64,000 nt of DNA from Victivallales bacterium (lineage in GTDB: Bacteria; Verrucomicrobiota; Lentisphaeria; Victivallales; UBA1829): the NCBI GenBank assembly GCA_045114455.1, contig JBGUKN010000033.1, positions 10,539 to 74,538 on the forward strand. Direction: 5' to 3'. Positions 1 to 64,000 of this stretch are shown here, piece by piece. The translations under genes and the position numbers were made by a program. Positions within the stretch are counted from its first letter, which is position 1, and every line of letters starts with the position of its first letter. The notes below the pieces were generated by a model. The model searched no databases. It worked only from the letters and a program-made list of their open reading frames with translations, and was not told the DNA's origin.

Positions 1-66
1 TGCAAGTGCGCGAAGAGCTCCCGCCCGACCTGACGGCGGTTTCGAACGCAGAAGAAAAAGGGGAAT

Positions 67-1953
67 TCAGCGGCCGGACCGGGTGAACAACTCCGCACCG
101 CCCGGCATCGGCTCGCGCCTGAGACTGCCCCGCTTCACCAATGCTTCCAGCGAAGCCCGGAAATCGTCCGTCCAGAGTACAGCGGCCTGCGGCAGATAAT
201 CGGGATTGCGGTCCGGGGGACGGACGTACAGGCATGTAAAACCGCCATCGTCCAGCAATTTCAGGAGTCCGTCCGCATCCGGGATCGTTCCGCCCGGAAA
301 GTACTTGTCCTGGAAATATGGCGTGCCGATCTCGCATCCGCGCGGGAAATACAGCGTGCGCTCCTCCAGGACCAGCAGGCATTTGCCGCCGTCCGCGAGC
401 CGGTCGCGCAGAATGTCCACGGCGGGAAGCATGCTGTCCCCGGTGCGTCCGTACAGGACGTCGCGCCTGCCGTCCCCGCCCGATGCCGTCGCACGCAGAT
501 TGGCGCCGTAGGAACGATAGATGGCGGGCGGGAAGGAGAATACGGAGAACGCAACGGCAGCCCACAGGACGATCCGTCCGGCGCGGCCGCGAATGACCGG
601 GAAGGCGTCGCGCAGGACCAGCGCGAGGAACGCCAGCGCGGGGATCAGGAAGCGGGCCTGCGGCGACGTCGGCATCCAGGATCCGATGAGGAACATCAAC
701 GGAAGGAAAGCGGCGCAGAGGCGTTTCGGACGGCGCCAGAGCGCGATCAGGACCAGAAACGCCCACAGGAGCATCTGGAGACCGTACACGCCGTCAAACA
801 TCCGGGAAAGTGCGGGAAATGTCAGGCCCGGCAGAAGCAGAATCAAAGTCACGACGGAAAAATTGGCAAACTTCGCCGTGCCGAGCTGGTGGTGAAATTC
901 CGACGTCATCGTCTCCGGCGCGCCGAAAAGCCCGCCAAGGTATGGATAACACGGATTCCCCGTCGCGATCCACGGACGCTGGTAGAACAGCGCCGCGAAC
1001 AGCGCACCAGCCAGCGCAAAAAACAGAACGAACCGGATCCAACCGCCGCGTTTCCGCAGCAGGATGTACAGCAGCAGAGAGGCTCCGGCAAAACATCCTG
1101 TCAGCTTGACCGCGGCCATCGCTCCTGCCAGGATCCCGCACGCAATGGCAAACCCGGGGATGTCGGATCGCTTTCCGGGAGCTTTCAGCGCGGTGTCCGC
1201 GAGCAGGAGCCCGGCGGCAAGCAGCGAACCCATCAGCGGCTCGACGTAGCCGGAGATCAGCACATGCACCATCAGCGGAGCGACCAGAAACGAACCGGCA
1301 AAGACGCACGCCGCGGTCAGGTTTCGCCGAATGCCGCCGCATGCCAGAAGCACGAGCGAAGCAAAAAAGCACGCCGCCCCGCCGTACAGCAGGAGCTTGA
1401 CTGCCGCAAGCCCGCCGAACCTCATCATCGGAACGTACAGGAATTGCGGAAGCATCGGAAACCCGGAATACGGCAGGTCGCGGTACAGCAGGACGCGTCC
1501 GTCGGCGAGCCAGCGTTCCGGCACAGCCAGCTGATACACGCATTCGTCCCAGCTGGCGGGATACTGGAACGCCCCGATCGACAGGAAAAGCAGGGGCACC
1601 AGAACGAGCAGGATCGCGAACGGTATCCGTCCGCGGATAGAAAACGAGGAAAAGATCTCCTTCCGGAACCGGATCAGGCAGCCGATTCCGGCAAGCACGG
1701 GAAACAGGCAGATCGTACACGGGAGTTTTCCCGTGCCGAGACTCATCAGGACGGCGGCGCAGAAAAACGCACAGACTGCGAACCCGGCGGCAAACGAGAC
1801 CAGATGAAGCGTCAGGCCGCGCATCATGCCGCACCCGAGACCGCAGACGCGCAGGAACCCGTATCCGGTCCCCGCGAATCCCGCCGCAAAGGCAAGGCCC
1901 ACGAACAGAGCCGGAAGGATCCCGCCGCTCAGATGCGCCAGATATTCGGTCAT
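67..1953 (-). CDS. Polytopic membrane protein, probable GT-C (ArnT/PMT-like) glycosyltransferase
   Basis: 628 aa, many TM helices; WDECVYQLAVP loop after first TMs resembles the acidic GT-C loop; soluble C-terminal domain. Confidence 0.55.
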   Translation of the reverse strand: MTEYLAHLSGGILPALFVGLAFAAGFAGTGYGFLRVCGLGCGMMRGLTLHLVSFAAGFAVCAFFCAAVLMSLGTGKLPCTICLFPVLAGIGCLIRFRKEIFSSFSIRGRIPFAILLVLVPLLFLSIGAFQYPASWDECVYQLAVPERWLADGRVLLYRDLPYSGFPMLPQFLYVPMMRFGGLAAVKLLLYGGAACFFASLVLLACGGIRRNLTAACVFAGSFLVAPLMVHVLISGYVEPLMGSLLAAGLLLADTALKAPGKRSDIPGFAIACGILAGAMAAVKLTGCFAGASLLLYILLRKRGGWIRFVLFFALAGALFAALFYQRPWIATGNPCYPYLGGLFGAPETMTSEFHHQLGTAKFANFSVVTLILLLPGLTFPALSRMFDGVYGLQMLLWAFLVLIALWRRPKRLCAAFLPLMFLIGSWMPTSPQARFLIPALAFLALVLRDAFPVIRGRAGRIVLWAAVAFSVFSFPPAIYRSYGANLRATASGGDGRRDVLYGRTGDSMLPAVDILRDRLADGGKCLLVLEERTLYFPRGCEIGTPYFQDKYFPGGTIPDADGLLKLLDDGGFTCLYVRPPDRNPDYLPQAAVLWTDDFRASLEALVKRGSLRREPMPGGAELFTRSGR

Positions 1954-1978
1954 TCGAACGCTCCGCGCGGAACGTGCG

Positions 1979-2680
1979 TCACCAGACTTCGCCCTTGGAT
2001 TCGTAGTATTCGGCGACGTGCGGGACCACGGGCTTGATCAGTTTCTTGATCGCCTTCGCGTATTCGCGGATCTCCCACTGGGCGTGGTCGCTGTCGCGCA
2101 GCTCCAGGAAGTGGATCAGGTTGCTCAGGTCGACCGTGCCCCAGAACGTGACCATCATGTTCTGGGAGAGCACGCCGCGGGCCTGTTCGCGGCAGACGCC
2201 GGCGGCAAGCAGGGACTCGTACGCCTTCAGGGACTGTTCGTTCTGGGCGCGGATGAGCTCGCGGAGCGCGCCGTCGTCGAAATCCTCGCAGGCGACGGAC
2301 GCCTGACGGTTATTCTCGGCCTGCTTGCGGAGTTTCGGCGGCACGTAGAATTCCATATCGATCTCGGTATAGCGGCGGGAAATCTCGTTGTACGACCAGG
2401 TGCGATGGCGGTGCCACTGGCCGCGCACGAAGAGCGGACAATGCACGCTGAACGTGAAGACGATGTGCTCCAGCGGACTCGTATGACGGTTTTCGATCAG
2501 ATAGCGCAGGAGCGTCACGTCGCGCTCGTCCATTTCCTTCCGGATCTTGCCGAACGAAACGCGCGCCGCGTTCACGATCGTGGTTTCGGAGCCGAGGGTG
2601 TCGATCAGTCCCACCCAGCCCTGTCCGCCGAGCACTTTCACATGATTTTCCGGGGGCACGTTCACGTGAGTCAAAGCCAT
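1979..2680 (-). CDS. thyX: FAD-dependent thymidylate synthase
   Basis: ThyX motif RHRTWSYNEISRRY, NAARVSF, HTSPLEH, HAQWEIR; start moved to MALTHV (2680) with GGAAGGA upstream. Confidence 0.95.
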   Translation of the reverse strand: MALTHVNVPPENHVKVLGGQGWVGLIDTLGSETTIVNAARVSFGKIRKEMDERDVTLLRYLIENRHTSPLEHIVFTFSVHCPLFVRGQWHRHRTWSYNEISRRYTEIDMEFYVPPKLRKQAENNRQASVACEDFDDGALRELIRAQNEQSLKAYESLLAAGVCREQARGVLSQNMMVTFWGTVDLSNLIHFLELRDSDHAQWEIREYAKAIKKLIKPVVPHVAEYYESKGEVW

Positions 2681-2977
2681 TTCAGTCGTTCCTTCCGCTT
2701 GAGATATGTTTTGATTAAATAGTGTTCGCATCAATATACAGTCGGTCCGGCGCAAAATCAAGCCGTTTTCCGGCTTTCTTTCACGGAAAAAACCGAAAAG
2801 TTTTTTCCGGGGCAGATGAACTCATTTCCGTGCGCGGGCGCAAGCCGTGCATTGCCGCAAAGGAGGCTTCGCCTCCAAAAAAAACGGACCCGGGTCGAAA
2901 TGCCCGAGTCCGTTCGATGGTTTTGAATATGGTTCAGTCGGATTGGGAAACGAATCTGACTGAAGCGGGAAAGTGCA

Positions 2978-4426
2978 TCAGCGACCGCCGCCGGGACGCT
3001 GGCCGCCGCCAAAGCCGCCGCCGGGCATTCCGCCGCCCATGCCGCCGGGCATTCCGCCGCCGAAGCCGCCGGGCATTCCGCCGCCGAAGCCGCCGCCCAT
3101 ACCACCGCCGGGACGCTGACCGCCGGGCGCACCGCCCATACCGCCGCGACCGCCGCGACGACCGCCGCCGGCATTGTCGCCCGCGGCCTGCGCGATCTTG
3201 CCCAGTTCGGTCGGGATGTCGATCTGCTGCGGGCATCTGCGGACGCAGCGACGGCAGCCGATGCAGGCGCTCGCCTTGACGGAAAGCTTATTGTAGGCTT
3301 CCTTGAACGCGGCCTCGTCCTTCTTTTCGCAGAAGTCGTTCCATGCAGTGAATACCGCGGGGATCTCGATCTTGACCGGGCATTCATTGACGCAGTACCT
3401 GCAGGTCGTGCAGGGGACGCGGCTCTTGGAGACGCCCAGATACACGTCGCGGGCTTCGTCAAGGACCTTACGTTCGGCATCGGTCAGCGGCTTGAAGTCG
3501 GTGAAGGTCTCGATGTTTTCCTTCAGCACTTCCATCGTGGTCATGCCGCTGAGGACCGTGAGAACGTTCGGGAGCGAGGCCGCATAGCGGAACGCCCAGG
3601 ACGCCGCGGACGCCTTCGGATCGGCCTTCTTGAGGACTTCGACGGCTGCCGGAGTGAGGTTGGCGAGACGGCCGCCCTGAAGCGGTTCCATGATGATGAC
3701 GGGGATGTCCTTCGAGGTCAGGAACTCGTACATGCGCTTCGCGTTCTGTGCGTCCCAGTCGACGAAGTTGAGCTGGATTTGAACGAAATCCCATTCGTGC
3801 GCGTTCACGATGGTCTCGAGCGCCTCGGGGGAATCGTGGAAGGAGAAGCCGAGGAGCTTGATCTTTCCGGCCTCTTTCTGCTTCTTGAAGTAGTCGTAGA
3901 GCTTGAGATTCTCGAAGTTGCGGAAGCTGTTCGCATTGAACGCGTGCATCAGGTAGAAGTCGAAATAGTCGGTCTTGCAGGCTTCAAGCTGTCCCTTGAA
4001 CGTTGTTTCCGCTTCGGCAGCGCTGCGGAGCGACCAGAGCGGGAGCTTGGTGGCGATCATGTAGGATTTGCGGTCATACTTCTTCATCGCCTCGCCGAGG
4101 AACTGCTGGCTTTCGCCGTTGTGGTACGGCTGGGCGGTATCAAAGTAGTTCAGACCGGCGGCCATGGCCGTATCGACGAGCTTCTGCGCCTCTTCGCGGT
4201 CGATCTTGCCGTTCTTCTGCGGGAGGCGCATCATGCCGTAGCCGAGGAGCGGAACCGTGAGATCGGTCTTCTTGTATTTGCGGCGGGTGACCTTCTTGGA
4301 TGCGTCTTTCGCAGGCTCGGACGACTTCGCGTCCGCAGGGGTGACTCCCGTCTGCGCGGCGAGCCGGGACATTGCGGCAAGCGTGGTGAGCGCTGCGGCT
4401 CCTTTAATGAATTCTCTTCGATTCAT
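2978..4426 (-). CDS. Tat-exported aldo/keto reductase with C-terminal 4Fe-4S dicluster and Gly-rich tail
   Basis: Tat motif NRREFIKG; LGYGMMRLP, YFDTAQPY, GFSFH; CTTCRYC and CIGCRRCVRRCP clusters. Confidence 0.9.
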   Translation of the reverse strand: MNRREFIKGAAALTTLAAMSRLAAQTGVTPADAKSSEPAKDASKKVTRRKYKKTDLTVPLLGYGMMRLPQKNGKIDREEAQKLVDTAMAAGLNYFDTAQPYHNGESQQFLGEAMKKYDRKSYMIATKLPLWSLRSAAEAETTFKGQLEACKTDYFDFYLMHAFNANSFRNFENLKLYDYFKKQKEAGKIKLLGFSFHDSPEALETIVNAHEWDFVQIQLNFVDWDAQNAKRMYEFLTSKDIPVIIMEPLQGGRLANLTPAAVEVLKKADPKASAASWAFRYAASLPNVLTVLSGMTTMEVLKENIETFTDFKPLTDAERKVLDEARDVYLGVSKSRVPCTTCRYCVNECPVKIEIPAVFTAWNDFCEKKDEAAFKEAYNKLSVKASACIGCRRCVRRCPQQIDIPTELGKIAQAAGDNAGGGRRGGRGGMGGAPGGQRPGGGMGGGFGGGMPGGFGGGMPGGMGGGMPGGGFGGGQRPGGGR

Positions 4427-4480
4427 ATTGAAACCTCAACTTCTGTTGGGTTGAAAGTCTGAAAAAGGATGCAGGGAGAG

Positions 4481-4840
4481 TTAACCCTCTACGGCTGCGG
4501 GCTTGCGTTTCACGATCACGGAGCTGACGATCAGCATTCCGATCCAAACGGCGAGGATCAGCGCCGTCATGGCGCCGCCGACGGTCGCGATTTCGCGCAG
4601 GACTTCAGCGGCGTTGCCGTCACGGACTCCGGTCAGGAACGGGAACTGGAAGATGATCTCACCATGCCAGATGTGCTCGAATGCGAGCAGGGCGCATCCG
4701 CCGAAGGAAAGCTTTTCAAGCCAGCCGAGCTTCGTGGCCCAGCTGATGGTTTCCGTTTTGCCGGAGTCCTTGGACACGACTGTACGGCGGGCGATTCCGG
4801 CGGCGATTCCGGCGGCGAGAGGGGCGGTGAAACATGCCAT
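4481..4840 (-). CDS. Small conserved membrane protein (3 TM)
   Basis: 119 aa, GGAGG RBS, MACF… and LLAFEHIWHGE…PFLT motifs typical of a hypothetical family in gut anaerobes. Confidence 0.75.
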   Translation of the reverse strand: MACFTAPLAAGIAAGIARRTVVSKDSGKTETISWATKLGWLEKLSFGGCALLAFEHIWHGEIIFQFPFLTGVRDGNAAEVLREIATVGGAMTALILAVWIGMLIVSSVIVKRKPAAVEG

Positions 4841-4981
4841 TTTGACCTCCTTGGTTCCTTTCAGGGAGACAGTGCCTTGTCATAAGGCGATTGTGAAGAT
4901 AATGCGTACAGAATCCGAGGCGAAACGCTTCAGCTTTCCCGACAGCGGCTTCATGCCGACTCGGATTCTCATTTTCAAGAT

Positions 4982-5010
4982 ACTATATCACAGGCAAAAA
5001 AAAATACAAG
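4982..5010 (-). promoter_or_regulatory. sigma70-type promoter TTGTAT-N17-TATAGT (extended -10)
   Basis: Read directly on minus strand, 135 nt upstream of the 119-aa gene. Confidence 0.6.
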
Positions 5011-5159
5011 CCGCTTTCCGCGTTTTTTTTATAAATAATCCTTTCCGCGGAAACAGCCGGACGACAGACCTTTCCAAAAACGTAAAACAGGCAAAGATAT
5101 CCCGAAGCCCGTCGCGTTTTCGCAGCACGATCACGCCGCCGACTGAAAGAAACGGTGTA

Positions 5160-7931
5160 TCAGAACCCGAGGTCGGGCTGAACGTCCCACGAATCCTCTT
5201 CCCGTTCGGTTTCGACGGGCTTTTTCGGTTGCGGCTTTTTCTCCGGTTCCGGCGCGGGGGCGAGCGCGGGAGCGGGAGACGGGATGGGAGCAGGAGCCGG
5301 TGATGCAGGGGCTTTTTCCGCAGGCTTTATTACGGGTGCGGGTTTCTCAACAGGCACGGCCTTTGTTTCGGGCGCGGGTTTGGCGGGAGAAACAGGCTTC
5401 TTGATAATAACAGGGTTCCCTGTGGGAACGGATTGTGTTTCCGGCGTTTTTTTCACCTCAACCGGAGATTTGGGTTCCGGTTCGTTTTTCGCCACAACAG
5501 GAGACGCGGGCACGGCTGCCGCATCCTTTTTCGGGCGGACACGGCGCCGAACGGCCGTCGTATCTGTCCGGGACGCATCAACTTGAGTCTCCGGTTCAGA
5601 CGGCGCAGCGGGGGAAGCCGGCAGATCTTCAGGGGGTGTTTCAACGGGTGTTTCCTCCGGGGCGCCGCTCTCGTTTCCGCCGGATCCGCCACCGTCGCCG
5701 CCGCCATCGCCGTTATTCCCCTCAGGAACTTCGACAAGTTCAGGTTCCGGCTCGGCATCGGTTTCGTCCAGGAGGCGCACGAACGTGATCTTCAGGAGCT
5801 TGCGCGGAGAGATCAGGATGCCGCCGGCCTTGGGGGAACGTTCCGGCGCGTCCATCAGGGATATCTGCTGAATCTGCTTGGCTCTGATCGGCGTATCGAC
5901 CTTGATTTCATAGATCGCATTGGGGCGCGGCGTGATGAGCTCCAGACGGCAGCCGTCCGGGATGATACGGTATTCGCGGTCCTTGATGAAGGAGGCAATG
6001 CGGGTGCGCTTGAAATACGCGCGGCCGGTCTTCTTCTCGGAGTAGACAACGCCGAAGACGGTGCTCTTGTCGTAGCGGCGGAATTCGAACAGGCGGTCGA
6101 TGAAGATCTTGTCGGGGATGTCGATGACCTTGAAGTCGCCGGAACGCTCCACGCAGAGCAGGTGGTCGAATTCGTTGCACAGCACGATATCCTCGCTCTT
6201 CACGGAGGTGCCGATGTAGCAGTTCTTCTTGTCCCAGCCGACGCGGATGTTGGAAAGCGCGGCAACGCTCTTGTCGATCTTCGCGAACGGCTCGAGGCGG
6301 ATCTCGGTGCGGCGCGGGAACATGTCGCCGTATTTCGCGAGCAGTCCTTCGATGTACTTAATGGTGTACTGCTTGATGTGCTTCAGGTTCTTTTCCGCCT
6401 CGCGAAGATCCTTTTCGAGCGCGGCGATCTCATCGCGGTTCCTGCTGACTTCAAACGCCGCGATCCTGCGGATCGGTATCTCGACAAGGCGTTCGATCTC
6501 GGAATCCGGGATCACGCCCTGCGCCAGCTGGGCGATACGCGCGACCTCGGCAGGCGCGGGCTGCGTGATATGCGGTCCGGCTTCAATGGCGGCATGGAGC
6601 GCCTGCACGAGAGGAAGCCACTCGTCCTTGAACTGCTCGAGCCCGGTACGGACCGCCTGGAACATGGCTTCCCTGGTCTTGCAGGTCTCGATCTTCTTAT
6701 AGATCTTTTCCTCGATGAAGATCTGCGCGAGGGTACGGGCAAGAATCTTGTCGATGCACTTGGCGGCAACGAGCTGGAGTTCCCAGGTCAGGTACTGCAC
6801 GAGCTTTTCGGTGTTGCGGCGGAGGATGTCGCTGGCGCTCATGCGGACGGGCCGGTTGTCGCGGATGACCATATAGATGCAGGACAGGCTCATCTGGCAG
6901 TCGGTGTAGGTATAGAGGGCATTAACGGCCTTCTCCGGGCTGTAGCCGCGCTGAAGCGAAAGCTCGATGTTGACCTTGTCATCCGCGGTGTAGTCGTGGA
7001 ACGAGGAAATCTTAATGCGGGACTTGTTGACGGCGCTCTCGATGGAGTCCATCAGCTTGGACGTGTCGGTGCCGGCGTGGATCTCGCTGATGACGATATC
7101 GTGTTTTTCCGAGGCGATGCGGGCGCGAAGCACGATCTTGCCCATACCGTCCTGATAGTCGGAGACGTCCATGATGCCGCCCTGCGGGAAGTCGGGATAG
7201 ATTTGGAATGGCTCTCCCTTCAGGATGGAGATCTGCGCCCGCAGAAGCTCGTTGAAATTGTGCGGGAAGATCATGGTGCGGGTGCCGACGGCAAGGCCGT
7301 TGGTGCCCATGAGCAGCAGGGTCGGTATCTTCGAGGGGAGGCAGACCGGCTCCTTGTTGCGGCTGTCGTAGGAATCCACGAACGTCGTGATGTCGTTGTT
7401 GAAGAGGACGTCGCGCCCGAGCTTTGAGAGACGGCATTCGATATATCGCGGAGCGGCGGCCGCGGTGCCGAGGATGATGTCGCCGAACGACCCCTGCTTG
7501 TCGATGAAGCATTCCTTGTTCGCGAGGTTCACGAGGGCGTCGCCGATGGAGGCGTCGCCGTGCGGATGGTACTTCATGGTGGCGCCGACCACGTTCGCAA
7601 CCTTGTGGAACGTGCCGTTGTCCATCTCGTGGAGGGTCCAGAGGATGCGGCGCTGAACGGGTTTCAGGCCGTCGTCGACGTCCGGGATGGCGCGGTCCTT
7701 GATGACGTAGGAGGCGTACTCGATGAAGTTGCGGTCCATCATCTCCCGCAGGCGCTGGTTCGGGGACGAGTCGACGGCATCGGACGCGGATTCGTCGTCG
7801 CCCATCTCGTCGGACTCCGGCGGATAGTGCATATCGGGATCGTAGTATTCGGTTTCGGGCGTGTCGGACGGGGGATTGGAAGAGGCGTCGCGGTCGGGTC
7901 CGGAGGGAGGCATGAGATTCTTTTTCGGCAT
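5160..7931 (-). CDS. parC: DNA topoisomerase IV subunit A with long Pro-rich C-terminal tail
   Basis: DGLKPVQRRIL, YHPHGDAS, catalytic AAPRYIE; short CTD type; follows parE. Confidence 0.9.
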   Translation of the reverse strand: MPKKNLMPPSGPDRDASSNPPSDTPETEYYDPDMHYPPESDEMGDDESASDAVDSSPNQRLREMMDRNFIEYASYVIKDRAIPDVDDGLKPVQRRILWTLHEMDNGTFHKVANVVGATMKYHPHGDASIGDALVNLANKECFIDKQGSFGDIILGTAAAAPRYIECRLSKLGRDVLFNNDITTFVDSYDSRNKEPVCLPSKIPTLLLMGTNGLAVGTRTMIFPHNFNELLRAQISILKGEPFQIYPDFPQGGIMDVSDYQDGMGKIVLRARIASEKHDIVISEIHAGTDTSKLMDSIESAVNKSRIKISSFHDYTADDKVNIELSLQRGYSPEKAVNALYTYTDCQMSLSCIYMVIRDNRPVRMSASDILRRNTEKLVQYLTWELQLVAAKCIDKILARTLAQIFIEEKIYKKIETCKTREAMFQAVRTGLEQFKDEWLPLVQALHAAIEAGPHITQPAPAEVARIAQLAQGVIPDSEIERLVEIPIRRIAAFEVSRNRDEIAALEKDLREAEKNLKHIKQYTIKYIEGLLAKYGDMFPRRTEIRLEPFAKIDKSVAALSNIRVGWDKKNCYIGTSVKSEDIVLCNEFDHLLCVERSGDFKVIDIPDKIFIDRLFEFRRYDKSTVFGVVYSEKKTGRAYFKRTRIASFIKDREYRIIPDGCRLELITPRPNAIYEIKVDTPIRAKQIQQISLMDAPERSPKAGGILISPRKLLKITFVRLLDETDAEPEPELVEVPEGNNGDGGGDGGGSGGNESGAPEETPVETPPEDLPASPAAPSEPETQVDASRTDTTAVRRRVRPKKDAAAVPASPVVAKNEPEPKSPVEVKKTPETQSVPTGNPVIIKKPVSPAKPAPETKAVPVEKPAPVIKPAEKAPASPAPAPIPSPAPALAPAPEPEKKPQPKKPVETEREEDSWDVQPDLGF

Positions 7932-7937
7932 GATGGA

Positions 7938-9800
7938 TCAGACCAGGTTGTTTTGGATGTGTTCCCAGCGGGTCTCGTCGTTGCTGCCCATGTAGAACCG
8001 CAGCATTTCGTGGATGCCCTTGGTGTTTTCGAGTGTGACTTTTTCAAGGCGGATGTCGGGCCCGATGAACTGCTTGAACTCCTTCGGCGAGATTTCGCCG
8101 AGACCTTTGAACCGGGTGATCTCGGCGGATTTGCCGAGCTCCTTCGCGCGCTCGTCGCGCTCCTGTTCGGAGTAGCAGTAGAACGTCGTCTCCTTATTGC
8201 GGACGCGGAAAAGCGGCGTTTCGAAAATGTAGAGATGGCCGGAAATCACGAGCGATTCGAAATACTGGAGGAAGAACGTGAGCAGGAGATTGCGGATGTG
8301 CAGGCCGTCCACGTCGGCGTCGGTCGCGATCACGACCTTCGCATAGTTCAGATTCTCGACGTCCTCCTCGATTCCGAGCGTCCGCATGATGTAGAACAGC
8401 TCCTCGTTCGAGTAGATCGCGTCGAGCTTCTTCCCGAAACAGTTGAACGGCTTTCCGCGGAGCGCGAAGACCGCCTGATAGTTCGGGTCGCGGCTGGTCA
8501 CGAGGGAGGAGCCTGCGGAATCGCCTTCCGTGAGGAATATCATGGTCTCTTCGGCAAATTTCGAGCGGTCGCCGAAATGGTGGCGGCAATCCTTGAGCTT
8601 GTTGTTCCGCAGGGAAATGCGCTTCGAGATGGCGGCGCCCTTCTTCTGGACCTTCTGGATCTCGCGGCGGACCTGTTCGTTGTGCTGGATCTTTTCGAGG
8701 AGGAGATTCGCCTCGTCGGGGTGCTTCAGGAGACTGTCGACGACGGCCTGTTTCACGGTTCCCTCGATCCAGCCGCGCACGTCGGTGTTGCCTAGTTTGT
8801 TCTTGGTCTGGGACTCGAACAGCGGCTCCTGTATCTTCACGGCGATGGTGCCGAGGATGCCGTCGCGGATGTCCTTCGGATCGAAGTTCTTGTTGAAATG
8901 CTCGTTGATGGCGCGGGTGATGCCGCCCTTGAACGCCGAAAGATGCGTGCCGCCATCGCTCGTGTACTGCCCGTTCACGAACGAGAAATAGCGTTCACCG
9001 GTGTCAGCCGTGTGGCAGAATGCGAATTCGAGCGTGGAATCCTTGTAGTGGATGGGCTGGTAGAGCGAGGCTCCCTCGTCGAGCTTGGAACGAACCAAGT
9101 CGAGCAGGCCGTTTTTCGAATAATACCGCTGCCCGTTGAGATAAAGAGAAAGTCCGCTGTTCAGATAGGCATACATCCAGAGGCGGTTTTCCACCTCGGA
9201 GGGACGGATCTCGTAGTTCGGGAAGAGCTTCGGATCGGGAGTGAACCGGATGCGCGTGCCGGAATGCTCCGTGCCGGGATCGAGGTATTCCTCATGGTCG
9301 AGGATGCCCTCGCGGAAGACGGCGGTGCGGCATTTGCCGTCGCGCCAGGAAGTGACCTCGAACCGGGAGGACAGCGCGTTCACGGCCTTCGTGCCGACGC
9401 CGTTCATGCCGACGGAGAACACATATCCGTCCTTGTTGAACTTGCCGCCGGTATTGATCTTCGAAACGCAGTCCACAAGCTTGCCCAGCGGGATGCCGCG
9501 ACCGTAGTCGCGCACGGTGAAGGAGCCGTGGTCGGACGCGATATCGATGCGGCGTCCGAAGCCCATGATGTATTCGTCGACGGCATTGTCCACGACTTCC
9601 TTGAACATTACATAGATGCCGTCGTCGGGGTGCGAACCGTCGCCCATGCGCCCGATGTACATGCCGGGACGCTGCCGGATATGGGCGAGCGCGTCAAGGG
9701 TTTGAATGCTGTCGTCGTTATATTTCGAACGGGCGGCGTTCTGATCCGCCTGTTTCATCAGGTCGTCCTGTACGATATCGATGTCATTGTCCGGTGTCAT
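7938..9800 (-). CDS. parE: DNA topoisomerase IV subunit B
   Basis: HIRQRPGMYIG, EVVDNAVDE, GMNGVG, EGDSA, LRGK, DADVDG, RFKGLGE; 620 aa. Confidence 0.92.
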   Translation of the reverse strand: MTPDNDIDIVQDDLMKQADQNAARSKYNDDSIQTLDALAHIRQRPGMYIGRMGDGSHPDDGIYVMFKEVVDNAVDEYIMGFGRRIDIASDHGSFTVRDYGRGIPLGKLVDCVSKINTGGKFNKDGYVFSVGMNGVGTKAVNALSSRFEVTSWRDGKCRTAVFREGILDHEEYLDPGTEHSGTRIRFTPDPKLFPNYEIRPSEVENRLWMYAYLNSGLSLYLNGQRYYSKNGLLDLVRSKLDEGASLYQPIHYKDSTLEFAFCHTADTGERYFSFVNGQYTSDGGTHLSAFKGGITRAINEHFNKNFDPKDIRDGILGTIAVKIQEPLFESQTKNKLGNTDVRGWIEGTVKQAVVDSLLKHPDEANLLLEKIQHNEQVRREIQKVQKKGAAISKRISLRNNKLKDCRHHFGDRSKFAEETMIFLTEGDSAGSSLVTSRDPNYQAVFALRGKPFNCFGKKLDAIYSNEELFYIMRTLGIEEDVENLNYAKVVIATDADVDGLHIRNLLLTFFLQYFESLVISGHLYIFETPLFRVRNKETTFYCYSEQERDERAKELGKSAEITRFKGLGEISPKEFKQFIGPDIRLEKVTLENTKGIHEMLRFYMGSNDETRWEHIQNNLV

Positions 9801-10178
9801 GCTGTGTTGTCCGTTCTCCGTCGCGGTCAGTGTTTGGCCCGTTTCAAATTTGCATGTCGTGTTCTGGCCTGAATCTTTGTCCGGGACGCTCCCGTATAAG
9901 GCGCGTTCTCCGGCGCGGCGGCGCTTGGATGGTTATGTCGTCACTTGCCCTAATAATATATCTCAAATCCTGATTTCTGCAAGGCTGTTTTTTTCGAAAA
10001 AAACGGAAAAAAATGGTCCCCCCCTGTCTCGTTTTCCGGCGCGGCATCCGGGAAAAGCGGGCGGGTGCTTTTCCGGCGCACTCCCGGCAAAAAAATGCAT
10101 GGAAAGGGAAATCCCGGGACAAAAAAAGAACCCCCCGAAACATTTCCGCAAGTTTCTGAAGTTCCAATAGTTCCGAAT

Positions 10179-10253
10179 TGGAGCCGGCTCTCGGATTCGA
10201 ACCGAGGACCGACGGTTTACAAAACCGTAGCTCTACCGCTGAGCTAAGCCGGC
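10179..10253 (-). tRNA. tRNA-Thr(UGU)
   Basis: GCCGGCT/AGCCGGC acceptor stem, ACGGT-TTTGTAA-ACCGT anticodon arm, GGTTCGAATCC, encoded CCA. Confidence 0.97.
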
Positions 10254-10471
10254 ATATCGCTTCCCGGGGCCGCGTTCATGCGGCATGACGGACGAGCCCG
10301 GCCATAAAGCGCAAAGCCGTTCGGATCCGAGCCGTATTAATATGGCATATTTTTTTCAAAAGTCAAACACTTTCCCTTTCTTTTTGCTGTTTTCGTGGTA
10401 TAGTAAGATAGTCCGTTTGTCCGGCCCGCCGTGAGCCGGAACCGAAAACATGGAAAGGATGTCCCGTTTTT

Positions 10472-11221
10472 ATGTCCCAACGCTGGCTGATGATCGCCGA
10501 CGCGCATTTGACCTGCCGCACACCGGAGGACGGTTTCTTCCGCATGCTCGACGCCGCCGCCCGTCTGCCCGGAGACGTCGGGATCATTTTCCTCGGGGAC
10601 GTTTTCGACCTTTGGATCGCGCTGCCCGGTTATGAAAACGATGAACACCGGCGTTTTCTGGACTGGTGCCGCCGGGAAAAAACGAAGCGGAAGATCATAT
10701 TTCTGGAGGGCAACCACGAGTTCTTCGTTGCGAAGACGTATGGCGACGCATTCACATACGCCGGCGAGGACGCCTATCAGGACGGGCTTCTCCAGTGGTT
10801 TCACGGCGACCGCATCAACAAGTCGGACCGCGGCTACGCGTTTCTCCGGTTCATGATCCGGAACCGGGTGACGCGCTGGTTCCTGCGGCTGGTCGGCCCC
10901 ACATTCGGGCCATCGTTCGCGCATTACGTCCGCGAACGTCTCCGCACCACAAACCAGGCTTACAAACACTATTTCCCGGAGCCGCACGCACTGAGGTATC
11001 TCGCCTCGTGCCCGCCGGACTCCGTCGTTTTCGCGGGGCATTTCCACGACCGGGTCACGAAGACCGCGGAAGGAAGGACGATGGAGGTCCTTCCGGCATA
11101 TGCGAATGCCTCGGAACTCGCTTATTACGACCCGTCGGCGCCGGAGCTCGCGGTATTTTCCTCGGACCGGATCGCCGACGTGTGCTGCAAACCAACGAAC
11201 CAGGAGGCGGCTGAACCATGA
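10472..11221 (+). CDS. lpxH: UDP-2,3-diacylglucosamine hydrolase-like metallophosphoesterase
   Basis: DAH, GDVFD, EGNHE, HGD, GHFH motifs. Confidence 0.75.
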   Translation: MSQRWLMIADAHLTCRTPEDGFFRMLDAAARLPGDVGIIFLGDVFDLWIALPGYENDEHRRFLDWCRREKTKRKIIFLEGNHEFFVAKTYGDAFTYAGEDAYQDGLLQWFHGDRINKSDRGYAFLRFMIRNRVTRWFLRLVGPTFGPSFAHYVRERLRTTNQAYKHYFPEPHALRYLASCPPDSVVFAGHFHDRVTKTAEGRTMEVLPAYANASELAYYDPSAPELAVFSSDRIADVCCKPTNQEAAEP

Positions 11222-11706
11222 AACGACTCATGTATCCCGGCAGTTTCGACCCCGTCACAAACGGTCATCTGGACGTCATCCGGCGCGCGTCGCGCATCGC
11301 CGACGAGGTGCTGGTGGCCGTCGCGCGCAACTCGGAAAAATCTCCTCTGTTCACGACGGAGGAGCGCATCGAGCTGATCCGCACCGTCACGGCGTCCATT
11401 CCAAACATCCGCGTCGTCACGTTCACCGGACTTCTCGCCGATGCCGTGAATGCGTTCGAAGTCTCGGCGGTCATCCGCGGCCTGCGCGCCGTATCCGATT
11501 TCGAATACGAATTCCAGATGGCGCTCATGAACCGCGAACTGAACCCGGCATGCGAGACCCTCTTCATGATGCCGAGCCCGGAGTATTCGTTCCTGAGTTC
11601 GCGCCTCATCCGCGAGATCGCATCCTGCGGCGGGTCCGTCTCCGCGTTCGTGCCGCCGGAAGTCGTCGCCGCAATCCGCAACAAAATGGAGCAGGCAAAA
11701 TCATGA
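11218..11706 (+). CDS. coaD: Phosphopantetheine adenylyltransferase
   Basis: YPGSFDPVTNGHLD, RGLRAVSDFEYE, SSRLIRE; ATGA overlap. Confidence 0.97.
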   Translation: MKRLMYPGSFDPVTNGHLDVIRRASRIADEVLVAVARNSEKSPLFTTEERIELIRTVTASIPNIRVVTFTGLLADAVNAFEVSAVIRGLRAVSDFEYEFQMALMNRELNPACETLFMMPSPEYSFLSSRLIREIASCGGSVSAFVPPEVVAAIRNKMEQAKS

Positions 11707-12350
11707 TCATCATCAACACATCGCATATCCTTCCCGACACTCCGTATCTGCTCGACGGAACGGAGTCCGCCGACATCCTGGAGCTTCCCGCCGACGCCGA
11801 TCCGCCGCTCGCACCCGCGGGCGACATCACCTATCATCTTTCCGCGGTCATGGCTGGCGCCGACCTGATCGTGACCGGAAGCGTGTCCGTCCCGCTCGCC
11901 ACTGTCTGCGCGCGCTGCCTCGACGACATCCGCGTCCCGATCTCGGTGAAAAAGCTCTGCTTCCATTTCGAAAAGGTCAAGGATCTGGAAGTCGACCTCA
12001 CGGACGACGTCCGCGAAGAGCTTCTCCTCGCCATCCCGTCCTGCTTCTACTGTTCCCCTGACTGCAAAGGCATCTGCCCCATGTGCGGCACGAATCTCAA
12101 TCATGCGTCGTGCGCCTGCGACAGGAATCCGGCGGAACCCGAACCCGATCCGGCGGCTCCGTCGCCGTGGGACCAGCTCGATGCCCTGAATCTCGCACCG
12201 GAAAAAACAGAAAAAGCGGCTTCGAAGAAATCAACGGAAAAGCCTGCAAAGAAGAAAACTGCCGCAGCAGCAAAGGAAAAAACGGCGAAAAAGAAAACCT
12301 CCGCTCCGGCATCCGGAAAAACCGGCGGCCGCGGCAAAAAGCAGGCCTGA
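11703..12350 (+). CDS. yceD: YceD/DUF177 protein with Lys/Ala-rich tail
   Basis: CARCL, EELLLAIP, CSPDCKGICPMCGTNLN…C.C; ATG at 11703 overlaps coaD stop. Confidence 0.85.
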   Translation: MIIINTSHILPDTPYLLDGTESADILELPADADPPLAPAGDITYHLSAVMAGADLIVTGSVSVPLATVCARCLDDIRVPISVKKLCFHFEKVKDLEVDLTDDVREELLLAIPSCFYCSPDCKGICPMCGTNLNHASCACDRNPAEPEPDPAAPSPWDQLDALNLAPEKTEKAASKKSTEKPAKKKTAAAAKEKTAKKKTSAPASGKTGGRGKKQA

Positions 12351-12361
12351 AATCCGCAGTC

Positions 12362-13645
12362 TTATTTGCGCGGGAGGCGTTCCGTGCGGATCGGAAGCAG
12401 ATAGAGCGCCGTCAGGAAGTTGACCGCCGCGACGAGTACGACCACACCGACGGTGGAGATTATGCCGTGCGACATGAGCTGCGCGGTAACGACCGTGCCG
12501 ATCGCGATCGCAAAGGAGTTTACGATGTTGTTCGCGGCGACGGCGCGTGCGACCTCCTGCGGGTCGGCCTTGTGCTGAAGCAGGGCGTTCAGCGGGACGG
12601 AGTAGAAGCCGCCGCATGCCGCAAGCAGCACCAGGTCTGCGGCGATCCGCCAGGAGGCGGGGAACTTGAGAAGCTCGCCGACGGCGAAGAGCGTTTCGGG
12701 ATCGTCCGGGACGTGCGTCCATGAACGCGCCGCGAAGAACAGGTCGAGCGTGAAGAACGCCATGAGGACCAGCGCGGGCGAAACGAGCGGCATCACGGGG
12801 CGGCGGCGTCCGACGGTCTGGCACAGCACGGACCCGATGGCAACGCCCGCGGAGAAAAGCAGATAAAGGATCGGGACGAGGTGCGGCGTCGCGTTCAGCA
12901 CGTCCTTGCAGAACCCGGCCAGCAGAGACACGTAGAGCGCGGCAGTCATCCAGAACGTCGAAAGTCCGATCACGCAGTGCGTCAGGATCCTGTCCCGGAA
13001 CACGGCTTTCAGGACGTCCCACGAGGCGCGGACGATGTTCGGGTCGATGCGGAGCGAGGGGGATTCCGGCGGCATGTCCGGGATCAGGAACGCGCCGCAG
13101 AGCCCGAGGGCGGCCATGAGCAGGATGACCGCGCCCGTCACGAGGCCGCCGTGCGGGATGGTGATCAGGTAGTTGCCGAGGACCGCGCCGAAGATGACCG
13201 CGACGTAGGTCCCGGCGTTCACATAAGCGTTGCCGCGCAGGAGTTCGCGTTCCTCCAGCATCTGCGGGATGTAGGCATATTTGAGCGGGCTGAAGAGCGC
13301 GGACTGCGTGCCCATGAAGAACAGCAGTGCGAGCAGCGGCCAGATGCTGCCCCGGATGAATGCGAAGAAGACCGGGACCATGAGCACGAATTCCATGATC
13401 TTGCAGGCGCGGAAGAGCTTGTGGCGCGGGAACTTGTCGGCGAGCTGGCCGGCGGTGGCGGAGAACGGGAAGTACGGGAGCATGAGGAGCGCCATGGCCG
13501 TGAAGGACAGGGCGTTCGCCGTGCCGGACGAGTAGCCGGACTGGTAGGAGATCATGATGACCAGCGCGTTGCGGAAAAGATTGTCGTTGAACGCGCCGAA
13601 GAAGAACGTCAGAAAGAACGGAAAGAATCTGCGGGAGAAAAACAT
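12362..13645 (-). CDS. MFS transporter, LplT/Aas-associated lysophospholipid transporter type
   Basis: FFGAFNDNLFRNAL, GQLADKF, QSALFSPLKY, A.NNIVN; about 12 TM. Confidence 0.85.
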   Translation of the reverse strand: MFFSRRFFPFFLTFFFGAFNDNLFRNALVIMISYQSGYSSGTANALSFTAMALLMLPYFPFSATAGQLADKFPRHKLFRACKIMEFVLMVPVFFAFIRGSIWPLLALLFFMGTQSALFSPLKYAYIPQMLEERELLRGNAYVNAGTYVAVIFGAVLGNYLITIPHGGLVTGAVILLMAALGLCGAFLIPDMPPESPSLRIDPNIVRASWDVLKAVFRDRILTHCVIGLSTFWMTAALYVSLLAGFCKDVLNATPHLVPILYLLFSAGVAIGSVLCQTVGRRRPVMPLVSPALVLMAFFTLDLFFAARSWTHVPDDPETLFAVGELLKFPASWRIAADLVLLAACGGFYSVPLNALLQHKADPQEVARAVAANNIVNSFAIAIGTVVTAQLMSHGIISTVGVVVLVAAVNFLTALYLLPIRTERLPRK

Positions 13646-13893
13646 GTCGGGTTCCGGGAAAGAAAAAGTGTTTCCAGAGGAAGGCTGGCTGCGGAAGTTC
13701 AGGAATAAAACGGGATTGAACTATAATATAGAACTCTGCGCCGGAAAGTCAAGCGGGGGACGGTGCGGACGTCATTCGGCATGTCGTCTTTTCGCTTTTT
13801 TTGCGAATCCGACTTGACAAATCCTTCGGAAACGGCTATCTTATTATTTTCAAAAGGTTTTTACTTCTTAACGATAACGAAACAGGTCTTATT

Positions 13894-14823
13894 ATGGCGA
13901 ATTATGATGTCAAGGACGTGAACGGCGTCGAACACCTCAGGCTTGAGGAATCCGACGTCGCCGCTCTCGTCGAGTCCGATCAGGTCACGGCCACCTGCCC
14001 CATGAAGAAATCCCCCATGCCGTCCTGGTCCACCGCCGCAAAATTCGATTTCCTCACCAATCTGCTCGACGAACAGCGCAAACGCCTCGCAGTAAACGCT
14101 GCACAGGCACGCGACATCAGCATTTTCTCCCAGCAGGAGCTCACGGACCAGCAGAAAATCGCGCTCGCCGAAGAGGAAAAATTCGTGGCGAAGCCTGCCG
14201 CTCCGGTCGCCCGCCTCAAGGCGTTCTTCATCGACTTCATCTTCGCGATTTTCAAGGCCGTCCCGGTGGAGCTCGCCGCCATCGTTGCGGTCTACCTGGT
14301 GGCCGTGTCCGGCGCCTCCTCCCTGCCGCAGGCGCCCGCAGGTCTCGGCTCCGATGCCGTCAGCCTCGCTCCGGCCCCGGCAGGCGCGAAGGCGAAGCTC
14401 AAGATCGCTCCGACCAAGTTCGCCGAACTCGACGCCGATCTCGGATACAAGGCCGGGTCCGTCATCGACGACAAGGTCGCAAAGGAACAATACATCTGCC
14501 TCTCCTCCGAAAAAGGCAAGGCAGTCTGGATCAAATCCGCCACGGCGGGACGCATCGCACTCGGCGCCGCGTTCCTGTTCTTCGCATGGGAATTCGTCAT
14601 GCTCGGCTGGGGACTCTGCGCCCACGGCCAGACGCGCGGCATGAAGAAGAACGGCCTGACGCTCTCCAATGCCAGGGACGTCCGCGTGGAGCTGAACGGG
14701 TTCCAGGTGTTCGTGTCCGTCCTGGTGACGCTCGTGACCTGGACCTTCGCCTGGATCCTCGTGCTGACGATCAAGCGTTCCCCCGCCGAGCTCGTTTCGT
14801 TCACGCGCTGCACCGCGGAATAA
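13894..14823 (+). CDS. RDD-family membrane protein with inserted soluble segment
   Basis: RLKAFFID and GQTRGMK motifs; start moved to MANYDV. Confidence 0.6.
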   Translation: MANYDVKDVNGVEHLRLEESDVAALVESDQVTATCPMKKSPMPSWSTAAKFDFLTNLLDEQRKRLAVNAAQARDISIFSQQELTDQQKIALAEEEKFVAKPAAPVARLKAFFIDFIFAIFKAVPVELAAIVAVYLVAVSGASSLPQAPAGLGSDAVSLAPAPAGAKAKLKIAPTKFAELDADLGYKAGSVIDDKVAKEQYICLSSEKGKAVWIKSATAGRIALGAAFLFFAWEFVMLGWGLCAHGQTRGMKKNGLTLSNARDVRVELNGFQVFVSVLVTLVTWTFAWILVLTIKRSPAELVSFTRCTAE

Positions 14824-14847
14824 CCGGTCTTTTTTCCGTTTTTTCAG

Positions 14848-14877
14848 GCGCCGTGCTTCGGTACGGCGCTTTTTTTG
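14848..14877 (+). terminator. Intrinsic terminator
   Basis: GCGCCGTGC-TTCG-GTACGGCGC followed by T run. Confidence 0.85.
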
Positions 14878-15232
14878 TCGGCTTCTGTCTGTCCGGCGAT
14901 CATTCCGCGGATGGCGGCGGGAGCGGCATGGAAAACGACAAAAAAGCCCTCCGTCGCAGCAAAGACGACGAAGGGCAATGTACCGTTATGTCCGCTCCGG
15001 CGCTAATTCAGCGGGCGGAGCGGAACCGGAGCCGGAATCATTCCGGGTTGAAATCGGACTTGGAAACGCCGCAGACGGGGCAGCCCCAGTCTTCCGGGAC
15101 GTCTTCCCAGGCGGTTCCGGGCGCGATTCCGCTGTCGGGATCGCCGACGGCGGGGTCATAGACATAACCGCAGACGCTGCAAACATACTTTTTCATGATG
15201 GAGAATCCTTTCTGGTTTCGAACGTGGTGTGA

Positions 15233-16438
15233 TTATTGAGCGGAGCGCGCGAGAAGCGCGTCGCCGACGGCTTTGCCGAGGGCCGCACACTGGTCAAGCG
15301 CCGCCGCGGTGGGAACGTATTTGACTTTCAGGCCGGGCGCCACGAGTTCGACGCCCGCGCCCTTCAGGTATTCCTCGATCTTCGCGACGGATTCGCCGCT
15401 CCAGCCGAAAGAGCCGAACGCAGCGCCGATCATGTTTTTGGGGCGGAGTCCGCGGAGATAGGTCAGGACGTCCGCCGTGCGTGGATAGAGGTCGTTGTTG
15501 ATGGTGGGGGAGCCGACGACGAGGGCGGAGGCTTTCAGCATGGCGGCCGCGGCGTCGCTGCGCGTGCAGGATGCCAGACAGAGGACCTGGACGCCGCATC
15601 CGGTCTCGCGGATGGCGTCGGCGATCGCAAACGCCATTTTTTCGGTGCTGTGCCACATGGTGTCGTAAAGCACGAGGGCGTTGGGCGTGACCGCCTGTTC
15701 GGCGAATTCCTTGTACCACGCGAACGGAGTGCCCAGCATGTCGACGCGCCACAGCGGACCGTGGTCGGGGGCGATGACAGCGACGTCGAGGCCGAGGCCG
15801 GGGAAGGCTTCGAGGAGCTTCAGGACCTGCGGGGAATACGGCAGAAGGATGTTCGCGTAGTAGCGTTCGGCTTCCTCGCGCATGGTCGGGAGGTCGTTCT
15901 CGTCCGCGAAGATCTTGGCAACTGCATAGTGCATGCCGAAGCCGTCCTGCGAGAAGAGGACGTTGTCGCCGGTGAGGTAGCTGAACATGCTGTCCGGCCA
16001 GTGGAGCATACGGGTCTCGACGAACTTGAGCGAGGATTCGCCGAGTTCGATGGCGTCGCCGCTCTTTACGGGCATGATCTTTCCGGCGAGGTCGTGGAAA
16101 TGGGCTTCGAGCGCCTTCACGCCGAGGGTGGAAGCATAGACTTCGGACGGATTCACGCGGGCGATGGTCTCGGGCAAGGCGCCGGAATGGTCCATTTCGG
16201 CATGGTTGGAGACGATCACATCGATCTTCGAGGGGTCGACGACGGATGCGATACGCTCCATCATCTCGCCGGAGAACGGCGCCTTGACCGTATCGATGAG
16301 CGTGATCTTCCGATCCATGACGAGAAATGCGTTATAGGTGGAACCGCGGCGCGTGGTGTAACCGTGGAACTCCTTGAGCTGCCAGTCGATGGCGCCGACC
16401 CACCAGACTTTGGGGGAAATCCGGATCGCTTTCATCAT
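15233..16438 (-). CDS. fprA: Flavodiiron protein (FprA/ROO type)
   Basis: GSTYNAF, NHAEMDH, HWPDSM, DGFG.H, PDHG, flavodoxin domain YDTMWHSTEKMA. Confidence 0.95.
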   Translation of the reverse strand: MMKAIRISPKVWWVGAIDWQLKEFHGYTTRRGSTYNAFLVMDRKITLIDTVKAPFSGEMMERIASVVDPSKIDVIVSNHAEMDHSGALPETIARVNPSEVYASTLGVKALEAHFHDLAGKIMPVKSGDAIELGESSLKFVETRMLHWPDSMFSYLTGDNVLFSQDGFGMHYAVAKIFADENDLPTMREEAERYYANILLPYSPQVLKLLEAFPGLGLDVAVIAPDHGPLWRVDMLGTPFAWYKEFAEQAVTPNALVLYDTMWHSTEKMAFAIADAIRETGCGVQVLCLASCTRSDAAAAMLKASALVVGSPTINNDLYPRTADVLTYLRGLRPKNMIGAAFGSFGWSGESVAKIEEYLKGAGVELVAPGLKVKYVPTAAALDQCAALGKAVGDALLARSAQ

Positions 16439-16486
16439 AATAGTGCGTGTGTCCTTTCGTGAGGGTATCGTAAAGATTATTTGGGA

Positions 16487-16885
16487 TTACGGGATGGTAA
16501 AGGCCCAGAGGCCGTGGAGATTGCAGTATTCGCGAAGGATGAGGCCGCCGCGGTATTTGACGGGAAACACGGCTTCCGGCGCGTCGCCCGGCTTCAGATA
16601 CTTGCGGAAGACCATGTCGCCGTCGACGACCTCGATCCACTGGATGTAGTGCGCCTCCAGCATCGGATGCGCCACCGCGCCGACCATGACTTTGAGCCAG
16701 TCGCCCTGCGGCTCCGCCACCGGGACATGCTTTTCGCCAGCGCCGTCGGAACGGTTTTCCATCATGCGCGTCAGGCCGCGTCCGCAGCAGGCGAGGATGC
16801 AGTCGTCCCCTTTTTCGCAGGGCTGAAGCGCTTCAAAGACAACGCCGCACTCGGCGCATTTCCAGATCGGATTCGGTTCCTTCAT
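16487..16885 (-). CDS. dfx: Desulfoferrodoxin (superoxide reductase)
   Basis: CAEC…CC desulforedoxin centre, EKHVP, HPM…HYIQWI, CNLHG. Confidence 0.95.
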   Translation of the reverse strand: MKEPNPIWKCAECGVVFEALQPCEKGDDCILACCGRGLTRMMENRSDGAGEKHVPVAEPQGDWLKVMVGAVAHPMLEAHYIQWIEVVDGDMVFRKYLKPGDAPEAVFPVKYRGGLILREYCNLHGLWAFTIP

Positions 16886-16976
16886 CGTGATTCCCCCTCA
16901 TTCTTGCAGGTTCGGCCGTGCCGTTCCGGCCGGCGGTTCCGCCCGGATGACGCACGAGCCTTTCATTCTTCCAATA

Positions 16977-17005
16977 CTGTATCACCTGCGCACGGAAAAT
17001 GCAAG
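16977..17005 (-). promoter_or_regulatory. Promoter of dfx-fprA, TTGCAT-N17-TACAGT
   Basis: Read on minus strand with TG extension. Confidence 0.5.
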
Positions 17006-17030
17006 CCCGCAACGAGGAAAAGCCGGGAAG

Positions 17031-17078
17031 AAAAAACGAAAAAGCCGCCGGGGGAGCGGTGAAACTCCTGCCCGACGG
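17031..17078 (-). terminator. Terminator closing the phage-like operon
   Basis: GCCGTCGGG…CCCGGCGGC stem then TTTTTCGTTTTTT on minus strand, just after the last cluster gene. Confidence 0.75.
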
Positions 17079-17093
17079 CAAAAAGAAAAACCA

Positions 17094-17510
17094 TCAGTCT
17101 CCGTTCGGTCCGGACCCGGAAGCGGTGTCGTCGGACCCCTGCGACAATTCCTGACCGAAGTCGCTCCGGATGAGGGCGGCGGCATCCGTCAGATGGTCGG
17201 CGGTTCCGATGTAGTTGATCGTGACCTCGTGCGAGACCGCGGCGGAATTGAAGATGCCGGGCGAGACCCGCCTGCGGTACTGAAGCGCATAGGTCCCCTC
17301 CGGCGCACTCGCGTAATCCCCGGTGATGACGGTGCTTTTCAGCACGGGCGCGGCCGTATCCGGATCGACGCCGACACGCTGGATGGCAACCGTGCCGCTG
17401 CCGGACAGGGATTTTTCCGCAAGTCCGCCGAGGGCGGAATTGACGCCGGAGCACCCGGAGAACGGAATGATTGCAGCGACAGAAACAAAAATCAAAGAAA
17501 GACGATACAT
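17094..17510 (-). CDS. Predicted lipoprotein (spanin-like position)
   Basis: Signal peptide with lipobox-like FSGC; last gene of operon. Confidence 0.55.
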   Translation of the reverse strand: MYRLSLIFVSVAAIIPFSGCSGVNSALGGLAEKSLSGSGTVAIQRVGVDPDTAAPVLKSTVITGDYASAPEGTYALQYRRRVSPGIFNSAAVSHEVTINYIGTADHLTDAAALIRSDFGQELSQGSDDTASGSGPNGD

Positions 17511-17532
17511 GTTGAACCCTTGAAATTGAATG

Positions 17533-17763
17533 TTATTTGTTGAGCATTTCCTTTGCTCCGGCGAGGACGGCGGCGCAGATTACTCCGATGACAAGCGTGA
17601 TGAAGGCTTTCATAGCCGTTTTCCGTCCAGTTTGAAACGCCTCGGCGAGGGTGCGGAGCGTATCCGCCGTCTTCGCGTCGATCCCGTTCGGACACCCGTG
17701 ATCGTAGGAAGCCAGGATATCGGTGAAGATGGCGGCGATCTCGTTTTTGTCCTGATCCGTCAT
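17533..17763 (-). CDS. Small single-TM protein, holin-like
   Basis: 76 aa from MTDQDK; C-terminal TM AFITLVIGVICAAVLAG; ATGA-type overlap with upstream gene. Confidence 0.45.
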   Translation of the reverse strand: MTDQDKNEIAAIFTDILASYDHGCPNGIDAKTADTLRTLAEAFQTGRKTAMKAFITLVIGVICAAVLAGAKEMLNK

Positions 17764-18149
17764 ATGCGCTTTTTCCCTTCCTTGTAGGCGTTCCAACCGA
17801 ACATCTGACAAATGAGAGCGGCGAGGATCCCGGTCAGCATGCAGACCGGACGGCAATCGTACACGGCCTCAAGCATGACGTTTGCGGCAAGACGGGCATT
17901 CGCATCCGTGAACGACCGGAACGTTTTGTACGGCAGAGAGTATTCCCAGTCGTGAATTTCCGCGGACGCCTCCAGCGGACGGAGCAGACATGAAAGCATG
18001 TGCCGGAACCATGCCGGCCATCGGTCCGGTCCGACGCCGTTGCATGCGGCGGCGAGCTCGTCCCCCGATGCCTGCCAGAACGATTCCGGGGCGAAGGCTC
18101 CGAACTCACGACAGAACGCACGCAGGAATTGAGCACGGGACGGCGTCAT
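17760..18149 (-). CDS. Phospholipase A2-like protein
   Basis: CNGVGP…HDWEY matches the G-x-G loop plus HDxxY catalytic pattern. Confidence 0.5.
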   Translation of the reverse strand: MTPSRAQFLRAFCREFGAFAPESFWQASGDELAAACNGVGPDRWPAWFRHMLSCLLRPLEASAEIHDWEYSLPYKTFRSFTDANARLAANVMLEAVYDCRPVCMLTGILAALICQMFGWNAYKEGKKRI

Positions 18150-18544
18150 CTGTCCGCCGCTCCCTTCACGAGTTCCGCCCAGGTGATTCCGAACCGGAGC
18201 GCGTCCGCCATGAGCTCGACGATCCGGGCGCGGCCCTCCGCGACCACCTCCTCAGACACGCCGCGATCCCGTGCGAACGCGATCAGGTCGGACGAGATGC
18301 CGTTTTGTGCCGCAGCGAGAAACTCGGCGGGCGTGATCCTGTCGGTTTTGCTCGCGAGGTCCGCGATCAGATCGGCAAACGCCGCGCAGATGCGTTCCTG
18401 CGGCGTCGGTTCGCCGTCGTCCGTGATCGCGCCGCCGAGCTGGATAAACAACTCGTCCGTCACGGGCGAAACGATTGATCCATCCGTTAATTTCAGCGGG
18501 TCCGGGCGATGATCGTAAGTTTTTCCGTTGATTGTGTATTCCAT
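18146..18544 (-). CDS. Phage hypothetical protein
   Basis: 132 aa, GGAGG RBS, overlaps next gene. Confidence 0.6.
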   Translation of the reverse strand: MEYTINGKTYDHRPDPLKLTDGSIVSPVTDELFIQLGGAITDDGEPTPQERICAAFADLIADLASKTDRITPAEFLAAAQNGISSDLIAFARDRGVSEEVVAEGRARIVELMADALRFGITWAELVKGAADR

Positions 18545-18564
18545 TGTTCAGTCCTCCTTATGTT

Positions 18565-21500
18565 TCAACCTACTTTGTTGAGCTGCACCAGCGCGCCAGT
18601 CACCGTATAGGTTCCGGTAGAACCGTTGACTGTAGCAGAGCTATAGGTTGTACCATCGTCCGTGGTATAGTACACAAGATAATCAGCCGTGGAATCGAGG
18701 AAAGTTACAGCAGCCCCGTAGACAAAGCCAAGATTGGTGATGGTGGAGCCTTGAATATCTGCGTAGTCGAAAGTATGAATATGGCCGGCACTGTCACGGA
18801 TAACAGTCGGAAGGTCATCACCGCCGCCGACAATATTGATGATTCCGTTCTCCGCATTTGCGATAATCGGAGTGCCAGCGGATGTTCCGGTTAGGTCAAC
18901 AATCGCCCCGCTGGTAATGGTAAGTTCGCCGTCAACGACCTTGGTAATCGGATTGATGTTTGTGCCTGAGAAAACGGCAGTACCACCACCGTTAATGTAA
19001 ATGAAGTACGAACCTTTTGACCCGCCGGGAGGAACGCCTTGAAAGTCGCAGTCTCCAATCGTGCAATGCGCACTGCCGTTAGTGTTCGACCCCATGTAAA
19101 TCGCCAACCCATCCTGCCAGTTGGCGACAGCATTTCCGCTGAACACACAGTTGGAAACGGACGCGGTACATCCGGCAAGATACATAGCTCCTCCTTTGTT
19201 GTTGAGGCAGGTGTTATCGTAAAACGAGCATCCTTCCGCCTCAAACGTGGAGTTATTCAGCTGGACTGCGCCGCCAAAGGAGTTAGCAAGCCCGGAGAAA
19301 ATGGCGCCGCTCACCTTGCCGCCGTAGGGCTGTACCAGTTTGTTCAAATAGTTCGTATTGCTCAAACTTGCAACAGTCAAGTTATCAAGCATATACGCGC
19401 TTGCCTGACCTGCGGACGGATACACGGTCGCGCCGCCGGGAGCAAAGGTGATGCCGCCGCCGGGGTTGATGGGCGTGGTGTTGGTATTGCCAGTCAAATC
19501 AACAACGGCACCGCTGGAGATGCTGACGGCTCCAACAGCACTTTCCCCACCGGACATGATTTTATCAACCCTATTTTCTCCGGTGATAACAACTGTCCCC
19601 CCGGAGGTAACTATATATCCAACCGTACTCCCGCTCATATTGATGGTAGCGTCCGTGAGTCGTATGTCAGTCGTAGAATTACCACTTATGACAGAGTTAT
19701 CAATGTTAAGAACACTACTTCCGCCTGCGTACACCCCGCCACCAAAGGCGCCATAATTAGCGGTTACGATACACTTATCTAACGTGAGTGTACCGCCAGA
19801 ATTGACCGCACCCCCACCACCGTACGCCCCATTCATTCCACTAATCGTGCAGGAAGAAAGGTATACAGTCGCATTAGACGAACGAATACCGCCCGAACCA
19901 CCCGTAAATGTGCAACCGCTCGCATACGCCGTGCCGCCGCCGGAAACTGTGACGTTCGTTCCACCGAGATTCACCACATTCGTATTGCCGATTTGAGGAA
20001 CAGTCATGCCGTCGAGCATGTAAGCCGAAGCGGAACCAGCGGAAGGATACACGTTCGCACCGCCCGGAGCGAAGGTCACGCCGCATCCGGGATTCCACGG
20101 CGTGGCATTTTCATTCCCCGTGAAGTCAATGACTGCGCCGCTCGAAACCGACCACTCCCCACTTGGGGTGCTGTATTTGTCCGTGCGACCTTTATATACA
20201 ATAGTCCCGCCAAACGTAGCACTCGCGTTGGAGTAATTGTAGATATTGGCAATGTTGTCCAAAAATGAGCAGTCAACAATCGCGACTTTTGCGCCGCGTT
20301 TCATGGCGATGTCATTCAACGTGTTTCCGCTGAACGTACAACCGCTTAAAAAGACGGTCGCCTTGCCAGTATCGCAAGCAACTCCTATAGCTCCAATCCT
20401 TGTGGCGGCTGTATTTCCGCTGAACGTGCAGGAGGTGAATTGTGCGGACATTCCATCTGTGAAAAGAAACGCCCCGGACGTTGCTCCGCTCGAACCGCCA
20501 TTCGTAAATGTACAACCTGAGGCAGAACCGTTTTGCATTATGGCGGTCGTTGCACCGAGGTCAACCACGCCGGTTCCGTCTCCCGTGACCTTTTCGACTG
20601 CCAAACCGCCGCCGCTGACCGCAACGTTCTGAACGAACACGTCGCCCAGTGTGAGCGTGCCAGAACTCACAACCACGCCGTTCATGCTGAGGTTGGAGAA
20701 GGTCGTTTTCGATGTGCAGACGATGCCGCCGCTGAGGACGGTTTCCGTGTAGCCGTTGCCGACAACGTGCTTTTCGCCCGCGTAGGTCGTCGCGCCGCCG
20801 AGGTCGAGCGTCTGACCGTTCAAAGAGGCGTCAAAGGCAATGTATTCACTGGAAACATCATGCAGTGCATAGGGGAGCGTTCCGGCTGTGGTCCCGGTCG
20901 CGGATACCACAATGTATCCGTACACATGGTCTTCGACGGAAATGATACATTTCCCGTCGTGGAATCTCAACGTGCAGTTATTCACCGCATCCGGCTCCAG
21001 CGCATCGGCGAGGATGACGTTGGAATCCGTACGGACATACCCCGTTCCCGCGACGAAGAGTTCGATGTGGCCCTCAATACCCCACGTCCCCGTGCTGTCC
21101 TTGAACGCCGCCGTAGTCGCAAGCCACTTGGCAGACGAAGTGACATTGATCTTGTATGCGTTGCCCGGCTCCATAACATAAGCGGAAACGGAAGTCTGGC
21201 TTCCTTCTGGCGTGATGGTTCGCGTGATGATGCTGGAATCCGCAATGATGTTCATGTACCGTTTGCGGTTTACCGTGGTCCCGGAAATCTCCATCAGGTC
21301 GCCCGCGGAGATGTTGTTCTGCTTCGCCGCGAGGGATGCCGAAAGCCCTGTGACAACGCTTTGCGGTACATCGTCCGTGCTGATTACGCCATTGGAAGAG
21401 ATGGAAATGCCCGTTCCTGCGTTGGAGAAATTCAATTTATCCTGTTTCGTATCTGCCGAAGCCGAAACTGCTGCCTGAATAAGACTTTCCGCCTGCGTAC

Positions 21501-22023
21501 GGGTCACGACTTCCTGATCCATCGCGGTCGGATCTCCTAGTCCGCCCACACGGTTCCGAATTGTGAAATTCTCGATCTGAAGCACGAACACGGCATTTCC
21601 CGCGTTGTCGTATCCGACCAGTTCTCCGGTCAGGCCGGAACGCTTTTTTTCATTGCCGATCCATGTTGCGAGTTCCTGCGTGTTCATATTGGAAATCGGG
21701 ATCACGAATTCCGTGAAGTGCAGAGTGCTGCCGTCGAACACACCGTTTGCAGTATGAACCGAGATGCTGTCGGCATCGGCAACCAGTTTGCACGTTGTGT
21801 TTCGGTCAAGGTCATCGTCCATGCGCCATTGCCAATCCACGATGCCGTTGAACGAGTCCATCGGATACGGCGTCGCATCATTCTGGGCGGCGAACAACCT
21901 CATTCGCAAACAGACGGACACTCCGAGCGTCAAAATCGGAGCGGGCCTTTTCCGGGCGTTTGCATAATCCCGCACGCTGCCGAGCGTTTCGTTGGCGACC
22001 GCATAAAAAACAATGTCCTGCAT
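18565..22023 (-). CDS. Tail fibre / receptor-binding adhesin with Pmp-like beta-helix repeats
   Basis: 1152 aa; GGA(V/M), FSGN, FYDN motifs; internal domain repeats; position after tail genes. Confidence 0.7.
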   Translation of the reverse strand: MQDIVFYAVANETLGSVRDYANARKRPAPILTLGVSVCLRMRLFAAQNDATPYPMDSFNGIVDWQWRMDDDLDRNTTCKLVADADSISVHTANGVFDGSTLHFTEFVIPISNMNTQELATWIGNEKKRSGLTGELVGYDNAGNAVFVLQIENFTIRNRVGGLGDPTAMDQEVVTRTQAESLIQAAVSASADTKQDKLNFSNAGTGISISSNGVISTDDVPQSVVTGLSASLAAKQNNISAGDLMEISGTTVNRKRYMNIIADSSIITRTITPEGSQTSVSAYVMEPGNAYKINVTSSAKWLATTAAFKDSTGTWGIEGHIELFVAGTGYVRTDSNVILADALEPDAVNNCTLRFHDGKCIISVEDHVYGYIVVSATGTTAGTLPYALHDVSSEYIAFDASLNGQTLDLGGATTYAGEKHVVGNGYTETVLSGGIVCTSKTTFSNLSMNGVVVSSGTLTLGDVFVQNVAVSGGGLAVEKVTGDGTGVVDLGATTAIMQNGSASGCTFTNGGSSGATSGAFLFTDGMSAQFTSCTFSGNTAATRIGAIGVACDTGKATVFLSGCTFSGNTLNDIAMKRGAKVAIVDCSFLDNIANIYNYSNASATFGGTIVYKGRTDKYSTPSGEWSVSSGAVIDFTGNENATPWNPGCGVTFAPGGANVYPSAGSASAYMLDGMTVPQIGNTNVVNLGGTNVTVSGGGTAYASGCTFTGGSGGIRSSNATVYLSSCTISGMNGAYGGGGAVNSGGTLTLDKCIVTANYGAFGGGVYAGGSSVLNIDNSVISGNSTTDIRLTDATINMSGSTVGYIVTSGGTVVITGENRVDKIMSGGESAVGAVSISSGAVVDLTGNTNTTPINPGGGITFAPGGATVYPSAGQASAYMLDNLTVASLSNTNYLNKLVQPYGGKVSGAIFSGLANSFGGAVQLNNSTFEAEGCSFYDNTCLNNKGGAMYLAGCTASVSNCVFSGNAVANWQDGLAIYMGSNTNGSAHCTIGDCDFQGVPPGGSKGSYFIYINGGGTAVFSGTNINPITKVVDGELTITSGAIVDLTGTSAGTPIIANAENGIINIVGGGDDLPTVIRDSAGHIHTFDYADIQGSTITNLGFVYGAAVTFLDSTADYLVYYTTDDGTTYSSATVNGSTGTYTVTGALVQLNKVG

Positions 22024-22024
22024 A

Positions 22025-23149
22025 TCATTCTCCTTGCTTGAATTTGTAATTTGATTCGTAATCGTAGATGACTTTGATGTTTCGGGCCTGCCAGCCCCGG
22101 ATGTAATCCCCCGGCACAGTATCCGGGCCGCCGATGCCGGACGCCGATCCGTATTCCCATGAAGCGAAGATGCCGTTGGTCAGAGCGAGCGTGTTGCCCC
22201 CGGACGATATGTTCGTACAAAGCGGATCGAAGATGTATGTGTTGAATTCGTCTTCCACCGGATTCCCGTTCTCATCACGTTCCCGGAGATCGACAGCATC
22301 AAAACTGAGCGTTCCGCCGGAAGCCGTCATACACCCATGATAGTCCGGGGTGATTTGCGTGATTTCCCAGGCGGAATGAATCGTCCAGCGTTCGTCGGGG
22401 GCATCCAACCCGGTGTACCAGCATTCCACCCGGCATTCCAGCGGGGTCTCCCACCCGGCAAATCCGGTATCGGAGAGAGTCCAGGACGGAACCGCATCGT
22501 ACGCATCCTGGGGAGATGCGCCAAAACGGTGAAAATCCCCGGGCGATTTGGCATACCGCATCGTGAAGCCGCCGTTGACGACGCGCACATAACGGAGCAG
22601 TTTCAGCATTCTCACCCGCTGTGCGGCCCAGGCGGCACTCAGTTGCACTTGAAGCGTATTGTCGGCATCGATCGTTCCGGAAGCCCCCGAAACAGTGTGC
22701 GGCGCGATCAGGTTTTCCGACAGGGCGGATGCAAGATCTTCGAGCGAACCGTAAACGGAGTTTCCCGTACTGTCCGTGAACTGCCGCGCTCCATACCCCA
22801 TGATTTCGGAATATGACATCAGCGTTTGGAGGAGAAATGCGTCGAACATGTGCATGAACGAAAGGTTTCGGTCGTATCCCCAAATCTCGTCGTAGGCATA
22901 TTCTTTTTTGATCTTCCGGAACGGGACTTTTCGCGGATCGGCGGCATTATACCATTCCCCGTTTAAGATATGTGCCAGACTGTTCCCGATCACAGCTGCA
23001 GAACCGGACGACATACAGCTCGAGTGAAACTCGGAATCCACAGCTTCCCGGCGTTCGCAGAGCGCGGAAACCAGCCCGCGCATCACAGGCAGGGGCGTAC
23101 AGAACGTCGGATCGTTCAGATGATAGTCGTCCCAGCCCATCAGATCCAT
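22025..23149 (-). CDS. Putative tail/baseplate protein
   Basis: 374 aa, coupled to neighbours; function from position only. Confidence 0.5.
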   Translation of the reverse strand: MDLMGWDDYHLNDPTFCTPLPVMRGLVSALCERREAVDSEFHSSCMSSGSAAVIGNSLAHILNGEWYNAADPRKVPFRKIKKEYAYDEIWGYDRNLSFMHMFDAFLLQTLMSYSEIMGYGARQFTDSTGNSVYGSLEDLASALSENLIAPHTVSGASGTIDADNTLQVQLSAAWAAQRVRMLKLLRYVRVVNGGFTMRYAKSPGDFHRFGASPQDAYDAVPSWTLSDTGFAGWETPLECRVECWYTGLDAPDERWTIHSAWEITQITPDYHGCMTASGGTLSFDAVDLRERDENGNPVEDEFNTYIFDPLCTNISSGGNTLALTNGIFASWEYGSASGIGGPDTVPGDYIRGWQARNIKVIYDYESNYKFKQGE

Positions 23150-23712
23150 CTCCCGCAGATTTCAATATCTCCGCTCAGATGCAGCTGCGTCACGGTCCCG
23201 TCCGGGTTTATATGCGCCAGTTTCCTGTACCATCCCTGATCCCCTGTGACCGCTTCGGACAGCGTCGTCGAAAAACCGTATGCCAATGCGGGAGTCACGG
23301 CCGATGCATCGTAATGCACGGTCAGATAAATGTCCTCGGCAGTTCCCGGACTGACCGGAAGCATTCCGGCAGGCATATTGCGGCAGCTGTTTCCGATTCG
23401 GATTTCGCCGGCATACTCTCCCCCGGGGATCGCGGCATTGTAAATCCGTGCGGAAGTCCCGCCGACAAGCTTCACTGCGAACGCCCCGGCATATTCGGAA
23501 GAAACGACCGGCTCGGACGGCGCCGCACCCTCCGTTCCCGGATCAGGACCGTTCCACCGGATCAGCTTGCCGGCTCCCGTATCGACAACATCCAGGAGCG
23601 GGGTGGCGGATGCAAGTTTGTCAAGCTGATCCACAGCTTCGGCCAGCGCATTGAATTTTTCCCGGAGGACCTCGAAAAGGTTTTCGCCGGGTTCCAGTTT
23701 CGGTGTGTTCAT
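23140..23712 (-). CDS. Putative tail protein
   Basis: 190 aa from MNTPKL (ATGA overlap at 23709-23712); position only. Confidence 0.5.
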   Translation of the reverse strand: MNTPKLEPGENLFEVLREKFNALAEAVDQLDKLASATPLLDVVDTGAGKLIRWNGPDPGTEGAAPSEPVVSSEYAGAFAVKLVGGTSARIYNAAIPGGEYAGEIRIGNSCRNMPAGMLPVSPGTAEDIYLTVHYDASAVTPALAYGFSTTLSEAVTGDQGWYRKLAHINPDGTVTQLHLSGDIEICGRWI

Positions 23713-24491
23713 GCGCCGTCCTCCCCGGTCGTTTCGTACAGCGTGCTGTTCCATCCGGCCGGAGCGGGAGACGCCTTGTAAACGACCTTCGCGATGTAGC
23801 GGCGTCCATCCGGATGGATCTGGCCCCCGAGGTTCAGCCAGTTCGTCGCGCCTACGCCGAAATCGCCGAGCGCCGGCTCGCAAATCTTTCCGGCGCATGC
23901 GGCCGCCGCCCAGGACGCGTCCCGCATGGTGCAATGCCGGCTGAACTCCGTGATGGTATAGCTTGGCATCAGCCACGTTTCGCAGTTCATGACCGGCATT
24001 TTCAGCAGATGCCACGACTCTCCGAGCGAGGAGACGGACTGCGGGGATTTCACCCAGCGGTAACTTGCATGTTGAGCCGTCGTCAGAATGGGATCCGTCG
24101 CCGTCGCCCACCATGCCGGAGTCTCATCCGTCCCTTTGGCCGCGAGACAGTAATTCCAGTTCGTACGGTAATCGGGGTGGCGTTCCAACGGTACGGCAAT
24201 GACGGTCACGTCCAGCGTGTGCTCCTTCGGGCCATGTCCTCCGATCAGGAAACGCAAATTGCTCCCCGTGCTCAGATTTTCCCATGCGAGTTCGATTTCG
24301 TAAACGGGACCGCCGATTTGGCGGGTACGCCAGGACACCAGTTCGTATTCGCCCGTCTGGTCCTGGTCGCCGATTGTCAGCTCGGCGCTCCGCTCCTCGA
24401 CTTCATCACGCGTCCCGTAGTAGATTTCGCGGTAGGTGGTCCCGCCGGAATTCGTGCTCCGGACGACGCTTTTATGTTTCAGTTTCAGCAT
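23709..24491 (-). CDS. Putative distal tail/hub protein
   Basis: 260 aa, GGAGAGG RBS, beta-rich; position only. Confidence 0.5.
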   Translation of the reverse strand: MLKLKHKSVVRSTNSGGTTYREIYYGTRDEVEERSAELTIGDQDQTGEYELVSWRTRQIGGPVYEIELAWENLSTGSNLRFLIGGHGPKEHTLDVTVIAVPLERHPDYRTNWNYCLAAKGTDETPAWWATATDPILTTAQHASYRWVKSPQSVSSLGESWHLLKMPVMNCETWLMPSYTITEFSRHCTMRDASWAAAACAGKICEPALGDFGVGATNWLNLGGQIHPDGRRYIAKVVYKASPAPAGWNSTLYETTGEDGA

Positions 24492-24505
24492 ATTCCTCTC
24501 CTGTC

Positions 24506-24652
24506 TCAGTCGATCTTTCCGATTTCCTCGATTTTCTCCGCGATTTCGTCGAGTTCGGCGTTGATCTGCCTCAGTATTTCCATGATGATTTCCGTCTCAG
24601 GATCATACTCGTCCTGTTTCGTCTTTTCCGCAATTCCCGATTCCCCGTTCAT
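24506..24652 (-). CDS. 48-aa acidic coiled-coil peptide at the tape-measure position
   Basis: MNGESG…EILRQINAELDEIAEKIEEIGKID, GGGAGAG RBS. Confidence 0.4.
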   Translation of the reverse strand: MNGESGIAEKTKQDEYDPETEIIMEILRQINAELDEIAEKIEEIGKID

Positions 24653-24707
24653 CTCTCTCTCCCGTTGCTTTTTGTTTTGAACCGTTTCCCGTGCACCGCG
24701 CATGCAG

Positions 24708-25040
24708 TCACAGACTCGACACTTCGGCTTCGTCGCTGTGCTCCGCACGCACGGCAAAGCGTTGGAACTTTCCTTTTTCCGCGGTCAGGGTCGCCGACGT
24801 GATCAGGAAGGTCCTTCCCTGATAAGTCAGCGTTTCACCCGCTTCCGGGATGTTGCCGCCCTCCACAAGCCCGTCGAAATCGATCTCCGTGCGGCGGCTT
24901 GCAGCGGCGAGGCTGCCCTTTGTGCCGTCCTCCCCGTAAACGGATACGGTCCCGGTCAGCGTCGAGCGTACGCGGATATTCCTCATGGCGATGTCGAAGC
25001 CGCCTCCGTCCCAGCCGGAAATCAAACCCAGTGCGCGCAT
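24708..25040 (-). CDS. Putative small tail tube protein
   Basis: 110 aa, beta-rich, PEAGETLT…ITS pattern, 1 bp after gp36. Confidence 0.4.
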   Translation of the reverse strand: MRALGLISGWDGGGFDIAMRNIRVRSTLTGTVSVYGEDGTKGSLAAASRRTEIDFDGLVEGGNIPEAGETLTYQGRTFLITSATLTAEKGKFQRFAVRAEHSDEAEVSSL

Positions 25041-25041
25041 G

Positions 25042-25461
25042 TCAGTATCCCTTCATCGTTTCACGGGAGAAGACCGGCTCGTCGCAGGCGACCGTTGAAA
25101 TACCCTGCCCGCGCGCGGACTCCGCGGCGCCGGGCAGGACCAGTTCGCCGGATGCGGTCTTTTCGAGGGATTCGCGCACATGGACGACGCGCATCTTGAG
25201 TTTGTCGGGCAGAGTGTCGCCCGCGCAACGTACACGGGCGCGCTCTTCGCACAGGGTCAGGTTCCAGTCGCTGAGCAGCGCTCCGGCGCGTTCGGAAACG
25301 ACCGGCGTTTCGTAACGGCATCCGGCTGCCGCGTCGATTTCAGCCGCGGCGGCCTCCAGGTCGGCCTGCGCCGCCGCCGTCCCGGCTTCGTCGTTGCCGT
25401 ATAGTCCCGCGTAATCCTGGCCGAGACGCACTTTCAGTTCATTGATCGTGGCATATGGCAT
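25042..25461 (-). CDS. Mu gp36-like head-tail adaptor (DUF1320)
   Basis: YATINELKVRLG…AAAEID…RYETP…LEKTASGELVL. Confidence 0.85.
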   Translation of the reverse strand: MPYATINELKVRLGQDYAGLYGNDEAGTAAAQADLEAAAAEIDAAAGCRYETPVVSERAGALLSDWNLTLCEERARVRCAGDTLPDKLKMRVVHVRESLEKTASGELVLPGAAESARGQGISTVACDEPVFSRETMKGY

Positions 25462-25670
25462 GAAAAGATCCTTTCATTTCATTGTTGTAGAGAAGCGCCA
25501 AAGGCGGAAACGGCCGGATACGACGAGGAAAGGAGGGCGGACAACCCGTGCGGCGGTGGCTGTCTGCCGCAGCATACGGGCGCCCCGCCTCCGTGCCAAG
25601 GAGATGATTCTCACGGCGGATCATCCGCCCTCCCCGTCCTCTGTCCGTCAGCCGTTTACACCGCAGCCGG

Positions 25671-26573
25671 TCAGGCCGCGGCGGTTCCGCCACGTCCCAG
25701 CAGATGCGGGAAGAGCGCGGCGGCGTTGCCGTAGGCTTCGGCTCCGAAGAGGATCCTGCCGTCCATGAAGACGTTTTCGTCGTTCGGCTGGTTCAGGATC
25801 GTGAGGGTGGCTTCCTTGTTCTTCAGGACCAGGATGGGCTTCAACGCGCCGGTGAAACGCCCCAGGAACCAGTAGTTGGCGTTCGTTCCGGTCAGGCGCG
25901 GGCTGACGACCAGTTTGACCTTGTCCTTATGCGGATTCGCGAATTCCTGGTCGTTGCTGTCGCGGTAGGTGTCGGAGTACAGGATTTCGCGGGCGGTGTC
26001 TTCCAGCGCAGGGCCGACGATCAGGTGCGTCGGACGGGTGTTGACGGGCTGGCCGTTGTGGCCGCGGAACGAGTACATCTGGGTGAAGAACGAGCCGAAG
26101 TTGGCGAACGTCAGGGCATTGGTCGTGACGTTGTTGATCGTGCTCGGGCCGTACTTGCGGCTGCTGTTGTAGAAGCTGGCGCCGTCGATCCAGTTCGGCG
26201 GATTCACCAGGGCTTCGGTGAAGAGGGTGTCCCACAGCTGTTCGCCCGCCTCGCCCATCGCGGCGACAAGCGTGCCGTAGATGCCCCAGTTGTCGGTCTC
26301 CACGTCGCGGACGGGGATCGCCACGGTGTCCTCCCAGGGACGTTCCACGAGGCGGATTTTGTGCGTGGCGAGATTCTTGATCTGGCGCGGGCCGAGCCAT
26401 TCGCGCATTCCTGCGAAGGCGTCGAGGAACGGGATTTCCATGGCGGTGTGCTTCGGATCGCCCTCGATGTCGGCGAGTTCGCGGTAGATCGTCTCCGCGC
26501 CCTCGACCGCCTGTTTGAACTTCAGGTTGAAGCTGGTGCGCATGGCAGACAGCGTTTCATGGTTGAGTTCCAT
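25671..26573 (-). CDS. Mu-like major capsid protein gpT
   Basis: MREWLGPRQIKNL, WEDTVAI..RDVETDNWGIY, PTHLIVGPALEDTA, NPHK…SPRL. Confidence 0.92.
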   Translation of the reverse strand: MELNHETLSAMRTSFNLKFKQAVEGAETIYRELADIEGDPKHTAMEIPFLDAFAGMREWLGPRQIKNLATHKIRLVERPWEDTVAIPVRDVETDNWGIYGTLVAAMGEAGEQLWDTLFTEALVNPPNWIDGASFYNSSRKYGPSTINNVTTNALTFANFGSFFTQMYSFRGHNGQPVNTRPTHLIVGPALEDTAREILYSDTYRDSNDQEFANPHKDKVKLVVSPRLTGTNANYWFLGRFTGALKPILVLKNKEATLTILNQPNDENVFMDGRILFGAEAYGNAAALFPHLLGRGGTAAA

Positions 26574-26630
26574 CTTTATTTTCCTTTTTCATCGTTGAAT
26601 TGTTTGAAATGAACACCCGGAAAACCGGGT

Positions 26631-27041
26631 TCAGCGCGGGCCGTTGCCGATTTCCGCCACCACGCCGTCCGAAAGAACGTCGCGGACAACGCCCGCGACC
26701 ACGGCCGCAGTGCCGCCGGTCATCGTGACCGTCTGGTCATCCTTCACGTAGCAGGTCTTGTTCAGGTCGCTGAGGGTGACCGCGCCGCTGCTGACCGGAC
26801 TGTAGAGGAACATGCCGGAACGGGTCCTGACAGTTTCGCCGCCGGACGCGGTGTTTTCGGCACGGCCGACCACGGTAATGGCCCCGGAGGACGTGGCGGG
26901 GATGGCTTTCCCGCTGGAATTGACGGCGGTAATGCCGCCCGCGTAGACGGTGCTGCCCGCTGCGACGGTGAATTCACGCGTGTAGCGGATGCCGCCGGCC
27001 GCGATTTCACGGGTGTCTCTGGCTTCTGTGAGTGCTGACAT
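26631..27041 (-). CDS. Capsid cement/decoration protein
   Basis: MSALTEARDT, YAGG, VVGRAE, CYVKDDQTV, as in Mu-like phages between protease and capsid. Confidence 0.8.
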   Translation of the reverse strand: MSALTEARDTREIAAGGIRYTREFTVAAGSTVYAGGITAVNSSGKAIPATSSGAITVVGRAENTASGGETVRTRSGMFLYSPVSSGAVTLSDLNKTCYVKDDQTVTMTGGTAAVVAGVVRDVLSDGVVAEIGNGPR

Positions 27042-27087
27042 GGTTGATGTCTCCTTCTTTGTGAGTGTTTTGCGCCGCGTCGCTTCT

Positions 27088-28152
27088 TCAGCTTCGCATG
27101 GCGCGTTGATATTCGTTCTTGTCGAATCCGAATTTCCGGATCATTTCCTCGTCCGCCGGGGTCAGGCTCCGCACGGTCGTATGACGTTTGTCCGGGGAAA
27201 ACGTCATGCGGCCCGGCACCACGGCGGGAGCGTGCTCCAGGTAGGACGCCAGCACGGCGCAGTCCTGGTTTTTCGCCCAGCCTTCCAGCGCGTGCGTCAG
27301 TTTTCCCTCCTGAAGCCCCCGTTCGATCAGTTCGGCTTTGCGTTTTTCCTCGGCGGCACAGGCCAGTGCGTCGAGTTCGTGCCGCAGGGCATCCGCCTGC
27401 CCGGCCTGTTCCTTCACGGCGGCCAAGGCGGCGGGCATGGCTTCATCGGGTTCGCCCTCAGCCATGCCCAATCCTTCGCGCATGGCGGCAATGGCGTCGG
27501 CTTTCGCCTCGATTGCGGCCGCAGTCCGTTCGAAGGCGTTTTCCGCGTCGTTCTCGCCGGACAGCACGATCTCGTTCCAGAGATCGTTCCCGAGCAGACG
27601 CCCGAGTGCGCGTTCGATCGGGTCTTGAAGCCGCTTCAGTTCGATTGCGTTTCGCGCGATGTCCTCCGGGTCGGAGTCCTCGCCGCCCGCGGCCAGAACA
27701 TCTTCGCAGTTCAGCGCGGGCTCGTTCTCCATCGCCACGCTGGTGATGCGGATCGGGCCTTCCTTCAGGCCTCGGATGACCGGCGAACAGTACCGGAAGA
27801 TCTTTTCCTTCAGCAGTTCGTATGCGCCCGGCATCCATTCCGCCCGGATCCGAAGTTCGTTTCCGTCACGGAACAGCGTCCCGAAGCCCATTGCGGCCAC
27901 GCCCGACGGGATCAGCCGCAGCGCCTCGCTTTCCTCCACGCCGTGTTTTTCCGCCAGAATGTGGAGATAGTGATTGGAGTCGATCGGGATCGCCTCGCCC
28001 TTCTTCGCCTGATACGCCGCGATGGCATCCAGGTCTTCCACACTCAGATGCAGTTCATAGTCCTTTCCGTTTTTCACGAGCCTGTTCACGCCCGCATGCA
28101 GCAGAGTCCATTCCTCCGGGACTCCGTTCGCGTCCTGTCTTACCGTTCCCAT
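27088..28152 (-). CDS. Mu-like prohead protease I / scaffold
   Basis: IPIDSNH, AEW, RYCSPV, TSVAMENEPAL, helical scaffold C-terminus. Confidence 0.9.
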   Translation of the reverse strand: MGTVRQDANGVPEEWTLLHAGVNRLVKNGKDYELHLSVEDLDAIAAYQAKKGEAIPIDSNHYLHILAEKHGVEESEALRLIPSGVAAMGFGTLFRDGNELRIRAEWMPGAYELLKEKIFRYCSPVIRGLKEGPIRITSVAMENEPALNCEDVLAAGGEDSDPEDIARNAIELKRLQDPIERALGRLLGNDLWNEIVLSGENDAENAFERTAAAIEAKADAIAAMREGLGMAEGEPDEAMPAALAAVKEQAGQADALRHELDALACAAEEKRKAELIERGLQEGKLTHALEGWAKNQDCAVLASYLEHAPAVVPGRMTFSPDKRHTTVRSLTPADEEMIRKFGFDKNEYQRAMRS

Positions 28153-28237
28153 TTCCTGCTCCTATTTTGGGTTTGTCTGATTCCCGCGCGGGTTCGATCC
28201 GTTCCGCCGGGCATATCGAATTCATTTTTCAGTGTGT

Positions 28238-29632
28238 TTACCAGCCCCAGCCGAAGACTCTTTCCTCGATGCGCCGTTCATGGGGCGACGGCAGCGGGTC
28301 GATCCCGCACGGTGTTTCGTTTCCGCGACCCGCCGCGTGGACTGCCAGCGCAAGCGCCCAGAACCGATCCGAATGTCCGTATTCGTCGCGTTCCGCGTCG
28401 TACCGGACGTTTCCGGCTGCAGTCACGCTCCGCACGATCTTATGAAGGTCGTGCCGCAGCACATCGTCGGCCAGGATCCTGATGCCCCGCGACTCGAACG
28501 CCGCGCGGACCGGCATAGCCAGCGCGGCTTTCACGGGGCCGGTGAACGTCACGCTTTCCACGCGGTACTTTCCGTGCCGTTCCTGCATCTCCTCCGCCAG
28601 CATCATCCCGATCCCGGTCGCATCGATGCAGAGCCGGTCCAGCCGTGCGTCGTCGAGGCGGCGCGCCAGCGCGTCGGCCTGCATGCGGAACGGCATGTCC
28701 TCCATGACTTCATACCCGCTCTGCCACAGGATGTCCCCGATGCGCGTGAGCTCGAAGTATACCGCGACGTCCTTCTTCCGTCCCACGTCGTATCCGGCAT
28801 AGCGGACGGCTTTCGGATGCTCGCACAGGGCTTTTTCCAAGTCCGCGGCATCGTTTTCGCACGCGCCGATCATGCCGTAGTCCAGCAGCGCCGCGCCCGC
28901 CTCCGACGTCTCGATCAGATACTGCGTCCGCCAGGCGTCTTCCGTGCGGCATTTCGCCCGCATCAGCTTCAGCCATTCTTCCCGGCTCAAGGCGCATCCG
29001 GTCATCTCATTGACACGTTCCACGAATCCCTCTTCCACGGCGTCCAGGATGCTCGTCCGATGAACGCTCCACCCCATCGCGTTCGCGCCGTGTTCCGCCT
29101 CATGAAGCATCCGGCAGAACGGCGATTCGCTGCTCCCGTCCACGCTCAGCGCCGACACCATTTCCAGCTGGCCGCCCCAGGTGGTGCATGGCAGCGCCAT
29201 GTCGATCACCCGTCCGCTGTCCTTGTGCAGATCGGCTTCGTCGATCAGGATGTCTCCGCCTTTCCCGGCGAACGCCTCGGGCGTGCTGGACAGGCTGACG
29301 ACCCGGCTTCCGTTCCCGTATTCCGCCGTGTAGGCGCGGATTCCGCGCAAAGGATCGATGACTGCGGCGTCTTCTCCGGCGAGTCCGCGGCATACCGCGT
29401 TGGACGCCGCAGCCCATTTCGCGATGTAATCCGTGATGAATTCGCGGGCGGTGAACTCGTCGCGGCTGGTGACCCACTGCACCGTCCCGGGCCGCCGCAG
29501 ACACTTGTCGTTCACGCGGAAACTCGTGGCATACGTGATGCCGATCCGCCGTGACTTCGCGTACAGCTTCATCCGGGCGTCGTCCAGGATCCACCGCCTT
29601 TGGTACGGCAGAAAATATTCTGACAGCTTCAT
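28238..29632 (-). CDS. Mu gp28-like terminase large subunit
   Basis: FLPYQRRW, KSRRIGIT, ILIDEAD, GYDVGRKKD, GHSDRFWALALA; start MKLSEY with GGAGG RBS. Confidence 0.93.
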   Translation of the reverse strand: MKLSEYFLPYQRRWILDDARMKLYAKSRRIGITYATSFRVNDKCLRRPGTVQWVTSRDEFTAREFITDYIAKWAAASNAVCRGLAGEDAAVIDPLRGIRAYTAEYGNGSRVVSLSSTPEAFAGKGGDILIDEADLHKDSGRVIDMALPCTTWGGQLEMVSALSVDGSSESPFCRMLHEAEHGANAMGWSVHRTSILDAVEEGFVERVNEMTGCALSREEWLKLMRAKCRTEDAWRTQYLIETSEAGAALLDYGMIGACENDAADLEKALCEHPKAVRYAGYDVGRKKDVAVYFELTRIGDILWQSGYEVMEDMPFRMQADALARRLDDARLDRLCIDATGIGMMLAEEMQERHGKYRVESVTFTGPVKAALAMPVRAAFESRGIRILADDVLRHDLHKIVRSVTAAGNVRYDAERDEYGHSDRFWALALAVHAAGRGNETPCGIDPLPSPHERRIEERVFGWGW

Positions 29633-30045
29633 CGTTCCTCCGTCTCCACAGCAAAGCAATCAATCCGGTTCATGTAAAAAAAAAGAATCCGTGCGGACGA
29701 CGCCACAACGTCATCCATCTCCATTTCCCTGCGGCACAACATCTTTCATCCCCCGTCTTTCCGAGGCTTTCTCCGGATCTTCCCTGCTGCGGGAAATCAT
29801 TCTTCCGGCTCCGGCGACGCCGCACGGACTCTTCAACAAAAACGGGATTCTTCGCACTTTCGGACTTTCGAAATCCATAACTGCATATGGTTTCTATCGG
29901 TTGTGTTCGACACGCAATGGTTCGCCGTTCGTTCCCGCCTGTCGGCGCGGACGTTTTTTCCGTCTTGAAAATCATCCGGTTTGGAGCTATATTAATTCTT
30001 CTTATTCGCATTCGCGTTTTACTGTACTACCGAAGATTTCTCCTT

Positions 30046-31008
30046 ATGTGGAAAGCGCTCAGCCAGCCGGCAAAGATCATCATCCCGCTCTTCATCGGAC
30101 TCTGTTTCCCCTGGATGTCCCGTGCATCCTTCATGGTCCGCTGGCTGCTTGTCGTCATGCTCCTGAACGCCTGCCTGGGCATCAAGTTCAGCGGCCTGAA
30201 AGTGCGCCTGTACCACTGGTATCTGCTTGCCGCCAACCTCGCGATCGGCGTGCTGGCGTGGCTTCTGGCATGCTGGCTCTGCGGCGGCAATACCGAGGTC
30301 GCGAAGGCGGTTTTCTTCACGGCGATCTCACCCACTGCCACCGCCGCCCCCGTCGTGATCGCGTTTCTCGGCGGAAACGTCGCCACGGTCCTGATGGGCT
30401 TCCTCATCAGCGACCTAGGCATTTCGCTCTTCCTGATCGGCTTGCTCCCGGTCGTCACGGGACAAATGGATTGGCGGTTCGTCAACGAAGTCTTTCTGAA
30501 CATCGCATTCGTGATGGCGCTCCCCGTCTTCCTTTCGCGCGTCCTATTGCATTTTTGGCCGTGGCTCGCCGACTTCGCCAAGTACAAGATCGCCCCGCAC
30601 GCGCTCTGGGCGTGGTCGGTCATGCTCCTCATCCTCGGCGGCATGGCGCGCACCACGTTTGACCGGCAGGAAGTCAGTGCGGTCGTCATCCTTCTTCAGA
30701 TCGGCTGCGCCACGCTCGCGGTCTGCATCCTGAATTTCTTCGTCGGATGGCTGATCGGCCCGCGCCGCTGCAAGCTCGAATCCAGCCAGCTCCTCGGGCA
30801 GAAAAACACTTCCTTCACGATCTATCTGGCGATCACGTTCGCCTCTCCCGTCGCCGCCCTCGGCCCGCTCTTCTACATCCTCTGGCACAACAGCTGGAAC
30901 GCCATTCAGATGTTCCAGTTCGAGAAACGCAGGCAGCGCAAGGCGGCGCGCTTCATTCCCGCTTCGACTCCGTCCGGTCATCCCGGGGCGGATCACATCA
31001 CATCCTGA
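30046..31008 (+). CDS. Bile acid:sodium symporter-like membrane transporter
   Basis: About 9 TM; ISPTATAAPV and QLLGQKNT motifs; promoter TTGAAA-N17-TATATT at 29965-29993. Confidence 0.7.
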   Translation: MWKALSQPAKIIIPLFIGLCFPWMSRASFMVRWLLVVMLLNACLGIKFSGLKVRLYHWYLLAANLAIGVLAWLLACWLCGGNTEVAKAVFFTAISPTATAAPVVIAFLGGNVATVLMGFLISDLGISLFLIGLLPVVTGQMDWRFVNEVFLNIAFVMALPVFLSRVLLHFWPWLADFAKYKIAPHALWAWSVMLLILGGMARTTFDRQEVSAVVILLQIGCATLAVCILNFFVGWLIGPRRCKLESSQLLGQKNTSFTIYLAITFASPVAALGPLFYILWHNSWNAIQMFQFEKRRQRKAARFIPASTPSGHPGADHITS

Positions 31009-31032
31009 ACTCACGAAACGGACGCGGTCAAC

Positions 31033-33906
<2,874 letters not shown>

Positions 33907-33990
33907 TTCCGGAAAGCTTTCTGTTTGCATTTCCGGTTTTTTCTGCTATAGTATTCTATCTTTTTCTGATCGAATCTTTTTCAGGCGACC

Positions 33991-34833
33991 ATGATCTCTC
34001 CGGCAGAAACATCCCCCGCAAACACGCATGCTCCCGCTCACTCCCACTCCCGCGCGTTCGGCTGCACCATCCTCGGCAGCGGCAGCAAGGGCAACGCCTC
34101 GGTCATCCACGGGCCGGAGGGCAATCTGCTGCTCGACGCCGGTTTTTCCGCGAAGGAGCTGATGTGCCGCCTCGAACGCGTTCGGGTCGATCCGTGTTCG
34201 CTCCGCGCCATCCTCATCACGCACGACCATTCCGACCACACCAGCGCCTGCCGCATCGTCTCCGACCGCCTCGGCATCCCCGCATACTTTCTCCCGGAGA
34301 CCTTCTGCGAACTTTCGAAATGCGCCGGAAAGGTCCCGAAACACAAGATCCTCATCACGCCCGGATCTCCGCTTGAACTGTGCGGCATCCACATCGAGCC
34401 GTTTTCCGTTTCGCACGATACGCCCGCCGTCGCGTACACCTTCTCGGTCCACGCGCACAAGATCGGCTTTGCGACCGACCTCGGATTCGTCTCCAACCTC
34501 GCGAAGGCAAAACTCTGCGGCTGCGACCTGCTCGTGCTGGAGACGAACTACGATCCCTTCAAACTCCGCACCTCGGCGCGTCCGATCACGCTCAAGCGCC
34601 GCATCGCGGGCAAACAGGGCCACCTCGGCAACCCCGACGCCATGGAGGCGCTCGAAGATCTTCTCTCCCCGAACACGCGCAGCCTGGTCTTCGCGCACCT
34701 CAGCCAGGAGTGCAACGACCCCGCTGTCGTCGCCGATCTGGCGGAAAAACGCCTCTCCGAACTGCACCGGACGGACGTTTCCTTCCGCATCGCCTCGCAG
34801 TTCGAACCCCTTGAGACCTTCTGGCTGGAGTGA
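33991..34833 (+). CDS. MBL-fold metallo-hydrolase (YycJ/WalJ-like)
   Basis: LGSGSKGN, THDHSDH, SHD, TDLG, ETNYD, GHLGN, AHLSQECN. Confidence 0.9.
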   Translation: MISPAETSPANTHAPAHSHSRAFGCTILGSGSKGNASVIHGPEGNLLLDAGFSAKELMCRLERVRVDPCSLRAILITHDHSDHTSACRIVSDRLGIPAYFLPETFCELSKCAGKVPKHKILITPGSPLELCGIHIEPFSVSHDTPAVAYTFSVHAHKIGFATDLGFVSNLAKAKLCGCDLLVLETNYDPFKLRTSARPITLKRRIAGKQGHLGNPDAMEALEDLLSPNTRSLVFAHLSQECNDPAVVADLAEKRLSELHRTDVSFRIASQFEPLETFWLE

Positions 34834-34841
34834 ACACGACC

Positions 34842-36719
34842 ATGGCGGAGCAGACACCACGCAGGATCAAGATCGCATGTCCGGGCTGCGGACAGAAGCT
34901 CGACGTCTCCGAGATGCCGGCATTCTCCCGCGTCAACTGCCCCGCCTGCTCGTTCGAGCTCATCGTCCCGAAGTGGTTCAACAACTATCTTCTGGAGGCT
35001 CCCGAGGGCAAGGGCGGCATGGCCGTCGTCTACCGCGCGCTCGACATCGCGCTCGACCGCGAAGTCGCCATCAAGATATTCGATCCCGAACTGAAGGAAA
35101 AGGGCGTCTCCCCCGGGCTCTTCCTGCATGAAGCGCGCATCGCCGCCACCGTCAACCATCCCGCGGTCGTGTCCATCTATTCCTGCGGGGAATGGGACGG
35201 CTCAGCATACATCGTCATGCAGTACATGGGCGGCGGCACGCTCGAAAGCCGTCTCCGCAAGGCAAAGGGACGCCTGCCCGTCATGGAGACCTGCCGCTGG
35301 ATCCGCGATGTCTGCGAGGGACTGGACGCCGCACGCGAACTCGGCGTCGTCCACCACGACATCAAGCCCGCGAACATCCTTCTCGACCTCGATTCCAATG
35401 CAAAAATCTCCGACTTCGGGCTTGCCGGAGCCGCTTCCGGCAAATTCGCATCCGCATTCCTCGATTCTTCGAAGATGTGGCTCAGCCCGCAGTACGTCAG
35501 CCCGGAAAAGGTCCTGACGGGCGAAGAAGGCCCCGAAGGCGACGTCTACAGTCTCGGCGCATCCTTCTATCACCTGCTCGCCGGGGAACCGCCGTTCCAG
35601 TCGGGCGACATGCAGGAGCTCGTCAACATGCGGATCGTGCGCGACCCTGTCTCCCCCGACCTCGTCCGCCCGGACATCACACCCGCGCTCGCTTCCATCA
35701 TCCTCGACATGATGAACCGGGACCCCGCGGCACGTCCTTCCTACAAGCAGGTCGTCACGCGGCTCAACGATGCGCTTCGCGCCATGATGCGTCCCGCGCC
35801 GTCGCCCGTCGCCACAACGGAATCCGCCCCCGCGCCGCAGCCGTCTTCCGCGAAGAAGGTCTTCAGCGTCCCCGCCGGACGCATCGATCCCGCGAAGAAG
35901 CATTCCTTCCGCGCTTCGCACGTCACGCTGCTGCTGATCCTGCTCTTCCTGATGTCCTGCCTCTGTTTTCTCGTCTTTCTGCCGCGTTTCGCGGACCAGC
36001 GTTCCCTGCTGGACGCCGCGCCTGTCCTGAAAGCCCTTTACGGCGACCTGCCCGCGGAATCCTTCCCGTTCCTGAGCGATTCCTTTTACGATTCCCCGCT
36101 GATGGACGCAGAACTCGCATTCGCCGATTACGATTTCTCCCTAGAGACCCGGTATACTGCCGCCTGGGTCTCCTCGGTCTGCCGGATGCTGGACGCCGCG
36201 CCCGCCGCGGTCGCTTCCGCCGCGGACATGGGCGACCATCTGCGCTCCGCCGCCTCCCTTGCCGGGACGCAGCCCCCGCCCGCCGACGCCTACTGCCTCG
36301 CCGTCCTATCCCGGCTCGACCCGAATCCGCCGGACGTCTATTTCTCGGCGGAACAGCAGGTCCGCGTCCTTCTCGGACGCCTGATCCGCTCCCTGTACGA
36401 CCTCGACCCCGATTCGCTCGAAAACGACCGCGTCCCGGACCGCATCCTCTCGCAGTTCGGCGCGCTCGGAACCGCGTTCCAGTCCCTCCCGGAAGGCTCC
36501 TGGCTCGCAAAGCTCTACGGACCGCGTCTCAACGACTGGAAGGCCGCGCTGTCCGGCGATTCCGTACCGTCCGAGGACCTGGAACCTGTCTTCCGCCGTC
36601 TGCTCTCCGGCAAATCCGCTGCCGCGAAACGCCCGGAATCCGCTTTCCCCGGCTCGTCCGGGACGATCGAAGACCCCTTCGGCGTTCCCTCCCGTCTGAC
36701 GCCCGCGGAAGAAGACTGA
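34842..36719 (+). CDS. Membrane Ser/Thr protein kinase with N-terminal Zn ribbon
   Basis: CPGC…CPAC; GKGGMAVVY, VAIK, HHDIKPAN, DFG, SPE; TM segment; alternative GTG start at 34830. Confidence 0.9.
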   Translation: MAEQTPRRIKIACPGCGQKLDVSEMPAFSRVNCPACSFELIVPKWFNNYLLEAPEGKGGMAVVYRALDIALDREVAIKIFDPELKEKGVSPGLFLHEARIAATVNHPAVVSIYSCGEWDGSAYIVMQYMGGGTLESRLRKAKGRLPVMETCRWIRDVCEGLDAARELGVVHHDIKPANILLDLDSNAKISDFGLAGAASGKFASAFLDSSKMWLSPQYVSPEKVLTGEEGPEGDVYSLGASFYHLLAGEPPFQSGDMQELVNMRIVRDPVSPDLVRPDITPALASIILDMMNRDPAARPSYKQVVTRLNDALRAMMRPAPSPVATTESAPAPQPSSAKKVFSVPAGRIDPAKKHSFRASHVTLLLILLFLMSCLCFLVFLPRFADQRSLLDAAPVLKALYGDLPAESFPFLSDSFYDSPLMDAELAFADYDFSLETRYTAAWVSSVCRMLDAAPAAVASAADMGDHLRSAASLAGTQPPPADAYCLAVLSRLDPNPPDVYFSAEQQVRVLLGRLIRSLYDLDPDSLENDRVPDRILSQFGALGTAFQSLPEGSWLAKLYGPRLNDWKAALSGDSVPSEDLEPVFRRLLSGKSAAAKRPESAFPGSSGTIEDPFGVPSRLTPAEED

Positions 36720-36869
36720 CGAATTCCTTTTGATTCAACGCTTTCCCCTTCGCCGCGTTTGAAAAAGCGGCTTTCCGATGCTATATTATTCTAGTACGGA
36801 GCACGAACCGGCGACCGCCCGGCTCCTTTTTTTTATCATCTCCCGCACACTCGACAGAAAGGCTTACCG

Positions 36870-38117
36870 TTGAAGACATCCCGCATTTCCGAGGGCATTC
36901 TGGAACACGCGCTCTCCGCCCTGACCGTTTGGGAAAATGACGGCGTCTCCCTCGACGACTGTCTGGACGACCTCCGCTCCGGGGACTTTCCGGCGAAGGC
37001 CGCCGTCGCCTCTCTCCTGTTCGAGTATTTCCGCCACAAGTATTTTCTGGATTCCCTGCTCATCAAGCACGCGCGCAAGGGCAAGGTCAACCAGCAGATG
37101 CGCCTTCTGGTCTCCCTCGCCGCCGCGCAGGTCTTCTTCCAGACCGGGCTCCCCTGGCAATCCGCCGTGAACATTGCCGTCGACACCGCCAAAAAGCTCC
37201 GCGGCCCCGGCGGCGGTGCATTCGTGAACGCCATTCTCCGCGCCTATGTCCGCGACAGCTCAATTGACCGCGCGCACATCTCCGCCGACAGTCCGCCGCT
37301 CCTGCAGGAACGCTGGACCGCCGCCTACGGATCCGAACGCGCGGCCTCCATTCTTGGCCAGTTCGCCTCCAACCCGCCCGTTTCGGTGCGGCTCCGCCCC
37401 GGCGCGGACGTTTCCCTGCTGGCGGATTTCGGCCCCGAGCCCTTCGATCCCGATTTCGACACGGGCGATTTCCGGTTTTTCACCCTGAAAAATACCGCCG
37501 GGCTTTTCGACAATCCGCTGTTGCAGGACGGCTCCGTCTATGTACAGGATCCCGCCACGTCCATGGGGCTCGGCCTGCTGGAATCGAAACCGTCCGGCGC
37601 GATCCTCGACCTGTGCGCCGCGCCCGGCGGCAAGACCATCATGCTGTCCGAGCTCGCCGCACCCGGCGCGAAGATCACCGCCGCAGACCGTTCCAAAAAG
37701 CGCATTTCCACGCTGAACGTCAATCTCCGCCGCGCCGGAGTGAAGGCGAAAACCCTTGCCGCCGACGCCCGCGAACTCCCGCTTCCGCCGCAGTCCTTCG
37801 ACTTCATCCTCGCCGACGTCCCCTGCTCGAACACCGGCGTCATCCGCCGCCGTCCCGATGTCCCCTGGCGTTTCTCGAAAAAACGCCTTGCCGAGCTTGC
37901 CGTTCTTCAGCACGCCATCCTGAAGAGCGCGGTTTCCATGCTCCGGCCCGGCGGCACGCTGCTTTATTCCACGTGCAGCCTGGAATTCGAGGAGAATCTC
38001 GGCCGCGTCCAGCTGCTTCTGTCCGAGTATCCCGAACTCACGCTTGTTCGCGAACAGACCCTGTTCCCCTCCGATACGCATGACGGCGCCTTCTCCGCCG
38101 TCCTGAAGCTCGCCTGA
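36870..38117 (+). CDS. rsmB: 16S rRNA m5C967 methyltransferase (NusB-like + MTase)
   Basis: DLCAAPGGKT, DVPCSNTG, YSTCS; TTG start. Confidence 0.88.
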   Translation: MKTSRISEGILEHALSALTVWENDGVSLDDCLDDLRSGDFPAKAAVASLLFEYFRHKYFLDSLLIKHARKGKVNQQMRLLVSLAAAQVFFQTGLPWQSAVNIAVDTAKKLRGPGGGAFVNAILRAYVRDSSIDRAHISADSPPLLQERWTAAYGSERAASILGQFASNPPVSVRLRPGADVSLLADFGPEPFDPDFDTGDFRFFTLKNTAGLFDNPLLQDGSVYVQDPATSMGLGLLESKPSGAILDLCAAPGGKTIMLSELAAPGAKITAADRSKKRISTLNVNLRRAGVKAKTLAADARELPLPPQSFDFILADVPCSNTGVIRRRPDVPWRFSKKRLAELAVLQHAILKSAVSMLRPGGTLLYSTCSLEFEENLGRVQLLLSEYPELTLVREQTLFPSDTHDGAFSAVLKLA

Positions 38118-38248
38118 CGACGCTTCATAATCGTACATCCCCATTTCCTTATGCTTTGCCGCACCGGACGAACCCGTCTCACCATGCAAAACGGCGGTCC
38201 GCCCGGAAAAGGGAAGACCGCCTGAATTCCTGAAACGTGAGGTTATGC

Positions 38249-40021
38249 TCAGTCGACCGGAGTGATGCGGTAGACGCCCGCGTCATGGCACTTCAGGACG
38301 CGCGAGAAGGAGCCTTCGAATGTGCCGAGGTCTTTCCCTTCCCACAGGTCGCGGACTTTGGCTTTCTTGCCGATGCCGAGCTCGGAGAAGTCGACGGAGA
38401 CTTCCGCCGTGTCTTTCACTTCCACGTCGAACGCCTCGTCGGTCAGGACCAGGAACTCGATCGTGCCGCCCTGCCGTTCCATGCCGTCGGCGAGGACGCC
38501 GCGCGCGGTGAGGGTGTCGTATCCTTCGGGTCGGTCGTAGATGATGACCGAGGCGGCGTGCGTGCCAATGCCGTCGATCTGGCGTCCGTCGGAGGTCTGC
38601 CCGACGCGGGTGTTGCCCCAGCCCTGGGACGCGCTTTTCCAGCGGAGTTCGGTGAGCTTCTTCGTGCCCGCGGGCCCGGAGAGGACCGGTTCCAGCCAGG
38701 CGGCGTGGTCGTAGTTGATGCCGTCGCCGCCGTCGGTCACGGCCAGCGCGAACGATTTCGATCCGCCGATGTCGGCCTTGATCTCCGCTTCGCGTACGCC
38801 GGAGCCGCCGACCTTGATACTGTGATATTTGGCCTTCTGGTAATCGATGTTGTGCGTGCCGGGCGTGGATGCGTTGAACAGCGCGACGTATTTGTCCTTG
38901 CTGCCTGGCACGTCCGCGGTCCAGACGAAGAGGTCGCCCTTCTGCGAGAGCTGGCGGTTGTTTTCGCTATTCTGGTTGATCTCGATGACTTCCTTGTTCG
39001 TGAGGAGCTTCAGCGTCCAGTCGTCGAGCTTGGTCATGTCCGCGCCGAGGATGAGCGGGGATCGCGCGATCGACCACAGCGTGAAGCACAATCTCTGCTC
39101 TTCCTGCGTGAAATTGGTCTTGCGGTTGAACTGGATGATGCCGAACGGGAGCATGTCGGCGTCAGGCCAGGAGCCTTTGATGCGGTAGGGTTCCCAGCGG
39201 TGCAGGCGGCCGAACATCCCGTACAGCGGAGACCAGCGGTCCCAGAAGTCGTCGGAGACGCGCCACATGTTCGCGTGCTCGTCGGCGTGCTTGCCGTTCT
39301 GGATCGGCGTGTCGCCGGGGGAGAGACTGAGGATGATCGGACGGCCGCATTTGTCGATGGCCTTGCGGATCGCCTCGATCTCGGCGGTGGCGTACGGACG
39401 GGACAGGTCATCGATCTTGATGAAGTCGAGTCCCCATTCCGCGAACTGCTCGAACAGCGAATCGTAGTACTCCTGCGCGCCGGGCTTGCTCATGTCCACG
39501 CCGTACATGTCCTGGTTCCAGGGGCAGGTGCTCCGCATGTTCACGATGTCCTGCGCGCGGTAATTCGTTCCTTTGACCTTGGTGTTTTCGCGGACGGCCT
39601 GACGCGGGATGCCGCGCATCAGGTGCACGCCGATCTTCAGCCCGCGTTCGTGCATGTAGTCGGCGAGCGGCTTCAGGCCCTTGCCGTCCTTCGAGGACGG
39701 GAACCGCTCCGGTCCGGGGATGAATCTGCCGTATTCGTCCATGGAGAACTGGTGGCGGGCGTCGCTCTGGAATCCGCGCTGGTTGTCATTATACCACTGG
39801 TGGTCGATCACGAAGACGTCCCAGCCGAACGGCTTCAGCTGTTTGATCATGGCTTCCGCCTGTTCCTTCGCCTGCGCTTCGGTCAGGCTCAGGCCGAAGC
39901 AGTCGAAGCTGTTCCAGCCCATCGGCGGAGTCGGCGCCCAGTCGTGGAAATCGGCCGCGGAAAGCGCCGCTGCCGCGATCAGTCCGCATGCGATAGACAG
40001 AGTTTTGAGTGTTGCTTTCAT
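38249..40021 (-). CDS. Secreted GH27 alpha-galactosidase-like enzyme with NPCBM domain
   Basis: PPMGWNS, DHQWY, DFIKIDD, WPDADML; GDGINYDHAAW NPCBM; signal peptide. Confidence 0.9.
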   Translation of the reverse strand: MKATLKTLSIACGLIAAAALSAADFHDWAPTPPMGWNSFDCFGLSLTEAQAKEQAEAMIKQLKPFGWDVFVIDHQWYNDNQRGFQSDARHQFSMDEYGRFIPGPERFPSSKDGKGLKPLADYMHERGLKIGVHLMRGIPRQAVRENTKVKGTNYRAQDIVNMRSTCPWNQDMYGVDMSKPGAQEYYDSLFEQFAEWGLDFIKIDDLSRPYATAEIEAIRKAIDKCGRPIILSLSPGDTPIQNGKHADEHANMWRVSDDFWDRWSPLYGMFGRLHRWEPYRIKGSWPDADMLPFGIIQFNRKTNFTQEEQRLCFTLWSIARSPLILGADMTKLDDWTLKLLTNKEVIEINQNSENNRQLSQKGDLFVWTADVPGSKDKYVALFNASTPGTHNIDYQKAKYHSIKVGGSGVREAEIKADIGGSKSFALAVTDGGDGINYDHAAWLEPVLSGPAGTKKLTELRWKSASQGWGNTRVGQTSDGRQIDGIGTHAASVIIYDRPEGYDTLTARGVLADGMERQGGTIEFLVLTDEAFDVEVKDTAEVSVDFSELGIGKKAKVRDLWEGKDLGTFEGSFSRVLKCHDAGVYRITPVD

Positions 40022-40228
40022 AAGAAAACTCCTTCATGTGGGGGTTGTTTGGCTTGTTCCGGGGCGGGCGGCATCCCGAAGGAAAAAGCCGCCCGGCCGC
40101 TGAATTTCATTAATATATTCTCCCCTCGGAACAAAGTCAAGCACAGTCCGAAAAAATGTTGAAACATTAAATTATTTCACTTTTTCGGACTCTCGCATGC
40201 GGCGGTCGTCACGGTGCGATTTGTGCCG

Positions 40229-42082
40229 TCACAGCACGGGGTAGCTGCCGAGGAGCTTCAGTTCTTCGGTGAGCGGCTTCAGCCCGGCGAGCGCGGCGGA
40301 TACGCGCGGAGCGTTCGCGGCGCCCTCGATGTCGATGAAGAACCGGTAGTGCCAGCAGCCGGAGCCGGAGGGACGGCTCTCGATCATGGTCAGCGTGACG
40401 CCGGCGTTCTTGAACGGCTCCAGGCAGTCGTGCAGCGCGCCGAAGCGTTCGCGCGCGGTGAAGCAGATGCAGCATTTCGCGTGCGGCATGAGCGTGTTTT
40501 CCGCGCGGGACAGGATCAGGAAGCGCGTGCGGTTGTCCGGCGTGTCCTCGATGGACCGGTCCAGGATGTTCAGGTGGTACTGCGCGGCGATGTTCTCCCC
40601 GCCGATGACGGCGGCGTTCGGGCTGAGCGCGGCGAATTCGGCGGCGCGCGCGTTGGAGCCCACGCCCACGGTCTCCACGTCCGGGAAATTGCGTTCGAGG
40701 TATTTCCGGCACTGGCCGAGCGACTGGACATGGCTGTAGATGACGCCGATCTTCTCCTTCGGCACGGACGCCATGAGGCAGTGGTGGATGTTCATGGACG
40801 TCTCGGCGTAGATCTTCAGCGGAGTCGAAGCCAGCACGTCCAGCGTGCCGATCACGACGCCCTCCGTGGTGTTCTCCACGGGAACGCAGCCGTATTCACA
40901 CTCGCCGGACTCGACGGAGGCGAAGACGTTCTGGATGCCGGAGCACGGACGGTATTCCGCGCTCTCGGCGAAGACTTTCCGCGCGGCTTCGTGCGTGAAC
41001 GTCCCGGCGGGACCAAGGTACGCCACGCGCGGCTTGGCGGTGGAAACGGAATGCGGCGTGCCGTGGCGCAGGCGTTCGGCGGCGTTCAGGATCAGGCGTT
41101 CGGTTTCCTCGAACCCGATGCAGGCGTCCGTGACGGAAATGCGCGGATCGGGCGGCACGCCGGGCATCAGGTTCTGCTTGCCGGGCAGCAGGCTGCTTTC
41201 GAGCATCAGGCCCGCGATGCCGTCGTTTCCGGCGAGCTTCTGCGCCAGGACGTCCTCGAAAACGATGTGCTGGCGGCCCGGGTCGCGCCGCGAATTGCCG
41301 TGGCTGCAGTCGACCATGAGCGTGCGCGGGATGCCCGCGTTTTCGAGCTTGCGGAGCGCGGCGTCGATGCACGCGGCGTAGTAGTTTTCGCCGGAGATGC
41401 CCCCGCGCAGGACCAGGTGGCAGTACGGATTGCCCGCGCTGCGGATGATTCCGCTGCGGCCGTCGTGCATGATCCCGATGTAGCTGTGCGGCGCGCGGGC
41501 GGCGCAGATGGCGTCCACGGCGATCTGCAGGTTGCCGTCGGTGCTGTTCTTGAACCCGACGGGCATGTCGAGCGAACTGGCGAGCTGGCGATGCGTCTGG
41601 GATTCCGTCGTGCGCGCGCCGATCCCCGCCCACGAAACGAGCTCGGAAAGATAGTTCGCGATCGCCGGGTCGAGCAGTTCGGTTGCAGTGCCGAGGCCGT
41701 ACGCCGACACGTCAAGCAGGAGCTTGCGGGCGAGTTCCAGGCCGCGCGCGATGTCGCTGCCGCCGTCCAGGTCGGGGTCGTACACAAGCCCCTTCCAGCC
41801 AAGCGTGGTGCGCGGCTTCTCGAAATAGCACCGCATCACGATCTTGATGTCGTCGGAGACGCGTTCCGACAGCTTCGCGAGCTTCTCCGCGTATTCCAGC
41901 GCGGCGGGCACATTGTGGATCGAACACGGCCCGGCGATGACCACCAGACGCTTGTCCGTCCGGTCGAAGATATGCCGCAGTTCCGCGCGGTTCCGGGTGA
42001 TGTGCTCCACGATGTCCGCGTTCGGCATAAGTTCGGACGCGAGCTGTTCGGGCGATTTGATCGGCTGTTCTGTCTGGTTCAT
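40229..42082 (-). CDS. Fusion of class I-alpha DAHP synthase with prephenate dehydratase-ACT
   Basis: GPCSIH, YFEKPRT..GWKG, IGARTTESQ, DCSHGNS, TDAC; then YLGPAGTF, PVENTTEG, NRTRF, ESRP; one 617-aa ORF. Confidence 0.92.
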   Translation of the reverse strand: MNQTEQPIKSPEQLASELMPNADIVEHITRNRAELRHIFDRTDKRLVVIAGPCSIHNVPAALEYAEKLAKLSERVSDDIKIVMRCYFEKPRTTLGWKGLVYDPDLDGGSDIARGLELARKLLLDVSAYGLGTATELLDPAIANYLSELVSWAGIGARTTESQTHRQLASSLDMPVGFKNSTDGNLQIAVDAICAARAPHSYIGIMHDGRSGIIRSAGNPYCHLVLRGGISGENYYAACIDAALRKLENAGIPRTLMVDCSHGNSRRDPGRQHIVFEDVLAQKLAGNDGIAGLMLESSLLPGKQNLMPGVPPDPRISVTDACIGFEETERLILNAAERLRHGTPHSVSTAKPRVAYLGPAGTFTHEAARKVFAESAEYRPCSGIQNVFASVESGECEYGCVPVENTTEGVVIGTLDVLASTPLKIYAETSMNIHHCLMASVPKEKIGVIYSHVQSLGQCRKYLERNFPDVETVGVGSNARAAEFAALSPNAAVIGGENIAAQYHLNILDRSIEDTPDNRTRFLILSRAENTLMPHAKCCICFTARERFGALHDCLEPFKNAGVTLTMIESRPSGSGCWHYRFFIDIEGAANAPRVSAALAGLKPLTEELKLLGSYPVL

Positions 42083-42131
42083 GGGATGTCCTTTGGGTTG
42101 GGGAGTATTTTAAGTTTTTGAGAAGTTGTCG

Positions 42132-42175
42132 GAAAAAGAAAAACCGCATTCGGGGGTTCCTGGCCCGGATGCGGC
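42132..42175 (-). terminator. Second attenuator terminator
   Basis: CCGCATCCGGG…CCCGAATGCGG then TTTTTCTTTTT. Confidence 0.8.
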
Positions 42176-42188
42176 TGTGTCTGCTTGG

Positions 42189-42229
42189 AAAAAGAAAACG
42201 GGTCGCACCCTTGCTTGGGCCGGACCCGT
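42189..42229 (-). terminator. First attenuator terminator (3:4)
   Basis: ACGGGTC…GACCCGT then TTTCTTTTT. Confidence 0.8.
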
Positions 42230-42272
42230 CTGTTGTCATGACTTTCGCGTGTACACGTGCAAACGGGCTTCG

Positions 42273-42338
42273 TCAGGCGGTAAATCGCCAGAAGAAGCCG
42301 TAAAATCGAATGCTGTTGTTCACGGAGATCGTTTTCAT
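42273..42338 (-). CDS. Aromatic amino acid leader peptide MKTISVNNSIRFYGFFWRFTA
   Basis: Translated by hand; 4 Phe, 1 Tyr, 1 Trp within 8 codons, upstream of the aro/phe fusion. Confidence 0.85.
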   Translation of the reverse strand: MKTISVNNSIRFYGFFWRFTA

Positions 42339-42347
42339 AATGAAAAT

Positions 42348-42376
42348 ACTATACACCCGTTTCACGCAAATGTCAA
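42348..42376 (-). promoter_or_regulatory. sigma70 promoter TTGACA-N17-TATAGT
   Basis: Near-consensus; predicted start about 42341, 3 nt before the leader AUG. Confidence 0.85.
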
Positions 42377-42557
42377 CCGCCCTTCTCATCTTTTTGCGAA
42401 AAAAACGATTCGTCGCCCGCCGTGTCGTTTCCTGTTGACAATGATGGCCATATGCCTGCGGCGAAAAATGGTATTTATCCTTAATATCCTGCCGATCCCG
42501 CTTGAATTCGGGAAAAAACGGCGTACAGTATTTTTCATCGAACAGAGGAAAAACAAA

Positions 42558-43439
42558 ATGGAAATGGAATTCACAATGATGAGATCGAAACTTGCCGGTT
42601 CGCTTTTCCTATCATGCATTTTCATCCTGGTCCTGCTGACGGCTGGATGCCGTGTTTCGGAGCAGGAAGGGGATGCGCTTCAGGCGGTTCTGACGCGGGG
42701 CGTCCTGCGCGTCGGCACGACCGGGGACTATTGCCCGATGTCGTACCGGAATCCCGAAACGAACGCTTACGAGGGGTTCGACGCTGCGCTGGCGGAAGAC
42801 CTGGCGGCCAGCCTCGGCGTCGGGATCGAATATATCCCGACCACGTGGCCGACGCTGATGCGGGACACGCTCGACCGCAAATTCGACCTCGCGCTCTGCG
42901 GTATCACCATTACTCCGGCCAGAAAACAGCAGGCGCTGATGTCAGACGGCTATCTGGGAAACGGCAAGACCATCCTCTGCCGTTCGGAGGACGCGGGGAA
43001 ATATACCTCCCTCGCCGCCGTCAACCGCCCCGGCGTGCGCGTCATGGAGAACCCCGGCGGCCTCAACGAGCAGTTCGCCAGGGCGAATCTCCCCGACGCC
43101 GTGCTGACGATCCATCCGGTCAACGAGGAAATCCCCGCCCTGATCGCCGCCGGAAAGGCCGATGTGATGATCACCGAGATCATGGAGGCGGCGTTTTATG
43201 CCGGAAAGGATGCCCGGCTGGCTGCGCCGCTGCTGGACCGGCCGTTCACCCGCGGACAGCTCGGCGCGCTGCTGCCCCCCGGAAACGAGGCTCTGCTGCG
43301 GTATGTCAACGACTTCATTGAGGAAGAACGCCGGAGCGGACGCCTGAACGAATTGGGCGTCCTGTATCTGCACCTCGGCATTCCGGAAAAACAGTCCCCG
43401 CGGAAGGCTCCGCTTCCAGCCATGGATCCGGCGGCATGA
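42558..43439 (+). CDS. pheC: Cyclohexadienyl dehydratase PheC-like lipoprotein (SBP family 3 fold)
   Basis: GVLRVGTTGDY, TTWPTLM, GKTIL, NPGGLNEQF, GKADVMITE; LLTAGC lipobox; start at 42558-42579 uncertain. Confidence 0.7.
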   Translation: MEMEFTMMRSKLAGSLFLSCIFILVLLTAGCRVSEQEGDALQAVLTRGVLRVGTTGDYCPMSYRNPETNAYEGFDAALAEDLAASLGVGIEYIPTTWPTLMRDTLDRKFDLALCGITITPARKQQALMSDGYLGNGKTILCRSEDAGKYTSLAAVNRPGVRVMENPGGLNEQFARANLPDAVLTIHPVNEEIPALIAAGKADVMITEIMEAAFYAGKDARLAAPLLDRPFTRGQLGALLPPGNEALLRYVNDFIEEERRSGRLNELGVLYLHLGIPEKQSPRKAPLPAMDPAA

Positions 43440-43617
43440 CCCCCCTTTCAATGGGATGCCCGGGAGCAGCGGAGTCATTCTGCCTGCTTTCATGATTGGC
43501 CGTCATGGTGTCCATTTTTCGTTTTTCATGGGGAATTTGCGACTTTTTTCGGACTTTTTTCCTTTTGAATTTGACTTCCCGCGAAACGATGCTATATTAA
43601 TTGAACACACTTGATTC

Positions 43618-43694
43618 GGGGTATTAGCTCAGTTGGCTAGAGCGCCTCGCTGGCAGCGAGGAGGTCATGAGTTCGAGTCTCATATACTCCACCA
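43618..43694 (+). tRNA. tRNA-Ala(GGC)
   Basis: GGGGTAT/ATACTCC stem with G3-U70, CCTCG-CTGGCAG-CGAGG arm, CCA; promoter TTGACT…TATATT at 43571-43598. Confidence 0.97.
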
Positions 43695-43705
43695 CCGAAT
43701 TCTCC

Positions 43706-43732
43706 AGCGTCCGAGCTCAGGACGCTTTTTTT
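43706..43732 (+). terminator. tRNA-Ala terminator
   Basis: AGCGTCC-GAGCTCA-GGACGCT plus T run. Confidence 0.8.
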
Positions 43733-44400
43733 CGCCCATTTCACATACAGCCTAAACCCGCTGTTTTCAAGGGGTTTGCGAAGAAAAGAGAGGATTTTCT
43801 TTGAAGCGAATGGTCTCCCCCCTTCCCCCCTGTAGCCCCCCTGTAATCGGCCCAAAACGCCCCTCACTTTCTCCGTTTTCTCTGTTTTTTGGCGGTCTGA
43901 GGAGGACCCGGTCCTCCCCCGCGCTGATATGCGTAGCCTTTCGCATAAACACACTAAAAATATGACTCATACGACACTCACTCGAGACGGTCATGGAGAA
44001 AACAAGCTCAAAAAAATAGCGCATGTGCATACGAGACGCGAGACAAAGTCCTCCATTTTTGGAGGTCATGGGTTTTGAGTGAATAATGCAACCTTATGCT
44101 TTTCAGCGCATAATTCACCTGACCTCCTGTGAGGTGATGTGAGTTCACTGAGAAAACGGAGAAAGGGGTTATGCCCCCTGCGAAAAGCTGTCTGACCTCA
44201 AAAAAATCAAAACATAGGACCTTCGGAGTCCGATATGCCTACCGCTTTTTCCTTGAACTCGGGTCTTGCGTTTTTTTTGTGGAGAAACGGTTTGGACGAC
44301 GAAGAGAGATGGTGAAAAAGGAAGAGAGAAACTTATCTTCAGTCCGAACGCTGATGGTTTCTCTGCCGCGGCATCATGATGTCATGACGGGGCGTGCCGG

Positions 44401-46059
44401 TCACTCCAGGAAGCGATACTGTGAACGCGCATTGGGGTTCACGGCGTTCAGGCGCTCCACGGTTTCCTGATCCAGCGATTTGCAATTGAAAAAGGCGCCA
44501 TCTTCGATGGATTCCAGACTGTCCGGGAATGTAATGTGTTTCAGATTGGAACACCCCCTGAACGTGTCGGAACGGATTTCTTCCACACTCGGGGGGATCG
44601 TGAGCTCGGTCAAGCCGGAGCAGTTCGCAAATGCCCCGTCGCCGATGGACGTGACGATCGGCGGAATTGCGAGCGTGCCTGTCAGCCCCGTGCAGCCGGA
44701 AAAGGCGCCATATTCGATTGTCTGCAGAGAGTCCGGCAATTCCAGGTGCTTCAGACCGGTGCACCCCGAAAACGCCGCCATGCCGATCTCCTCAAGACCA
44801 TCCGGCAGACGGATCTCCGTGATGCCGTCGCAACACCAAAAGGCCTGGTCCCGGATGATCTTCACATCCGGGGCGACAACGTACGGCCCCTCCGGCGGCG
44901 ACACGCAGGAAATGAGTTCGGAACCGTCCTTCGAATAAAGGATTCCGTCCTCGAAGCGGAAGAAGGGGTGATCGTCCGGCACGGTGAGGTCGCAGCGGGT
45001 CCCGCTGAACGTATTGCCGGAGATGTGTTGAAGCCGTTTGCCGATCGTGAGCGGCGGCAGGCTGCGGCAGCCGTAGAACGCACGACTTCCTATGCCTGTC
45101 ACGCTGTCCGGGATGTTGATTTCGGACAGGCTGGCGCAATTCAGGAAGGCTTCCATGCCGATCGTTTCGATTCCATCCGGGAGCGTGACTTTTTTCAAGC
45201 TGGTGCAGTCGGCGAACGTGTACGGCGAGACCTTTGGCGACGGAATGATCGAACCCGCGAACCTCCGGCGTTGTTTTTCCTCCTCGGTCAGATGCTGCGC
45301 CATCCCCGCCGGGAGCCGGATTTCCTCAAGTGCTCCGCAACTATGGAAGGCTCCCTGATCGATCCACTCCACGGACTCGGGAATGTCAATGGTCCGCAGC
45401 GCGGTACAGCCGCTGAAAGCATCGTATCCGATTACTTCCACCCCATCCGGAATCACGACCTCGCACAGTCCGGTGCAGTCTTCGAACATGCAGTCGCCGA
45501 TCCTCTTCACGCTCCCCGGGATCACGACTTTACGCAAACTGCGACATTCCAGAAACACGTTGTCGCCCAACTGTTCCACGGAGCCGGGAATATTGATATC
45601 CGTCAGCTTGCCGCACCTCATGAACGCGGCGTCGCCGATCTTCTTCACGCTGCTCGGGATGGAGACACTGCGGAGGTTGTCGCGGATATCGCTGTCGGTA
45701 AACGATCTAAAGGCGATTTCCTCCGCGCCCTCAGGGATGATGCAGTGCCGGTAGTCCAGGTACGGGATAAGCCAGTCCCAATGCCATTTCCTGATCAGGG
45801 CCGAATCGTAAATGTAGTCCCCAAGAATCGAGCGAGGAGGGGGGATGGACGGCGTGTTGACGAACTTGGTCCCCGCCGGGATCCGGCAAACATACATGTG
45901 CTGCGTGAACGCGTGAAACAGCGCGATGGGCAGGACCACCAACAGGAAGACCAGAATGAACGGCCTGATCCTGTCGGCGAGCGATTCGCGCGGCATGTCG
46001 TCTTTCGCCGGAGCCCCGGCAAGCTCGGTTTGAGTTTTATTCGGATAGGACATAGGCAT
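44401..46059 (-). CDS. BspA-type leucine-rich repeat surface protein with N-terminal TM
   Basis: Repeated IPxSVxxIGxxAFxxCxxL units; start uncertain. Confidence 0.92.
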   Translation of the reverse strand: MPMSYPNKTQTELAGAPAKDDMPRESLADRIRPFILVFLLVVLPIALFHAFTQHMYVCRIPAGTKFVNTPSIPPPRSILGDYIYDSALIRKWHWDWLIPYLDYRHCIIPEGAEEIAFRSFTDSDIRDNLRSVSIPSSVKKIGDAAFMRCGKLTDINIPGSVEQLGDNVFLECRSLRKVVIPGSVKRIGDCMFEDCTGLCEVVIPDGVEVIGYDAFSGCTALRTIDIPESVEWIDQGAFHSCGALEEIRLPAGMAQHLTEEEKQRRRFAGSIIPSPKVSPYTFADCTSLKKVTLPDGIETIGMEAFLNCASLSEINIPDSVTGIGSRAFYGCRSLPPLTIGKRLQHISGNTFSGTRCDLTVPDDHPFFRFEDGILYSKDGSELISCVSPPEGPYVVAPDVKIIRDQAFWCCDGITEIRLPDGLEEIGMAAFSGCTGLKHLELPDSLQTIEYGAFSGCTGLTGTLAIPPIVTSIGDGAFANCSGLTELTIPPSVEEIRSDTFRGCSNLKHITFPDSLESIEDGAFFNCKSLDQETVERLNAVNPNARSQYRFLE

Positions 46060-46214
46060 GAGGATCGTTCTTTCATGCTTGGGGTGGGTGGTTCTTGCAT
46101 GACCGGGAAGAATCCTGAATTCCGGTTCAATTCCATACAATAGCATGAAAACACGGAAAAATCAAGCGAAAGAAACATCAAAAAACGCAGGCCCTTCGGA
46201 GTCCGAAATCCTAC

Positions 46215-47036
46215 TCACGAATGGATTCCGCGCGACTTGCAAATCGCCTCGTATGCGTTGTTGATTTTCTGCATCTGCACTTTTGCATGTTCGATGACGG
46301 AGGCAGACAGGCCTTTTGCCGCAACCTTATCCGGATGAAATTCCTTCGCTTTGGCCCGCCAGCAGCGTTTGAGTTCCTCGTTTGACGCATCTTTCGTGCA
46401 GCCGAGCGTTGCATAGCACTGGTCCAGCGTCATGCCGTCCGCCATGACGTCATCAGCGAAGCGGCTCCGCCCGCCTGCATTGTCTGAATCACGTCCGGAC
46501 GAGGACGCGTTTTCTGCGTTTCCGGAAAATTCGGACGAACTACCAGCAAAGAAATGCTGCAGGAAACCAGGCAGATTCAACTCTGATTCCGCGATTGTCA
46601 GCAGAATGCGTTCATCCTGCGTGAGTGAATGATCCACGATGGCTAGCGCGCAGAGGACTTCCAGCAGAGAACGGCGGGCATCCATGTTTTTAATTCGTGC
46701 CGCGATCCTACGGATTGCCATGGTGAAGTCGTGCACAGTCTGTGTTTTCCCGGCGTTGAATGCCTGTTTCATGCCGGACTTGCTGTCTTGCGGGATGTCC
46801 AGCTCTTTAATTAAATTGGACACCAGTTCAGCTTCGTCCTGCGTCACGCGACCATCGCATTTTGCGAGCTGCCCCAAACAGCGAAAGATATCGCAATACG
46901 TCTCCAGCGGTCGTTTATCCTGATCTGTGTCGGAATTGCCGATTGATGCGCCAATCCATGCACCGATTGCGGCACCCCACCAGCCGCCGAACATTCCTCC
47001 GAGAATGCCGCCGATGATACCTCCACCTATGCCCAT
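46215..47036 (-). CDS. djlA: DnaJ-like co-chaperone DjlA (TM-TerB-J domain)
   Basis: Gly-rich TM, LAKCDGRVTQDE, C-terminal J domain FHPDK. Confidence 0.88.
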   Translation of the reverse strand: MGIGGGIIGGILGGMFGGWWGAAIGAWIGASIGNSDTDQDKRPLETYCDIFRCLGQLAKCDGRVTQDEAELVSNLIKELDIPQDSKSGMKQAFNAGKTQTVHDFTMAIRRIAARIKNMDARRSLLEVLCALAIVDHSLTQDERILLTIAESELNLPGFLQHFFAGSSSEFSGNAENASSSGRDSDNAGGRSRFADDVMADGMTLDQCYATLGCTKDASNEELKRCWRAKAKEFHPDKVAAKGLSASVIEHAKVQMQKINNAYEAICKSRGIHS

Positions 47037-47277
47037 GATCTTCTACCTCCAATTCCGTTCAAAAAAAAGTGAAACATTCCTAATATAACCCTAACATTGC
47101 TAAAAAAGTTCGCTCAACTGAACGGTTCCTGACGAACTCGTTCCGGCAGGACATTTGAAATCAGCTCAAAAAATGGTGTTTCTCCATTTCGGGGGGACGT
47201 TTCCCTTGACAGACAAACGGGAAACAATTCCCCGTGAAGCCTCCCTTTTCTTCACGGAATGATTTTTCTTTCTGAAT

Positions 47278-48435
47278 TTACTTCAGACCTTTCCCTGAGG
47301 TCAGGATTTCAAGCATGGTCTTGTCGGATACTTGTTTTGAATAGGGATTCCAGAATCCAAACCCTGAATCGTAATTCCATGTAGTCCAGCCGATGTCAAA
47401 CTCATCGAACACGGATATCATATCGCGGTACCAATTATAAGCGGGCTCACGCGGAGACGAGGAAATCACACCCCATTCACCGCAGAAGAGGGGCAGACCG
47501 AGTTTCTTTGCCACCGTTACCGCCTGAAGAATCTGTTCTCTCAGCACACTGCGATCCCAGTTCGTTGTAAAAGATCGGAATGTTTCTTTTTGCGCTTCGG
47601 GCAGTTTGTCGAAATCAGCCAGTGCAATCACAATACCGGGATACTGAATCGGACCGTAATACTTGCCCACCGGGTTCCAGCTTGCACGGTAATGCGTTAC
47701 TGCCATCGGCTTATAATAATGGAAGCTGAGCAGAATATTTTTGTCTCCCTTCGGAATCTTCAGGTCTTTGAATGTATCCACATCCTGCCACATATTGGAC
47801 CCGATCACCAGTACGCGTTCGGGTTCCAGCTGACGCAAAGTCTTATGTACTTTCGCGATGAGATCGTTCCATTGTTCCGGATCATCCGCGACCGGTTCAT
47901 TCAGAAATTCGTATGCCACCCAGTCTGTCGAGAATCCTTTCAGCGCCGCGGAAAGCTCTCTCCACAGATTCAGAAGTTGTTCCTGTGATTTTTCTTCTGT
48001 GAAAAGTGTATTCGTATTGTTGCCTTCGATGGATGCATTGAAATAAAAACTGCGGATGATATGCAAATCCACGATAACGCGCAGCTCATGCTTGAGTGCG
48101 AGCTTGATGGACGCATCCAGCAGTTCCCATGCATCCGTCAGTTTGTTCCCGTTGTTGTCCCAGAATTGTTCTTCATCAATCGGGATTCTGACATGGTCAA
48201 ATCCAAATTCTTTCAAGCGGATGAAGTCATCTTCCTTTACTCTGGCTGCACGTGCAGCCCCTCGCACGGGAGTTTGTGAAAACCAGTGGCTGAGGTTTGT
48301 TCCTCGCTTGACTTTGAAGTCGGAAACTCGCACTCTGCTTCCACTGTCTACGGAACTGCATCCTGCCAGAATGAACAGCGCGAATACAGCGAGTCCCCTC
48401 AAAAAACATTTCCAATGCTTCATTGCTTCTTTCAT
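47278..48435 (-). CDS. GH5 glycoside hydrolase lipoprotein
   Basis: RGTNLSHW, HVRIP, DLH, LNEP, FHYY, GEWG; LAGC lipobox; visibly AT-richer. Confidence 0.9.
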   Translation of the reverse strand: MKEAMKHWKCFLRGLAVFALFILAGCSSVDSGSRVRVSDFKVKRGTNLSHWFSQTPVRGAARAARVKEDDFIRLKEFGFDHVRIPIDEEQFWDNNGNKLTDAWELLDASIKLALKHELRVIVDLHIIRSFYFNASIEGNNTNTLFTEEKSQEQLLNLWRELSAALKGFSTDWVAYEFLNEPVADDPEQWNDLIAKVHKTLRQLEPERVLVIGSNMWQDVDTFKDLKIPKGDKNILLSFHYYKPMAVTHYRASWNPVGKYYGPIQYPGIVIALADFDKLPEAQKETFRSFTTNWDRSVLREQILQAVTVAKKLGLPLFCGEWGVISSSPREPAYNWYRDMISVFDEFDIGWTTWNYDSGFGFWNPYSKQVSDKTMLEILTSGKGLK

Positions 48436-48961
48436 ATCAGGCCTTTCTTTGAATGTTGAATACGGAGGGAGTTTTGCGGATTATTCTGAATGATATGAAC
48501 AAATCCTTTTGTTTTGTATAGGCAATATACACCATCCTGAATCGCTTTTCAAATGATTTTTTATGATATTTACCGAAAAGAAATCAGTCATTTTATTGGA
48601 TGGCGTTTTTTATGAAAATCGTTTCTCCTGTCAAGGCTTGACTTCCCACACGCCATTGCGTTTCCCGTTTTTGCGTTCAAGCAGGCCGAGATCACTGGCT
48701 GAGGCGGAAGGCACTCCCGGCATCGGCGTGGTGAAGCTCCATGCCGTCGTGCCGAAGTTCCTTGATGCAATCTCGAAATGGGAGAAAAGCGAGGTCTTTT
48801 AGGGAAGGCAAAAAGAAGGTAGCTGTATTGTGACCACATGTTTCCCTGCAATTCCGGCATTTCCCGCTTGTTTTTTTGCCTGGGATGTGGTATAATAAAC
48901 TGTGTACCTTATCCCTCCATCAGCAACCCCGTGAAAGGGCTGCAAGTATGTCGAACATGAA

Positions 48962-50452
48962 TCAGATGTTGTCCAGGCCGATCGTCTGGTAGATGGAGGT
49001 GTATTTGCGGAAAAGCGCCTGAAGATCGCCGTTCCGGCGTTTTGCGTCGATGACCGTGTCAGCGGCGGTCTTCGCCTCGGTATTGCCCTGACGGAACGCG
49101 AATCCGTATTCCTCCGGGCGAATGACGACCTGCATCAACTTGACCTGGCCTTTGTGTTTATCCATGGCTAACTCAATTTCGCTCTCATCGTCGACGTAGG
49201 CGTCGATCTCGTTGTTGAGCAGGCCCCTGATGCCTTCCTCGGCATTATCGTAGTGGACCGTCTTTTTCGCATGAAGCTTGTTGACGGCATATTCCTCGTT
49301 CGTCGTGCCCTTCTCGGCCCCGATGACCTTGCCTTCCAGATCGGCTGTCCTGCTGAGTTTGGATCTTTCCTTCACAAGGATTTTCCGGGTGGTTTTTTCA
49401 TAGGAATTGGAGAAAAGGATCATCGTGGAGCGTTCCGGCGTGATGGAGATGCCTGACGTTCCCATGTCGGCGGCACCGTTCATCACGAGGGGCAGAATTT
49501 CGGAGAAAGGCACGATCCTGAACTGAACCGGACGTTTGAGTTCCTCGGCGATCGCTTCCGCCATTTCGATATCCACACCGGCCAGGCGGTTCCGGTTCAT
49601 GAACGCAAACGGTGCGAACGAAGGATCGAGGCAGACGACAAACGGCTTGACTCCATTTTCGTCTATCATCGCACCGTAGCCGGGATGCGTCCAGAGTTCC
49701 TCCATATGCTTTTCGCGGCTTTTGTGAAGCTGGCCGGAAGTCTTGAACTTTTCGATCACGGCATTGGCGGATTCCGCGAGTCCGGGATTTCCCTTGTTGA
49801 AAATAAAACCGTACTGCACTTCGCATAATGGTTCCGGGTTGATTCTGAAATCATCCCCGGTTCTCCGGACCAGGATCTCGGCTATAAGGTGATCCATGAC
49901 GGCGGCATCGGCCCTGTGGTCGGAGAGCGAGGCATTGACGTCCTCCTGCGTCAGATAGGGCAGGACGACTCTCGGTTTGATGACATCGCGCAGATATTCC
50001 AAGTCGGTGGTCCCCTCCTGTGCGGCGACACTGACCTCCTTCAACGCGGCTTCGTCCGTGATGTCGGATTCTTTCGGTACGACGGCGACTTGCGTGGAGA
50101 TGTCGTAGACGGTCGAAAAAAGAACACGTTTAGCTCGTTCCGGGGTGATCGTGATCGCGGAGATGCCGATGTCGGCCTCGCCTGAGGAAACGAGCGTGAA
50201 AACATTCTGGAACGGAACAATCTTGTACTGAACCGGACGCCCCAGGGCTTTTCCGATCTCCTCCACCAGGTCAACATCGATGCCGGCAACCGGTGGATCC
50301 ACGTTCGTGTTGAGGTAGTAACAGTATGGCGAGGAGGTTGCTTCGCAGGCGACGATCAAGGGCTTGTCCTTGTCGCTTTTGGAACAGGACATCATGAGGG
50401 TGGAAGTGATACCGACAAACAGAACAGCAAGAAGATAGAAAAGTTTTTTCAT
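48962..50452 (-). CDS. Lipoprotein with two tandem amino-acid-binding SBP family 3 domains
   Basis: Two GxDxD…ISITPER…GTT repeats; start moved to MKKLFY with MSC lipobox. Confidence 0.88.
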   Translation of the reverse strand: MKKLFYLLAVLFVGITSTLMMSCSKSDKDKPLIVACEATSSPYCYYLNTNVDPPVAGIDVDLVEEIGKALGRPVQYKIVPFQNVFTLVSSGEADIGISAITITPERAKRVLFSTVYDISTQVAVVPKESDITDEAALKEVSVAAQEGTTDLEYLRDVIKPRVVLPYLTQEDVNASLSDHRADAAVMDHLIAEILVRRTGDDFRINPEPLCEVQYGFIFNKGNPGLAESANAVIEKFKTSGQLHKSREKHMEELWTHPGYGAMIDENGVKPFVVCLDPSFAPFAFMNRNRLAGVDIEMAEAIAEELKRPVQFRIVPFSEILPLVMNGAADMGTSGISITPERSTMILFSNSYEKTTRKILVKERSKLSRTADLEGKVIGAEKGTTNEEYAVNKLHAKKTVHYDNAEEGIRGLLNNEIDAYVDDESEIELAMDKHKGQVKLMQVVIRPEEYGFAFRQGNTEAKTAADTVIDAKRRNGDLQALFRKYTSIYQTIGLDNI

Positions 50453-51131
50453 GGTGACCTCGTATTGACAGGACACAAAACAGAAATCAATATAAGATAC
50501 ACTCTGTTCGGCAGAATTGCAAGCAAAAAACTGCATAACACCTTCTGTTTCTTTTAAGCTTGAATGATTCATATTCGACAATCTTTGGTTTCGACAGGAA
50601 CTGATCAGGCAATCCATCCCAGGCAAGCACATAACGCTTGTATGCTGATCTGAAACCGTCAGGACATTTTGATGAATCAATACTCCATTTTCGTCCAACA
50701 ATCGTCATAATGCCGGGTTGATTCTTTGTTTGGACACACTATAATCAACCATACTGCCTTCCATTTCCTTGTACATGCTCAAATGACAGAAAAATCAATG
50801 ACTTGTATGCGCAATGTATGAAGTACTGAAAAAGCGCAACCTTGGATAACGAAAAATGCTTTTCCGCGCGACAGCATAAATCAGTCGCAAATCCCTTATT
50901 AATGATCCGTCCTGCTCCGGAATTTGAGAAAAGGGTTCTCAATATGATGGATGCCGGAGCTTGCTGGTCAACACCTCCGGCTCTGCAGGCATTCCCGCCA
51001 TTTCGCGGGAGAAAACCACCGCTCGGGATTTGTTTTTTCGGCGACTTGATGCTATATTATTTGTGACAGAATAAGATGCCGCCGGGTGCGTGAATGCCCT
51101 GACAGTCGGCTAAAAATGGGAGAACAACACA

Positions 51132-51815
51132 ATGGAAAACTCTGGTTTGGAGTGTGGTCGCGGTGTGGATCATGCCGCGGACAAGCCGGAAAACCGGCGC
51201 AAAAACAGCCTGCTTAGCAGACTATTCTCGAACTGTGCTCATCCGCGTGGTGCGATGGGACGCATGATGCTTTCAATGATGAACTGCTGGCATGGCCCGC
51301 TGACGAATTGGGGGCTGGGGTATGTTCCGTTCCAGGACGGATGGACGATCCTCGACGTGGGCTGTGGAGGCGGACAGACCCTTCAGAGGCTTCTCATGCG
51401 CAGCAAGGGCGCGATCGTGTATGGCATCGACATCTCCGACGAGAGCGTGGTGAAAGCGCGCAAGGTGAATGCCAATCTGCTCGACACACGGGTATTCGTA
51501 CAGCAGGGCTCTGCGGCTGAATTACCCTATGCTGACAGTACGTTTGACCTGGTGACGGCGGTAGAGACGGTCTATTTCTGGCCTGAACTGCCTCGTTGCT
51601 TCGAAGAAGTGAAACGGGTGCTGAAACCGGGCAGACTGTTCGCAATCCTCCTTGAGGTAGCATCCGCGGATTGTGCATGGACACGGGTCGTCGATGGCAT
51701 GACGACGTATTCGCCGGAGCAGCTGAAGGAATTTCTGGAGCAAGCGGGCTTTTTCGATGTGGAGATTTATCGCAAGAAGCCTTCCTACGCCACGATCATA
51801 AGCAGACGGCCTTAG
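51132..51815 (+). CDS. Class I SAM-dependent methyltransferase
   Basis: LDVGCGGG, FDLVTAVETVYFWP, RVLKPGG-like. Confidence 0.9.
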   Translation: MENSGLECGRGVDHAADKPENRRKNSLLSRLFSNCAHPRGAMGRMMLSMMNCWHGPLTNWGLGYVPFQDGWTILDVGCGGGQTLQRLLMRSKGAIVYGIDISDESVVKARKVNANLLDTRVFVQQGSAAELPYADSTFDLVTAVETVYFWPELPRCFEEVKRVLKPGRLFAILLEVASADCAWTRVVDGMTTYSPEQLKEFLEQAGFFDVEIYRKKPSYATIISRRP

Positions 51816-51832
51816 TTCAGGAGTTCGAAATC

Positions 51833-52327
51833 ATGCTTCTGACCGTTGTGCTTTCCCTCGTCATGATGGCGTCGCTCTTCCTGATGCTCTATGCCGCCGT
51901 GGCGCTGGTCCAGGACAAGCGGCTGTTCACCTCGGCCCCGAAGGACATTCAGGCGGCCGTTCAGCCGAAAGCGGAACGTTTTCCCGGAGCACACCTTCTG
52001 GGGTGGTGTCTGCTGGTGTTCGCCGTATTCCTGTTTATCGGCACGATCATCTGCGGCGGATGGGACGGTGTGCGGAACGGCTTTTCCTTCCGGCAGTTCT
52101 TCTTCCGGTTCCTATTCATGCTGGTCTCGCTGAAAGCGTTCGACGTGCTGGTTTTCGACTGGTTCCTGCTCTGCCACTCACGGTTCTTTCCGCACTACTA
52201 CCCGGAAGTCTCCGGTTTGGTTGGACCGCACCAGTTCGGTTTCAACTGGCGATCCCATCTGCTGCATCTTCTGGCGTTTCTGCCTGTTTCTGCCGGGATC
52301 GCATGGATGTGCACGTTGTTTTCCTGA
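51833..52327 (+). CDS. Conserved membrane protein
   Basis: 164 aa, 4 TM, APKDIQ and FFPHYYPE motifs; start moved to MLLTVV. Confidence 0.65.
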   Translation: MLLTVVLSLVMMASLFLMLYAAVALVQDKRLFTSAPKDIQAAVQPKAERFPGAHLLGWCLLVFAVFLFIGTIICGGWDGVRNGFSFRQFFFRFLFMLVSLKAFDVLVFDWFLLCHSRFFPHYYPEVSGLVGPHQFGFNWRSHLLHLLAFLPVSAGIAWMCTLFS

Positions 52328-52342
52328 GGAGAAAATGAACTT

Positions 52343-53023
52343 ATGACAAGACATGATGAGATCAGGGCGTCCTACCGGAAGCTCGGAAACAGCGCCGATT
52401 TCTACGACGGCATCATCACCCGTTCGACGCTGATCGGGAAACTGGTGGATTCCGTGGTATGGGGGCTGAACGGGGAACTCGCGGCGAAGTGGGCAAACGA
52501 CGCATTGTCGTCCGTGCCGGAAGGTTTCGGCGGGAAACTGCTGGAAGTCCCGGTCGGAACGGGCGTCCTGACGATGCCGTTGTACCGGAGCCTGCCGAAA
52601 GCGTCCGTTACCTGCCTCGACTATTCCGCGGACATGATGGCGAACGCCCGGAAACGAGCGGAGGAAATGAAGCTGAACAACGTGTCATTCGTGCAGGGAG
52701 ACGTGGGTGCGCTGCCGTTCGCGGATGAAAGTTTCGACCTCGTCCTGTCGTTGAACGGGTTCCATGCGTTCCCCGACAAGGACGCGGCGTTCCGCGAGAC
52801 GTTCCGCGTACTGAAACCCGGCGGGATCTTCTGCGGCTGTTTCTACATCGCGGGCGAGTTCCGGCGTACGGACTGGTTTGTGCGGAGAGTCTACGAGCCG
52901 AAGGGATTCTTTACGCCGCCGTTCGAGACGCGGGAAAGCCTGACCGCCAGGCTGCGCGCCATGTATGCCGACGTGAACGTGTCCGCTGTTCGCGCCGAGG
53001 GTATCTTCTCCTGTCGGAAATGA
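52343..53023 (+). CDS. Class I SAM-dependent methyltransferase (UbiE-like)
   Basis: LEVPVGTG, QGDVGALPF, NGFHAFPDK, RVLKPGG. Confidence 0.9.
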   Translation: MTRHDEIRASYRKLGNSADFYDGIITRSTLIGKLVDSVVWGLNGELAAKWANDALSSVPEGFGGKLLEVPVGTGVLTMPLYRSLPKASVTCLDYSADMMANARKRAEEMKLNNVSFVQGDVGALPFADESFDLVLSLNGFHAFPDKDAAFRETFRVLKPGGIFCGCFYIAGEFRRTDWFVRRVYEPKGFFTPPFETRESLTARLRAMYADVNVSAVRAEGIFSCRK

Positions 53024-53227
53024 GCGAATCGAGACAGGAGATACTGTTCATTTCCAAAATCAGCCGTAAACTGAAACACTCGTGTTTTTCCTGAAAAACG
53101 ATTGCATTCCGCTTGTTTTACAGGAAAAATATGCTATATTATTCAATACAAAAGGGACAGCCGGATGTGCTACGGCATGGGGAGGAGGATTCCGGCCGTT
53201 CAGGGAACAAAACAAAAAGGGTAGAAC

Positions 53228-53773
53228 ATGAAATCATGTCATTGTGCAAACGGGGTCGCTCCGTTGAAAGACCTGCTGTCCGCATACCGGGAGCAGATGA
53301 GCATTCCGTCGTTCACCGGTGTTCTGGAGCTGGTTCACGCCATGCCCGGACGAATCCGCCTCAGAATCCCATGCCTCCGCAGAAACGTGCCCGATGCGGA
53401 ACTGTTCCGTCGTCGGCTGTCCGGCCTGAAGGGAATCAAACAGGTCTCCGTGAACGTGTTTCTGGGAACGGTCCTGATCGTTTACGATCCGGCTGTCCTG
53501 ACGCCGATGGTGATCGTTTCGGCGGCGACGCACTGCTTCGAATTCGAGCATCTGCGGAAATCGCATCAGTCCGTGCTCGGTCGCGGCGTAAAGAACGTGC
53601 GGTTCGCCCTGGACCAAGCGCTTCTCCGCAACACACGCGGATTCGTGGACGTCCGTTCGGCCATGACACTGGTCCTGCTCATCGTGCTGATCCGCGGCCT
53701 CGTCGGGCGCGGTCGTGCGGCGTTCAATCCGCTGAGCGTGATCTGGTGGCTTTTCCAGGCCGTCGATCATTGA
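53228..53773 (+). CDS. HMA2-domain membrane protein (FezC-like)
   Basis: VHAMPGRIRL, GTVLIVYD, C-terminal hydrophobic helices. Confidence 0.75.
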   Translation: MKSCHCANGVAPLKDLLSAYREQMSIPSFTGVLELVHAMPGRIRLRIPCLRRNVPDAELFRRRLSGLKGIKQVSVNVFLGTVLIVYDPAVLTPMVIVSAATHCFEFEHLRKSHQSVLGRGVKNVRFALDQALLRNTRGFVDVRSAMTLVLLIVLIRGLVGRGRAAFNPLSVIWWLFQAVDH

Positions 53774-53791
53774 GGTGAAAGGAGCGCGCCC

Positions 53792-54181
53792 ATGCTGAAC
53801 AATCCCCTGCTTCAAGTGTGGCTGTCCTGCGTCAAGAAGATCAAACCCGTCCACAGCATCCCCGGCAGACTTCGCGTGAACATCTACGGCGTCCGGCAAT
53901 ACCCGGAACTGGCGCAGGAATACGCCTCCGTCCTGCTTGACAAAACCCGCCATCTGCCCGGTGTGCAGTCCGTCGAATTGAGCGTTCTGACCGGGAATAT
54001 CCTGTTGACCTACGACGTGCGAGTGACTACGGAGCACGAGCTTTTGGAACGCCTGAACACGGCCTGGACGGCGCTGATGCAGTATTTCCGCGATGTCGAC
54101 CAGCCGGAAATGATCGTGCCGGAAGCGATCGCGCGTGTGCTGGACCGGGTTTGGAATCCGCCTCACACAAGCAGACAATAA
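53792..54181 (+). CDS. Soluble HMA2-domain protein
   Basis: VHSIPGRLRV, TGNILLTYD. Confidence 0.75.
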   Translation: MLNNPLLQVWLSCVKKIKPVHSIPGRLRVNIYGVRQYPELAQEYASVLLDKTRHLPGVQSVELSVLTGNILLTYDVRVTTEHELLERLNTAWTALMQYFRDVDQPEMIVPEAIARVLDRVWNPPHTSRQ

Positions 54182-54212
54182 CATCTTTTGCAGTTCAAAA
54201 AAAGGAGAGATC

Positions 54213-56438
54213 ATGGTTTTTACGAACAATCGGAAACGCCCGCTCCTGAAATGCGGATTTGCCCACAGGATGCGCGGACGTGTGCGGATCACCTGCCGTG
54301 CGGTCCGTTATCTGCGACAGGAACAGGACGACCTGGAGGCGCATTTTTCCGAACTGCGCGGGGTGCTGTCACTGCGGATGAACTGCGCGGCATCGTCCGT
54401 CATCCTCCAGTACGACCCCGGACGCACCAACGACGAGGAGCTGCTGGAGTCCGTCGAGCACATCATCGGGATGCACTCCCTGAACGCCCTGCAGAAGGAG
54501 CGCGAGGAACGCAACATGCTGGCCGTGCAGGAACGCGACCTGCATGAAGAAGGCCTTTCGACCATGCTCCTGCGAAGCATTTCGGCGGGCGGACTTCTGC
54601 TGACCTCGTGGATCACAAGGGCGGCTGTCCCCGCCACGCTCACCGGACGAATCTTCGGTTTCACCGGGTTCGGCGCATTGATGCTGGCGGCACCGCTGTT
54701 CCGCAGCGGACTCGGCGCATTGAGGAAAAACCTTCTCCCGAACGCCGACACCTTGAGCGCGATGGCTGTGCTTTCCAGCGTGCTGGCGGGCAAGAGTGCA
54801 TCAGCCCTGACCGTACTGCTCCTGCATGACGCCGCCGAAGCCATGACCGTGTACACGATGGACCGCACACGGAACGCCATCCGCGACATGCTGTCCGTGG
54901 ACAACCGCGAGGAAGTCTGGCGGCTGAAATCGGACGAGCCGGATTCCCCGCTGGAGCGCATCTGCGTTTCCGAGCTGAAACGGAACGACCTGATCGTGAT
55001 CCACACGGGCGAAAAGATCTGTGCCGACGGCACGGTCGTTTCCGGCCGCGCCACCATCAACCAGGCTCCCATCACGGGCGAATTCGAGTCCGTCCTGCGG
55101 GAGAAAGGCGGCAAGATCTTCGCAGGCACGGTGATCGTCGAGGGCACGATCACGGTCCGTGTGGAATCGGTCGGCGACCAGACCGCCGTTTCCCGCATCA
55201 TTCATATGGTCGAGGATGCGGAGGGCAAGAAAGCCGCGATCCAGACCTATGCGGACCGTTTCTCCTCCGCGCTGGTCCCGGTCAACATCCTGCTCGCCGG
55301 CGTCGTCTATCTGGCCACGCGCGACATCGGGCGCGCACTGAACATGCTCATCATCGATTATTCGTGCGGGATCCGGCTCTCCACAGCGGCCGCGCTTTCG
55401 GCGGCGATCAGCACTGCCGCCCGCGAAGGCGTCCTCATCAAGGGCGGCGGCTCCATCGAAGCGCTGACCGAAGCCGACACGCTGATTCTGGACAAGACCG
55501 GCACGCTGACCGAGGGAAAGCCCCGCGTCGAAAGCGTCATGACCATTTCCGACCACTATTCGCGCATGGACGTGATCCAGCTCGCGGCCGCGGCCGAGGA
55601 GACCTCGAAACACCCGATGGCCGCCGCCATTCTCGCCCATCTTCAGAGGTCCGGCGGGAGCATCCCGCTTCATACGGAAATCCAGACCATTGTCGGGCGC
55701 GGCGTGTACACGGACGTGGACGGTCATTGCATCCGCGTCGGCAGCAAACGGTTCCTCAACGAATGCGGCATCCACACGCACCCGATGCGTGATCAGGCAT
55801 CGAAGCTCTTCGCCAACGGCGAAAGCGTGATCTTCGTGGCGCGCGATGACGAGATCATCGGCCTCATCGGCATCCGCGATCCCCTGCGCGAGAACATGAA
55901 GAAAGCACTGAACCGGCTTCGCCTCACCGGAGTCGATGACATCGTCCTGCTGACCGGAGACCTGGAACAGCAGGCGGACGTCGTGGCGCGTCGCCTCGGT
56001 CTGGACGGATTCGAATCCGAACTCCTGCCGGAGGACAAGGCGCGCGCCGTGCTTCGTCTGCAATCGCGCGGCAGCAAAGTCGTGATGGTCGGCGACGGCA
56101 TCAACGACGCCCCCGGACTGGCCTATGCGGACGTCGGCGTCGCGCTCGGCAAGACCCGAACCGACGTGGCGATGGAAGCCGCGGACATCACCATCGCGGG
56201 CGACAATGCCCTCATGCTGTCCGGCGTGTACGGCCTGGCGCATCACACCATGGATGTAATCAAGCAGAATTTCTTCGTCTCCATCGGCATCAACACGGTC
56301 GGACTGCTCTTCGGCGGACTCGGCATTCTGCCGGTCATCGCAGGCGCGGTCATGCACAACGCCAGCACCATCCTCGTCGTCGGCAACTCCCTCCGCATAT
56401 TCTTCTACGACATGCACGAGCCCATGAAGCACACCTAA
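54213..56438 (+). CDS. P1B-6-type heavy-metal P-type ATPase (FezB-like)
   Basis: HRMRGRVR N-terminus, DYSCG, DKTGTLT, SKHP, GDGINDAP, HNAST; start moved to MVFTNN after AAGGAG. Confidence 0.88.
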   Translation: MVFTNNRKRPLLKCGFAHRMRGRVRITCRAVRYLRQEQDDLEAHFSELRGVLSLRMNCAASSVILQYDPGRTNDEELLESVEHIIGMHSLNALQKEREERNMLAVQERDLHEEGLSTMLLRSISAGGLLLTSWITRAAVPATLTGRIFGFTGFGALMLAAPLFRSGLGALRKNLLPNADTLSAMAVLSSVLAGKSASALTVLLLHDAAEAMTVYTMDRTRNAIRDMLSVDNREEVWRLKSDEPDSPLERICVSELKRNDLIVIHTGEKICADGTVVSGRATINQAPITGEFESVLREKGGKIFAGTVIVEGTITVRVESVGDQTAVSRIIHMVEDAEGKKAAIQTYADRFSSALVPVNILLAGVVYLATRDIGRALNMLIIDYSCGIRLSTAAALSAAISTAAREGVLIKGGGSIEALTEADTLILDKTGTLTEGKPRVESVMTISDHYSRMDVIQLAAAAEETSKHPMAAAILAHLQRSGGSIPLHTEIQTIVGRGVYTDVDGHCIRVGSKRFLNECGIHTHPMRDQASKLFANGESVIFVARDDEIIGLIGIRDPLRENMKKALNRLRLTGVDDIVLLTGDLEQQADVVARRLGLDGFESELLPEDKARAVLRLQSRGSKVVMVGDGINDAPGLAYADVGVALGKTRTDVAMEAADITIAGDNALMLSGVYGLAHHTMDVIKQNFFVSIGINTVGLLFGGLGILPVIAGAVMHNASTILVVGNSLRIFFYDMHEPMKHT

Positions 56439-56524
56439 CCGTTCGTTTTGGAGCCGCGTCCATCACCGGAAGCGGTTTCCTCCCATAATCCCCCGTCAAC
56501 CCTCAAAAAGGAGCTTGAAAAACA

Positions 56525-56806
56525 ATGGCTATCACATCGGAACATCTGGTCGGAGCCGCCGTCGGCATCGGAGCCGCGGCAGTCGGGTTCTATCTCTACC
56601 AGAAAAATCAGGACAAGATCAACGAATTCCTGCGGACGCACGGCCTCGACATCCCGGTCAGCGAAAACCAGCCGCTCGAGTCCATGAACATCGAAGACCT
56701 TGCCACGCTCAAGGAACGCATCGAGGATCTGATCGCCGAGCGCGAACTCGCCGCGAAGGAAGCCGCAGCAGCCCCGGCCGCGGAGCCCGCGCCCGCTCAG
56801 GCGTAA
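56525..56806 (+). CDS. Small GxxxG membrane protein (FezA-like)
   Basis: GAAVGIGAAAVG TM then KERIEDLIAE helix; AAGGAG RBS. Confidence 0.65.
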   Translation: MAITSEHLVGAAVGIGAAAVGFYLYQKNQDKINEFLRTHGLDIPVSENQPLESMNIEDLATLKERIEDLIAERELAAKEAAAAPAAEPAPAQA

Positions 56807-56928
56807 TATCCTTCCAATCGTTTCTTTTGTCCGCACATCCGGTCCCGGAGACGCTTTCTCATCTGTGTACTGAGCGCACTCCGGGGCTGTGGATGTTTTT
56901 TTCCCTGCGGACTGTTTGAGAACCAACC

Positions 56929-57420
56929 ATGAAAACGCAAAAACACCTCCCCGTTTTCGGCGTGGGGCCGATCTATGTCTTCTCCATCGCCGTCCTGACT
57001 TTCGCGGCATACCGGATGCGGAATCTGCCCGCGTTGTCGTCCGGGCTGATCGACGTGCTCCAGAAGCCGCTGTTCATCCTGGGCGTCATCCTGATCGTGC
57101 TGGGCGTGTTCATCTGGTTTCAGGCCGCCGTCGTGTCGAGACTGCTTGACGGCATCATGAAGAATCGCCTCGTAACTACGGGAATCTATGCGTGGACCCG
57201 CAATCCCCTCTACACGGCGTTCATGATCGTCTGCACCGGGGTGATTCTCATGGCTGGAAATCTCTGGTTTTTCTTCCTGCCGTTCGTTTTCTGGGGCTTC
57301 ATGACCGTGCTGATGAAGCACACCGAGGAACAATGGCTGCGGGACTTGTACGGAAAGCAGTATGACGAGTATTGCCGCCGGGTCAACCGCTGCTGGCCCT
57401 GGTTCCCTCGGAAGAAATGA
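56929..57420 (+). CDS. Isoprenylcysteine carboxyl methyltransferase (ICMT/PEMT) family protein
   Basis: LVTTGIYAWTRNPLY, EE..L…YG..YDEYC. Confidence 0.88.
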   Translation: MKTQKHLPVFGVGPIYVFSIAVLTFAAYRMRNLPALSSGLIDVLQKPLFILGVILIVLGVFIWFQAAVVSRLLDGIMKNRLVTTGIYAWTRNPLYTAFMIVCTGVILMAGNLWFFFLPFVFWGFMTVLMKHTEEQWLRDLYGKQYDEYCRRVNRCWPWFPRKK

Positions 57421-57444
57421 GGTAAAAAAAACTCGGGCAGCCAC

Positions 57445-58227
57445 ATGAAGCAGTACGAAATCACGGTCCATGAGTTCGGGAAACAGAATCCCGACGTCGT
57501 TGTCATGTTTCATCCGCTCGGCGTGTGGTGGGATGTCTTCGACCGCGTGATCCCGATCCTGGAACGCCGTTTCCACCTCGTGATACCCGCCGTTCCGGGG
57601 CTTGACCCCGACCAGCCGGATCTGACGTTCACCAGCATTGAGATAATCGAAGAACAGATCGAGACCTGGCTGATCAGGCACGGCCACCAACATGTCGCCT
57701 GCCTGTACGGATGCTCCATGGGCGGAGCACTGGCGATTCGCATGCTTGCGCGAGGCGTCATTGCCCCAAAATGCGCTGTCATTGACGCCGGGATCACGCC
57801 GTATCGGATGCCGAAGGCGTTTACCTACCTGATCGGAGCACGCGACTGGTGCGCCGTCGAGTTTGCGAAACACGTCGGCGTGCGGATGCTGAATGCCTTC
57901 ACGGATACGTCGAAGTTCACACGGGACGATCTGCTGTATGTGAAGAAAGTCCTGTCCGGCATGAGCTCGAAGACGATCTGGCGGGCGTTCTATTCCACGA
58001 ACAACTATTCCATGCCCGAATCCGTTTCCCGTCCGCCGTGCCCCGTCCAATACTGGTACGGCGAGGCGGAACGCTCCGCCCGCAAGTGGGACATCGCGTA
58101 CATGAAAAAGGTTTTCCCCGATACGGTCTTCGTGGAGAACAAGGGGCAGGACCATGCGGAATTCTTCACGCTCCACCCGGAAGCGTTTTGCAAACAGCTT
58201 GAAATGTTCATCCGAGTATCAGGATAA
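57445..58227 (+). CDS. Alpha/beta hydrolase
   Basis: GCSMGG nucleophile elbow, C-terminal DHAE. Confidence 0.85.
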   Translation: MKQYEITVHEFGKQNPDVVVMFHPLGVWWDVFDRVIPILERRFHLVIPAVPGLDPDQPDLTFTSIEIIEEQIETWLIRHGHQHVACLYGCSMGGALAIRMLARGVIAPKCAVIDAGITPYRMPKAFTYLIGARDWCAVEFAKHVGVRMLNAFTDTSKFTRDDLLYVKKVLSGMSSKTIWRAFYSTNNYSMPESVSRPPCPVQYWYGEAERSARKWDIAYMKKVFPDTVFVENKGQDHAEFFTLHPEAFCKQLEMFIRVSG

Positions 58228-58325
58228 CCCCAGCTCCCCGGAACACACAAAGAGCGGAAAGCCGCCGCAAATGGTCCACTGCATAACCATGCGGAGCTTC
58301 CCGCCCGAAATGTTAGGCTGGAGAA

Positions 58326-58820
58326 TCAGCCGAGGTGCGCTTTCAGCTTTTCGACCCATGCCCCGATGCGGGACGAGGTCTTTTCCGATTCGTTGTTGTC
58401 GTCCAGCGCGAGCCCGCAGAACATGCCGCCCTCGGCCGCCGCGGACGAGCTGTGCCCGTAGCCTTCAGCGGAGGTCTGGCCGATCAGGTTCGCGCCACGT
58501 CTTTTCGCTGTCTTGGCGAGGATGCCCATCGCGTCGCAGTAGGTGTCGGCGAATCCGCTCTGGTCGCCGAGCCCGAAGACCGCGACGAGTTTCCCGTTGA
58601 GGTCGGCATTTTCCAGCAGGCCGATCTTCACGGCCCAATCGTCCTGAAGTTCGCCAAGTCCCCATGTGGAACTGCCGAGGATCAGCAGATCGGCCTTGAA
58701 ATCGTCCGCCGTCGCGTTCGCCACGTTAATCGCCTGGACGCCGAATGCAGCCGCGATTTCCGCAGCCGCGCTCTCTGTTGCGCCTGTTGTACTTCCGAAA
58801 ATGACTTTTACGTTTGCCAT
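58326..58820 (-). CDS. fldA: Long-chain flavodoxin
   Basis: FGSTTGATE, GSSTWGLGELQ, FGLGDQ, GLALD. Confidence 0.92.
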   Translation of the reverse strand: MANVKVIFGSTTGATESAAAEIAAAFGVQAINVANATADDFKADLLILGSSTWGLGELQDDWAVKIGLLENADLNGKLVAVFGLGDQSGFADTYCDAMGILAKTAKRRGANLIGQTSAEGYGHSSSAAAEGGMFCGLALDDNNESEKTSSRIGAWVEKLKAHLG

Positions 58821-58835
58821 GTTGCATGACTCCCT

Positions 58836-59456
58836 TTATTGAGTGATTGGGTTAATGGTGGATATGTGTTCCATAAATGCCTGCGAGTTCCCGCAGACGT
58901 TCAAAATGCGTTCCGCCGCTGCCTCGACTCTGCTGTACAGCGACATCCGAGCGATGGACTCCCCCGCGTCGCCGTAAACCGCCCAGCGGCCGTGTTCCAC
59001 CGGAGTCCGGGGCAGATTCGCCATGAATCCTGCCACGTCCTTCGCCGGATAGCCGAGGAAGATGCCGACCTCGTGCGGCAGGCCGTTTCCCCGCCGGAAA
59101 CGCCGTTGCAGTTCCCGGAGCATGGCGTCGCATCCCGCATCGGTCCGGTAGCCGCAGTGTGCGAGCAGAGCGCGGTTCTCCGGTTCGGAAAGCGTGCGCG
59201 CCATCGTTTCGGGGTGGTAGAAAAGCACCAGCGTGCTGTCGCGTTCGACAAGCAGCTCCAGATAGTCCAGCTCCAGGATGTTCAGGATGTCGCGCCTGTG
59301 CAGACAGACCGGATCGCCGTTGTCGGTTTCCGCCGTGAAACACCGCCTGATGCGGAGCAGTTCGCCGGGCTTCACGCCACGTCGGACCGCCGCGGTCTTC
59401 AGCAGGAGAAAACGCAGGAGGCTTTTCCGATGAATGAAACAGGTTGTCGGTGCCAT
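58836..59456 (-). CDS. DUF3793 family protein
   Basis: GVKPGEL, PHEVGIFLGYP..DV.GF, WAVY; start moved to MAPTTC. Confidence 0.85.
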   Translation of the reverse strand: MAPTTCFIHRKSLLRFLLLKTAAVRRGVKPGELLRIRRCFTAETDNGDPVCLHRRDILNILELDYLELLVERDSTLVLFYHPETMARTLSEPENRALLAHCGYRTDAGCDAMLRELQRRFRRGNGLPHEVGIFLGYPAKDVAGFMANLPRTPVEHGRWAVYGDAGESIARMSLYSRVEAAAERILNVCGNSQAFMEHISTINPITQ

Positions 59457-59519
59457 AACTTTGTTTTGCCTAACTCTTGAAAAACGCCGAATCCATCCGG
59501 TCGGCACATGATACGGGTG

Positions 59520-59723
59520 AAAAAAGACAAGTCCCGGAACCATCCTGCAAATCCGGTTGGAGGACCGGACCCGCACCTGCTTTACCCTACCCGGCATTTT
59601 CGTTCAAATTCTGCCGAAACAGAACTCAAACGGAGCGCCGGACCCTTTTTCACATTCTCCCATTTTGGACAGCGGCACACCTGCACCAGTACGCCGTGAA
59701 TGGTTCCGGGACTTTTGCGTCAT
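59520..59723 (-). ncRNA. Candidate structured leader RNA of unknown class
   Basis: Perfect 15-bp closing stem, central UUCG hairpin, downstream U run, immediately after a consensus promoter. Confidence 0.4.
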
Positions 59724-59729
59724 GGTAAT

Positions 59730-59773
59730 ACTATATCATGCCTTTTTTGAGATGTCAAGTTAGTTTAAACTAA
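59730..59773 (-). promoter_or_regulatory. Promoter TTGACA-N17-TATAGT with adjacent palindrome TTAGTTTAAACTAA
   Basis: -35 at 59753-59758, -10 at 59730-59735, palindrome at 59760-59773. Confidence 0.75.
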
Positions 59774-59841
59774 TTTTTTGAATTTTTCTGAAAACGAGTT
59801 CCGTCTACTGTCACGATGTCGGGTTGATACAACCAAATGCA

Positions 59842-59878
59842 GTCAGCCCCGGAACCATCGTCGGCTTCGGGGGCTGAC
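59842..59878 (-). terminator. Hairpin after the Gly-rich gene
   Basis: GTCAGCCCC…GGGGCTGAC 9-bp inverted repeat; U tract weak. Confidence 0.5.
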
Positions 59879-59964
59879 GTTCATCTCGCATTTGGAAATG
59901 AAAAATGAAAAAAGGCCAAATCCTTGAGGAGATGGCCATGGAAGAATCATTCGTTACTCAGAAT

Positions 59965-61263
59965 TCAGAAACCGAAGGCTCCCTGCGGTCCAAAGCCGCC
60001 GAACCCACCGAAGTCGCTCCGAGGAGCAAATCCGCCGAAGTCGGCATCGAAGCCGCCGCGAGGAGCGGCGCCGCGTTCGCGGTTCTGGTGTCTGCCTTCG
60101 CGTCTGCCTTCGCGTCTGCCACGGGGCTGTCTGTCTTGGATCGTGGCTTTCGGCGTGCCGAAACCAGCCTGCGGTGCCGGAACGATACCGGGACCGGCAA
60201 AGCCGTTCTGAGGAACAGGAGCAGGACCTGCGCCGATTCCCGCCTGTGGAACGGGAGCTGCGCCGGGGTCGAAACCACTGAAGTCAGCCAGGGGAGCAGG
60301 GGCCGGGCCAATCTGCGGTGTAGGAGCTGCGCCGAGGCCGAAGCCAGCTTGGGGAGCCGGAGCAGGACCAACAGCGGGAGCGTTGCCAAACCCGCCGAAC
60401 CCGCCGAACCCGCCGAAACCTCCGAAATCGCCGAACCCGCCGGCGGGAGCACTCCCGAAGCCACCGGTCGGTGCCGGAGCAACGCTGATACCGAAGCCCC
60501 CCTGCGGAGCAGAAGCGAAGCCGAGGCCGAAGCCAGCCTGCGGAACAGGAGCTGCGCCGGGGCCGAAACCACCGGTCGGAGCCGGAACAGCACCAGGTCC
60601 GAAACCTGCCTGAGGACCAAACTGAGGCGCGGGTCCACCGAAACCACCGAAGCCGCCGAAATCACCAGTCGGAGCCGGAGCAACGCTGATACCGAAGCCC
60701 CCCTGAGGAGCAGGAGCGGAGCCAATAGCTGGAGCGCCAAAGCCTAACTGCGGAGTCTGAGCGATGCCGGGAGCGCCGAAACCAGTGGAAGGAACAGGCG
60801 CTGCACCGAAACCGATGCCAGTCTGCGGAGCCGGAGCGGGGCCGACAGCGGGAGCATTGCCAAACCCGCCGAAACCTCCGAAATCGCCGAAGCCGCCAGC
60901 GGGAGCGCCCCCGAAGCTACCGGTCGGAGCCGGAGCAGCGCCAATGCCGCCGAAGCCTCCGGCAGGAGTTGTTCCGGGTGTTGTGAAACCGCCAAAGCCG
61001 AAGCCGTTAGCGGGGACAGGACCGGCAGCTGGTGCGCCGCCGCCGAAACCGCCAAAGCCGAAGCCGCCGAAGTCAGCGCCAGGTGCAGTCATGCCGGGTC
61101 CATTGAAGACTCCGGCAGGAGCGGGAGCGGTTCCCGGTCCCATACCGGGACCGCCAAAACCGCCTGCGCCGAGCCCCATTCCTCCGCCAAAGCCTTGTGC
61201 GTAGGTGTTGACGGACACGATTCCAGCAAGTGCGAGGACGATGAGTGTAGTCATTTTCTTCAT
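59965..61263 (-). CDS. Secreted Gly/Pro/Ala/Phe low-complexity repeat protein
   Basis: Signal peptide MKKMTT…TYA; GGFG/APAP repeats; AAGGAG RBS. Confidence 0.75.
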   Translation of the reverse strand: MKKMTTLIVLALAGIVSVNTYAQGFGGGMGLGAGGFGGPGMGPGTAPAPAGVFNGPGMTAPGADFGGFGFGGFGGGAPAAGPVPANGFGFGGFTTPGTTPAGGFGGIGAAPAPTGSFGGAPAGGFGDFGGFGGFGNAPAVGPAPAPQTGIGFGAAPVPSTGFGAPGIAQTPQLGFGAPAIGSAPAPQGGFGISVAPAPTGDFGGFGGFGGPAPQFGPQAGFGPGAVPAPTGGFGPGAAPVPQAGFGLGFASAPQGGFGISVAPAPTGGFGSAPAGGFGDFGGFGGFGGFGGFGNAPAVGPAPAPQAGFGLGAAPTPQIGPAPAPLADFSGFDPGAAPVPQAGIGAGPAPVPQNGFAGPGIVPAPQAGFGTPKATIQDRQPRGRREGRREGRHQNRERGAAPRGGFDADFGGFAPRSDFGGFGGFGPQGAFGF

Positions 61264-61550
61264 AGTCGTTCTCCTTAGTTATATGGGTTGTAGGATATTG
61301 GACAAGGGGTCCGCAAGTTGTTCCTACGGTGTCCGTTTACGATTCACAGCTGTGTTTTCACATCAATTAACGAATAGCAATATTTACATATTGTATTGTA
61401 TGATTTCATTTTTTGTGTTTTTTTATTTGCATGTATTATAAAGAATTATTTATTCTATTCATAAACTCAAATCATGCAGAAATTCAGACAACAAAAAAAA
61501 GACCAGATCCAAAAGGAAATGGTCTTTGAAAAAATAGTTCAATATTAAGC

Positions 61551-61973
61551 TCAGAATCCGCAAAGGACGCCCATGCCGCCGAATCCCCCCATCATCGGAT
61601 AACCGCTGAAACCGCCCATGTCACCAAAGCCGCCCATGCCATTGAACCCCACCATGATCGGGTAACAGCCGCCACTCATGCTGTCCATGCCGAATCCGCC
61701 ACCATAAATGTCAAAGCTCATTTCGGGCATGCAGGCAAAATCATTTCCCGGTATTTGGAAATCGGCGATGGAGTTGCTGTCGGCATTCTCCTCTTCCCGC
61801 AGAAGAGATTCGAGCATGTCGGCAAGCAAATCCATTTCCGCAAGATCGACAAGCATATCCAGTTCTGCAGAACTTTTTCCTGTGTCCTTATGTGCATCTT
61901 TCTGAGCCCAGATTGTTGCCGCTGTCATGGAGACCGCAAGTGCGCAGGTGAGAATCCATTTTGTTGTTTTCAT
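61551..61973 (-). CDS. Secreted protein, acidic middle and GM/GF-rich C-terminus
   Basis: Signal peptide MKTTKW…IWA; AAGGAG RBS. Confidence 0.65.
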   Translation of the reverse strand: MKTTKWILTCALAVSMTAATIWAQKDAHKDTGKSSAELDMLVDLAEMDLLADMLESLLREEENADSNSIADFQIPGNDFACMPEMSFDIYGGGFGMDSMSGGCYPIMVGFNGMGGFGDMGGFSGYPMMGGFGGMGVLCGF

Positions 61974-62032
61974 TTTCTTCTCCTTTTATCGCTGGAGTTG
62001 AGGTTGAAATGTTGTATTGTCAAATCGTAAAA

Positions 62033-63181
62033 TCAGAAACCGCCGAATCCGCCGCCCCCGAAGCCCCCCATGCCGCCAGCTCCTCCTCCGAAACCGCCCA
62101 TGCCTCCAGCGCCACCAAATCCCCCCATGCCACCGCCGAAGTCCATGCCTCCTCCAAATCCGCCCATACCTCCACCGAAGTCCATGCCTCCTCCAAATCC
62201 GCCCATACCTCCGCCGAAGTCCATGCCCCCGAAACCTCCCATGCCGAAGCCCATATCTCCAAAGCCCCCCATGCCAAAGCCTCCCATGCCGAAGCCTCCC
62301 ATGCCGAAGCCTCCCATGCCAAAAGCCCCATTGGCCGCATTGGCGGATGTGCCCTGCATCGTGAGCTCGAGTCGTTCCTGATTGCGGGTGAGCGTGGCGG
62401 TCGAGGGAGTCACAGCCGCGAGCGTGTAACCGTTCGGGAGCGTTTCGCCTACGCGGAAATACTGCTTGTTGGAGTTGGAAGCGGTCGCTGCCGTGATGCC
62501 GTCTATGGGAAGCCCGTCACGCCCTAAAACCCGCTGTTGATTCTGGTTCTGAAGGAGCGCGATCTGCTCGTTGGCGCGGTTCAAACGCTGACGAAGCAAT
62601 TCGGTCTGCTGAGGCGTGACGTCGGAGCTCATTTGCAGGGTTTGAAGCAGGGAAGACAGCTCGGCGCGATTCTCCAGCGCTTCCTGCATCTGCTGCTCCT
62701 GTGCGGACGCAAGCTCCTCGGCGCTGAGCGTGTTGTTATTGTTCCGGTTGTTATTGTTGCGTCCGGGCTGCTGCCACATGTTCATCATCTGCATGCCGCG
62801 CTGAAGGATGATCGCCCCCACGACTTTTCCGATGGTGAACGTGCCGACGAGCGTCATGTCGCCGCGATTGACCGGCATGGCCATTGTTCTGGTATTGTTC
62901 GCAGTCGTCCTGGGAGCCCGTTCGGGATCGAAGATGTTCAGCGCCACGGTGGTCGCGACCTGATTTTCCGCAGACATGGGCGCGCTGACAAATCCCCAGG
63001 GCTGCTGCCACGGCTGCTGCGCCTGCACGATAGGGGTCGGTTGCGGCGTCGATGCGCGGCGTTCCCTTGTTGTCGTCGTGGCGAGCTTCGCTTCGATCGA
63101 AGGTTCGTTCAACCATTCGTATGCGTTGAAGCACACGAAGGCAGCAAGGATCAAGTTGGCAAAAATCAGGACGTGTCTCAT
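62033..63181 (-). CDS. Membrane-anchored GspC/PilP-like protein with Gln/Asn insert and GGF/GGM tail
   Basis: N-terminal TM; IFDPER, LVGT…GAII, FRVGETLPNGYTLAAV…TLTRN pattern. Confidence 0.55.
   Translation of the reverse strand: MRHVLIFANLILAAFVCFNAYEWLNEPSIEAKLATTTTRERRASTPQPTPIVQAQQPWQQPWGFVSAPMSAENQVATTVALNIFDPERAPRTTANNTRTMAMPVNRGDMTLVGTFTIGKVVGAIILQRGMQMMNMWQQPGRNNNNRNNNNTLSAEELASAQEQQMQEALENRAELSSLLQTLQMSSDVTPQQTELLRQRLNRANEQIALLQNQNQQRVLGRDGLPIDGITAATASNSNKQYFRVGETLPNGYTLAAVTPSTATLTRNQERLELTMQGTSANAANGAFGMGGFGMGGFGMGGFGMGGFGDMGFGMGGFGGMDFGGGMGGFGGGMDFGGGMGGFGGGMDFGGGMGGFGGAGGMGGFGGGAGGMGGFGGGGFGGF
62060..62340. repeat. Coding tandem repeats (15-bp GMGGF units and 39-bp GGMDFGGGMGGFG units)
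   Basis: CCGAAGCCTCCCATG-type 15-mers and a near-exact 39-bp duplication read directly. Confidence 0.85.
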
Positions 63182-63584
63182 TCCCGTTCTCCTTATTCAT
63201 TGGCTGGGGGCCGCACGCTCCATTTTCGCGGGGGTGAGGCAGATGCGGAAACCGCTGCGGGGTGCTGTTTGCCGCGTTCTGCCGGGAGAAGGAGATTGCC
63301 GCCGGGATGATTGATAAAATAGTAATGTTCTCTAAATCATTTAACGTTTATCGTATGGGTTTTATTGCACACGGCTGGGAAAAATGGAAGACTTTTAGTT
63401 CGCTTTGAACAATATTCGGCATTTAAATGCTAAAAAAATGAAAAGGGGACGATGTTCATGCAGATACAAAAATTCCCGAATCTTTTTTCGTGTTTTCGGC
63501 TTGAAACCATCTCGCAGGGAAACTATATTAAAGCGGTCGACAAAACACCATATTGTATTTCACACACAAAAACAGGAGGTTTTC

Positions 63585-64000
63585 ATGTTATTCCGTGCCA
63601 TGCTCGTCTTCGCGTTGTCCGCTTTTGCGGTCGTCAGCGCATCCGCCGCCGACGCGGTGAAAAAAGTCCCCGTCAAGTCCGCCCGCATCCTCGTCGCGTA
63701 TTATTCCTGGAGCGAATCCGGCAACACGAAGTATTTCGCCGAACAGATTCGGAAGGCCACCGGCGGCAAGCTCGTCGAGATTAAGCCGAAGGACGCTTAT
63801 CCGAAGGACTACAACGCCTGTCTCGCGCAGGCGCAGAAGGAGATTCAAAGCGGCATCCATCCCGAACTCGCGAACGAACCCGTCGACTTCAAGCAGTACG
63901 ACGTCATCTTCATCGGCTCCCCGAACTGGTTCGGCACGATCGCGCCCCCGGCGGCGAGTTTCCTGGCGTCCGCCGACCTCACGGGCAAGACCGTGATCCC
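63585..64000 (+). CDS. Exported flavodoxin-like protein (truncated by window end)
   Basis: AGGAGG RBS, signal peptide, YYSWSESGNT, YP.DY, FIGSPNW; promoter TTGAAA-N17-TATATT at 63501-63529. Confidence 0.85.
   Translation, partial: MLFRAMLVFALSAFAVVSASAADAVKKVPVKSARILVAYYSWSESGNTKYFAEQIRKATGGKLVEIKPKDAYPKDYNACLAQAQKEIQSGIHPELANEPVDFKQYDVIFIGSPNWFGTIAPPAASFLASADLTGKTVI

Follow-up and report, generated by a model that had tools for sequence, protein, structure and literature searches.

Mu-like siphophages, cultured (the Pseudomonas D3112/B3/JBD30 group and RcapMu) and uncultured (Lentisphaeria phages L009-L011, L037 and L050), encode a gp28-type large terminase (TerL), a gpI protease, a gpT capsid protein and a gp36 adaptor, along with a small terminase (TerS), a DUF935 portal, gpF, a 130-143-aa gene product after gp36, two tail genes (240-255 and 550-790 aa) and early genes (Gam, repressor and transposase). 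Bobay et al. reportedly found in 2014 that domesticated defective prophages are conserved under purifying selection. Capsid-forming satellites (cf-PICI, P4 and PLE) carry an integrase, excise, move and are variably present, and the cf-PICIs among them encode their own portal and no tails. The gene transfer agent RcGTA of Rhodobacter capsulatus and other Alphaproteobacteria derives from an HK97-like siphophage. Its genes are dispersed over several loci (PMC5026251).

Here, we describe a cluster in a rumen Victivallales (Lentisphaerota) MAG that has the TerL, protease, capsid and adaptor genes of the Mu-like siphophages in identical order, and the tail-tip gene g08 of the Lentisphaeria phages, but that is without TerS, the portal, gpF, the gene after gp36, both tail genes and all early genes; its capsid protein is merely ~30% identical to those of the cultured phages. 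Within the window (the whole 64-kb stretch of DNA that was analyzed), the cluster spans 12.5 kb of the minus strand (17094-29632) and consists of 15 intact, co-oriented genes (Table 1). Five of these, encoding TerL, a Mu gpI protease/scaffold, a 136-aa decoration-like structural protein, the gpT capsid protein and the gp36 adaptor, were identified by Pfam and PHROGs; the remainder encode five small tail-tip proteins, a 1152-aa beta-helix tailspike and four small accessory proteins. The often overlapping, frameshift-free and co-oriented ORFs described in the first-pass annotation were borne out, as were the spacing of exactly 85 bp between TerL and protease (28153-28237) and the dfx flank. Short overlaps, such as ATGA at g12/g13 and g08/g09, couple many of the genes. 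Two of the earlier gene models were revised: the 324-aa ORF drawn at 23140-24114 is actually the 190-aa g09, starting at 23712, the N-terminal extension drawn upstream of that start having a dN/dS of 1.14, and the length and coordinates of g14 were corrected to those in Table 1, its orthologous ORFs being as short as 231 nt. The cluster is bordered by host genes, dfx on one side and a membrane protein gene followed by uvrA on the other, and the GC3 of its capsid gene (0.87) is the same as that of host genes. The 373-aa neighbor that the first-pass annotation called a transporter has several TM segments but no Pfam match to back that label.

Table 1. Features of the cluster and its borders, in window coordinates.
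Feature	Position	Strand	dN/dS	Basis and remarks
Desulfoferrodoxin gene, dfx (host)	16487..16885			Pfam
Terminator-like hairpin	17045..17059	-		Closes cluster just before dfx promoter region; consensus scan only
g15, 138-aa putative lipoprotein	17094..17510	-	0.27	Signal peptide and FSGC lipobox, read from sequence; orthologues in 10 genomes
g14, 76 aa, C-terminal transmembrane helix (possibly holin-like)	17533..17763	-	0.28	Read from sequence
g13, 129-aa protein, possibly DUF1353-related	17760..18149	-	0.18	
g12, 132-aa protein	18146..18544	-	0.33	Orthologues in 11 genomes; no family match
g11, 1152-aa tailspike or fiber	18565..22023	-	0.26	Right-handed beta-helix, PF13229 3e-14
g10, 374-aa tail protein, not portal-like	22025..23149	-	0.20	In tail-tip module
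g09, 190-aa tail protein	23140..23712	-	0.18	Start at MNTPKLEPG
g08, 260-aa tail-tip protein (distal-tail/tube-like fold)	23709..24491	-	0.13	Homologues and AF2 model
g07, 48-aa acidic helical peptide	24506..24652	-	0.21	Conserved in 14 genomes
g06, 110-aa neck/tail protein	24708..25040	-	0.13	Homology to second gene after gp36 in complete relatives
gp36-type head-tail adaptor, 139 aa	25042..25461	-	0.13	PF07030; phrog_195 head-tail adaptor
Major capsid protein, Mu gpT family, 300 aa	25671..26573	-	0.05	PF10124 3e-40; phrog_371
g03, 136-aa virion structural (decoration/cement-like) protein	26631..27041	-	0.24	phrog_1731 2e-23
Mu gpI-type head maturation protease/scaffold, 354 aa	27088..28152	-	0.125	PF10123 8e-23, nearly full length; phrog_328
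Large terminase (TerL), 464 aa	28238..29632	-	0.08	ATG at 29632, GGAGGA ribosome-binding site; Terminase_6C 9e-12; phrog_2, phrog_5909
Conserved structured RNA leader, ~160 nt	29680..29839	-		Ends roughly 45-60 nt upstream of TerL start codon
373-aa multi-TM protein	29887..31008			No Pfam match
uvrA (host)	31033..33906			Pfam

The same gene set was found in 13 GTDB species representatives, in most of which it occupies the same locus, and on rumen metagenome contigs. Both host flanks, on the dfx and uvrA sides, are common to 8 genomes; three more share one flank, with the contig ending on the other side or, in the case of L020, a rearrangement there next to TerL. L015 shows no flank, and L022 lies in a different context. 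Nucleotide identity is ~80-86% in the cluster and in the host flanks alike, and the core ORFs are all intact and almost equal in length across genomes, with no stops or frameshifts. The dN/dS values of all 15 genes (0.05-0.33) are in the range of those of host flank genes (0.02-0.24; uvrA 0.02, flavodiiron protein 0.055, dfx 0.16 and membrane protein 0.24), and dS is 0.29-0.52 for head genes versus 0.26-0.36 for host genes. The capsid protein, at 97-98% amino-acid identity in 13 species, equals the flavodiiron protein in conservation and comes close to UvrA; TerL is 92-94% identical across species. Cluster and flank distances are of similar size but uncorrelated (Mantel r=0.11, p=0.39, with 7 taxa only), which gives no support to strict co-divergence, and there are signs of homologous recombination. 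Strain-specificity, dN/dS near 1 and accumulating stops, which the first-pass annotation had held to speak against a selected module, are thus not what we observe, given the 13-species spread, the low dN/dS, the intact frames and the absence of the missing modules nearby.

That absence is clean. The portal, TerS, gpF and two tube-/tape-measure-like genes, already listed as missing from the cluster, are absent, fragments included, from the 64-kb window and 22 related loci. Searches by tblastn with the relatives' portal, gpF and TerS gave no match. A portal HMM built from 120 homologues, which scores control portals at E<=4e-168, reached a best E of 4.4 against the six-frame window and the 22 reduced loci, and profiles of the six other missing families gave no match (best E 0.07). 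The lost families comprise TerS, the portal, a 181-aa gene, gpF, a 143-aa gene, a 255-aa gene and a 583-aa gene, with no fragments left. Nor do the missing modules lie adjacent, as in a prophage split by rearrangement: neither the window nor any of the distinct host contexts encountered contains them, and five contexts yielded no portal in cis. The portal homologues inspected for their surroundings, five plus a sixth in the L020 assembly, all sit within phage head-gene modules beside a terminase, never alone, and the contig of the sixth is a CRISPR-array/phage chimera; like the failure to find a portal in the sequences covered, this speaks against the reading favored below. To our knowledge, every tailed-phage head needs a portal.

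The shared locus, the dN/dS values and the intact frames support the earlier proposal that these clean losses stem from selection in favor of a reduced particle and not from random decay. The cluster looks domesticated rather than like a decaying prophage, and we lean toward the view that it is an anciently domesticated, short-tailed particle module with a portal supplied in trans, possibly a new kind of gene transfer agent. The ancestor would have been a Mu-like transposable siphophage of Victivallales, pared to a single 15-gene operon that selection may have kept because it still builds something, most likely a small phage-like particle. The capsid would be made of gpT, matured by the gpI protease/scaffold, whose His motif (IPIDSNHYLH) is conserved as claimed, and decorated by g03, homologues of which lie between the protease and capsid genes in all complete relatives. 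The reported retention of the TerL ATPase and nuclease motifs also stands: the columns of the Walker-A-like KSRRIGIT, Walker B LIDEAD and nuclease motifs (GYDVGRKKD, DATGIG and GHSDRFW) are invariant relative to the terminases of complete portal-bearing relatives. That these catalytic motifs are all kept and TerL is strongly constrained makes it probable that such a particle packages DNA, like a gene transfer agent; because TerL and gp36 both act on the portal, that protein would have to come from outside the cluster, either from an unlinked chromosomal gene or from a related Mu-like phage infecting these hosts.

The neck would be formed by gp36 and g06, the latter resembling the 138-aa counterpart in L037 (E 7e-20) and having neither a PDB nor a Pfam match. 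A tail-tube identity for g06 is unsupported, its counterpart being the second small gene after gp36, upstream of the relatives' 240-255-aa putative tube. The 48-aa ORF previously placed between a putative tail tube and distal tail genes is real and conserved. The C-terminal 30 residues of this peptide, g07, are nearly invariant across 14 genomes, and its best matches (non-significant, E ~0.1) all fall inside 551-627-aa tape-measure-like proteins of complete relatives. The tail would be stubby, built of the tail-tip proteins g07-g10, with the ancestral tube and tape-measure gone. Homologues of g08 come after the long tape-measure-like gene in all complete relatives, and its AF2 model (pLDDT 84) matches uncharacterized tailed-phage proteins (Foldseek E 3e-13) and, weakly, Dit, baseplate and tube proteins; orthologues of g09 in L001, L003 and L024 are picked up (E 2e-4 to 6e-3) by a profile of the gene that follows g08 in the complete relatives. 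In g11, the N-terminal ~240 aa are conserved and the remainder, hypervariable from one species to the next (44-56% identity, with lengths of 730-1152 aa), has a lower GC (0.53-0.55). A variable tailspike on a conserved N-terminal anchor is the pattern that would be expected of a cell-binding particle, and this fast-evolving beta-helix may bind cell-surface glycans. The four small membrane or accessory proteins could serve in release; no endolysin is recognizable among the cluster genes, which counts against the particle reading at this step. Among the four, g13 is homologous (1e-15) to a protein that closes the L006-type cluster, and it has the HDW.Y motif alone in common with the DUF1353 protein that occupies its position in L003.

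Reduced clusters occur in four lineages (the window type, L022, L001 and L003/L024), each in different host contexts, and trees of capsid, TerL, gp36 and g08 unite them in a single clade, though TerL identity drops to 65%. The reduced layout therefore has a single, old origin, which points to one reduction followed by long maintenance. A covariance model located the RNA leader in 11 genomes and on 7 contigs from rumen metagenomes, always upstream of this TerL and nowhere else. In its alignment, 94.7% of cells are paired, six pairs show compensatory changes versus 2.0+-1.0 in shuffles (0/500), and G-U pairs occur on the sense strand only; Rfam gave no match. No second locus bearing the leader was found in JGI metagenomes, which counts against a portal supplied in trans. 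The cluster has relatives among complete, portal-bearing Mu-like phages that share its hosts. Of the related portal-bearing phages linked to these hosts, which are possible portal donors, one lies in the same MAG as L014, judged by the locus-tag prefix J6Y92, and a second adjoins a CRISPR array within the L020 assembly. A host CRISPR array targets these phages, suggesting that they are enemies rather than tame helpers, contrary to the reading we favor; one spacer matches g14 at 28/32 positions, which suggests that active phages carry close relatives of cluster genes.

The same observations bear on a different account, which we regard as unlikely, in which the cluster is a parasite or defense element, PICI/PLE-like and chromosomally fixed, that stays silent until a related Mu-like phage infects. 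It would then use or compete for the phage's portal, TerS and gpF, diverting assembly to its own small capsids or poisoning it, to the benefit of the host. The missing TerS, portal and gpF are exactly what related phages from the same hosts encode beside TerL, two cluster-carrying genomes have such phages linked to them, and the CRISPR targeting and the g14 spacer fit as well. Yet this co-occurrence concerns two genomes only, one of them resting on the chimeric contig, and co-assembly is uncertain given capsid and scaffold proteins just 43-57% identical to those of the phages. Further, the locus is fixed, with no integrase, att site or presence/absence polymorphism, unlike known satellites, and interference would need no selected adaptor, tail-tip proteins, diversifying tailspike or catalytically intact TerL. 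HK97-fold capsid proteins can assemble without a portal, and together with the failure to find one in cis in the five contexts, this allows for closed capsids serving as nanocompartments or decoys, a tail and spike used separately (for example, as adhesins) and another nuclease/ATPase role for TerL. We consider this quite improbable, since the portal-docking gp36 and a TerL with all packaging motifs are strongly constrained (dN/dS 0.13 and 0.08), head, neck and tail genes remain one operon over deep divergence, and the cluster is without a cargo-like gene.

More doubtful still is a non-homologous or unrecognizable portal hidden in the cluster itself, for which g10 is the sole candidate by size. 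Its family is tiny, with merely 26 relatives among 1.84 billion representatives, and, beyond the beta-helix match of g11, no Pfam, PHROG or NCBIfam family was found for g09-g13. However, the AF2 model of g10 (low confidence, pLDDT 59), with a helical N-terminus and a beta-sandwich C-terminus, matches nothing in the PDB, portals included; its N-terminal 180 aa are common to 750-830-aa proteins, like fiber or baseplate anchors; it sits in the tail-tip module; and homologues of g08 and g09 are carried by phages that have a DUF935 portal already. To an ordinary, functionless prophage remnant in decay we give hardly any credence. Genes essential for an autonomous phage are indeed missing, but intact copies of all 15 genes are seen in up to 14 genomes, at dS 0.3-1.6 under the constraint described above, the same layout persists where TerL is only 65% identical, and a divergence matching that of the flanks speaks against the orthologues being recent horizontal copies of a single active element.

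Set against known systems, the cluster shares with capsid-forming satellites an incomplete virion gene set that a helper phage could complete, but it is fixed in place and has tail genes and no portal. With domesticated defective prophages, it shares an orthologous position in several species, lost autonomy and dN/dS far under 1; it differs in being a complete, coherent structural operon rather than scattered surviving genes, in retaining its reduced layout across deep divergence and in missing the sole gene, that of the portal, indispensable to the retained proteins. RcGTA is likewise an operon of phage head and tail genes on the chromosome (12-17 kb) that is devoid of genes for replication, integration or lysogeny and is kept at the same locus in related species under purifying selection. 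Some genes may be at other loci (PMC5026251). In contrast, RcGTA keeps TerS, portal, tube and tape measure in its main cluster, whereas the Victivallales cluster is of Mu-like origin, has none of the four and belongs to the host phylum Lentisphaerota. The nearest parallel comes from a sister lineage, in which a second domesticated Mu-like cluster (the L006 type, in Victivallaceae MAGs) derives from the same phage family, has the same evolutionary signature at a host locus common to 3 GTDB species (dN/dS 0.02-0.23, portal 0.02-0.04) and has neither gpF nor early genes. Unlike the window type, it is ~17 kb long and keeps TerS, a 406-aa DUF935 portal and the genes between gp36 and g08, and in the capsid tree, it stands apart from the window type, beside a complete Victivallis phage.

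The cluster comprises 15 co-oriented ORFs on the minus strand, all of them structural, packaging or small accessory genes, and host genes abut both ends: desulfoferrodoxin (dfx) and a flavodiiron protein beyond a terminator-like hairpin at the 3' end, and on the TerL side, an unclassified membrane protein followed by UvrA. Pfam and PHROGs name 5 of the 15, and g06-g10 and g12-g15 had no match in Pfam, PHROGs or NCBIfam. As in Mu-like prophages, there is a gp28-like TerL together with gpI, gpT and gp36. The first-pass annotation had described an 85-bp gap between TerL and protease, a 48-aa ORF (g07) and the retention of the TerL ATPase and nuclease motifs; all three stand, and the motif columns are invariant relative to the terminases of complete, portal-bearing Mu-like relatives. 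The other scanned genes of the 64-kb window are ordinary host genes, with no integrase, repressor or transposase among them, and no endolysin was recognised among the cluster genes. An exact look-up of the capsid protein returned no record. Elsewhere in the window, a tRNA gene is followed by a stretch of lower GC (0.46-0.55) that encodes a BspA-type leucine-rich-repeat protein, a TerB-DnaJ protein, a GH5 cellulase and a double solute-binding protein, holds no phage genes and may be an acquired island; a second tRNA lies outside it.

Features of the phage-derived cluster, its surroundings and related loci, with dN/dS (Nei-Gojobori, medians over pairs)
Feature	Position (strand)	Length in carriers	Match or character	dN/dS
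Cluster, 15 genes	17094-29632 (-)
Leader RNA, ~160 nt	29680-29839 (-)		conserved, structured
Large terminase, TerL	28238-29632 (-)	461-475 aa	Terminase_6C (PF17289); phrog_2 and phrog_5909	0.08
Identity breakpoint in L017, L023 and L025	28178-28247
Mu gpI protease/scaffold	27088-28152 (-)	354-356 aa (one 335-aa call)	PF10123, nearly full length	0.125
g03, 136 aa	26631-27041 (-)		virion structural protein, phrog_1731	0.24
gpT major capsid protein	25671-26573 (-)	300 aa	PF10124	0.05
Capsid-gp36 gap, 209 nt	25462-25670		non-coding
Match within this gap	25599-25571		sigma-70-like
gp36 adaptor	25042-25461 (-)	137-139 aa	PF07030	0.13
g06, 110 aa	(-)	110-112 aa		0.13
g07, 48 aa	(-)			0.21
g08, 260 aa	(-)	260-262 aa		0.13
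g09, 190 aa	(-)			0.18
Upstream extension of g09 (rejected)	23713-24114 (-)	322-326 codons (whole ORF)	324-aa ORF, out of frame over g08	1.14
g10, 374 aa	(-)			0.20
g11 tailspike, 1152 aa	(-)		right-handed beta-helix, PF13229	0.26
g12-g15, four small proteins	(-)		g14, C-terminal transmembrane helix; g15, lipoprotein signal	0.18-0.33
Host uvrA				0.024
Host flavodiiron protein				0.055
Host dfx				0.16
Host membrane protein				0.24
tRNA gene	43618-43691
tRNA gene with lower-GC stretch	43618-51000
Second tRNA	10182-10253
Short protease region	L003/L004/L005/L024 8805-9971
L006-type cluster, ~17 kb	L006/L029 3300-20300
CRISPR array	L054 6990-9140; L055 1-1830

What the cluster lacks was defined against complete relatives (L009-L011, L027, L028, L030, L034, L037, L049, L050 and L052) that come from metagenomes of gut and rumen and from MAGs of Lentisphaeria. 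Their order is a TerS-like gene, TerL, a DUF935 portal, a ~180-aa gene, gpF, protease, decoration protein, capsid protein, gp36, a 130-143-aa gene, a g06 homologue, a 240-255-aa gene, a 550-790-aa gene with a weak tape-measure match, a g08 homologue and further tail genes; L050 additionally carries a Gam-like early gene, which marks these relatives as true Mu-like phages. Seven of these families are missing from the window cluster: the TerS-like gene, the portal, the ~180-aa gene after it, gpF, the 130-143-aa gene after gp36, the 240-255-aa gene and the 550-790-aa gene. With tblastn there was no match to any of them, whether in the window or at the related reduced (portal-less) loci. Further, a portal HMM built from 120 homologues, which recovered control portals at E<=4e-168, gave a best value of E=4.4 when the window and 22 reduced loci were translated in six frames, and iterated profiles of the six other families found nothing there (best E 0.07). 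The early region (repressor, transposase A/B, Gam) is likewise absent from the cluster, whose flanks are host genes. Because all of these searches were negative, the losses are clean, as had been claimed from the sequence alone.

When one genome per GTDB species was scanned with capsid-derived patterns, 25 loci came up, one of them a weak Rhodospirillales match and the rest from Victivallales/Lentisphaeria MAGs; the material consists of MAGs or metagenome contigs throughout, with ~10 kb read on either side of each locus. In 13 species representatives, mostly rumen MAGs, the capsid protein is 97-98% identical to that of the window. Assemblies with the cluster include GCA_017541665.1 (JAFXYP01), JAGCTY01, JAEEQN01, CACYZF01, CACYHQ01, CADCMR01, CACZEK01 and ONQZ01. 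By blastn, both host flanks are common to eight genomes, and one flank is common to two more (L017 and L018), where a contig end cuts the other side. L020 shares the dfx-side flank with its TerL side rearranged, the L015 contig is too short for any flank, and L022 lies in a different host context. Nucleotide identity is ~80-86% in cluster and flanks alike, and the core ORFs are intact, with near-constant lengths across carriers.

Selection on these genes is purifying. Specifically, dN/dS ranges from 0.05 to 0.33 over all 15 genes, comparable to the host flank genes, and conservation within the cluster is highest for capsid, protease and TerL. An internal negative control was provided by the extension upstream of g09, which is open in all species and was rejected as coding on its dN/dS; it is no gene but arises as an artefact in an alternative frame that is rich in GC and poor in stops. 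The tailspike keeps an anchor of ~240 aa at its N-terminus, while the remainder is completely different between species and lower in GC, which fits the swapping of receptor-binding modules. Synonymous divergence is similar in the head genes (dS 0.29-0.52) and the flanks (0.26-0.36) and higher in the tail genes (0.6-1.6). Two tests proposed in the first-pass annotation, for the same gene set between dfx and uvrA in related genomes and for dN/dS, came out in its favour, and its view that the cluster fits selection better than random decay is supported: plain decay is excluded by these data. An orthologous insertion common to several species, with intact ORFs and dN/dS well below 1, is the pattern of a domesticated defective prophage. 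Apart from co-divergence, the locus behaves at the level of sequence as domesticated ones do; the pairwise distances of cluster and flanks were uncorrelated (Mantel r=0.11, p=0.39) over seven taxa, with a narrow distance range and recombination. Relative to the window, L017 and L023 are ~79-81% identical from the protease on but 88.5-90% identical from TerL to uvrA, the change falling exactly in the gap between the TerL and protease genes, and L025 breaks at the same gap with little change in identity (89.0% versus 90.0%). Breakpoints at this junction point to homologous recombination between species within the locus.

The reduction appears to be old. The portal-less layout also occurs in more distant clusters at other host sites, namely after a GH127 gene (L001), between alaS and pgi (L003-L005 and L024) and adjoining ribosomal protein genes (L022). 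In neighbour-joining trees without support values of capsid, TerL, gp36 and g08, every reduced cluster groups in a single clade, separate from the complete phages. Identity inside this clade drops to 65% for TerL and to 45-53% for g08. The simplest history is one reduction and then long retention. In the alaS-pgi group (L003, L004, L005 and L024), the protease gene encodes the N-terminal domain only (178 aa) and the next gene a 196-aa protein that ends in the g03 homologue as its C-terminal part, so the scaffold region there seems rearranged or fused.

A second type of cluster, seen in Victivallaceae MAGs (L006/L029, L032 and L035), offers a comparison. It encodes, in order, TerS, TerL, a 406-aa portal, protease, decoration protein, capsid, gp36 and tail genes, without gpF and without early genes, and its host flanks are common to three GTDB species at 82-84% identity. 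Its dN/dS is 0.02-0.23. The portal, here retained in cis, is constrained very strongly (0.02-0.04, the lowest in the cluster). This cluster looks like another candidate domesticated or GTA-like element, and in the capsid tree its neighbour is a complete Victivallis phage, with the window type on another branch. Because it carries the same signature on a separate branch, this phage family seems to have been domesticated at least twice, and the portal-bearing sister and the portal-less cluster together constitute a natural experiment.

Among the unassigned genes, g06 is the counterpart of the second gene after gp36 in complete relatives. The AlphaFold model of g08 (pLDDT 84) matched uncharacterised tailed-phage proteins (E 3e-13) and, weakly, distal-tail, baseplate-hub and tube proteins (SPP1 Dit, the baseplates of phages 80alpha and JBD30, and an RcGTA chain). 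From these structural matches, and from its place after the tape-measure-like gene in complete relatives, the predicted g08 protein likely has a distal-tail role; profile-versus-PDB sequence searches with g06 and g08 returned no matches. Orthologues of g09 in L001, L003 and L024 are matched by the profile of the gene after g08 in complete relatives (E 2e-4 to 6e-3). The g10 family had 26 matches among 1.84 billion representatives, and its N-terminal 180 aa also occur in proteins of 750-830 aa. The highly conserved g07 is a helical peptide; its best matches lie in tape-measure-like genes at non-significant values (E ~0.1-1), and it was rejected as a tape-measure remnant. A link between g13 and DUF1353 consists of a single short motif. 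A concatenated g06+g08+g09+g10 query, swamped by word matches, returned only P0234, a 648-aa protein on a 2.6-kb ENA contig that joins residues 1-182 of a g08 orthologue to CarboxypepD_reg and Por_Secre_tail (T9SS) domains and is most likely from a chimeric metagenome contig. The genes retained look like those for a head, a neck, a tail tip and a spike, with neither tube nor tape measure, which would suggest a stubby tail.

The sole lead to control of the cluster by a host regulator is the leader RNA upstream of TerL. It has an outer stem of 15-16 bp with inner hairpins, shows compensatory changes and forms G-U pairs on the sense strand only; it belongs to no Rfam family and may act as a control element, either riboswitch-like or of the antitermination type. 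Tried as a tag for a further locus, it turned up only upstream of this TerL, both with a covariance model run over all loci and when JGI metagenomes were scanned for the motif; neither the deeper reduced clusters nor complete phages have it. The non-coding gap between capsid and gp36 is kept in all orthologous loci and could set the ratio of capsid to tail expression.

The portal is the docking site of TerL and is bound by gp36. Since both proteins are strongly constrained and portal-dependent, a portal is expected from somewhere. None of six portal homologues (P0139, P0118, P0154, P0116, P0115 and P0141) stands alone; all lie by a terminase gene in phage head-gene modules. The contigs of P0141 (L054/L055) suggested a truncated TerL, which we rejected as an assembly artefact: a CRISPR array (repeat GTTTCAATTCACTCCCGCGCGTGAGGCGGGAG, spacers of 32-34 nt) runs into a Mu-like phage in mid-TerL, and a junction at a spacer/protospacer inside TerL indicates an assembly chimera. 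The portal-bearing contig in the assembly of carrier L020 (JAFXYP01) is that chimera, which therefore proves targeting by the host, not lysogeny. In the same array, a second spacer agrees in 32 of 33 bases with the TerL of phage L040, and a third is identical at 28 of 32 to g14 of the reduced cluster in that assembly. The L014 MAG (prefix J6Y92) holds, judging by locus-tag numbers, both a reduced cluster and an L037-type phage with a 591-aa portal. Complete phages are thus linked to two carrier genomes, one of them via the chimeric contig, and the L014 phage and the spacers together show that related Mu-like phages do infect these hosts.

These observations are best fitted by a domesticated particle-forming module. 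We consider it somewhat better than an even proposition that the particle is GTA-like, short-tailed and DNA-packaging, with its portal supplied in trans. As in GTAs, a chromosomal structural cluster lacks replication, integration and lysogeny-control genes and its structural genes are under purifying selection; the full head and packaging set of GTAs would include portal and TerS, and neither was found in the cluster, the window or the 22 related loci. That same shortfall, which extends to gpF, would also suit an element that exploits a helper or acts against phages, and the complete phages of these hosts could serve as its helpers. Satellites of the PICI, cf-PICI or P4-like kinds would be expected to carry an integrase and attachment sites and to be mobile and variably present; no integrase lies in the cluster or its flanks, and the locus is fixed across species. 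We regard the helper-exploiting or anti-phage element as rather unlikely.

The remaining possibilities carry less weight. Use of the parts independently of any portal would accord with the negative portal searches, but the constraint on TerL and gp36 makes it improbable. For a portal hidden inside the cluster, the candidate tried, g10, was rejected (AF2 model poor at pLDDT 59, with a beta-sandwich C-terminus and no Foldseek match in the PDB); we hold such a portal to be very improbable. A functionless remnant, to which the missing modules might point, is hardly credible for genes with intact ORFs and such dN/dS. Returning to the GTA-like particle, a fuller proposal can be offered tentatively, and we would not yet bet on it: that this is the first GTA-like system of the PVC superphylum, of Mu-like origin and 15 genes, with the portal coming from a separate locus or from infecting phages, and with a second, portal-containing version in a sister lineage making domestication recurrent in Victivallales.

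The puzzle is that a terminase, a portal-binding adaptor and a capsid have long been under strong selection without a linked portal, in abundant, uncultured rumen bacteria. Either the particle system is split over several loci, or an element fixed in the chromosome makes use of the portals of infecting phages; both possibilities would widen the range of bacterial reuse of phage parts and would matter for gene flow and for defence against phages among rumen microbes. Literature searches returned no reports of gene transfer agents or prophages of Lentisphaerae/Victivallales. To our knowledge, only a handful of independent gene transfer agents exist, all found by phenotype and none Mu-like or from Lentisphaerota. 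Identity with the Dd1 gene transfer agent of Desulfovibrio desulfuricans, a candidate prompted by dfx and ~60% GC, was rejected on the relatives, which are all rumen Victivallales/Lentisphaeria. The capsid protein is only ~30% identical to those of cultured Mu-like phages, and the DUF935 portal and gpF that accompany TerL in Mu-like prophages were detected by neither the portal HMM nor the gpF profile; the early region of such prophages is missing as well. Unlike encapsulin nanocompartments, which are cargo-holding shells of the HK97 fold and have no terminase or tail genes, the cluster keeps TerL, the adaptor, tail-tip genes and the tailspike, all constrained; unlike tailocins, which have no capsid or packaging genes, it keeps capsid, protease and TerL. 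RcGTA-type agents and conserved defective prophages are the closest known kinds, and the cluster stands apart from both in its Mu-like ancestry, its host phylum and its structural set, which is without portal, TerS, tube and tape measure.

Follow-up and report, generated by a model that had tools for sequence, protein, structure and literature searches.

We consider it highly probable that the region upstream of the DAHPS-PDT gene is a ribosome-mediated leader-peptide transcription attenuator, an explanation that includes the repeated use of a single antiterminator, segment 2, and a CGA-UUU codon pair. Most likely this is textbook attenuation in a new phylum, whose distinctive features are two terminators instead of one and the conservation of that rare pair. 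A leader-peptide attenuator working by ribosome stalling had been proposed in a first-pass annotation, and the proposal is supported by a layout conserved among the Lentisphaerota and by covariation of the hairpins P1, T1 and T2. All elements of the attenuator were found on the minus strand at the positions given in that annotation, within the 64,000-nucleotide stretch of DNA analyzed here (the window).

The downstream gene (40229..42082, minus strand) encodes a 617-residue fusion of type I DAHP synthase (DAHPS), prephenate dehydratase (PDT) and an ACT domain (PF00793, PF00800 and PF01842), and is preceded by the Shine-Dalgarno (SD) sequence AAGGA (42093-42089, minus strand). It is monocistronic, with a hairpin and a new promoter lying 3′ of its stop codon. 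The source organism, a Victivallales bacterium of the rumen (Lentisphaerota, PVC), is represented solely by metagenome-assembled genomes. When the 64-kb window was scanned for other short leaderless ORFs biased toward particular amino acids, no second attenuator of this kind was found.

Promoter, leader ORF and alternative hairpins

The attenuator region starts with a sigma-70 promoter, in which the -35 hexamer TTGACA (42371..42376, minus strand) is separated by a 17-nt spacer from the -10 hexamer TATAGT (42348..42353, minus strand). This promoter, already recognized in the first-pass annotation, was confirmed with a match at 11 of 12 positions and is the sole such site within 1.5 kb. The leader ORF (42273..42338, minus strand) consists of 21 codons and a TGA, running from the ATG at 42338-42336 to the stop codon at 42275-42273, and encodes the peptide MKTISVNNSIRFYGFFWRFTA. 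Its ATG is located only 9 nt 3′ of the -10 box, which leaves no room for an SD sequence. The same promoter geometry was found in 12 lineages, where the ATG follows a TAnnnT-type -10 box by 6-10 nt and no SD is present; the -35 hexamer reads TTGACA or TTGACT in close orthologues, and TTGAAA, TTGCAA or TTGCAT in distant ones. Transcription is predicted from the sequence to start at the leader AUG or no more than ~3 nt from it, so that the leader peptide would be translated from a leaderless or near-leaderless mRNA. An almost leaderless start had been suggested before, in agreement with this promoter-ATG geometry, which is kept across the Lentisphaerota orthologues.

Folding of the leader revealed three mutually exclusive pairings, namely 1:2 (P1), 2:3 (antiterminator) and 3:4 (terminator), with P1, segment 2:3 and T1 all taking the forms that had been claimed for them. 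The anti-antiterminator hairpin P1 (42248..42325, minus strand) has its 5′ arm (42325-42294) in the ORF and its 3′ arm (42271-42248) in the stop-codon and post-stop region. It is a longer hairpin that includes the segment 1:2 pairing of GGCUUC (42299-42294) with GAAGCC (42271-42266), and folds with an energy of -31.7 kcal/mol (z -3.2), which was equaled in 0 of 200 shuffles. Segment 2, ACGAAGCCCGUUUGCACGUGUA (42252..42273, minus strand), is the predicted antiterminator and is complementary to the 5′ arms of both T1 and T2. Once the ORF arm is left out, the MFE structure pairs GCCCGUUUG with CAGACGGGU at -17.2 kcal/mol, forming the segment 2:3 helix.

Two hairpins, each followed by a U tract, are predicted to act as intrinsic terminators between the leader ORF and the structural gene. 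T1 (42187..42230, minus strand) has a stem at 42230-42197 and the U-rich tail UUCUUUUUCC at 42196-42187, with a folding energy of -22.1 kcal/mol (z -4.6). T2 (42131..42175, minus strand) has a stem at 42175-42143 and the U-rich tail UUUUCUUUUUCC at 42142-42131, with a folding energy of -17.6 kcal/mol (z -2.9). Both were missed by a simple terminator scan owing to their internal loops or 9-nt apical loop, and both were recovered by a scan for hairpins plus U tracts.

Conservation across the Lentisphaerota

Twelve Lentisphaerota lineages, ranging from 96% to 49% in protein identity, show this order of promoter, ATG, ORF, stop codon and terminator ahead of their orthologous fusion. In a comparison of sequences, this conservation of the layout is the strongest evidence against chance. 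A leader of this type is absent from the most divergent fusion (L064/65, 48% identity). Phe-rich in-frame ORFs of 18-21 codons are present in 11 of the 12 lineages; a variant of 35 codons in L011/L075 makes this the one lineage at odds with the model. Inspection of 10 lineages by eye placed the stop codon 0-4 nt 5′ of segment 2, whose initial GCCCG is replaced by GCCCC, GCUUG or GCUGU in L014, L063, L066 and L015. A second terminator of the T2 type was found in nine of the 12 lineages, and a single terminator in two. Both a stop codon that abuts segment 2 and a tandem of terminators with U tracts, as first described for the window, are features conserved among the orthologues.

The RNAalifold consensus of the full alignment consists of T1 and T2, with compensatory changes in 14 of 23 pairs. 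It did not recover P1, owing to a register that shifts between lineages, and the covariation of P1 was tested with the structure named. In this test, 73% of alignment cells are paired, compared to 36-48% in slid controls, and 15 pairs show compensatory changes, a result reached in 0 of 500 shuffles. In addition, the cognate arms of P1, T1 and T2 pair better than non-cognate arms (p < 1e-4). The earlier suggestion to look for a conserved peptide and covarying stems upstream of orthologous fusions was borne out for the Phe-rich ORF and for the covarying P1, T1 and T2, but not for the rest of the peptide, whose sequence varies.

Given that the ORF keeps its start codon, reading frame, Phe codons and the position of its stop in 12 lineages, it is highly improbable that the ORF is incidental and the element a ligand- or protein-binding RNA (such as a riboswitch or a T-box-like RNA) or a small RNA gene in its own right. 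This alternative draws on a weak match spanning T1-T2 to the riboswitch candidate RF04312 (trpB motif), and on an analogous Pseudomonas element that is filed in Rfam as the sRNA P15. The trpB motif is composed of two hairpins, the second of which is a terminator, and occurs in 5′ UTRs of amino-acid genes in Firmicutes and Fusobacteria (PMC11109978). With 21.3 bits (E 0.97 in 321 nt), the match stays below the gathering score of 59 bits and was rejected as a generic two-hairpin alignment at chance level. No Rfam family reached its gathering score in the window or in the 12 orthologous loci. The leader families of Rfam (Phe_leader RF01859 as well as those for Trp, His, Leu and Thr) gave no match in the region even at E <= 10. 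When the region (at this cutoff), the complete window and 32 related loci were compared with Rfam, no leader, T-box or riboswitch family emerged, the sole hit being the sub-threshold one to the trpB motif. An action of the attenuated transcript in trans is possible and would not exclude attenuation.

Proposed control of the two terminators and the leader codons

In every lineage, segment 2 shows complementarity to the T2 5′ arm as well, which suggests that one antiterminator probably serves both terminators, as judged from alignments and modeled folding. Pairing of segment 2 with the T1 5′ arm (AT1) holds in 81% of cells, compared to 26-57% in slid controls. Its pairing with the T2 5′ arm (AT2) also holds in 81%, compared to 31-49%, with 1 of 500 shuffles doing as well and a difference between cognate and non-cognate pairing at p = 0.023. 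The sequence of this T2 arm, CGCAUYCCGGG, is unusually conserved across 50% protein divergence. For both AT1 and AT2, the support consists mostly of conserved complementarity rather than compensatory change; the shuffle z values per lineage, which average a modest -1.56 (AT1) and -1.24 (AT2), are not counted as independent proof. AT1 and AT2 share the GCCCG core in the window and therefore cannot coexist, and in lineages such as L014 and L066, T1 and T2 would each be served by a separate part of the region, the two parts lying side by side without overlap.

Ribosome-masked folding gave a consistent picture. A ribosome stalled on the aromatic codons leaves the T1 5′ arm paired with segment 2 or with the 3′ end of the ORF, and after T1 has formed, the T2 5′ arm pairs with segment 2 in all 15 leaders. 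With the ribosome absent or at the stop codon, these pairings of segment 2 mostly do not form, and a ribosome masking the stop codon leaves T1 and T2 free. Lineages with a single terminator behave in the same way.

Based on these structures and by analogy with trp and pheA, we propose the following course of events. When Phe-tRNA, and probably Trp-tRNA as well, is plentiful, the ribosome would reach the stop codon and either mask segment 2 or let P1 re-form, upon which T1 would fold and transcription would end. Once charged tRNA becomes scarce, the ribosome would stall on R-F-Y-G-F-F-W-R-F and hold the 5′ arm of P1; segment 2 would then be free to base-pair with the 5′ arm of T1, and RNA polymerase would read through. 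T1 is more stable than the antiterminator and would thus later displace segment 2, a step suggested by folding and conservation. The freed segment would then pair with the T2 5′ arm; such a double use of a single antiterminator depends on events occurring in a particular sequence, which goes beyond what thermodynamic folding can prove. Expression of the gene would require the stall to persist through both decisions, one after the other.

The first-pass annotation had instead proposed a relay, in which TCCGGCCC (42224-42217) pairs with GGGCCAGGA (42166-42158). More generally, T2 might be relieved by a freed part of T1, either its inner 5′ strand UCCGGCCC or its 3′ arm GGGUGCG. Both pairings can be drawn in the window, at -15.0 and -13.2 kcal/mol, respectively, and the duplex of the T1 3′ arm with the T2 5′ arm reaches -11.4 kcal/mol in L010. 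Neither is conserved, with 62% and 56% of cells paired, respectively, and neither covaries beyond shuffles, 27 and 481 of 500 of which reached the observed percentage. Moreover, cognate pairing is no better than non-cognate, and the shuffle z is about 0. Both relay pairings were rejected on the alignment, the cognate versus non-cognate energies and the shuffles, and we regard a relay of either form as improbable; the pairing of segment 2 with the T2 5′ arm (81% of cells) is a better-conserved alternative to the one first proposed (62%).

The regulatory codon run of the leader, CGA UUU UAC GGC UUC UUC UGG CGA UUU (RFYGFFWRF; 42282..42308, minus strand), has Phe, Tyr or Trp at six of its nine codons and contains two CGA-UUU pairs (42308-42303 and 42287-42282). 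Phe accounts for 20% of leader codons, an 8-fold enrichment that is seen in 12 of 12 lineages (p 2e-29). Trp accounts for 4% and is also enriched 8-fold (p 5e-7), being present in nine of the 12 lineages and missing from three; its codon UGG sits in the P1 stem, and its conservation could therefore be structural. Tyr is merely 1.8-fold enriched, at positions that are not conserved. The earlier idea that the leader reads Phe, Tyr and Trp together is thus upheld for Phe, which is universal and dominant, and partially for Trp, but not for Tyr. The Phe-specific prephenate dehydratase in the fused enzyme also weighs against a three-amino-acid reading.

These codon counts bear on a plainer model, a single-input Phe attenuator in which only T1 is regulated, T2 is an unregulated, partly leaky back-up that merely lowers basal expression, and Trp and Tyr are incidental or structural. 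Phe is the sole amino acid enriched in every lineage, matching the specificity of the PDT; one terminator suffices in two lineages, and the per-lineage shuffle support for AT2 is weak. Furthermore, in the one tested precedent, the leader aroR of C. glutamicum, a Tyr codon gave no Tyr response (PMC11802643). We nevertheless consider this model rather unlikely, given the unusual conservation of the T2 5′ arm, its complementarity to segment 2 well above the slid controls, the choice of segment 2 as its partner in every masked folding and the 8-fold enrichment of Trp. In addition, an efficient unregulated T2 would cap induction.

The codon pair CGA-UUU is present in 11 of 11 representative leaders tabulated and is nearly absent from genes. 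CGA makes up 15 of the 24 Arg codons in leaders compared to 2% in genes, and in the downstream DAHPS-PDT-ACT gene it is used for none of 40 Arg codons, as is UUU for none of 16 Phe codons. This rare pair probably functions as a slow-decoding sensitizer at the main stall site. UGG-CGA-UUU is also found in DAHPS leaders of Pseudomonas-like genomes, and its retention at the nucleotide level in two phyla despite the rare codons, together with an R-F in a third leader family (RFQFWFGYW), could point to a sequence-specific ribosome arrest at the W-R-F/CGA-UUU core. Such an arrest, nascent-peptide-based or metabolite-sensing as in TnaC and SpeFL, would replace the sensing of tRNA charging. However, synonymous sites are conserved as well, a sign of constraint on decoding or RNA and not on the peptide, the remainder of which varies. 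The sensing of a free amino acid at a biosynthetic gene would also need the opposite logic, and the classic layout of alternative hairpins is complete without an arrest. Altogether, arrest at this core appears quite improbable, and we retain the tRNA-charging attenuator.

Relation to other DAHPS leaders and known attenuators

Attenuation of this kind is well known. The literature searched, on attenuation in Lentisphaerae, on leader peptides followed by tandem terminators, on leaders of aroF, aroG and aroH and on leader peptides of Pseudomonas DAHPS genes, yielded only aroF/aroR of C. glutamicum, consistent with the earlier remark that no description in PVC bacteria was known. The present locus widens the range of classic ribosome-stalling attenuation to include the PVC superphylum, for which no case was found in this literature, and shows the probable control of a fused first-step/Phe-branch enzyme in uncultured rumen bacteria. 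It also provides two testable features for the study and engineering of attenuators: a single antiterminator segment that apparently serves two terminators, and a rare CGA-UUU pair conserved at synonymous sites across phyla.

Outside the fusion, aromatic leader ORFs precede 27% of the unfused DAHPS genes sampled. In other phyla, 31 aromatic ORFs were found upstream of unfused DAHPS genes, and 30 of them combine Phe, Tyr and Trp, a co-occurrence that argues in favor of three-amino-acid reading as a general theme. The Pseudomonas 'sRNA P15' (RF00627) lies upstream of a type-I-alpha DAHPS gene, and its match starts at a run of aromatic codons (Y-F-Y-G-Y-W-F-S) and ends at a terminator, which suggests a device of the same kind. 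The second leader at the Pseudomonas locus carries UGG-CGA-UUU, as in the Lentisphaerota. P15 differs in being filed as an sRNA, in having no CM match to the window, and in its two tandem leader ORFs, compared to one ORF with two terminators here.

A joint reading of these loci is possible, if still doubtful. Type-I-alpha DAHPS genes of many phyla might be preceded by members of one super-family of leader-peptide attenuators with mixed Phe/Tyr/Trp codons, which has largely gone undescribed, with the Lentisphaerota as one branch and P15 as a misfiled one. At least two phyla would share an invariant inhibitory CGA-UUU, whose P-site I:A wobble would slow the wobble-read UUU and tune the sensitivity to Phe-tRNA, and the reuse of the antiterminator in the Lentisphaerota would serve as a kinetic-proofreading check on persistent starvation. 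These comparative by-products, the leaders before 27% of unfused DAHPS genes and a leader-like Rfam 'sRNA', may outweigh the single locus in usefulness.

Among characterized systems, aroR-aroF of C. glutamicum likewise has an aromatic-codon leader peptide directly upstream of the gene for DAHP synthase, the first enzyme of the common pathway. To our knowledge, no second terminator has been described for it. The aroR leader also contains more than one kind of aromatic codon (F-Y-F) but no Trp codon, and it belongs to a host of the Actinomycetota. It is reported to respond to Phe limitation (Neshat et al. 2014, as summarized in PMC11802643 and PMC4046766), and for C. glutamicum ilvB, synthesis of a leader peptide in the absence of a ribosome-binding site is reported (Morbach et al. 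2000, via PMC4046766). The poly-Cys short ORF attenuators of mycobacteria are translated from a leaderless 5′ AUG (bioRxiv 10.1101/834739); as predicted for the present leader, they are leaderless regulatory short ORFs that sense the supply of one amino acid, but they differ in the amino acid and the host.

The overall architecture recalls the pheA (pheL; Phe_leader RF01859) and trp attenuators of E. coli. They all possess a short ORF with clustered codons for the end product, exclusive 1:2, 2:3 and 3:4 hairpins, a stop codon adjoining segment 2 and, ahead of the biosynthetic gene, an intrinsic terminator. Despite this shared layout, the Lentisphaerota leader has no sequence or CM similarity to them, has a predicted leaderless start with no Shine-Dalgarno sequence, and carries mixed Phe/Trp(/Tyr) codons compared to the seven Phe codons of pheA. 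Furthermore, it combines tandem terminators with a DAHPS-PDT fusion as its target in a Lentisphaerota host.

Leader architecture and target gene

The predicted attenuator lies on the minus strand, in front of a gene for a 617-residue fusion protein (42082-40229, minus strand), in which domain matches identified a type I DAHP synthase (DAHPS; PF00793), a prephenate dehydratase (PDT; PF00800) and an ACT domain. Reading of the sequence from 42600 to 41900 revealed a -35 box TTGACA (42376-42371) and, after a 17-nt spacer, a -10 box TATAGT (42353-42348); this promoter scored 11/12 and is the sole such site within 1.5 kb. The 21-codon leader ORF, MKTISVNNSIRFYGFFWRFTA, runs from the ATG at 42338 to the TGA at 42275-42273. 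Its ATG sits 9 nt 3' of the -10 box, with insufficient space for a Shine-Dalgarno sequence, whereas the fusion gene has AAGGA 6 nt 5' of its ATG at 42082. The fusion gene is followed by a hairpin and then a fresh promoter of an alpha-galactosidase gene, and is therefore read as monocistronic.

For the 256-nt leader as a whole, the folding energy is -74.3 kcal/mol (z -3.05). The long hairpin P1 (42325-42248; -31.7 kcal/mol, z -3.2), a predicted anti-antiterminator, pairs the ORF with the stop codon and the region behind it, and its 3' arm (seg2, 42252-42273) is the predicted antiterminator. Two predicted terminators follow on the same strand, T1 (42230-42197; -22.1 kcal/mol, z -4.6) with the tail UUCUUUUUCC and T2 (42175-42143; -17.6 kcal/mol, z -2.9) with the tail UUUUCUUUUUCC. 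Folding limited to the sequence that runs from the stop codon through the 5' arm of T1 gave the antiterminator GCCCGUUUG:CAGACGGGU as the minimum free energy structure (-17.2 kcal/mol). All pairings named in the first-pass annotation are present in the window, and even its relay between the inner strand of T1 and T2 can be drawn there.

Directly 5' of the -35 box, a block AAAAAGATGAGAAGGGCGG (42377-42400) is kept in a clade of 96% identity (L001-L009, L016 and L017), and the sequence further upstream is wholly unlike between these genomes. The block is possibly an UP element or an operator, or else leader and gene possibly move as a module. Elsewhere in the window (59455-59760, minus strand), a further near-consensus promoter, TTGACA-N17-TATAGT (59756-59728), precedes a leader of ~270 nt with two hairpin and U-tract elements; the genes behind it encode a DUF3793 protein (ATG 59456) and a flavodoxin. 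This region matches no Rfam family and may be another cis-regulatory leader.

Conservation, codon usage and the amino acids probably sensed

Full-length fusion relatives were found only in Lentisphaeria, Victivallales and Oligosphaeraceae genomes from rumen and gut metagenome assemblies, hosts that belong to the PVC group, and form only 17 clusters (95-48% identity) in a collection of 5.8 billion proteins. Upstream DNA read at 18 genome loci and 17 further contigs revealed the same device in 12 lineages. Besides that of the window, the representative peptides, one per lineage, are MKTTTVNSFRFFGFFWRFYA (L010), MMKKNNTYSIRFNRLFWRCR (L012), MMKTNTTYSTRFFRLFWLCP (L013), MKMHNMKFWRFFGFDSFRR (L014), MKIYNVTSCRFFSFSFFCD (L015), MTKEMSGTFRFFEYQWFIR (L018), MQKGLAMHRFYWFWRFSR (L060), MMNYMYSFRFFKGFGSFR (L063), MTKRTTNHKYFFSFWRFIV (L066) and MMKTMQKYNFRFTGFYCFMQ (L071), in addition to a 35-codon variant in L011 (a MAG contig from the genome collection) and L075 (a Logan read-set assembly). 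Across the 12 lineages the leader ATG lies 6-10 nt from a TAnnnT -10 box, and AUGAUG often opens the ORF where this spacing is 6-7 nt. The lineages share a GCCCG core of seg2 that begins 0-4 nt after the stop codon, followed by two hairpin and U-tract terminators in nine lineages and by one in L015 and L063. In L011/L075, ~150-260 nt 5' of the fusion gene, the first, T1-like hairpin lacks a U tract, and T2 alone looks functional. The 5' region of the most divergent fusion (L064/L065, 48% identity) lacks a leaderless ORF rich in Phe, as well as any clear terminator; its positions ~790-990 hold a promoter-like site and a structured region unlike those of the other lineages. In the Oligosphaeraceae contigs L060-L062, a tandem array of 11-nt repeats (positions ~780-900; variants AGATTCTAGAG and GGGCTCTAGGG) sits between the upstream gene and the leader promoter.

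In a MAFFT alignment of 15 sequences, the RNAalifold consensus showed compensatory changes in 14 of the 23 pairs of T1 and T2. P1 was paired in 73% of cells, compared to 36-48% in slid controls, with 15 pairs altered on both sides (0/500 shuffles). The pairing of seg2 with the T1 5' arm (AT1) reached 81%, against 26-57% in slid controls, with little covariation, both sides being conserved. In a duplex test over nine lineages, the arms of P1, T1 and T2 preferred their own partners far above non-cognate ones (p < 1e-4). We regard the leader as a genuine regulatory element under conservation and very probably as a leader-peptide attenuator; the first-pass identification was correct in its essentials.

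All 11 representative leaders tabulated contain the codon pair CGA-UUU, of which the window has two copies (42308-42303 and 42287-42282, minus strand). By hand count from the codon listing, CGA makes up 15 of the 24 Arg codons in the leaders. The window's fusion gene uses CGA for 0/40 Arg and UUU for 0/16 Phe codons, and ten other fusion genes use them at 2.1% and 31%, respectively. A pair common in leaders and rare in genes argues for selection at synonymous sites, and our preferred explanation is that it would make decoding slow at the principal stall site. Rare CUA codons reportedly sensitise the Salmonella leu leader, and in yeast CGA, decoded by I:A wobble, is said to impair decoding of the following codon.

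Codon enrichment in 12 leader peptides, against background frequencies from the fusion protein, was strongest for Phe (20% versus 2.6%, p 2e-29; at least one in 12/12 lineages), followed by Trp (4.0% versus 0.5%, p 5e-7; at least one in 9/12). Tyr (5.2% versus 2.9%, p 0.03) occurs at least once in 11/12 lineages at no conserved position, and falls within the last 12 codons in 6/12 only. As UGG usually lies within the apical stem of P1, its conservation may be partly structural. The F-Y-F leader aroR before Corynebacterium glutamicum aroF responded to Phe and not to Tyr (PMC11802643). On these grounds, the element is read as a Phe sensor: Phe is likely the main signal, the chance that Trp is a second input is about even, and sensing of Tyr is improbable. 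The earlier proposal of one leader reading all three residues thus likely holds for Phe, probably extends to Trp and is unproven for Tyr.

Relief of the second terminator

Three candidates for relief of T2 were compared. The relay UCCGGCCC:GGGCCAGGA proposed by the first-pass annotation was paired in 62% of cells, a value reached by 27/500 shuffles, with a shuffle z of about 0, and was abandoned. Pairing of the T1 3' arm with the T2 5' arm was rejected as well (56%; 481/500 shuffles; z about 0). By contrast, seg2 and the T2 5' arm (AT2) were paired in 81% of cells, compared to 31-49% when slid (1/500 shuffles; mean shuffle z -1.24), and cognate duplexes exceeded non-cognate ones (p = 0.023). 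In most lineages seg2 is the best upstream partner of this arm; in L018, L060 and L068 their duplex (-17.1 to -17.7 kcal/mol) approaches or about equals the stability of T2 itself (-16.5 to -22.8 kcal/mol).

Transcript prefixes of 15 leaders were also folded while 28 nt were masked as the footprint of a ribosome. If an aromatic codon occupies the A site, seg2 takes up the 5' arm of T1; in L014, L018, L066 and L068 the 3' end of the ORF does so instead. In folds that permit T1, seg2 pairs with the 5' arm of T2 in 15/15 leaders, a pairing mostly absent when the ribosome is missing or at the stop codon. The L011/L075 variant is at odds with this model. Because candidate comparison and masked folding both favour AT2, the best-supported reading, with perhaps an even chance of being right, is that a single region 3' of the stop codon relieves both T1 and T2. 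In the window AT1 and AT2 use the same GCCCG core, which implies a hand-over: T1 (-22 kcal/mol) would beat AT1 (-17 kcal/mol) and displace seg2, which would then pass to the T2 5' arm. The E. coli trp leader shows the same order of stabilities, terminator over antiterminator. Relief of T2 by seg2 is a prediction from thermodynamic folding and conservation, and we infer the order of events.

Leaders of unfused DAHPS genes and known systems

Through its DAHPS half, the query also matched unfused DAHPS genes of other phyla (L019-L059 and L077-L156). The search for short ORFs with at least five aromatic residues in nine codons covered up to 450 nt of upstream sequence, at loci where 200 nt or more were available. 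Such sense-strand ORFs precede 31 of the 113 genes (controls: 2 antisense, 0 inside the gene), and 30 of the 31 combine F, Y and W, which supports the general idea of the first-pass annotation that all three aromatic residues are mixed in leaders before the entry enzyme of the common pathway. A terminator follows in the examples read (L023, L025, L031, L042, L049 and a soil-metagenome family). The soil family (L126, L134, L137-L143, L152) has the leader MRSxRFQFWFGYWHAVNAASGPRLL, Armatimonadota L049 has MINSSAKFYFYYFWFPQTGQAFAE, and Myxococcota/Spirochaetaceae loci (L025, L036, L052) also carry an aromatic upstream ORF. In a Desulfonema MAG (L023), an aromatic leader containing NYFFFWYYFYGSG and two tandem hairpin and U-tract terminators lie ~60-190 nt 5' of DAHPS; a layout with two terminators thus also occurs outside Lentisphaerota.

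In Pseudomonas-like genomes, the first ORF (Y-F-Y-G-Y-W-F-S) and its terminator coincide with Rfam 'sRNA P15' (RF00627), matched 250-400 nt 5' of DAHPS in L020, L026, L033, L035 (1105-1226), L057 and L059. As the match begins at the aromatic codon run and ends at the terminator, 'sRNA P15' resembles a leader-peptide attenuator more than an independent sRNA. A second, Tyr-rich ORF, 155-290 nt 5' of DAHPS in Pseudomonas, Halopseudomonas, Stutzerimonas and Endozoicomonas (within L020-L059), shares an in-frame UGG-CGA-UUU (W-R-F) with the Lentisphaerota leaders (window 42290-42282). Upstream sequences totalling 66 kb contain 29 copies of the 9-mer TGGCGATTT, compared to 0.25 expected, all in frame as W-R-F. 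The DAHPS genes of these genomes seldom use either codon (CGA 2% and UUU 4% within their respective families), and nearby Arg codons read CGC or CGT.

The element fits no Rfam family, and a literature search of incomplete coverage returned neither a report of attenuation in Lentisphaerae nor one of a leader peptide with tandem terminators. Aromatic leaders before unfused DAHPS genes lower the novelty of this kind, and the mechanism is of a known kind; new are the phylum, the DAHPS-PDT fusion as target, the pair of terminators that apparently share one antiterminator, and the conserved CGA-UUU pair. Leaderless regulatory ORFs are on record in Corynebacterium (PMC4046766) and Mycobacterium (doi 10.1101/834739). 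Altogether, the element would work like the pheA and trp attenuators, with C. glutamicum aroR-aroF as its closest functional precedent.

Follow-up and report, generated by a model that had tools for sequence, protein, structure and literature searches.

A four-gene operon of a rumen Victivallales bacterium is built, in its gene content and motifs, like the clusters that encode ferrosomes, but its metal pump belongs to a widespread family that is probably sister to the pumps of proven ferrosomes. The operon lies at 53228-56806, on the + strand of the window, the 64-kb stretch of DNA analysed here, where all four ORFs proposed in the first-pass annotation are present. Genes 1 and 2 code for HMA_2 proteins, the first membrane-bound and the second soluble; gene 3 codes for a P1B ATPase and gene 4 for a GxxxG protein of 93 aa (Table 1). 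The operon is compact and bounded by terminators. The hairpin following the upstream methyltransferase gene, which is called terminator-like because no clean U-run follows it, probably delimits the transcription unit on its 5' side, while the 3' terminator folds with -41.5 kcal/mol (z=-4.69) and was not matched in stability by any of 200 shuffles. The gene arrangement is not due to chance, since the same cassette is repeated in 41 distinct lineages.

Table 1. Position of the operon, its boundary and promoter elements, and neighbouring genes in the window.
Feature	Position	Strand	Remarks
Upstream methyltransferase gene	52343-53023		
Terminator-like hairpin	53016..53055	+	Directly 3' of methyltransferase stop codon; -16.8 kcal/mol, z=-3.4
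Inverted repeat TTTTTCCTGAAAAAC-N15-GTTTTACAGGAAAAA	53085..53129	+	Operon promoter region; 15-nt arms, 93% complementary
Gene 1, HMA_2 protein, 181 aa	53228..53773	+	Pfam PF19991, E=1.4e-32, model positions 2-153 of 154; motif VHAMPGRIRLR
Gene 2, soluble HMA_2-type protein, 129 aa	53792..54181	+	Motif VHSIPGRLRV; N-terminal part of Pfam HMA_2
Gene 3, P1B-type ATPase, D[YF]SCG / HNxxT family, 741 aa	54213..56438	+	TIGR01525, E=4.5e-155
Gene 4, small protein, 93 aa	56525..56806	+	N-terminal Gly/Ala-rich helix GxxxGxGxxxxG
Intrinsic terminator	56829..56912	+	Operon 3' end; long hairpin, then U7 at 56896-56902
Long-chain flavodoxin FldA gene	58326-58820	-	Context, outside operon; profile match
DUF3793 gene	58836-59597	-	Context, outside operon; profile match
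Promoter of DUF3793/flavodoxin pair	59730..59773	-	Context; TTGACA-17-TATAGT plus palindrome TTAGTTTAAACTAA

The first-pass annotation correctly recognized two HMA2 proteins with PGR motifs, one of them membrane-bound, and for both a relationship to proteins encoded in canonical fez clusters could be detected. Hydropathy analysis of the 181-aa protein showed a hydrophobic C-terminal segment (aa 142-160) followed by an amphipathic tail, and the protein is FezC-like in architecture. Over 60 aa it is 32% identical to the HMA2 protein encoded in the fez cluster of Cereibacter, and in most of the loci compared a homolog of gene 1 precedes the ATPase gene. In the 129-aa protein, hydropathy revealed no hydrophobic or transmembrane (TM) segment. 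Its Pfam HMA_2 match of 29.1 bits is slightly below the cut-off of 30 bits, and it is related both to the gene 1 protein and to an R-rich protein of 104 aa encoded in the fez cluster of Arcobacter; it is chaperone-like, an analogue of FezD.

The ATPase is encoded within an ORF spanning 54135-56438, in which the start was set by ribosome-binding site and homolog lengths. The true start is almost certainly the ATG at 54213, since this codon is preceded by AAAGGAGAGATC and the homologs are 734-742 aa long. The two metal-site motifs reported previously were both found, DYSCG in TM4 (aa 382-386, nt 55356-55370; DYSCGIR in its extended form) and HNAST in TM6 (aa 715-719, nt 56355-56369), together with DKTGT at aa 427 (nt 55491-55505). 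The Arg-rich N-terminus reads AHRMRGRVRITCR, including HRMRGRVR, and the N-terminal domain is HMA_2-like, with a weak match to that family at aa 43-116 in long-ORF numbering. Identities are 32% to proteobacterial FezB, 35% to CtpC-like pumps and 26-27% to FezH-type ATPases. In JGI annotation, homologs of the ATPase are named 'manganese/zinc-transporting P-type ATPase C'.

The 93-aa product of gene 4 is the GxxxG protein described in the first-pass annotation. It has G10, G14, G16 and G21 within its Gly/Ala-rich N-terminal helix and also carries KERIEDLIAERE, a juxtamembrane YxKNQ motif, the conserved acidic helix KE-x2-ED-x-IAE[RK]E and an Ala/Pro-rich tail. In the family alignment, G10, G14, Y25, L59, K63, E64, E67, D68, A71 and E72 are invariant. 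No Pfam family matched the protein, and its own family comprises 112 representatives among 1.84 billion proteins searched. Comparison by hhalign with the GxxxG protein of the canonical Arcobacter fez cluster gave a probability of 93.5%, over only 19 residues.

In three NJ analyses with 200 bootstraps, based on full-length sequences and on the C-terminal half, Azospirillum ABAZ39_22910-type, Arcobacter and gut DFSCALK proteins represented FezB, as proxies for the validated pumps of D. magneticus, S. putrefaciens and C. difficile. All R-rich ATPases group together, apart from the CPC pumps (92-94% support). Among them, the window ATPase belongs to an SCG clade supported at 99.5-100% (full length) and 93% (C-terminal half), which includes CLAOCE_12990, a Fusobacterium protein and plasmid pumps of Priestia and B. 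thuringiensis. FezB forms a separate clade, with 100% support for three proteobacterial sequences, 91% with the Firmicutes type added and 81% for nine sequences in the C-terminal half, and the window ATPase nested with the DFSCA FezB in 0% of the replicates. The first-pass annotation had itself named clustering of the ATPase outside P1B-6 as refuting its reading; in all three analyses the ATPase clusters outside strict P1B-6/FezB. A sister relation of the SCG and FezB clades is moderately supported, appearing at 70% after addition of the Firmicutes-type FezB and being lost in the C-terminal-half tree.

The window ATPase shares with FezB/P1B-6 the HNxxT of TM6 and an N-terminal R-rich motif (RxR / RxRxR) replacing CxxC, the latter also being common to related non-FezB ATPases (Grant and Komeili 2020), but its TM4 differs from the D[Y/F]SCA of FezB. 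It agrees throughout with the SCG type, having D[YF]xCG[ILV][KR] in TM4, HNxxT in TM6 and an R-rich N-terminus. SCG had been taken as an organism-specific variant of the metal site; D[YF]SCG is, however, found in 118 of the 120 best homologs (the 118 being the complete ones) and SCA in none, and is a signature of the whole ATPase family. In Supplementary Table 1 of Grant and Komeili (2020), an SCG group of 40 entries (colour #FCE7F1) is coloured apart from FezB 'by motif and phylogenetic placement' and includes C. kluyveri CKL_1140, Clostridium acetireducens CLAOCE_12990, Fusobacterium, Leptotrichia, Selenomonas, Succinivibrio and Bacillus plasmids; the motifs of CLAOCE_12990 in our set are identical to those tabulated. 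This group has TM4/TM6 signatures, R-rich motif and pump-flanking gene order in common with the window. It was given as a set of ATPases, and in the literature searched we found no description of its gene cluster, small protein or function, nor any ferrosome-formation test of a family member.

The SCG cluster, as defined in the present analysis by its gene order, consists of HMA2-TM, HMA2, ATPase, in most cases a third HMA2-like membrane protein, and the small KE-ED-IAE protein, and the window conforms to this order. The 41 lineages represent about 15 phyla, and in 38 of them the small gene lies downstream. Neither the window nor any of its gut PVC relatives carries the third HMA2-like gene, which this gut-PVC subclade has lost. 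The occurrence of the cluster in gut Kiritimatiellota and Opitutales, together with a true FezB entry for the PVC bacterium Akkermansia (Grant and Komeili 2020), means that the lineage is not the unexpected one it was first thought to be.

The named FezB clusters are fezABC of D. magneticus, the six-gene operons of S. putrefaciens and R. palustris, and the cluster of C. difficile. Like these, the window combines a pump with D[YF]SC as its TM4 motif, HNxxT as its TM6 motif and an R-rich N-terminus with neighbouring soluble and membrane HMA-type R-rich proteins, the latter FezC-like, and a small GxxxG protein. The initial description of a fez-like operon therefore holds for the architecture and for the partner proteins, but not for the ATPase, which lies outside the FezB clade and has Gly instead of Ala at the end of its TM4 motif. 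The small protein of the window also differs in forming its own family with the KE-x2-ED-x-IAE[RK]E helix, and the DUF2202 ferritin-like, DUF4405 and FeoA-domain genes of fez clusters are missing. Large fez clusters also carry FezH ([AS]CPC[AS]T / HIxHT) as a second ATPase. FezH falls in the same R-rich superclade as the window ATPase but has another TM4/TM6 ligand set, and is absent from the window; FezH-like second ATPases (SPCAT / HIFHT) were observed within SCG clusters of Syntrophobacteraceae. A fez cluster is, by definition, required and sufficient for membrane-bound Fe/P granules, whose formation by SCG-type clusters is conjectural.

Both fez clusters and the SCG family occur in anaerobes and are tied to Feo, Fur and DtxR genes, and for the SCG family this comparative context gives an indirect but real link to iron or manganese homeostasis. 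Orthologous clusters adjoin FeoAB, Fur, flavodoxin or DtxR-family repressors, and in Tepidibacter the series flavodoxin-Fur-FeoA-FeoB-FeoA-FeoA-FeoB runs directly into the SCG cluster on the same strand. In the fetched flanks of the 41 lineages, FeoB was found in 7, DtxR-family repressors in 5 and either of them in 11. Among 135 neighbouring ORFs, no specific family was more frequent than FeoB, FeoA and Fe_dep_repr_C, and the 25 neighbour families listed include no ArsR, MerR or CsoR.

No Feo, Fur or DtxR gene was found in the 64-kb window. The flavodoxin and DUF3793 genes had been read as an iron-limitation locus. Both are present, and flavodoxin is a classic iron-sparing protein, but the neighbourhood is syntenic only in the closest Victivallales relatives and is therefore weak evidence on its own. 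In the promoter of the pair, a perfect palindrome (59760-59773) is located two bases upstream of the -35 hexamer TTGACA (59753-59758). The pattern TTAG-N6-CTAA has its single site in the window at this promoter (0.09 expected by chance), is conserved at the DUF3793/flavodoxin promoter in six of the loci compared and, in other phyla, also lies beside genes of the DtxR family. In Opitutales it sits within the core promoter of the orthologous ATPase operon, over the spacer or the putative -10, a repressor-type position that suggests repression when metal is plentiful. The pattern is absent from the promoter region of the window operon itself, which has a different inverted repeat (Table 1) just 5' of TGcTATATT, an extended -10-like element. 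This repeat may be a candidate operator of an unnamed regulator; a sigma-70 consensus scan called no promoter in the upstream region of the operon.

We tentatively favour, with somewhat less than even confidence, the explanation that this is a four-gene SCG-type fez-like operon, the closest relative of the FezB ferrosome clusters yet distinct from them. Counting against it are the identity to FezB, lower than that to CtpC-like pumps, the moderate support for an SCG-FezB sister relation, the lack of TTAG-N6-CTAA at the operon promoter and of Feo, Fur or DtxR genes in the window, the mixed ligand residues of a sister-lineage DtxR-like regulator, the short span of the small-protein match and the missing third HMA2-like gene. 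A rather unlikely alternative is a plasma-membrane efflux or metallation platform of the CtpC-PacL type, which would export Zn, Mn, Cd or excess Fe and form no storage organelle, the small single-pass protein stabilizing and clustering the pump via its GxxxG helix and acidic cytosolic helix. PacL, a single-pass protein of about 90 aa, has a GxxG motif in its TM helix, binds the N-terminal domain of the pump through Glu/Ala repeats and is required for clustering. The CtpC-PacL1 and CtpG-PacL2 effluxosomes of Mycobacterium tuberculosis resemble the window in their R-rich HMA_2-type P1B pump with HN-x-x-S/T in TM6, and the 93-aa protein shares the PacL layout, in which a Gly-zipper TM helix is combined with a cytosolic helix that is acidic and rich in Ala. 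CtpC-like pumps also fall in the same R-rich/HN clade, the window ATPase resembles them no less than it resembles FezB, and the JGI label favours CtpC-type efflux. The grouping of SCG with CtpC, however, was weak (51.5%) without the Firmicutes FezB and fell to 8% with it, and TM4 of CtpC contains CPC (ACPCAVG in the references) whereas the window has DYSC as in FezB. The DUF1490 partner of CtpC is encoded upstream in a Zn/Cd/Mn resistance context and may have a His-rich tail; the small gene of the window is located downstream, and its product lacks a His-rich metal-binding tail. None of 28 small proteins matched DUF1490 or DUF6110 (Pfam, E<=1), and hhalign to the PacL-like DUF1490 gave a probability of 0.3%; no sequence similarity between the small proteins could be detected. 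The neighbours of the family are also uptake (Feo) and starvation (flavodoxin, Fur/DtxR) genes and not ArsR, MerR or Zur-type detoxification regulators, and the Opitutales operator position, suggesting repression at plentiful metal, argues against efflux as well.

It is improbable, and less likely than such efflux, that the same architecture serves manganese, with Mn(II) stored, buffered or exported under an MntR-like DtxR-family regulator. The relevant regulator is that of a sister lineage (93%-identical), encoded immediately 3' of the small gene. It has Asp at the position of DtxR Met10, as in MntR, and MntR structures match it as well as those of IdeR/DtxR, but it keeps Cys102, Glu105 and His106 of the DtxR/IdeR iron site, so that Fe-type and Mn-type ligand residues are mixed. 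Association with FeoB is compatible with manganese as well, since FeoB2 of Porphyromonas is reportedly a FeoB paralog able to carry Mn. Against manganese stand the Fur, flavodoxin and two Feo systems flanking the Tepidibacter cluster, and a TM ligand set identical to that of FezB, whose organelles contain iron; CtpC, on the other hand, has been described as a Mn pump. That the operon is a true FezB (P1B-6) ferrosome operon, in an unexpected lineage and with a local A-to-G change in the metal site, is very improbable, although the operon does have DYSC, HNAST, an R-rich N-terminus, a GxxxG partner and HMA partners, and the FezB-group member Coriobacteriaceae 68-1-3 has DYSCGLK (Grant and Komeili 2020), showing that A-to-G changes occur inside FezB. 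This reading was rejected as contradicted by the NJ phylogeny, and the family-wide SCG, the tabulation of the ortholog CLAOCE_12990 in a non-FezB group, the spread over about 15 phyla and the FezB of Akkermansia also speak against it.

In the mechanism proposed for the favoured explanation, the P1B ATPase would pump a divalent metal out of the cytosol, most likely Fe(II), since the Asp-Tyr-Ser-Cys of TM4 and His-Asn-x-x-Thr of TM6 match FezB. The 181-aa membrane and 129-aa soluble HMA_2 proteins would act as partners or chaperones via the Arg-rich HMA_2 fold that the pump itself has. The 93-aa protein would oligomerize in the membrane through its GxxxG helix, and the Arg-rich HMA_2 domains may offer a docking site for its invariant acidic helix. 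In this way the components may be gathered in a membrane patch or, more speculatively, a ferrosome-like vesicle, with the metal sequestered inside, and the operon would be expected to be de-repressed at low metal. Iron storage by the Victivallales operon is a reasonable guess, and the operon is best read as an uncharacterized fez-like module that would sequester iron, or possibly manganese.

The operon is real and well delimited. ORF, Pfam and TIGR01525 evidence fully bears out the four ORFs and motifs reported in the first-pass annotation, and the intergenic gaps between these co-directional genes measure 18, 31 and 86 bp. The real start of gene 3 is almost certainly an ATG preceded by a good ribosome-binding site, giving a protein of 741 aa that matches the lengths of its homologs; it has the N-terminus AHRMRGRVRITCR, DYSCG 45 residues ahead of DKTGT, and HNAST in the last helix. 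Since a hairpin is present 3' of the upstream methyltransferase gene and gene 4 is followed by a strong hairpin with U7 (-41.5 kcal/mol, z=-4.7), the four genes form one transcription unit. An Rfam search of 50000-60500 (E<=1) returned zero matches, so a riboswitch or known leader is absent from that region. The flavodoxin and DUF3793 genes were found 1.5 kb downstream, at the distance noted before, on the opposite strand. Three methyltransferase genes flank the operon, and relatives carry additional methyltransferase paralogs in variable order, indicating a rearrangement-prone, methyltransferase-rich neighbourhood. Farther downstream lies a gene for a 432-aa protein without a Pfam match.

Features of the operon, its surroundings and related clusters (L numbers denote database loci with homologous ATPase clusters)
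Feature	Position	Strand	Description
Operon	53228-56806	+	genes 1-4
Gene 1		+	181 aa; Pfam HMA_2 across entire model, E=1.4e-32; VHAMPGRIRLR; C-terminal hydrophobic segment
Gene 2		+	129 aa; soluble HMA_2-type; VHSIPGRLRV; 29.1 bits, slightly below cut-off
Gene 3	from 54213	+	P1B ATPase; TIGR01525, E=4.5e-155
Gene 4		+	93 aa; N-terminal Gly/Ala-rich helix and acidic helix KERIEDLIAERE
Methyltransferases	51132-51815, 52343-53023		class I SAM-dependent
Methyltransferase	56929-57420		PEMT/ICMT-like membrane type
Inverted repeat	53085-53129		operon promoter region; two T5-CCTG-A5-like copies, 15-nt repeat, 15 nt between arms
Perfect palindrome TTAGTTTAAACTAA	59760-59773		near DUF3793/flavodoxin promoter
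DUF3793/flavodoxin promoter	59730-59758	-	
432-aa protein	59965-61263	-	signal peptide MKKMTTLIVLALAGIVSVNTYAQ, then a low-complexity stretch, extremely rich in Gly/Phe/Pro/Ala and with many GFGG repeats
DtxR-family gene	L005:8617-9369		FeoA-like C-terminal domain
Third HMA2-like gene, examples	L089:12238-13032, L036:3544 onward, L082:4285-4875		
Second R-rich ATPase	L043:6109-8409, L044:9972-12203, L047:11173-13407		TM4 LASPCAT, TM6 HIFHT
TTAG-N6-CTAA sites	L023:4996, L025:4995, L055:4983, L056:4924, L068:4921, L038:2084 and 2783, L061:4804 and 4932, L071:4696, L077:4758		

FezB, the P1B-6 pump of ferrosomes, is defined by D[Y/F]SCA in TM4, HNxxT in TM6 and an R-rich N-terminus, and the R-rich motif is also present in ATPases related to FezB (Grant & Komeili, bioRxiv 10.1101/2020.01.10.902569). 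Supplementary Table 1 of the same study, which sorts ATPases on the TM4/6 signature motif and phylogenetic placement, keeps 40 ATPases with D[YF]SCG[ILV][KR], HNxxT and the R-rich motif in a group of their own beside FezB. This SCG group includes C. kluyveri, C. sporogenes, C. botulinum, Fusobacterium, Leptotrichia, Selenomonas, Succinivibrio, Bacillus plasmids and Clostridium acetireducens CLAOCE_12990 (bioRxiv 10.1101/2020.01.10.902569). The C. acetireducens locus (L036) was among our homologs; its ATPase has identical motifs and 49% identity to the window ATPase, and the neighbour genes are the same. In a motif census anchored on DKTGT, D[YF]SCG occupied the TM4 position in 118 of the 120 best database homologs (the other two are incomplete) and SCA in none. 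Apparent TM4 variants reading DLSCG/DLSSG were rejected, as they are located in the actuator domain at aa 254.

Three NJ trees were calculated, in which the FezB side was represented by stand-ins for validated FezBs: an Azospirillum brasilense plasmid gene with motifs equal to the listed FezB ABAZ39_22910, an Arcobacter plasmid fez cluster with DUF2202 and GxxxG genes, a Cereibacter plasmid cluster with FeoA and HMA2 genes, and Firmicutes-type DFSCALK genes from gut metagenomes, which are frameshifted (L196 by a single frameshift; of five others the C-terminal halves were used). PLSDB yielded proteobacterial FezB sequences only, and the IMG/VR scan CPC-type pumps only. The trees were completed with CtpC-like pumps that have DUF1490 neighbours, with FezH-like pumps, and with classical pumps of the CPC, CSC and CPD types. 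The SCG clade was supported at 100% in the tree of 38 sequences and 699 columns, at 99.5% when the full-length Firmicutes-type FezB was added, and at 93% in a C-terminal-half tree with nine FezBs; the corresponding values were 100%, 91% and 81% for the FezB clade, 94%, 92% and 66% for all R-rich pumps together, and 14.5%, 70% and 10% for SCG and FezB as sisters, deeper nodes of the last tree being unresolved. In the C-terminal-half tree, SCG grouped with DFSCA FezB sequences in 0% of replicates. Because the two clades stand apart, the pump is a member of the SCG family and not, as had been proposed, of P1B-6/FezB; the fez-like architecture of the operon holds, whereas its pump belongs to a sister family that was visible already in the 2020 supplementary table and is not known to have been characterised. 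Judged from these trees, FezB probably has its closest relative in the SCG family, which nevertheless lies outside the FezB clade. The raw identity of the window ATPase is 32% to FezB and ~30% to CPC pumps.

Within the SCG family the window is an ordinary member. Across 41 distinct lineages, with ATPases <90% identical to each other, the clusters run from an HMA2-membrane protein through an HMA2 protein to the ATPase, followed as a rule by a ~264-aa R-rich HMA2-like membrane protein and then by the small protein, whose gene was found in 38 lineages (the remaining three loci are cut or masked). In most SCG clusters this third HMA2-like gene (~196-264 aa) separates the ATPase gene from the small gene; it is absent from the window, L001-L035, L055, L056, L058 and L068. 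The 264-aa gene was lost in the PVC subclade from gut and rumen (Victivallales, Kiritimatiellota, Opitutales), monophyletic at 100%, which leaves that subclade with a minimal four-gene version. Syntrophobacteraceae clusters add a second R-rich ATPase, which resembles FezH, the second ATPase of large fez clusters, a further tie between the two cluster families. The operon had been described as occurring in an unexpected lineage. However, the locus titles cover Lentisphaerota, Kiritimatiellota, Verrucomicrobiota, Planctomycetota, Bacillota, Fusobacteriota, Syntrophobacteraceae, Nitrospirales, Calditrichota, Latescibacterota, GN15, KSB1, Armatimonadota, Gemmatimonadota and Acidobacteriota, the 2020 table adds Spirochaetes and Succinivibrionaceae (bioRxiv 10.1101/2020.01.10.902569), and Akkermansia has a true FezB, so the lineage is not unexpected. 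Three Firmicutes-binned contigs titled Anaerovoracaceae, Limosilactobacillus gorillae and Clostridiales CCNA10 (L015, L029, L033) encode ATPases and small proteins >90% identical to those of Kiritimatiellota MAGs, and mis-binning in these assemblies is more likely than gene transfer. The window ATPase is 100% identical to genes on rumen MAG contigs that bear the label Lentisphaeria or Victivallales (RGIG6864 from sheep rumen among them) and 93-94% identical to those of further rumen Victivallales MAGs.

The small protein had no family match among Pfam, NCBIfam and PDB sequences, YtxH, DUF1490 (PacL) and DUF6110 being specifically unmatched; weak Reticulon and H-NS matches were dismissed as compositional. 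HMMER, run against all 1.84 billion representatives, gave 112 relatives, and an alignment of 28 diverse homologs revealed invariant G10, G14, Y25, L59, K63, E64, E67, D68, A71 and E72. By profile comparison it matched the 90-aa GxxxG protein of the Arcobacter fez cluster at 93.5% probability, limited to a 19-residue TM motif, and the C-terminal helix of a YtxH-like fez protein at 41% (LKERIEDL versus ELKERMED). The HMA_2 proteins are ~30% identical over a 60-residue span to HMA2 and R-rich proteins of canonical fez clusters.

No Fur, FeoA, FeoB or DtxR gene was detected in the 64-kb window by tblastn, and no iron gene by Pfam among the ten flanking ORFs. A DtxR-family gene with a FeoA-like C-terminal domain follows the small gene in the Victivallales relatives at 93% identity (L003-L008), at the position taken in the window and its 100%-identical relatives by the PEMT/ICMT-like methyltransferase gene. 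Orthologous loci say more about the metal and its control than the window does. The Tepidibacter hydrothermalis cluster comes directly after flavodoxin-Fur-FeoA-FeoB-FeoA-FeoA-FeoB, all on one strand. Within the fetched flanks, FeoB was present in 7 of the 41 lineages, DtxR-family repressors in 5 and either in 11; FeoB, FeoA and Fe_dep_repr_C were the commonest specific families among the 135 nearest neighbours from 30 diverse loci, and ArsR, MerR and CsoR were missing from the 25 families listed. The window has a single TTAG-N6-CTAA palindrome, against 0.09 expected by chance; it lies upstream of the DUF3793/flavodoxin -35 hexamer, with 2 bases between the hexamer and the nearest arm, and is kept there in relatives. 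In five Opitutales loci, AAGTTAG-N6-CTAAC overlaps the promoter of the orthologous ATPase operon at its spacer or putative -10, and two more loci have it with one mismatch. The form TTAGC-N4-GCTAA adjoins DtxR-family genes in GN15 and two unclassified MAGs (L038, L061, L071); it also precedes the cluster of L077 (Acidobacteriota MAG), where no DtxR-family gene was found. Based on these positions, TTAG-N6-CTAA probably serves as the operator for a metal repressor of the DtxR type, and the pattern suggests that flavodoxin and the SCG operon are under a common metal-dependent repressor in PVC bacteria. The window operon's own promoter lacks TTAG-N6-CTAA; the inverted repeat found there may be the operator of a different regulator.

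As the pump has the same TM4 and TM6 ligands as FezB, Fe(II) export from the cytosol is the best-supported model. The pump would move Fe(II) out of the cytosol, partnered by the two HMA_2 proteins. In the small protein, on the model of Fez GxxxG proteins and PacL proteins, the GxxxG helix would drive oligomerisation, and the invariant acidic helix may dock on the Arg-rich HMA_2 domains. That the product is a store is our tentative reading, and the operator pattern fits induction at low metal, which is the logic of ferrosomes and uptake, as in C. difficile, not of detoxification. An efflux platform in the membrane, comparable to the mycobacterial effluxosome pump CtpC and its small partner PacL, appears rather unlikely: the window ATPase is 35% identical to CtpC-like pumps, and in PacL Glu/Ala repeats bind the pump's N-terminal domain and a GxxG motif is required for clustering, but SCG and CtpC grouped at 8% in the tree with the full-length Firmicutes-type FezB, and the profile match to the PacL-like DUF1490 protein was 0.3%. 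Manganese stays a candidate metal, since the ligand residues of the DtxR-like regulator are mixed, with Asp for DtxR Met10, as in MntR, and Cys102, Glu105 and His106 retained, as in DtxR/IdeR; a manganese version of the module is nevertheless improbable. Beyond the window, it is a conceivable if doubtful extension of the storage reading that SCG clusters form membrane-bound compartments of their own for metal storage, as a second lineage of ferrosome-like organelles under DtxR-type repressors.

Searches of the literature for SCG-group locus tags, and for HMA2 with iron limitation, returned nothing relevant. Ferrosomes are a recently recognised lipid-bounded iron store and matter to gut anaerobes, e.g. 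C. difficile under nutritional immunity. The SCG clusters, which occur in many gut, rumen, sediment and pathogen genomes, would directly extend ferrosome biology, having pump ligands, HMA_2 partners and GxxxG proteins in common with fez clusters and an invariant small protein of their own. Several of the carriers can be grown in culture (Clostridium, Fusobacterium, Tepidibacter, Priestia plasmids), which makes the hypothesis testable at once. For the window itself the result means one more member of the SCG family and no special case. If SCG clusters were an efflux platform, they would provide a mechanistic link between the ferrosome and mycobacterial effluxosome systems. If they do form a second organelle lineage, the conserved 80-110-aa KE-ED-IAE protein would be a scaffold docking Arg-rich HMA_2 domains, and organelle storage of iron or manganese would reach roughly 15 more phyla, adding gut and rumen PVC bacteria (Victivallales, Kiritimatiellota, Opitutales), Fusobacterium, toxigenic clostridia and Bacillus plasmids to its carriers.
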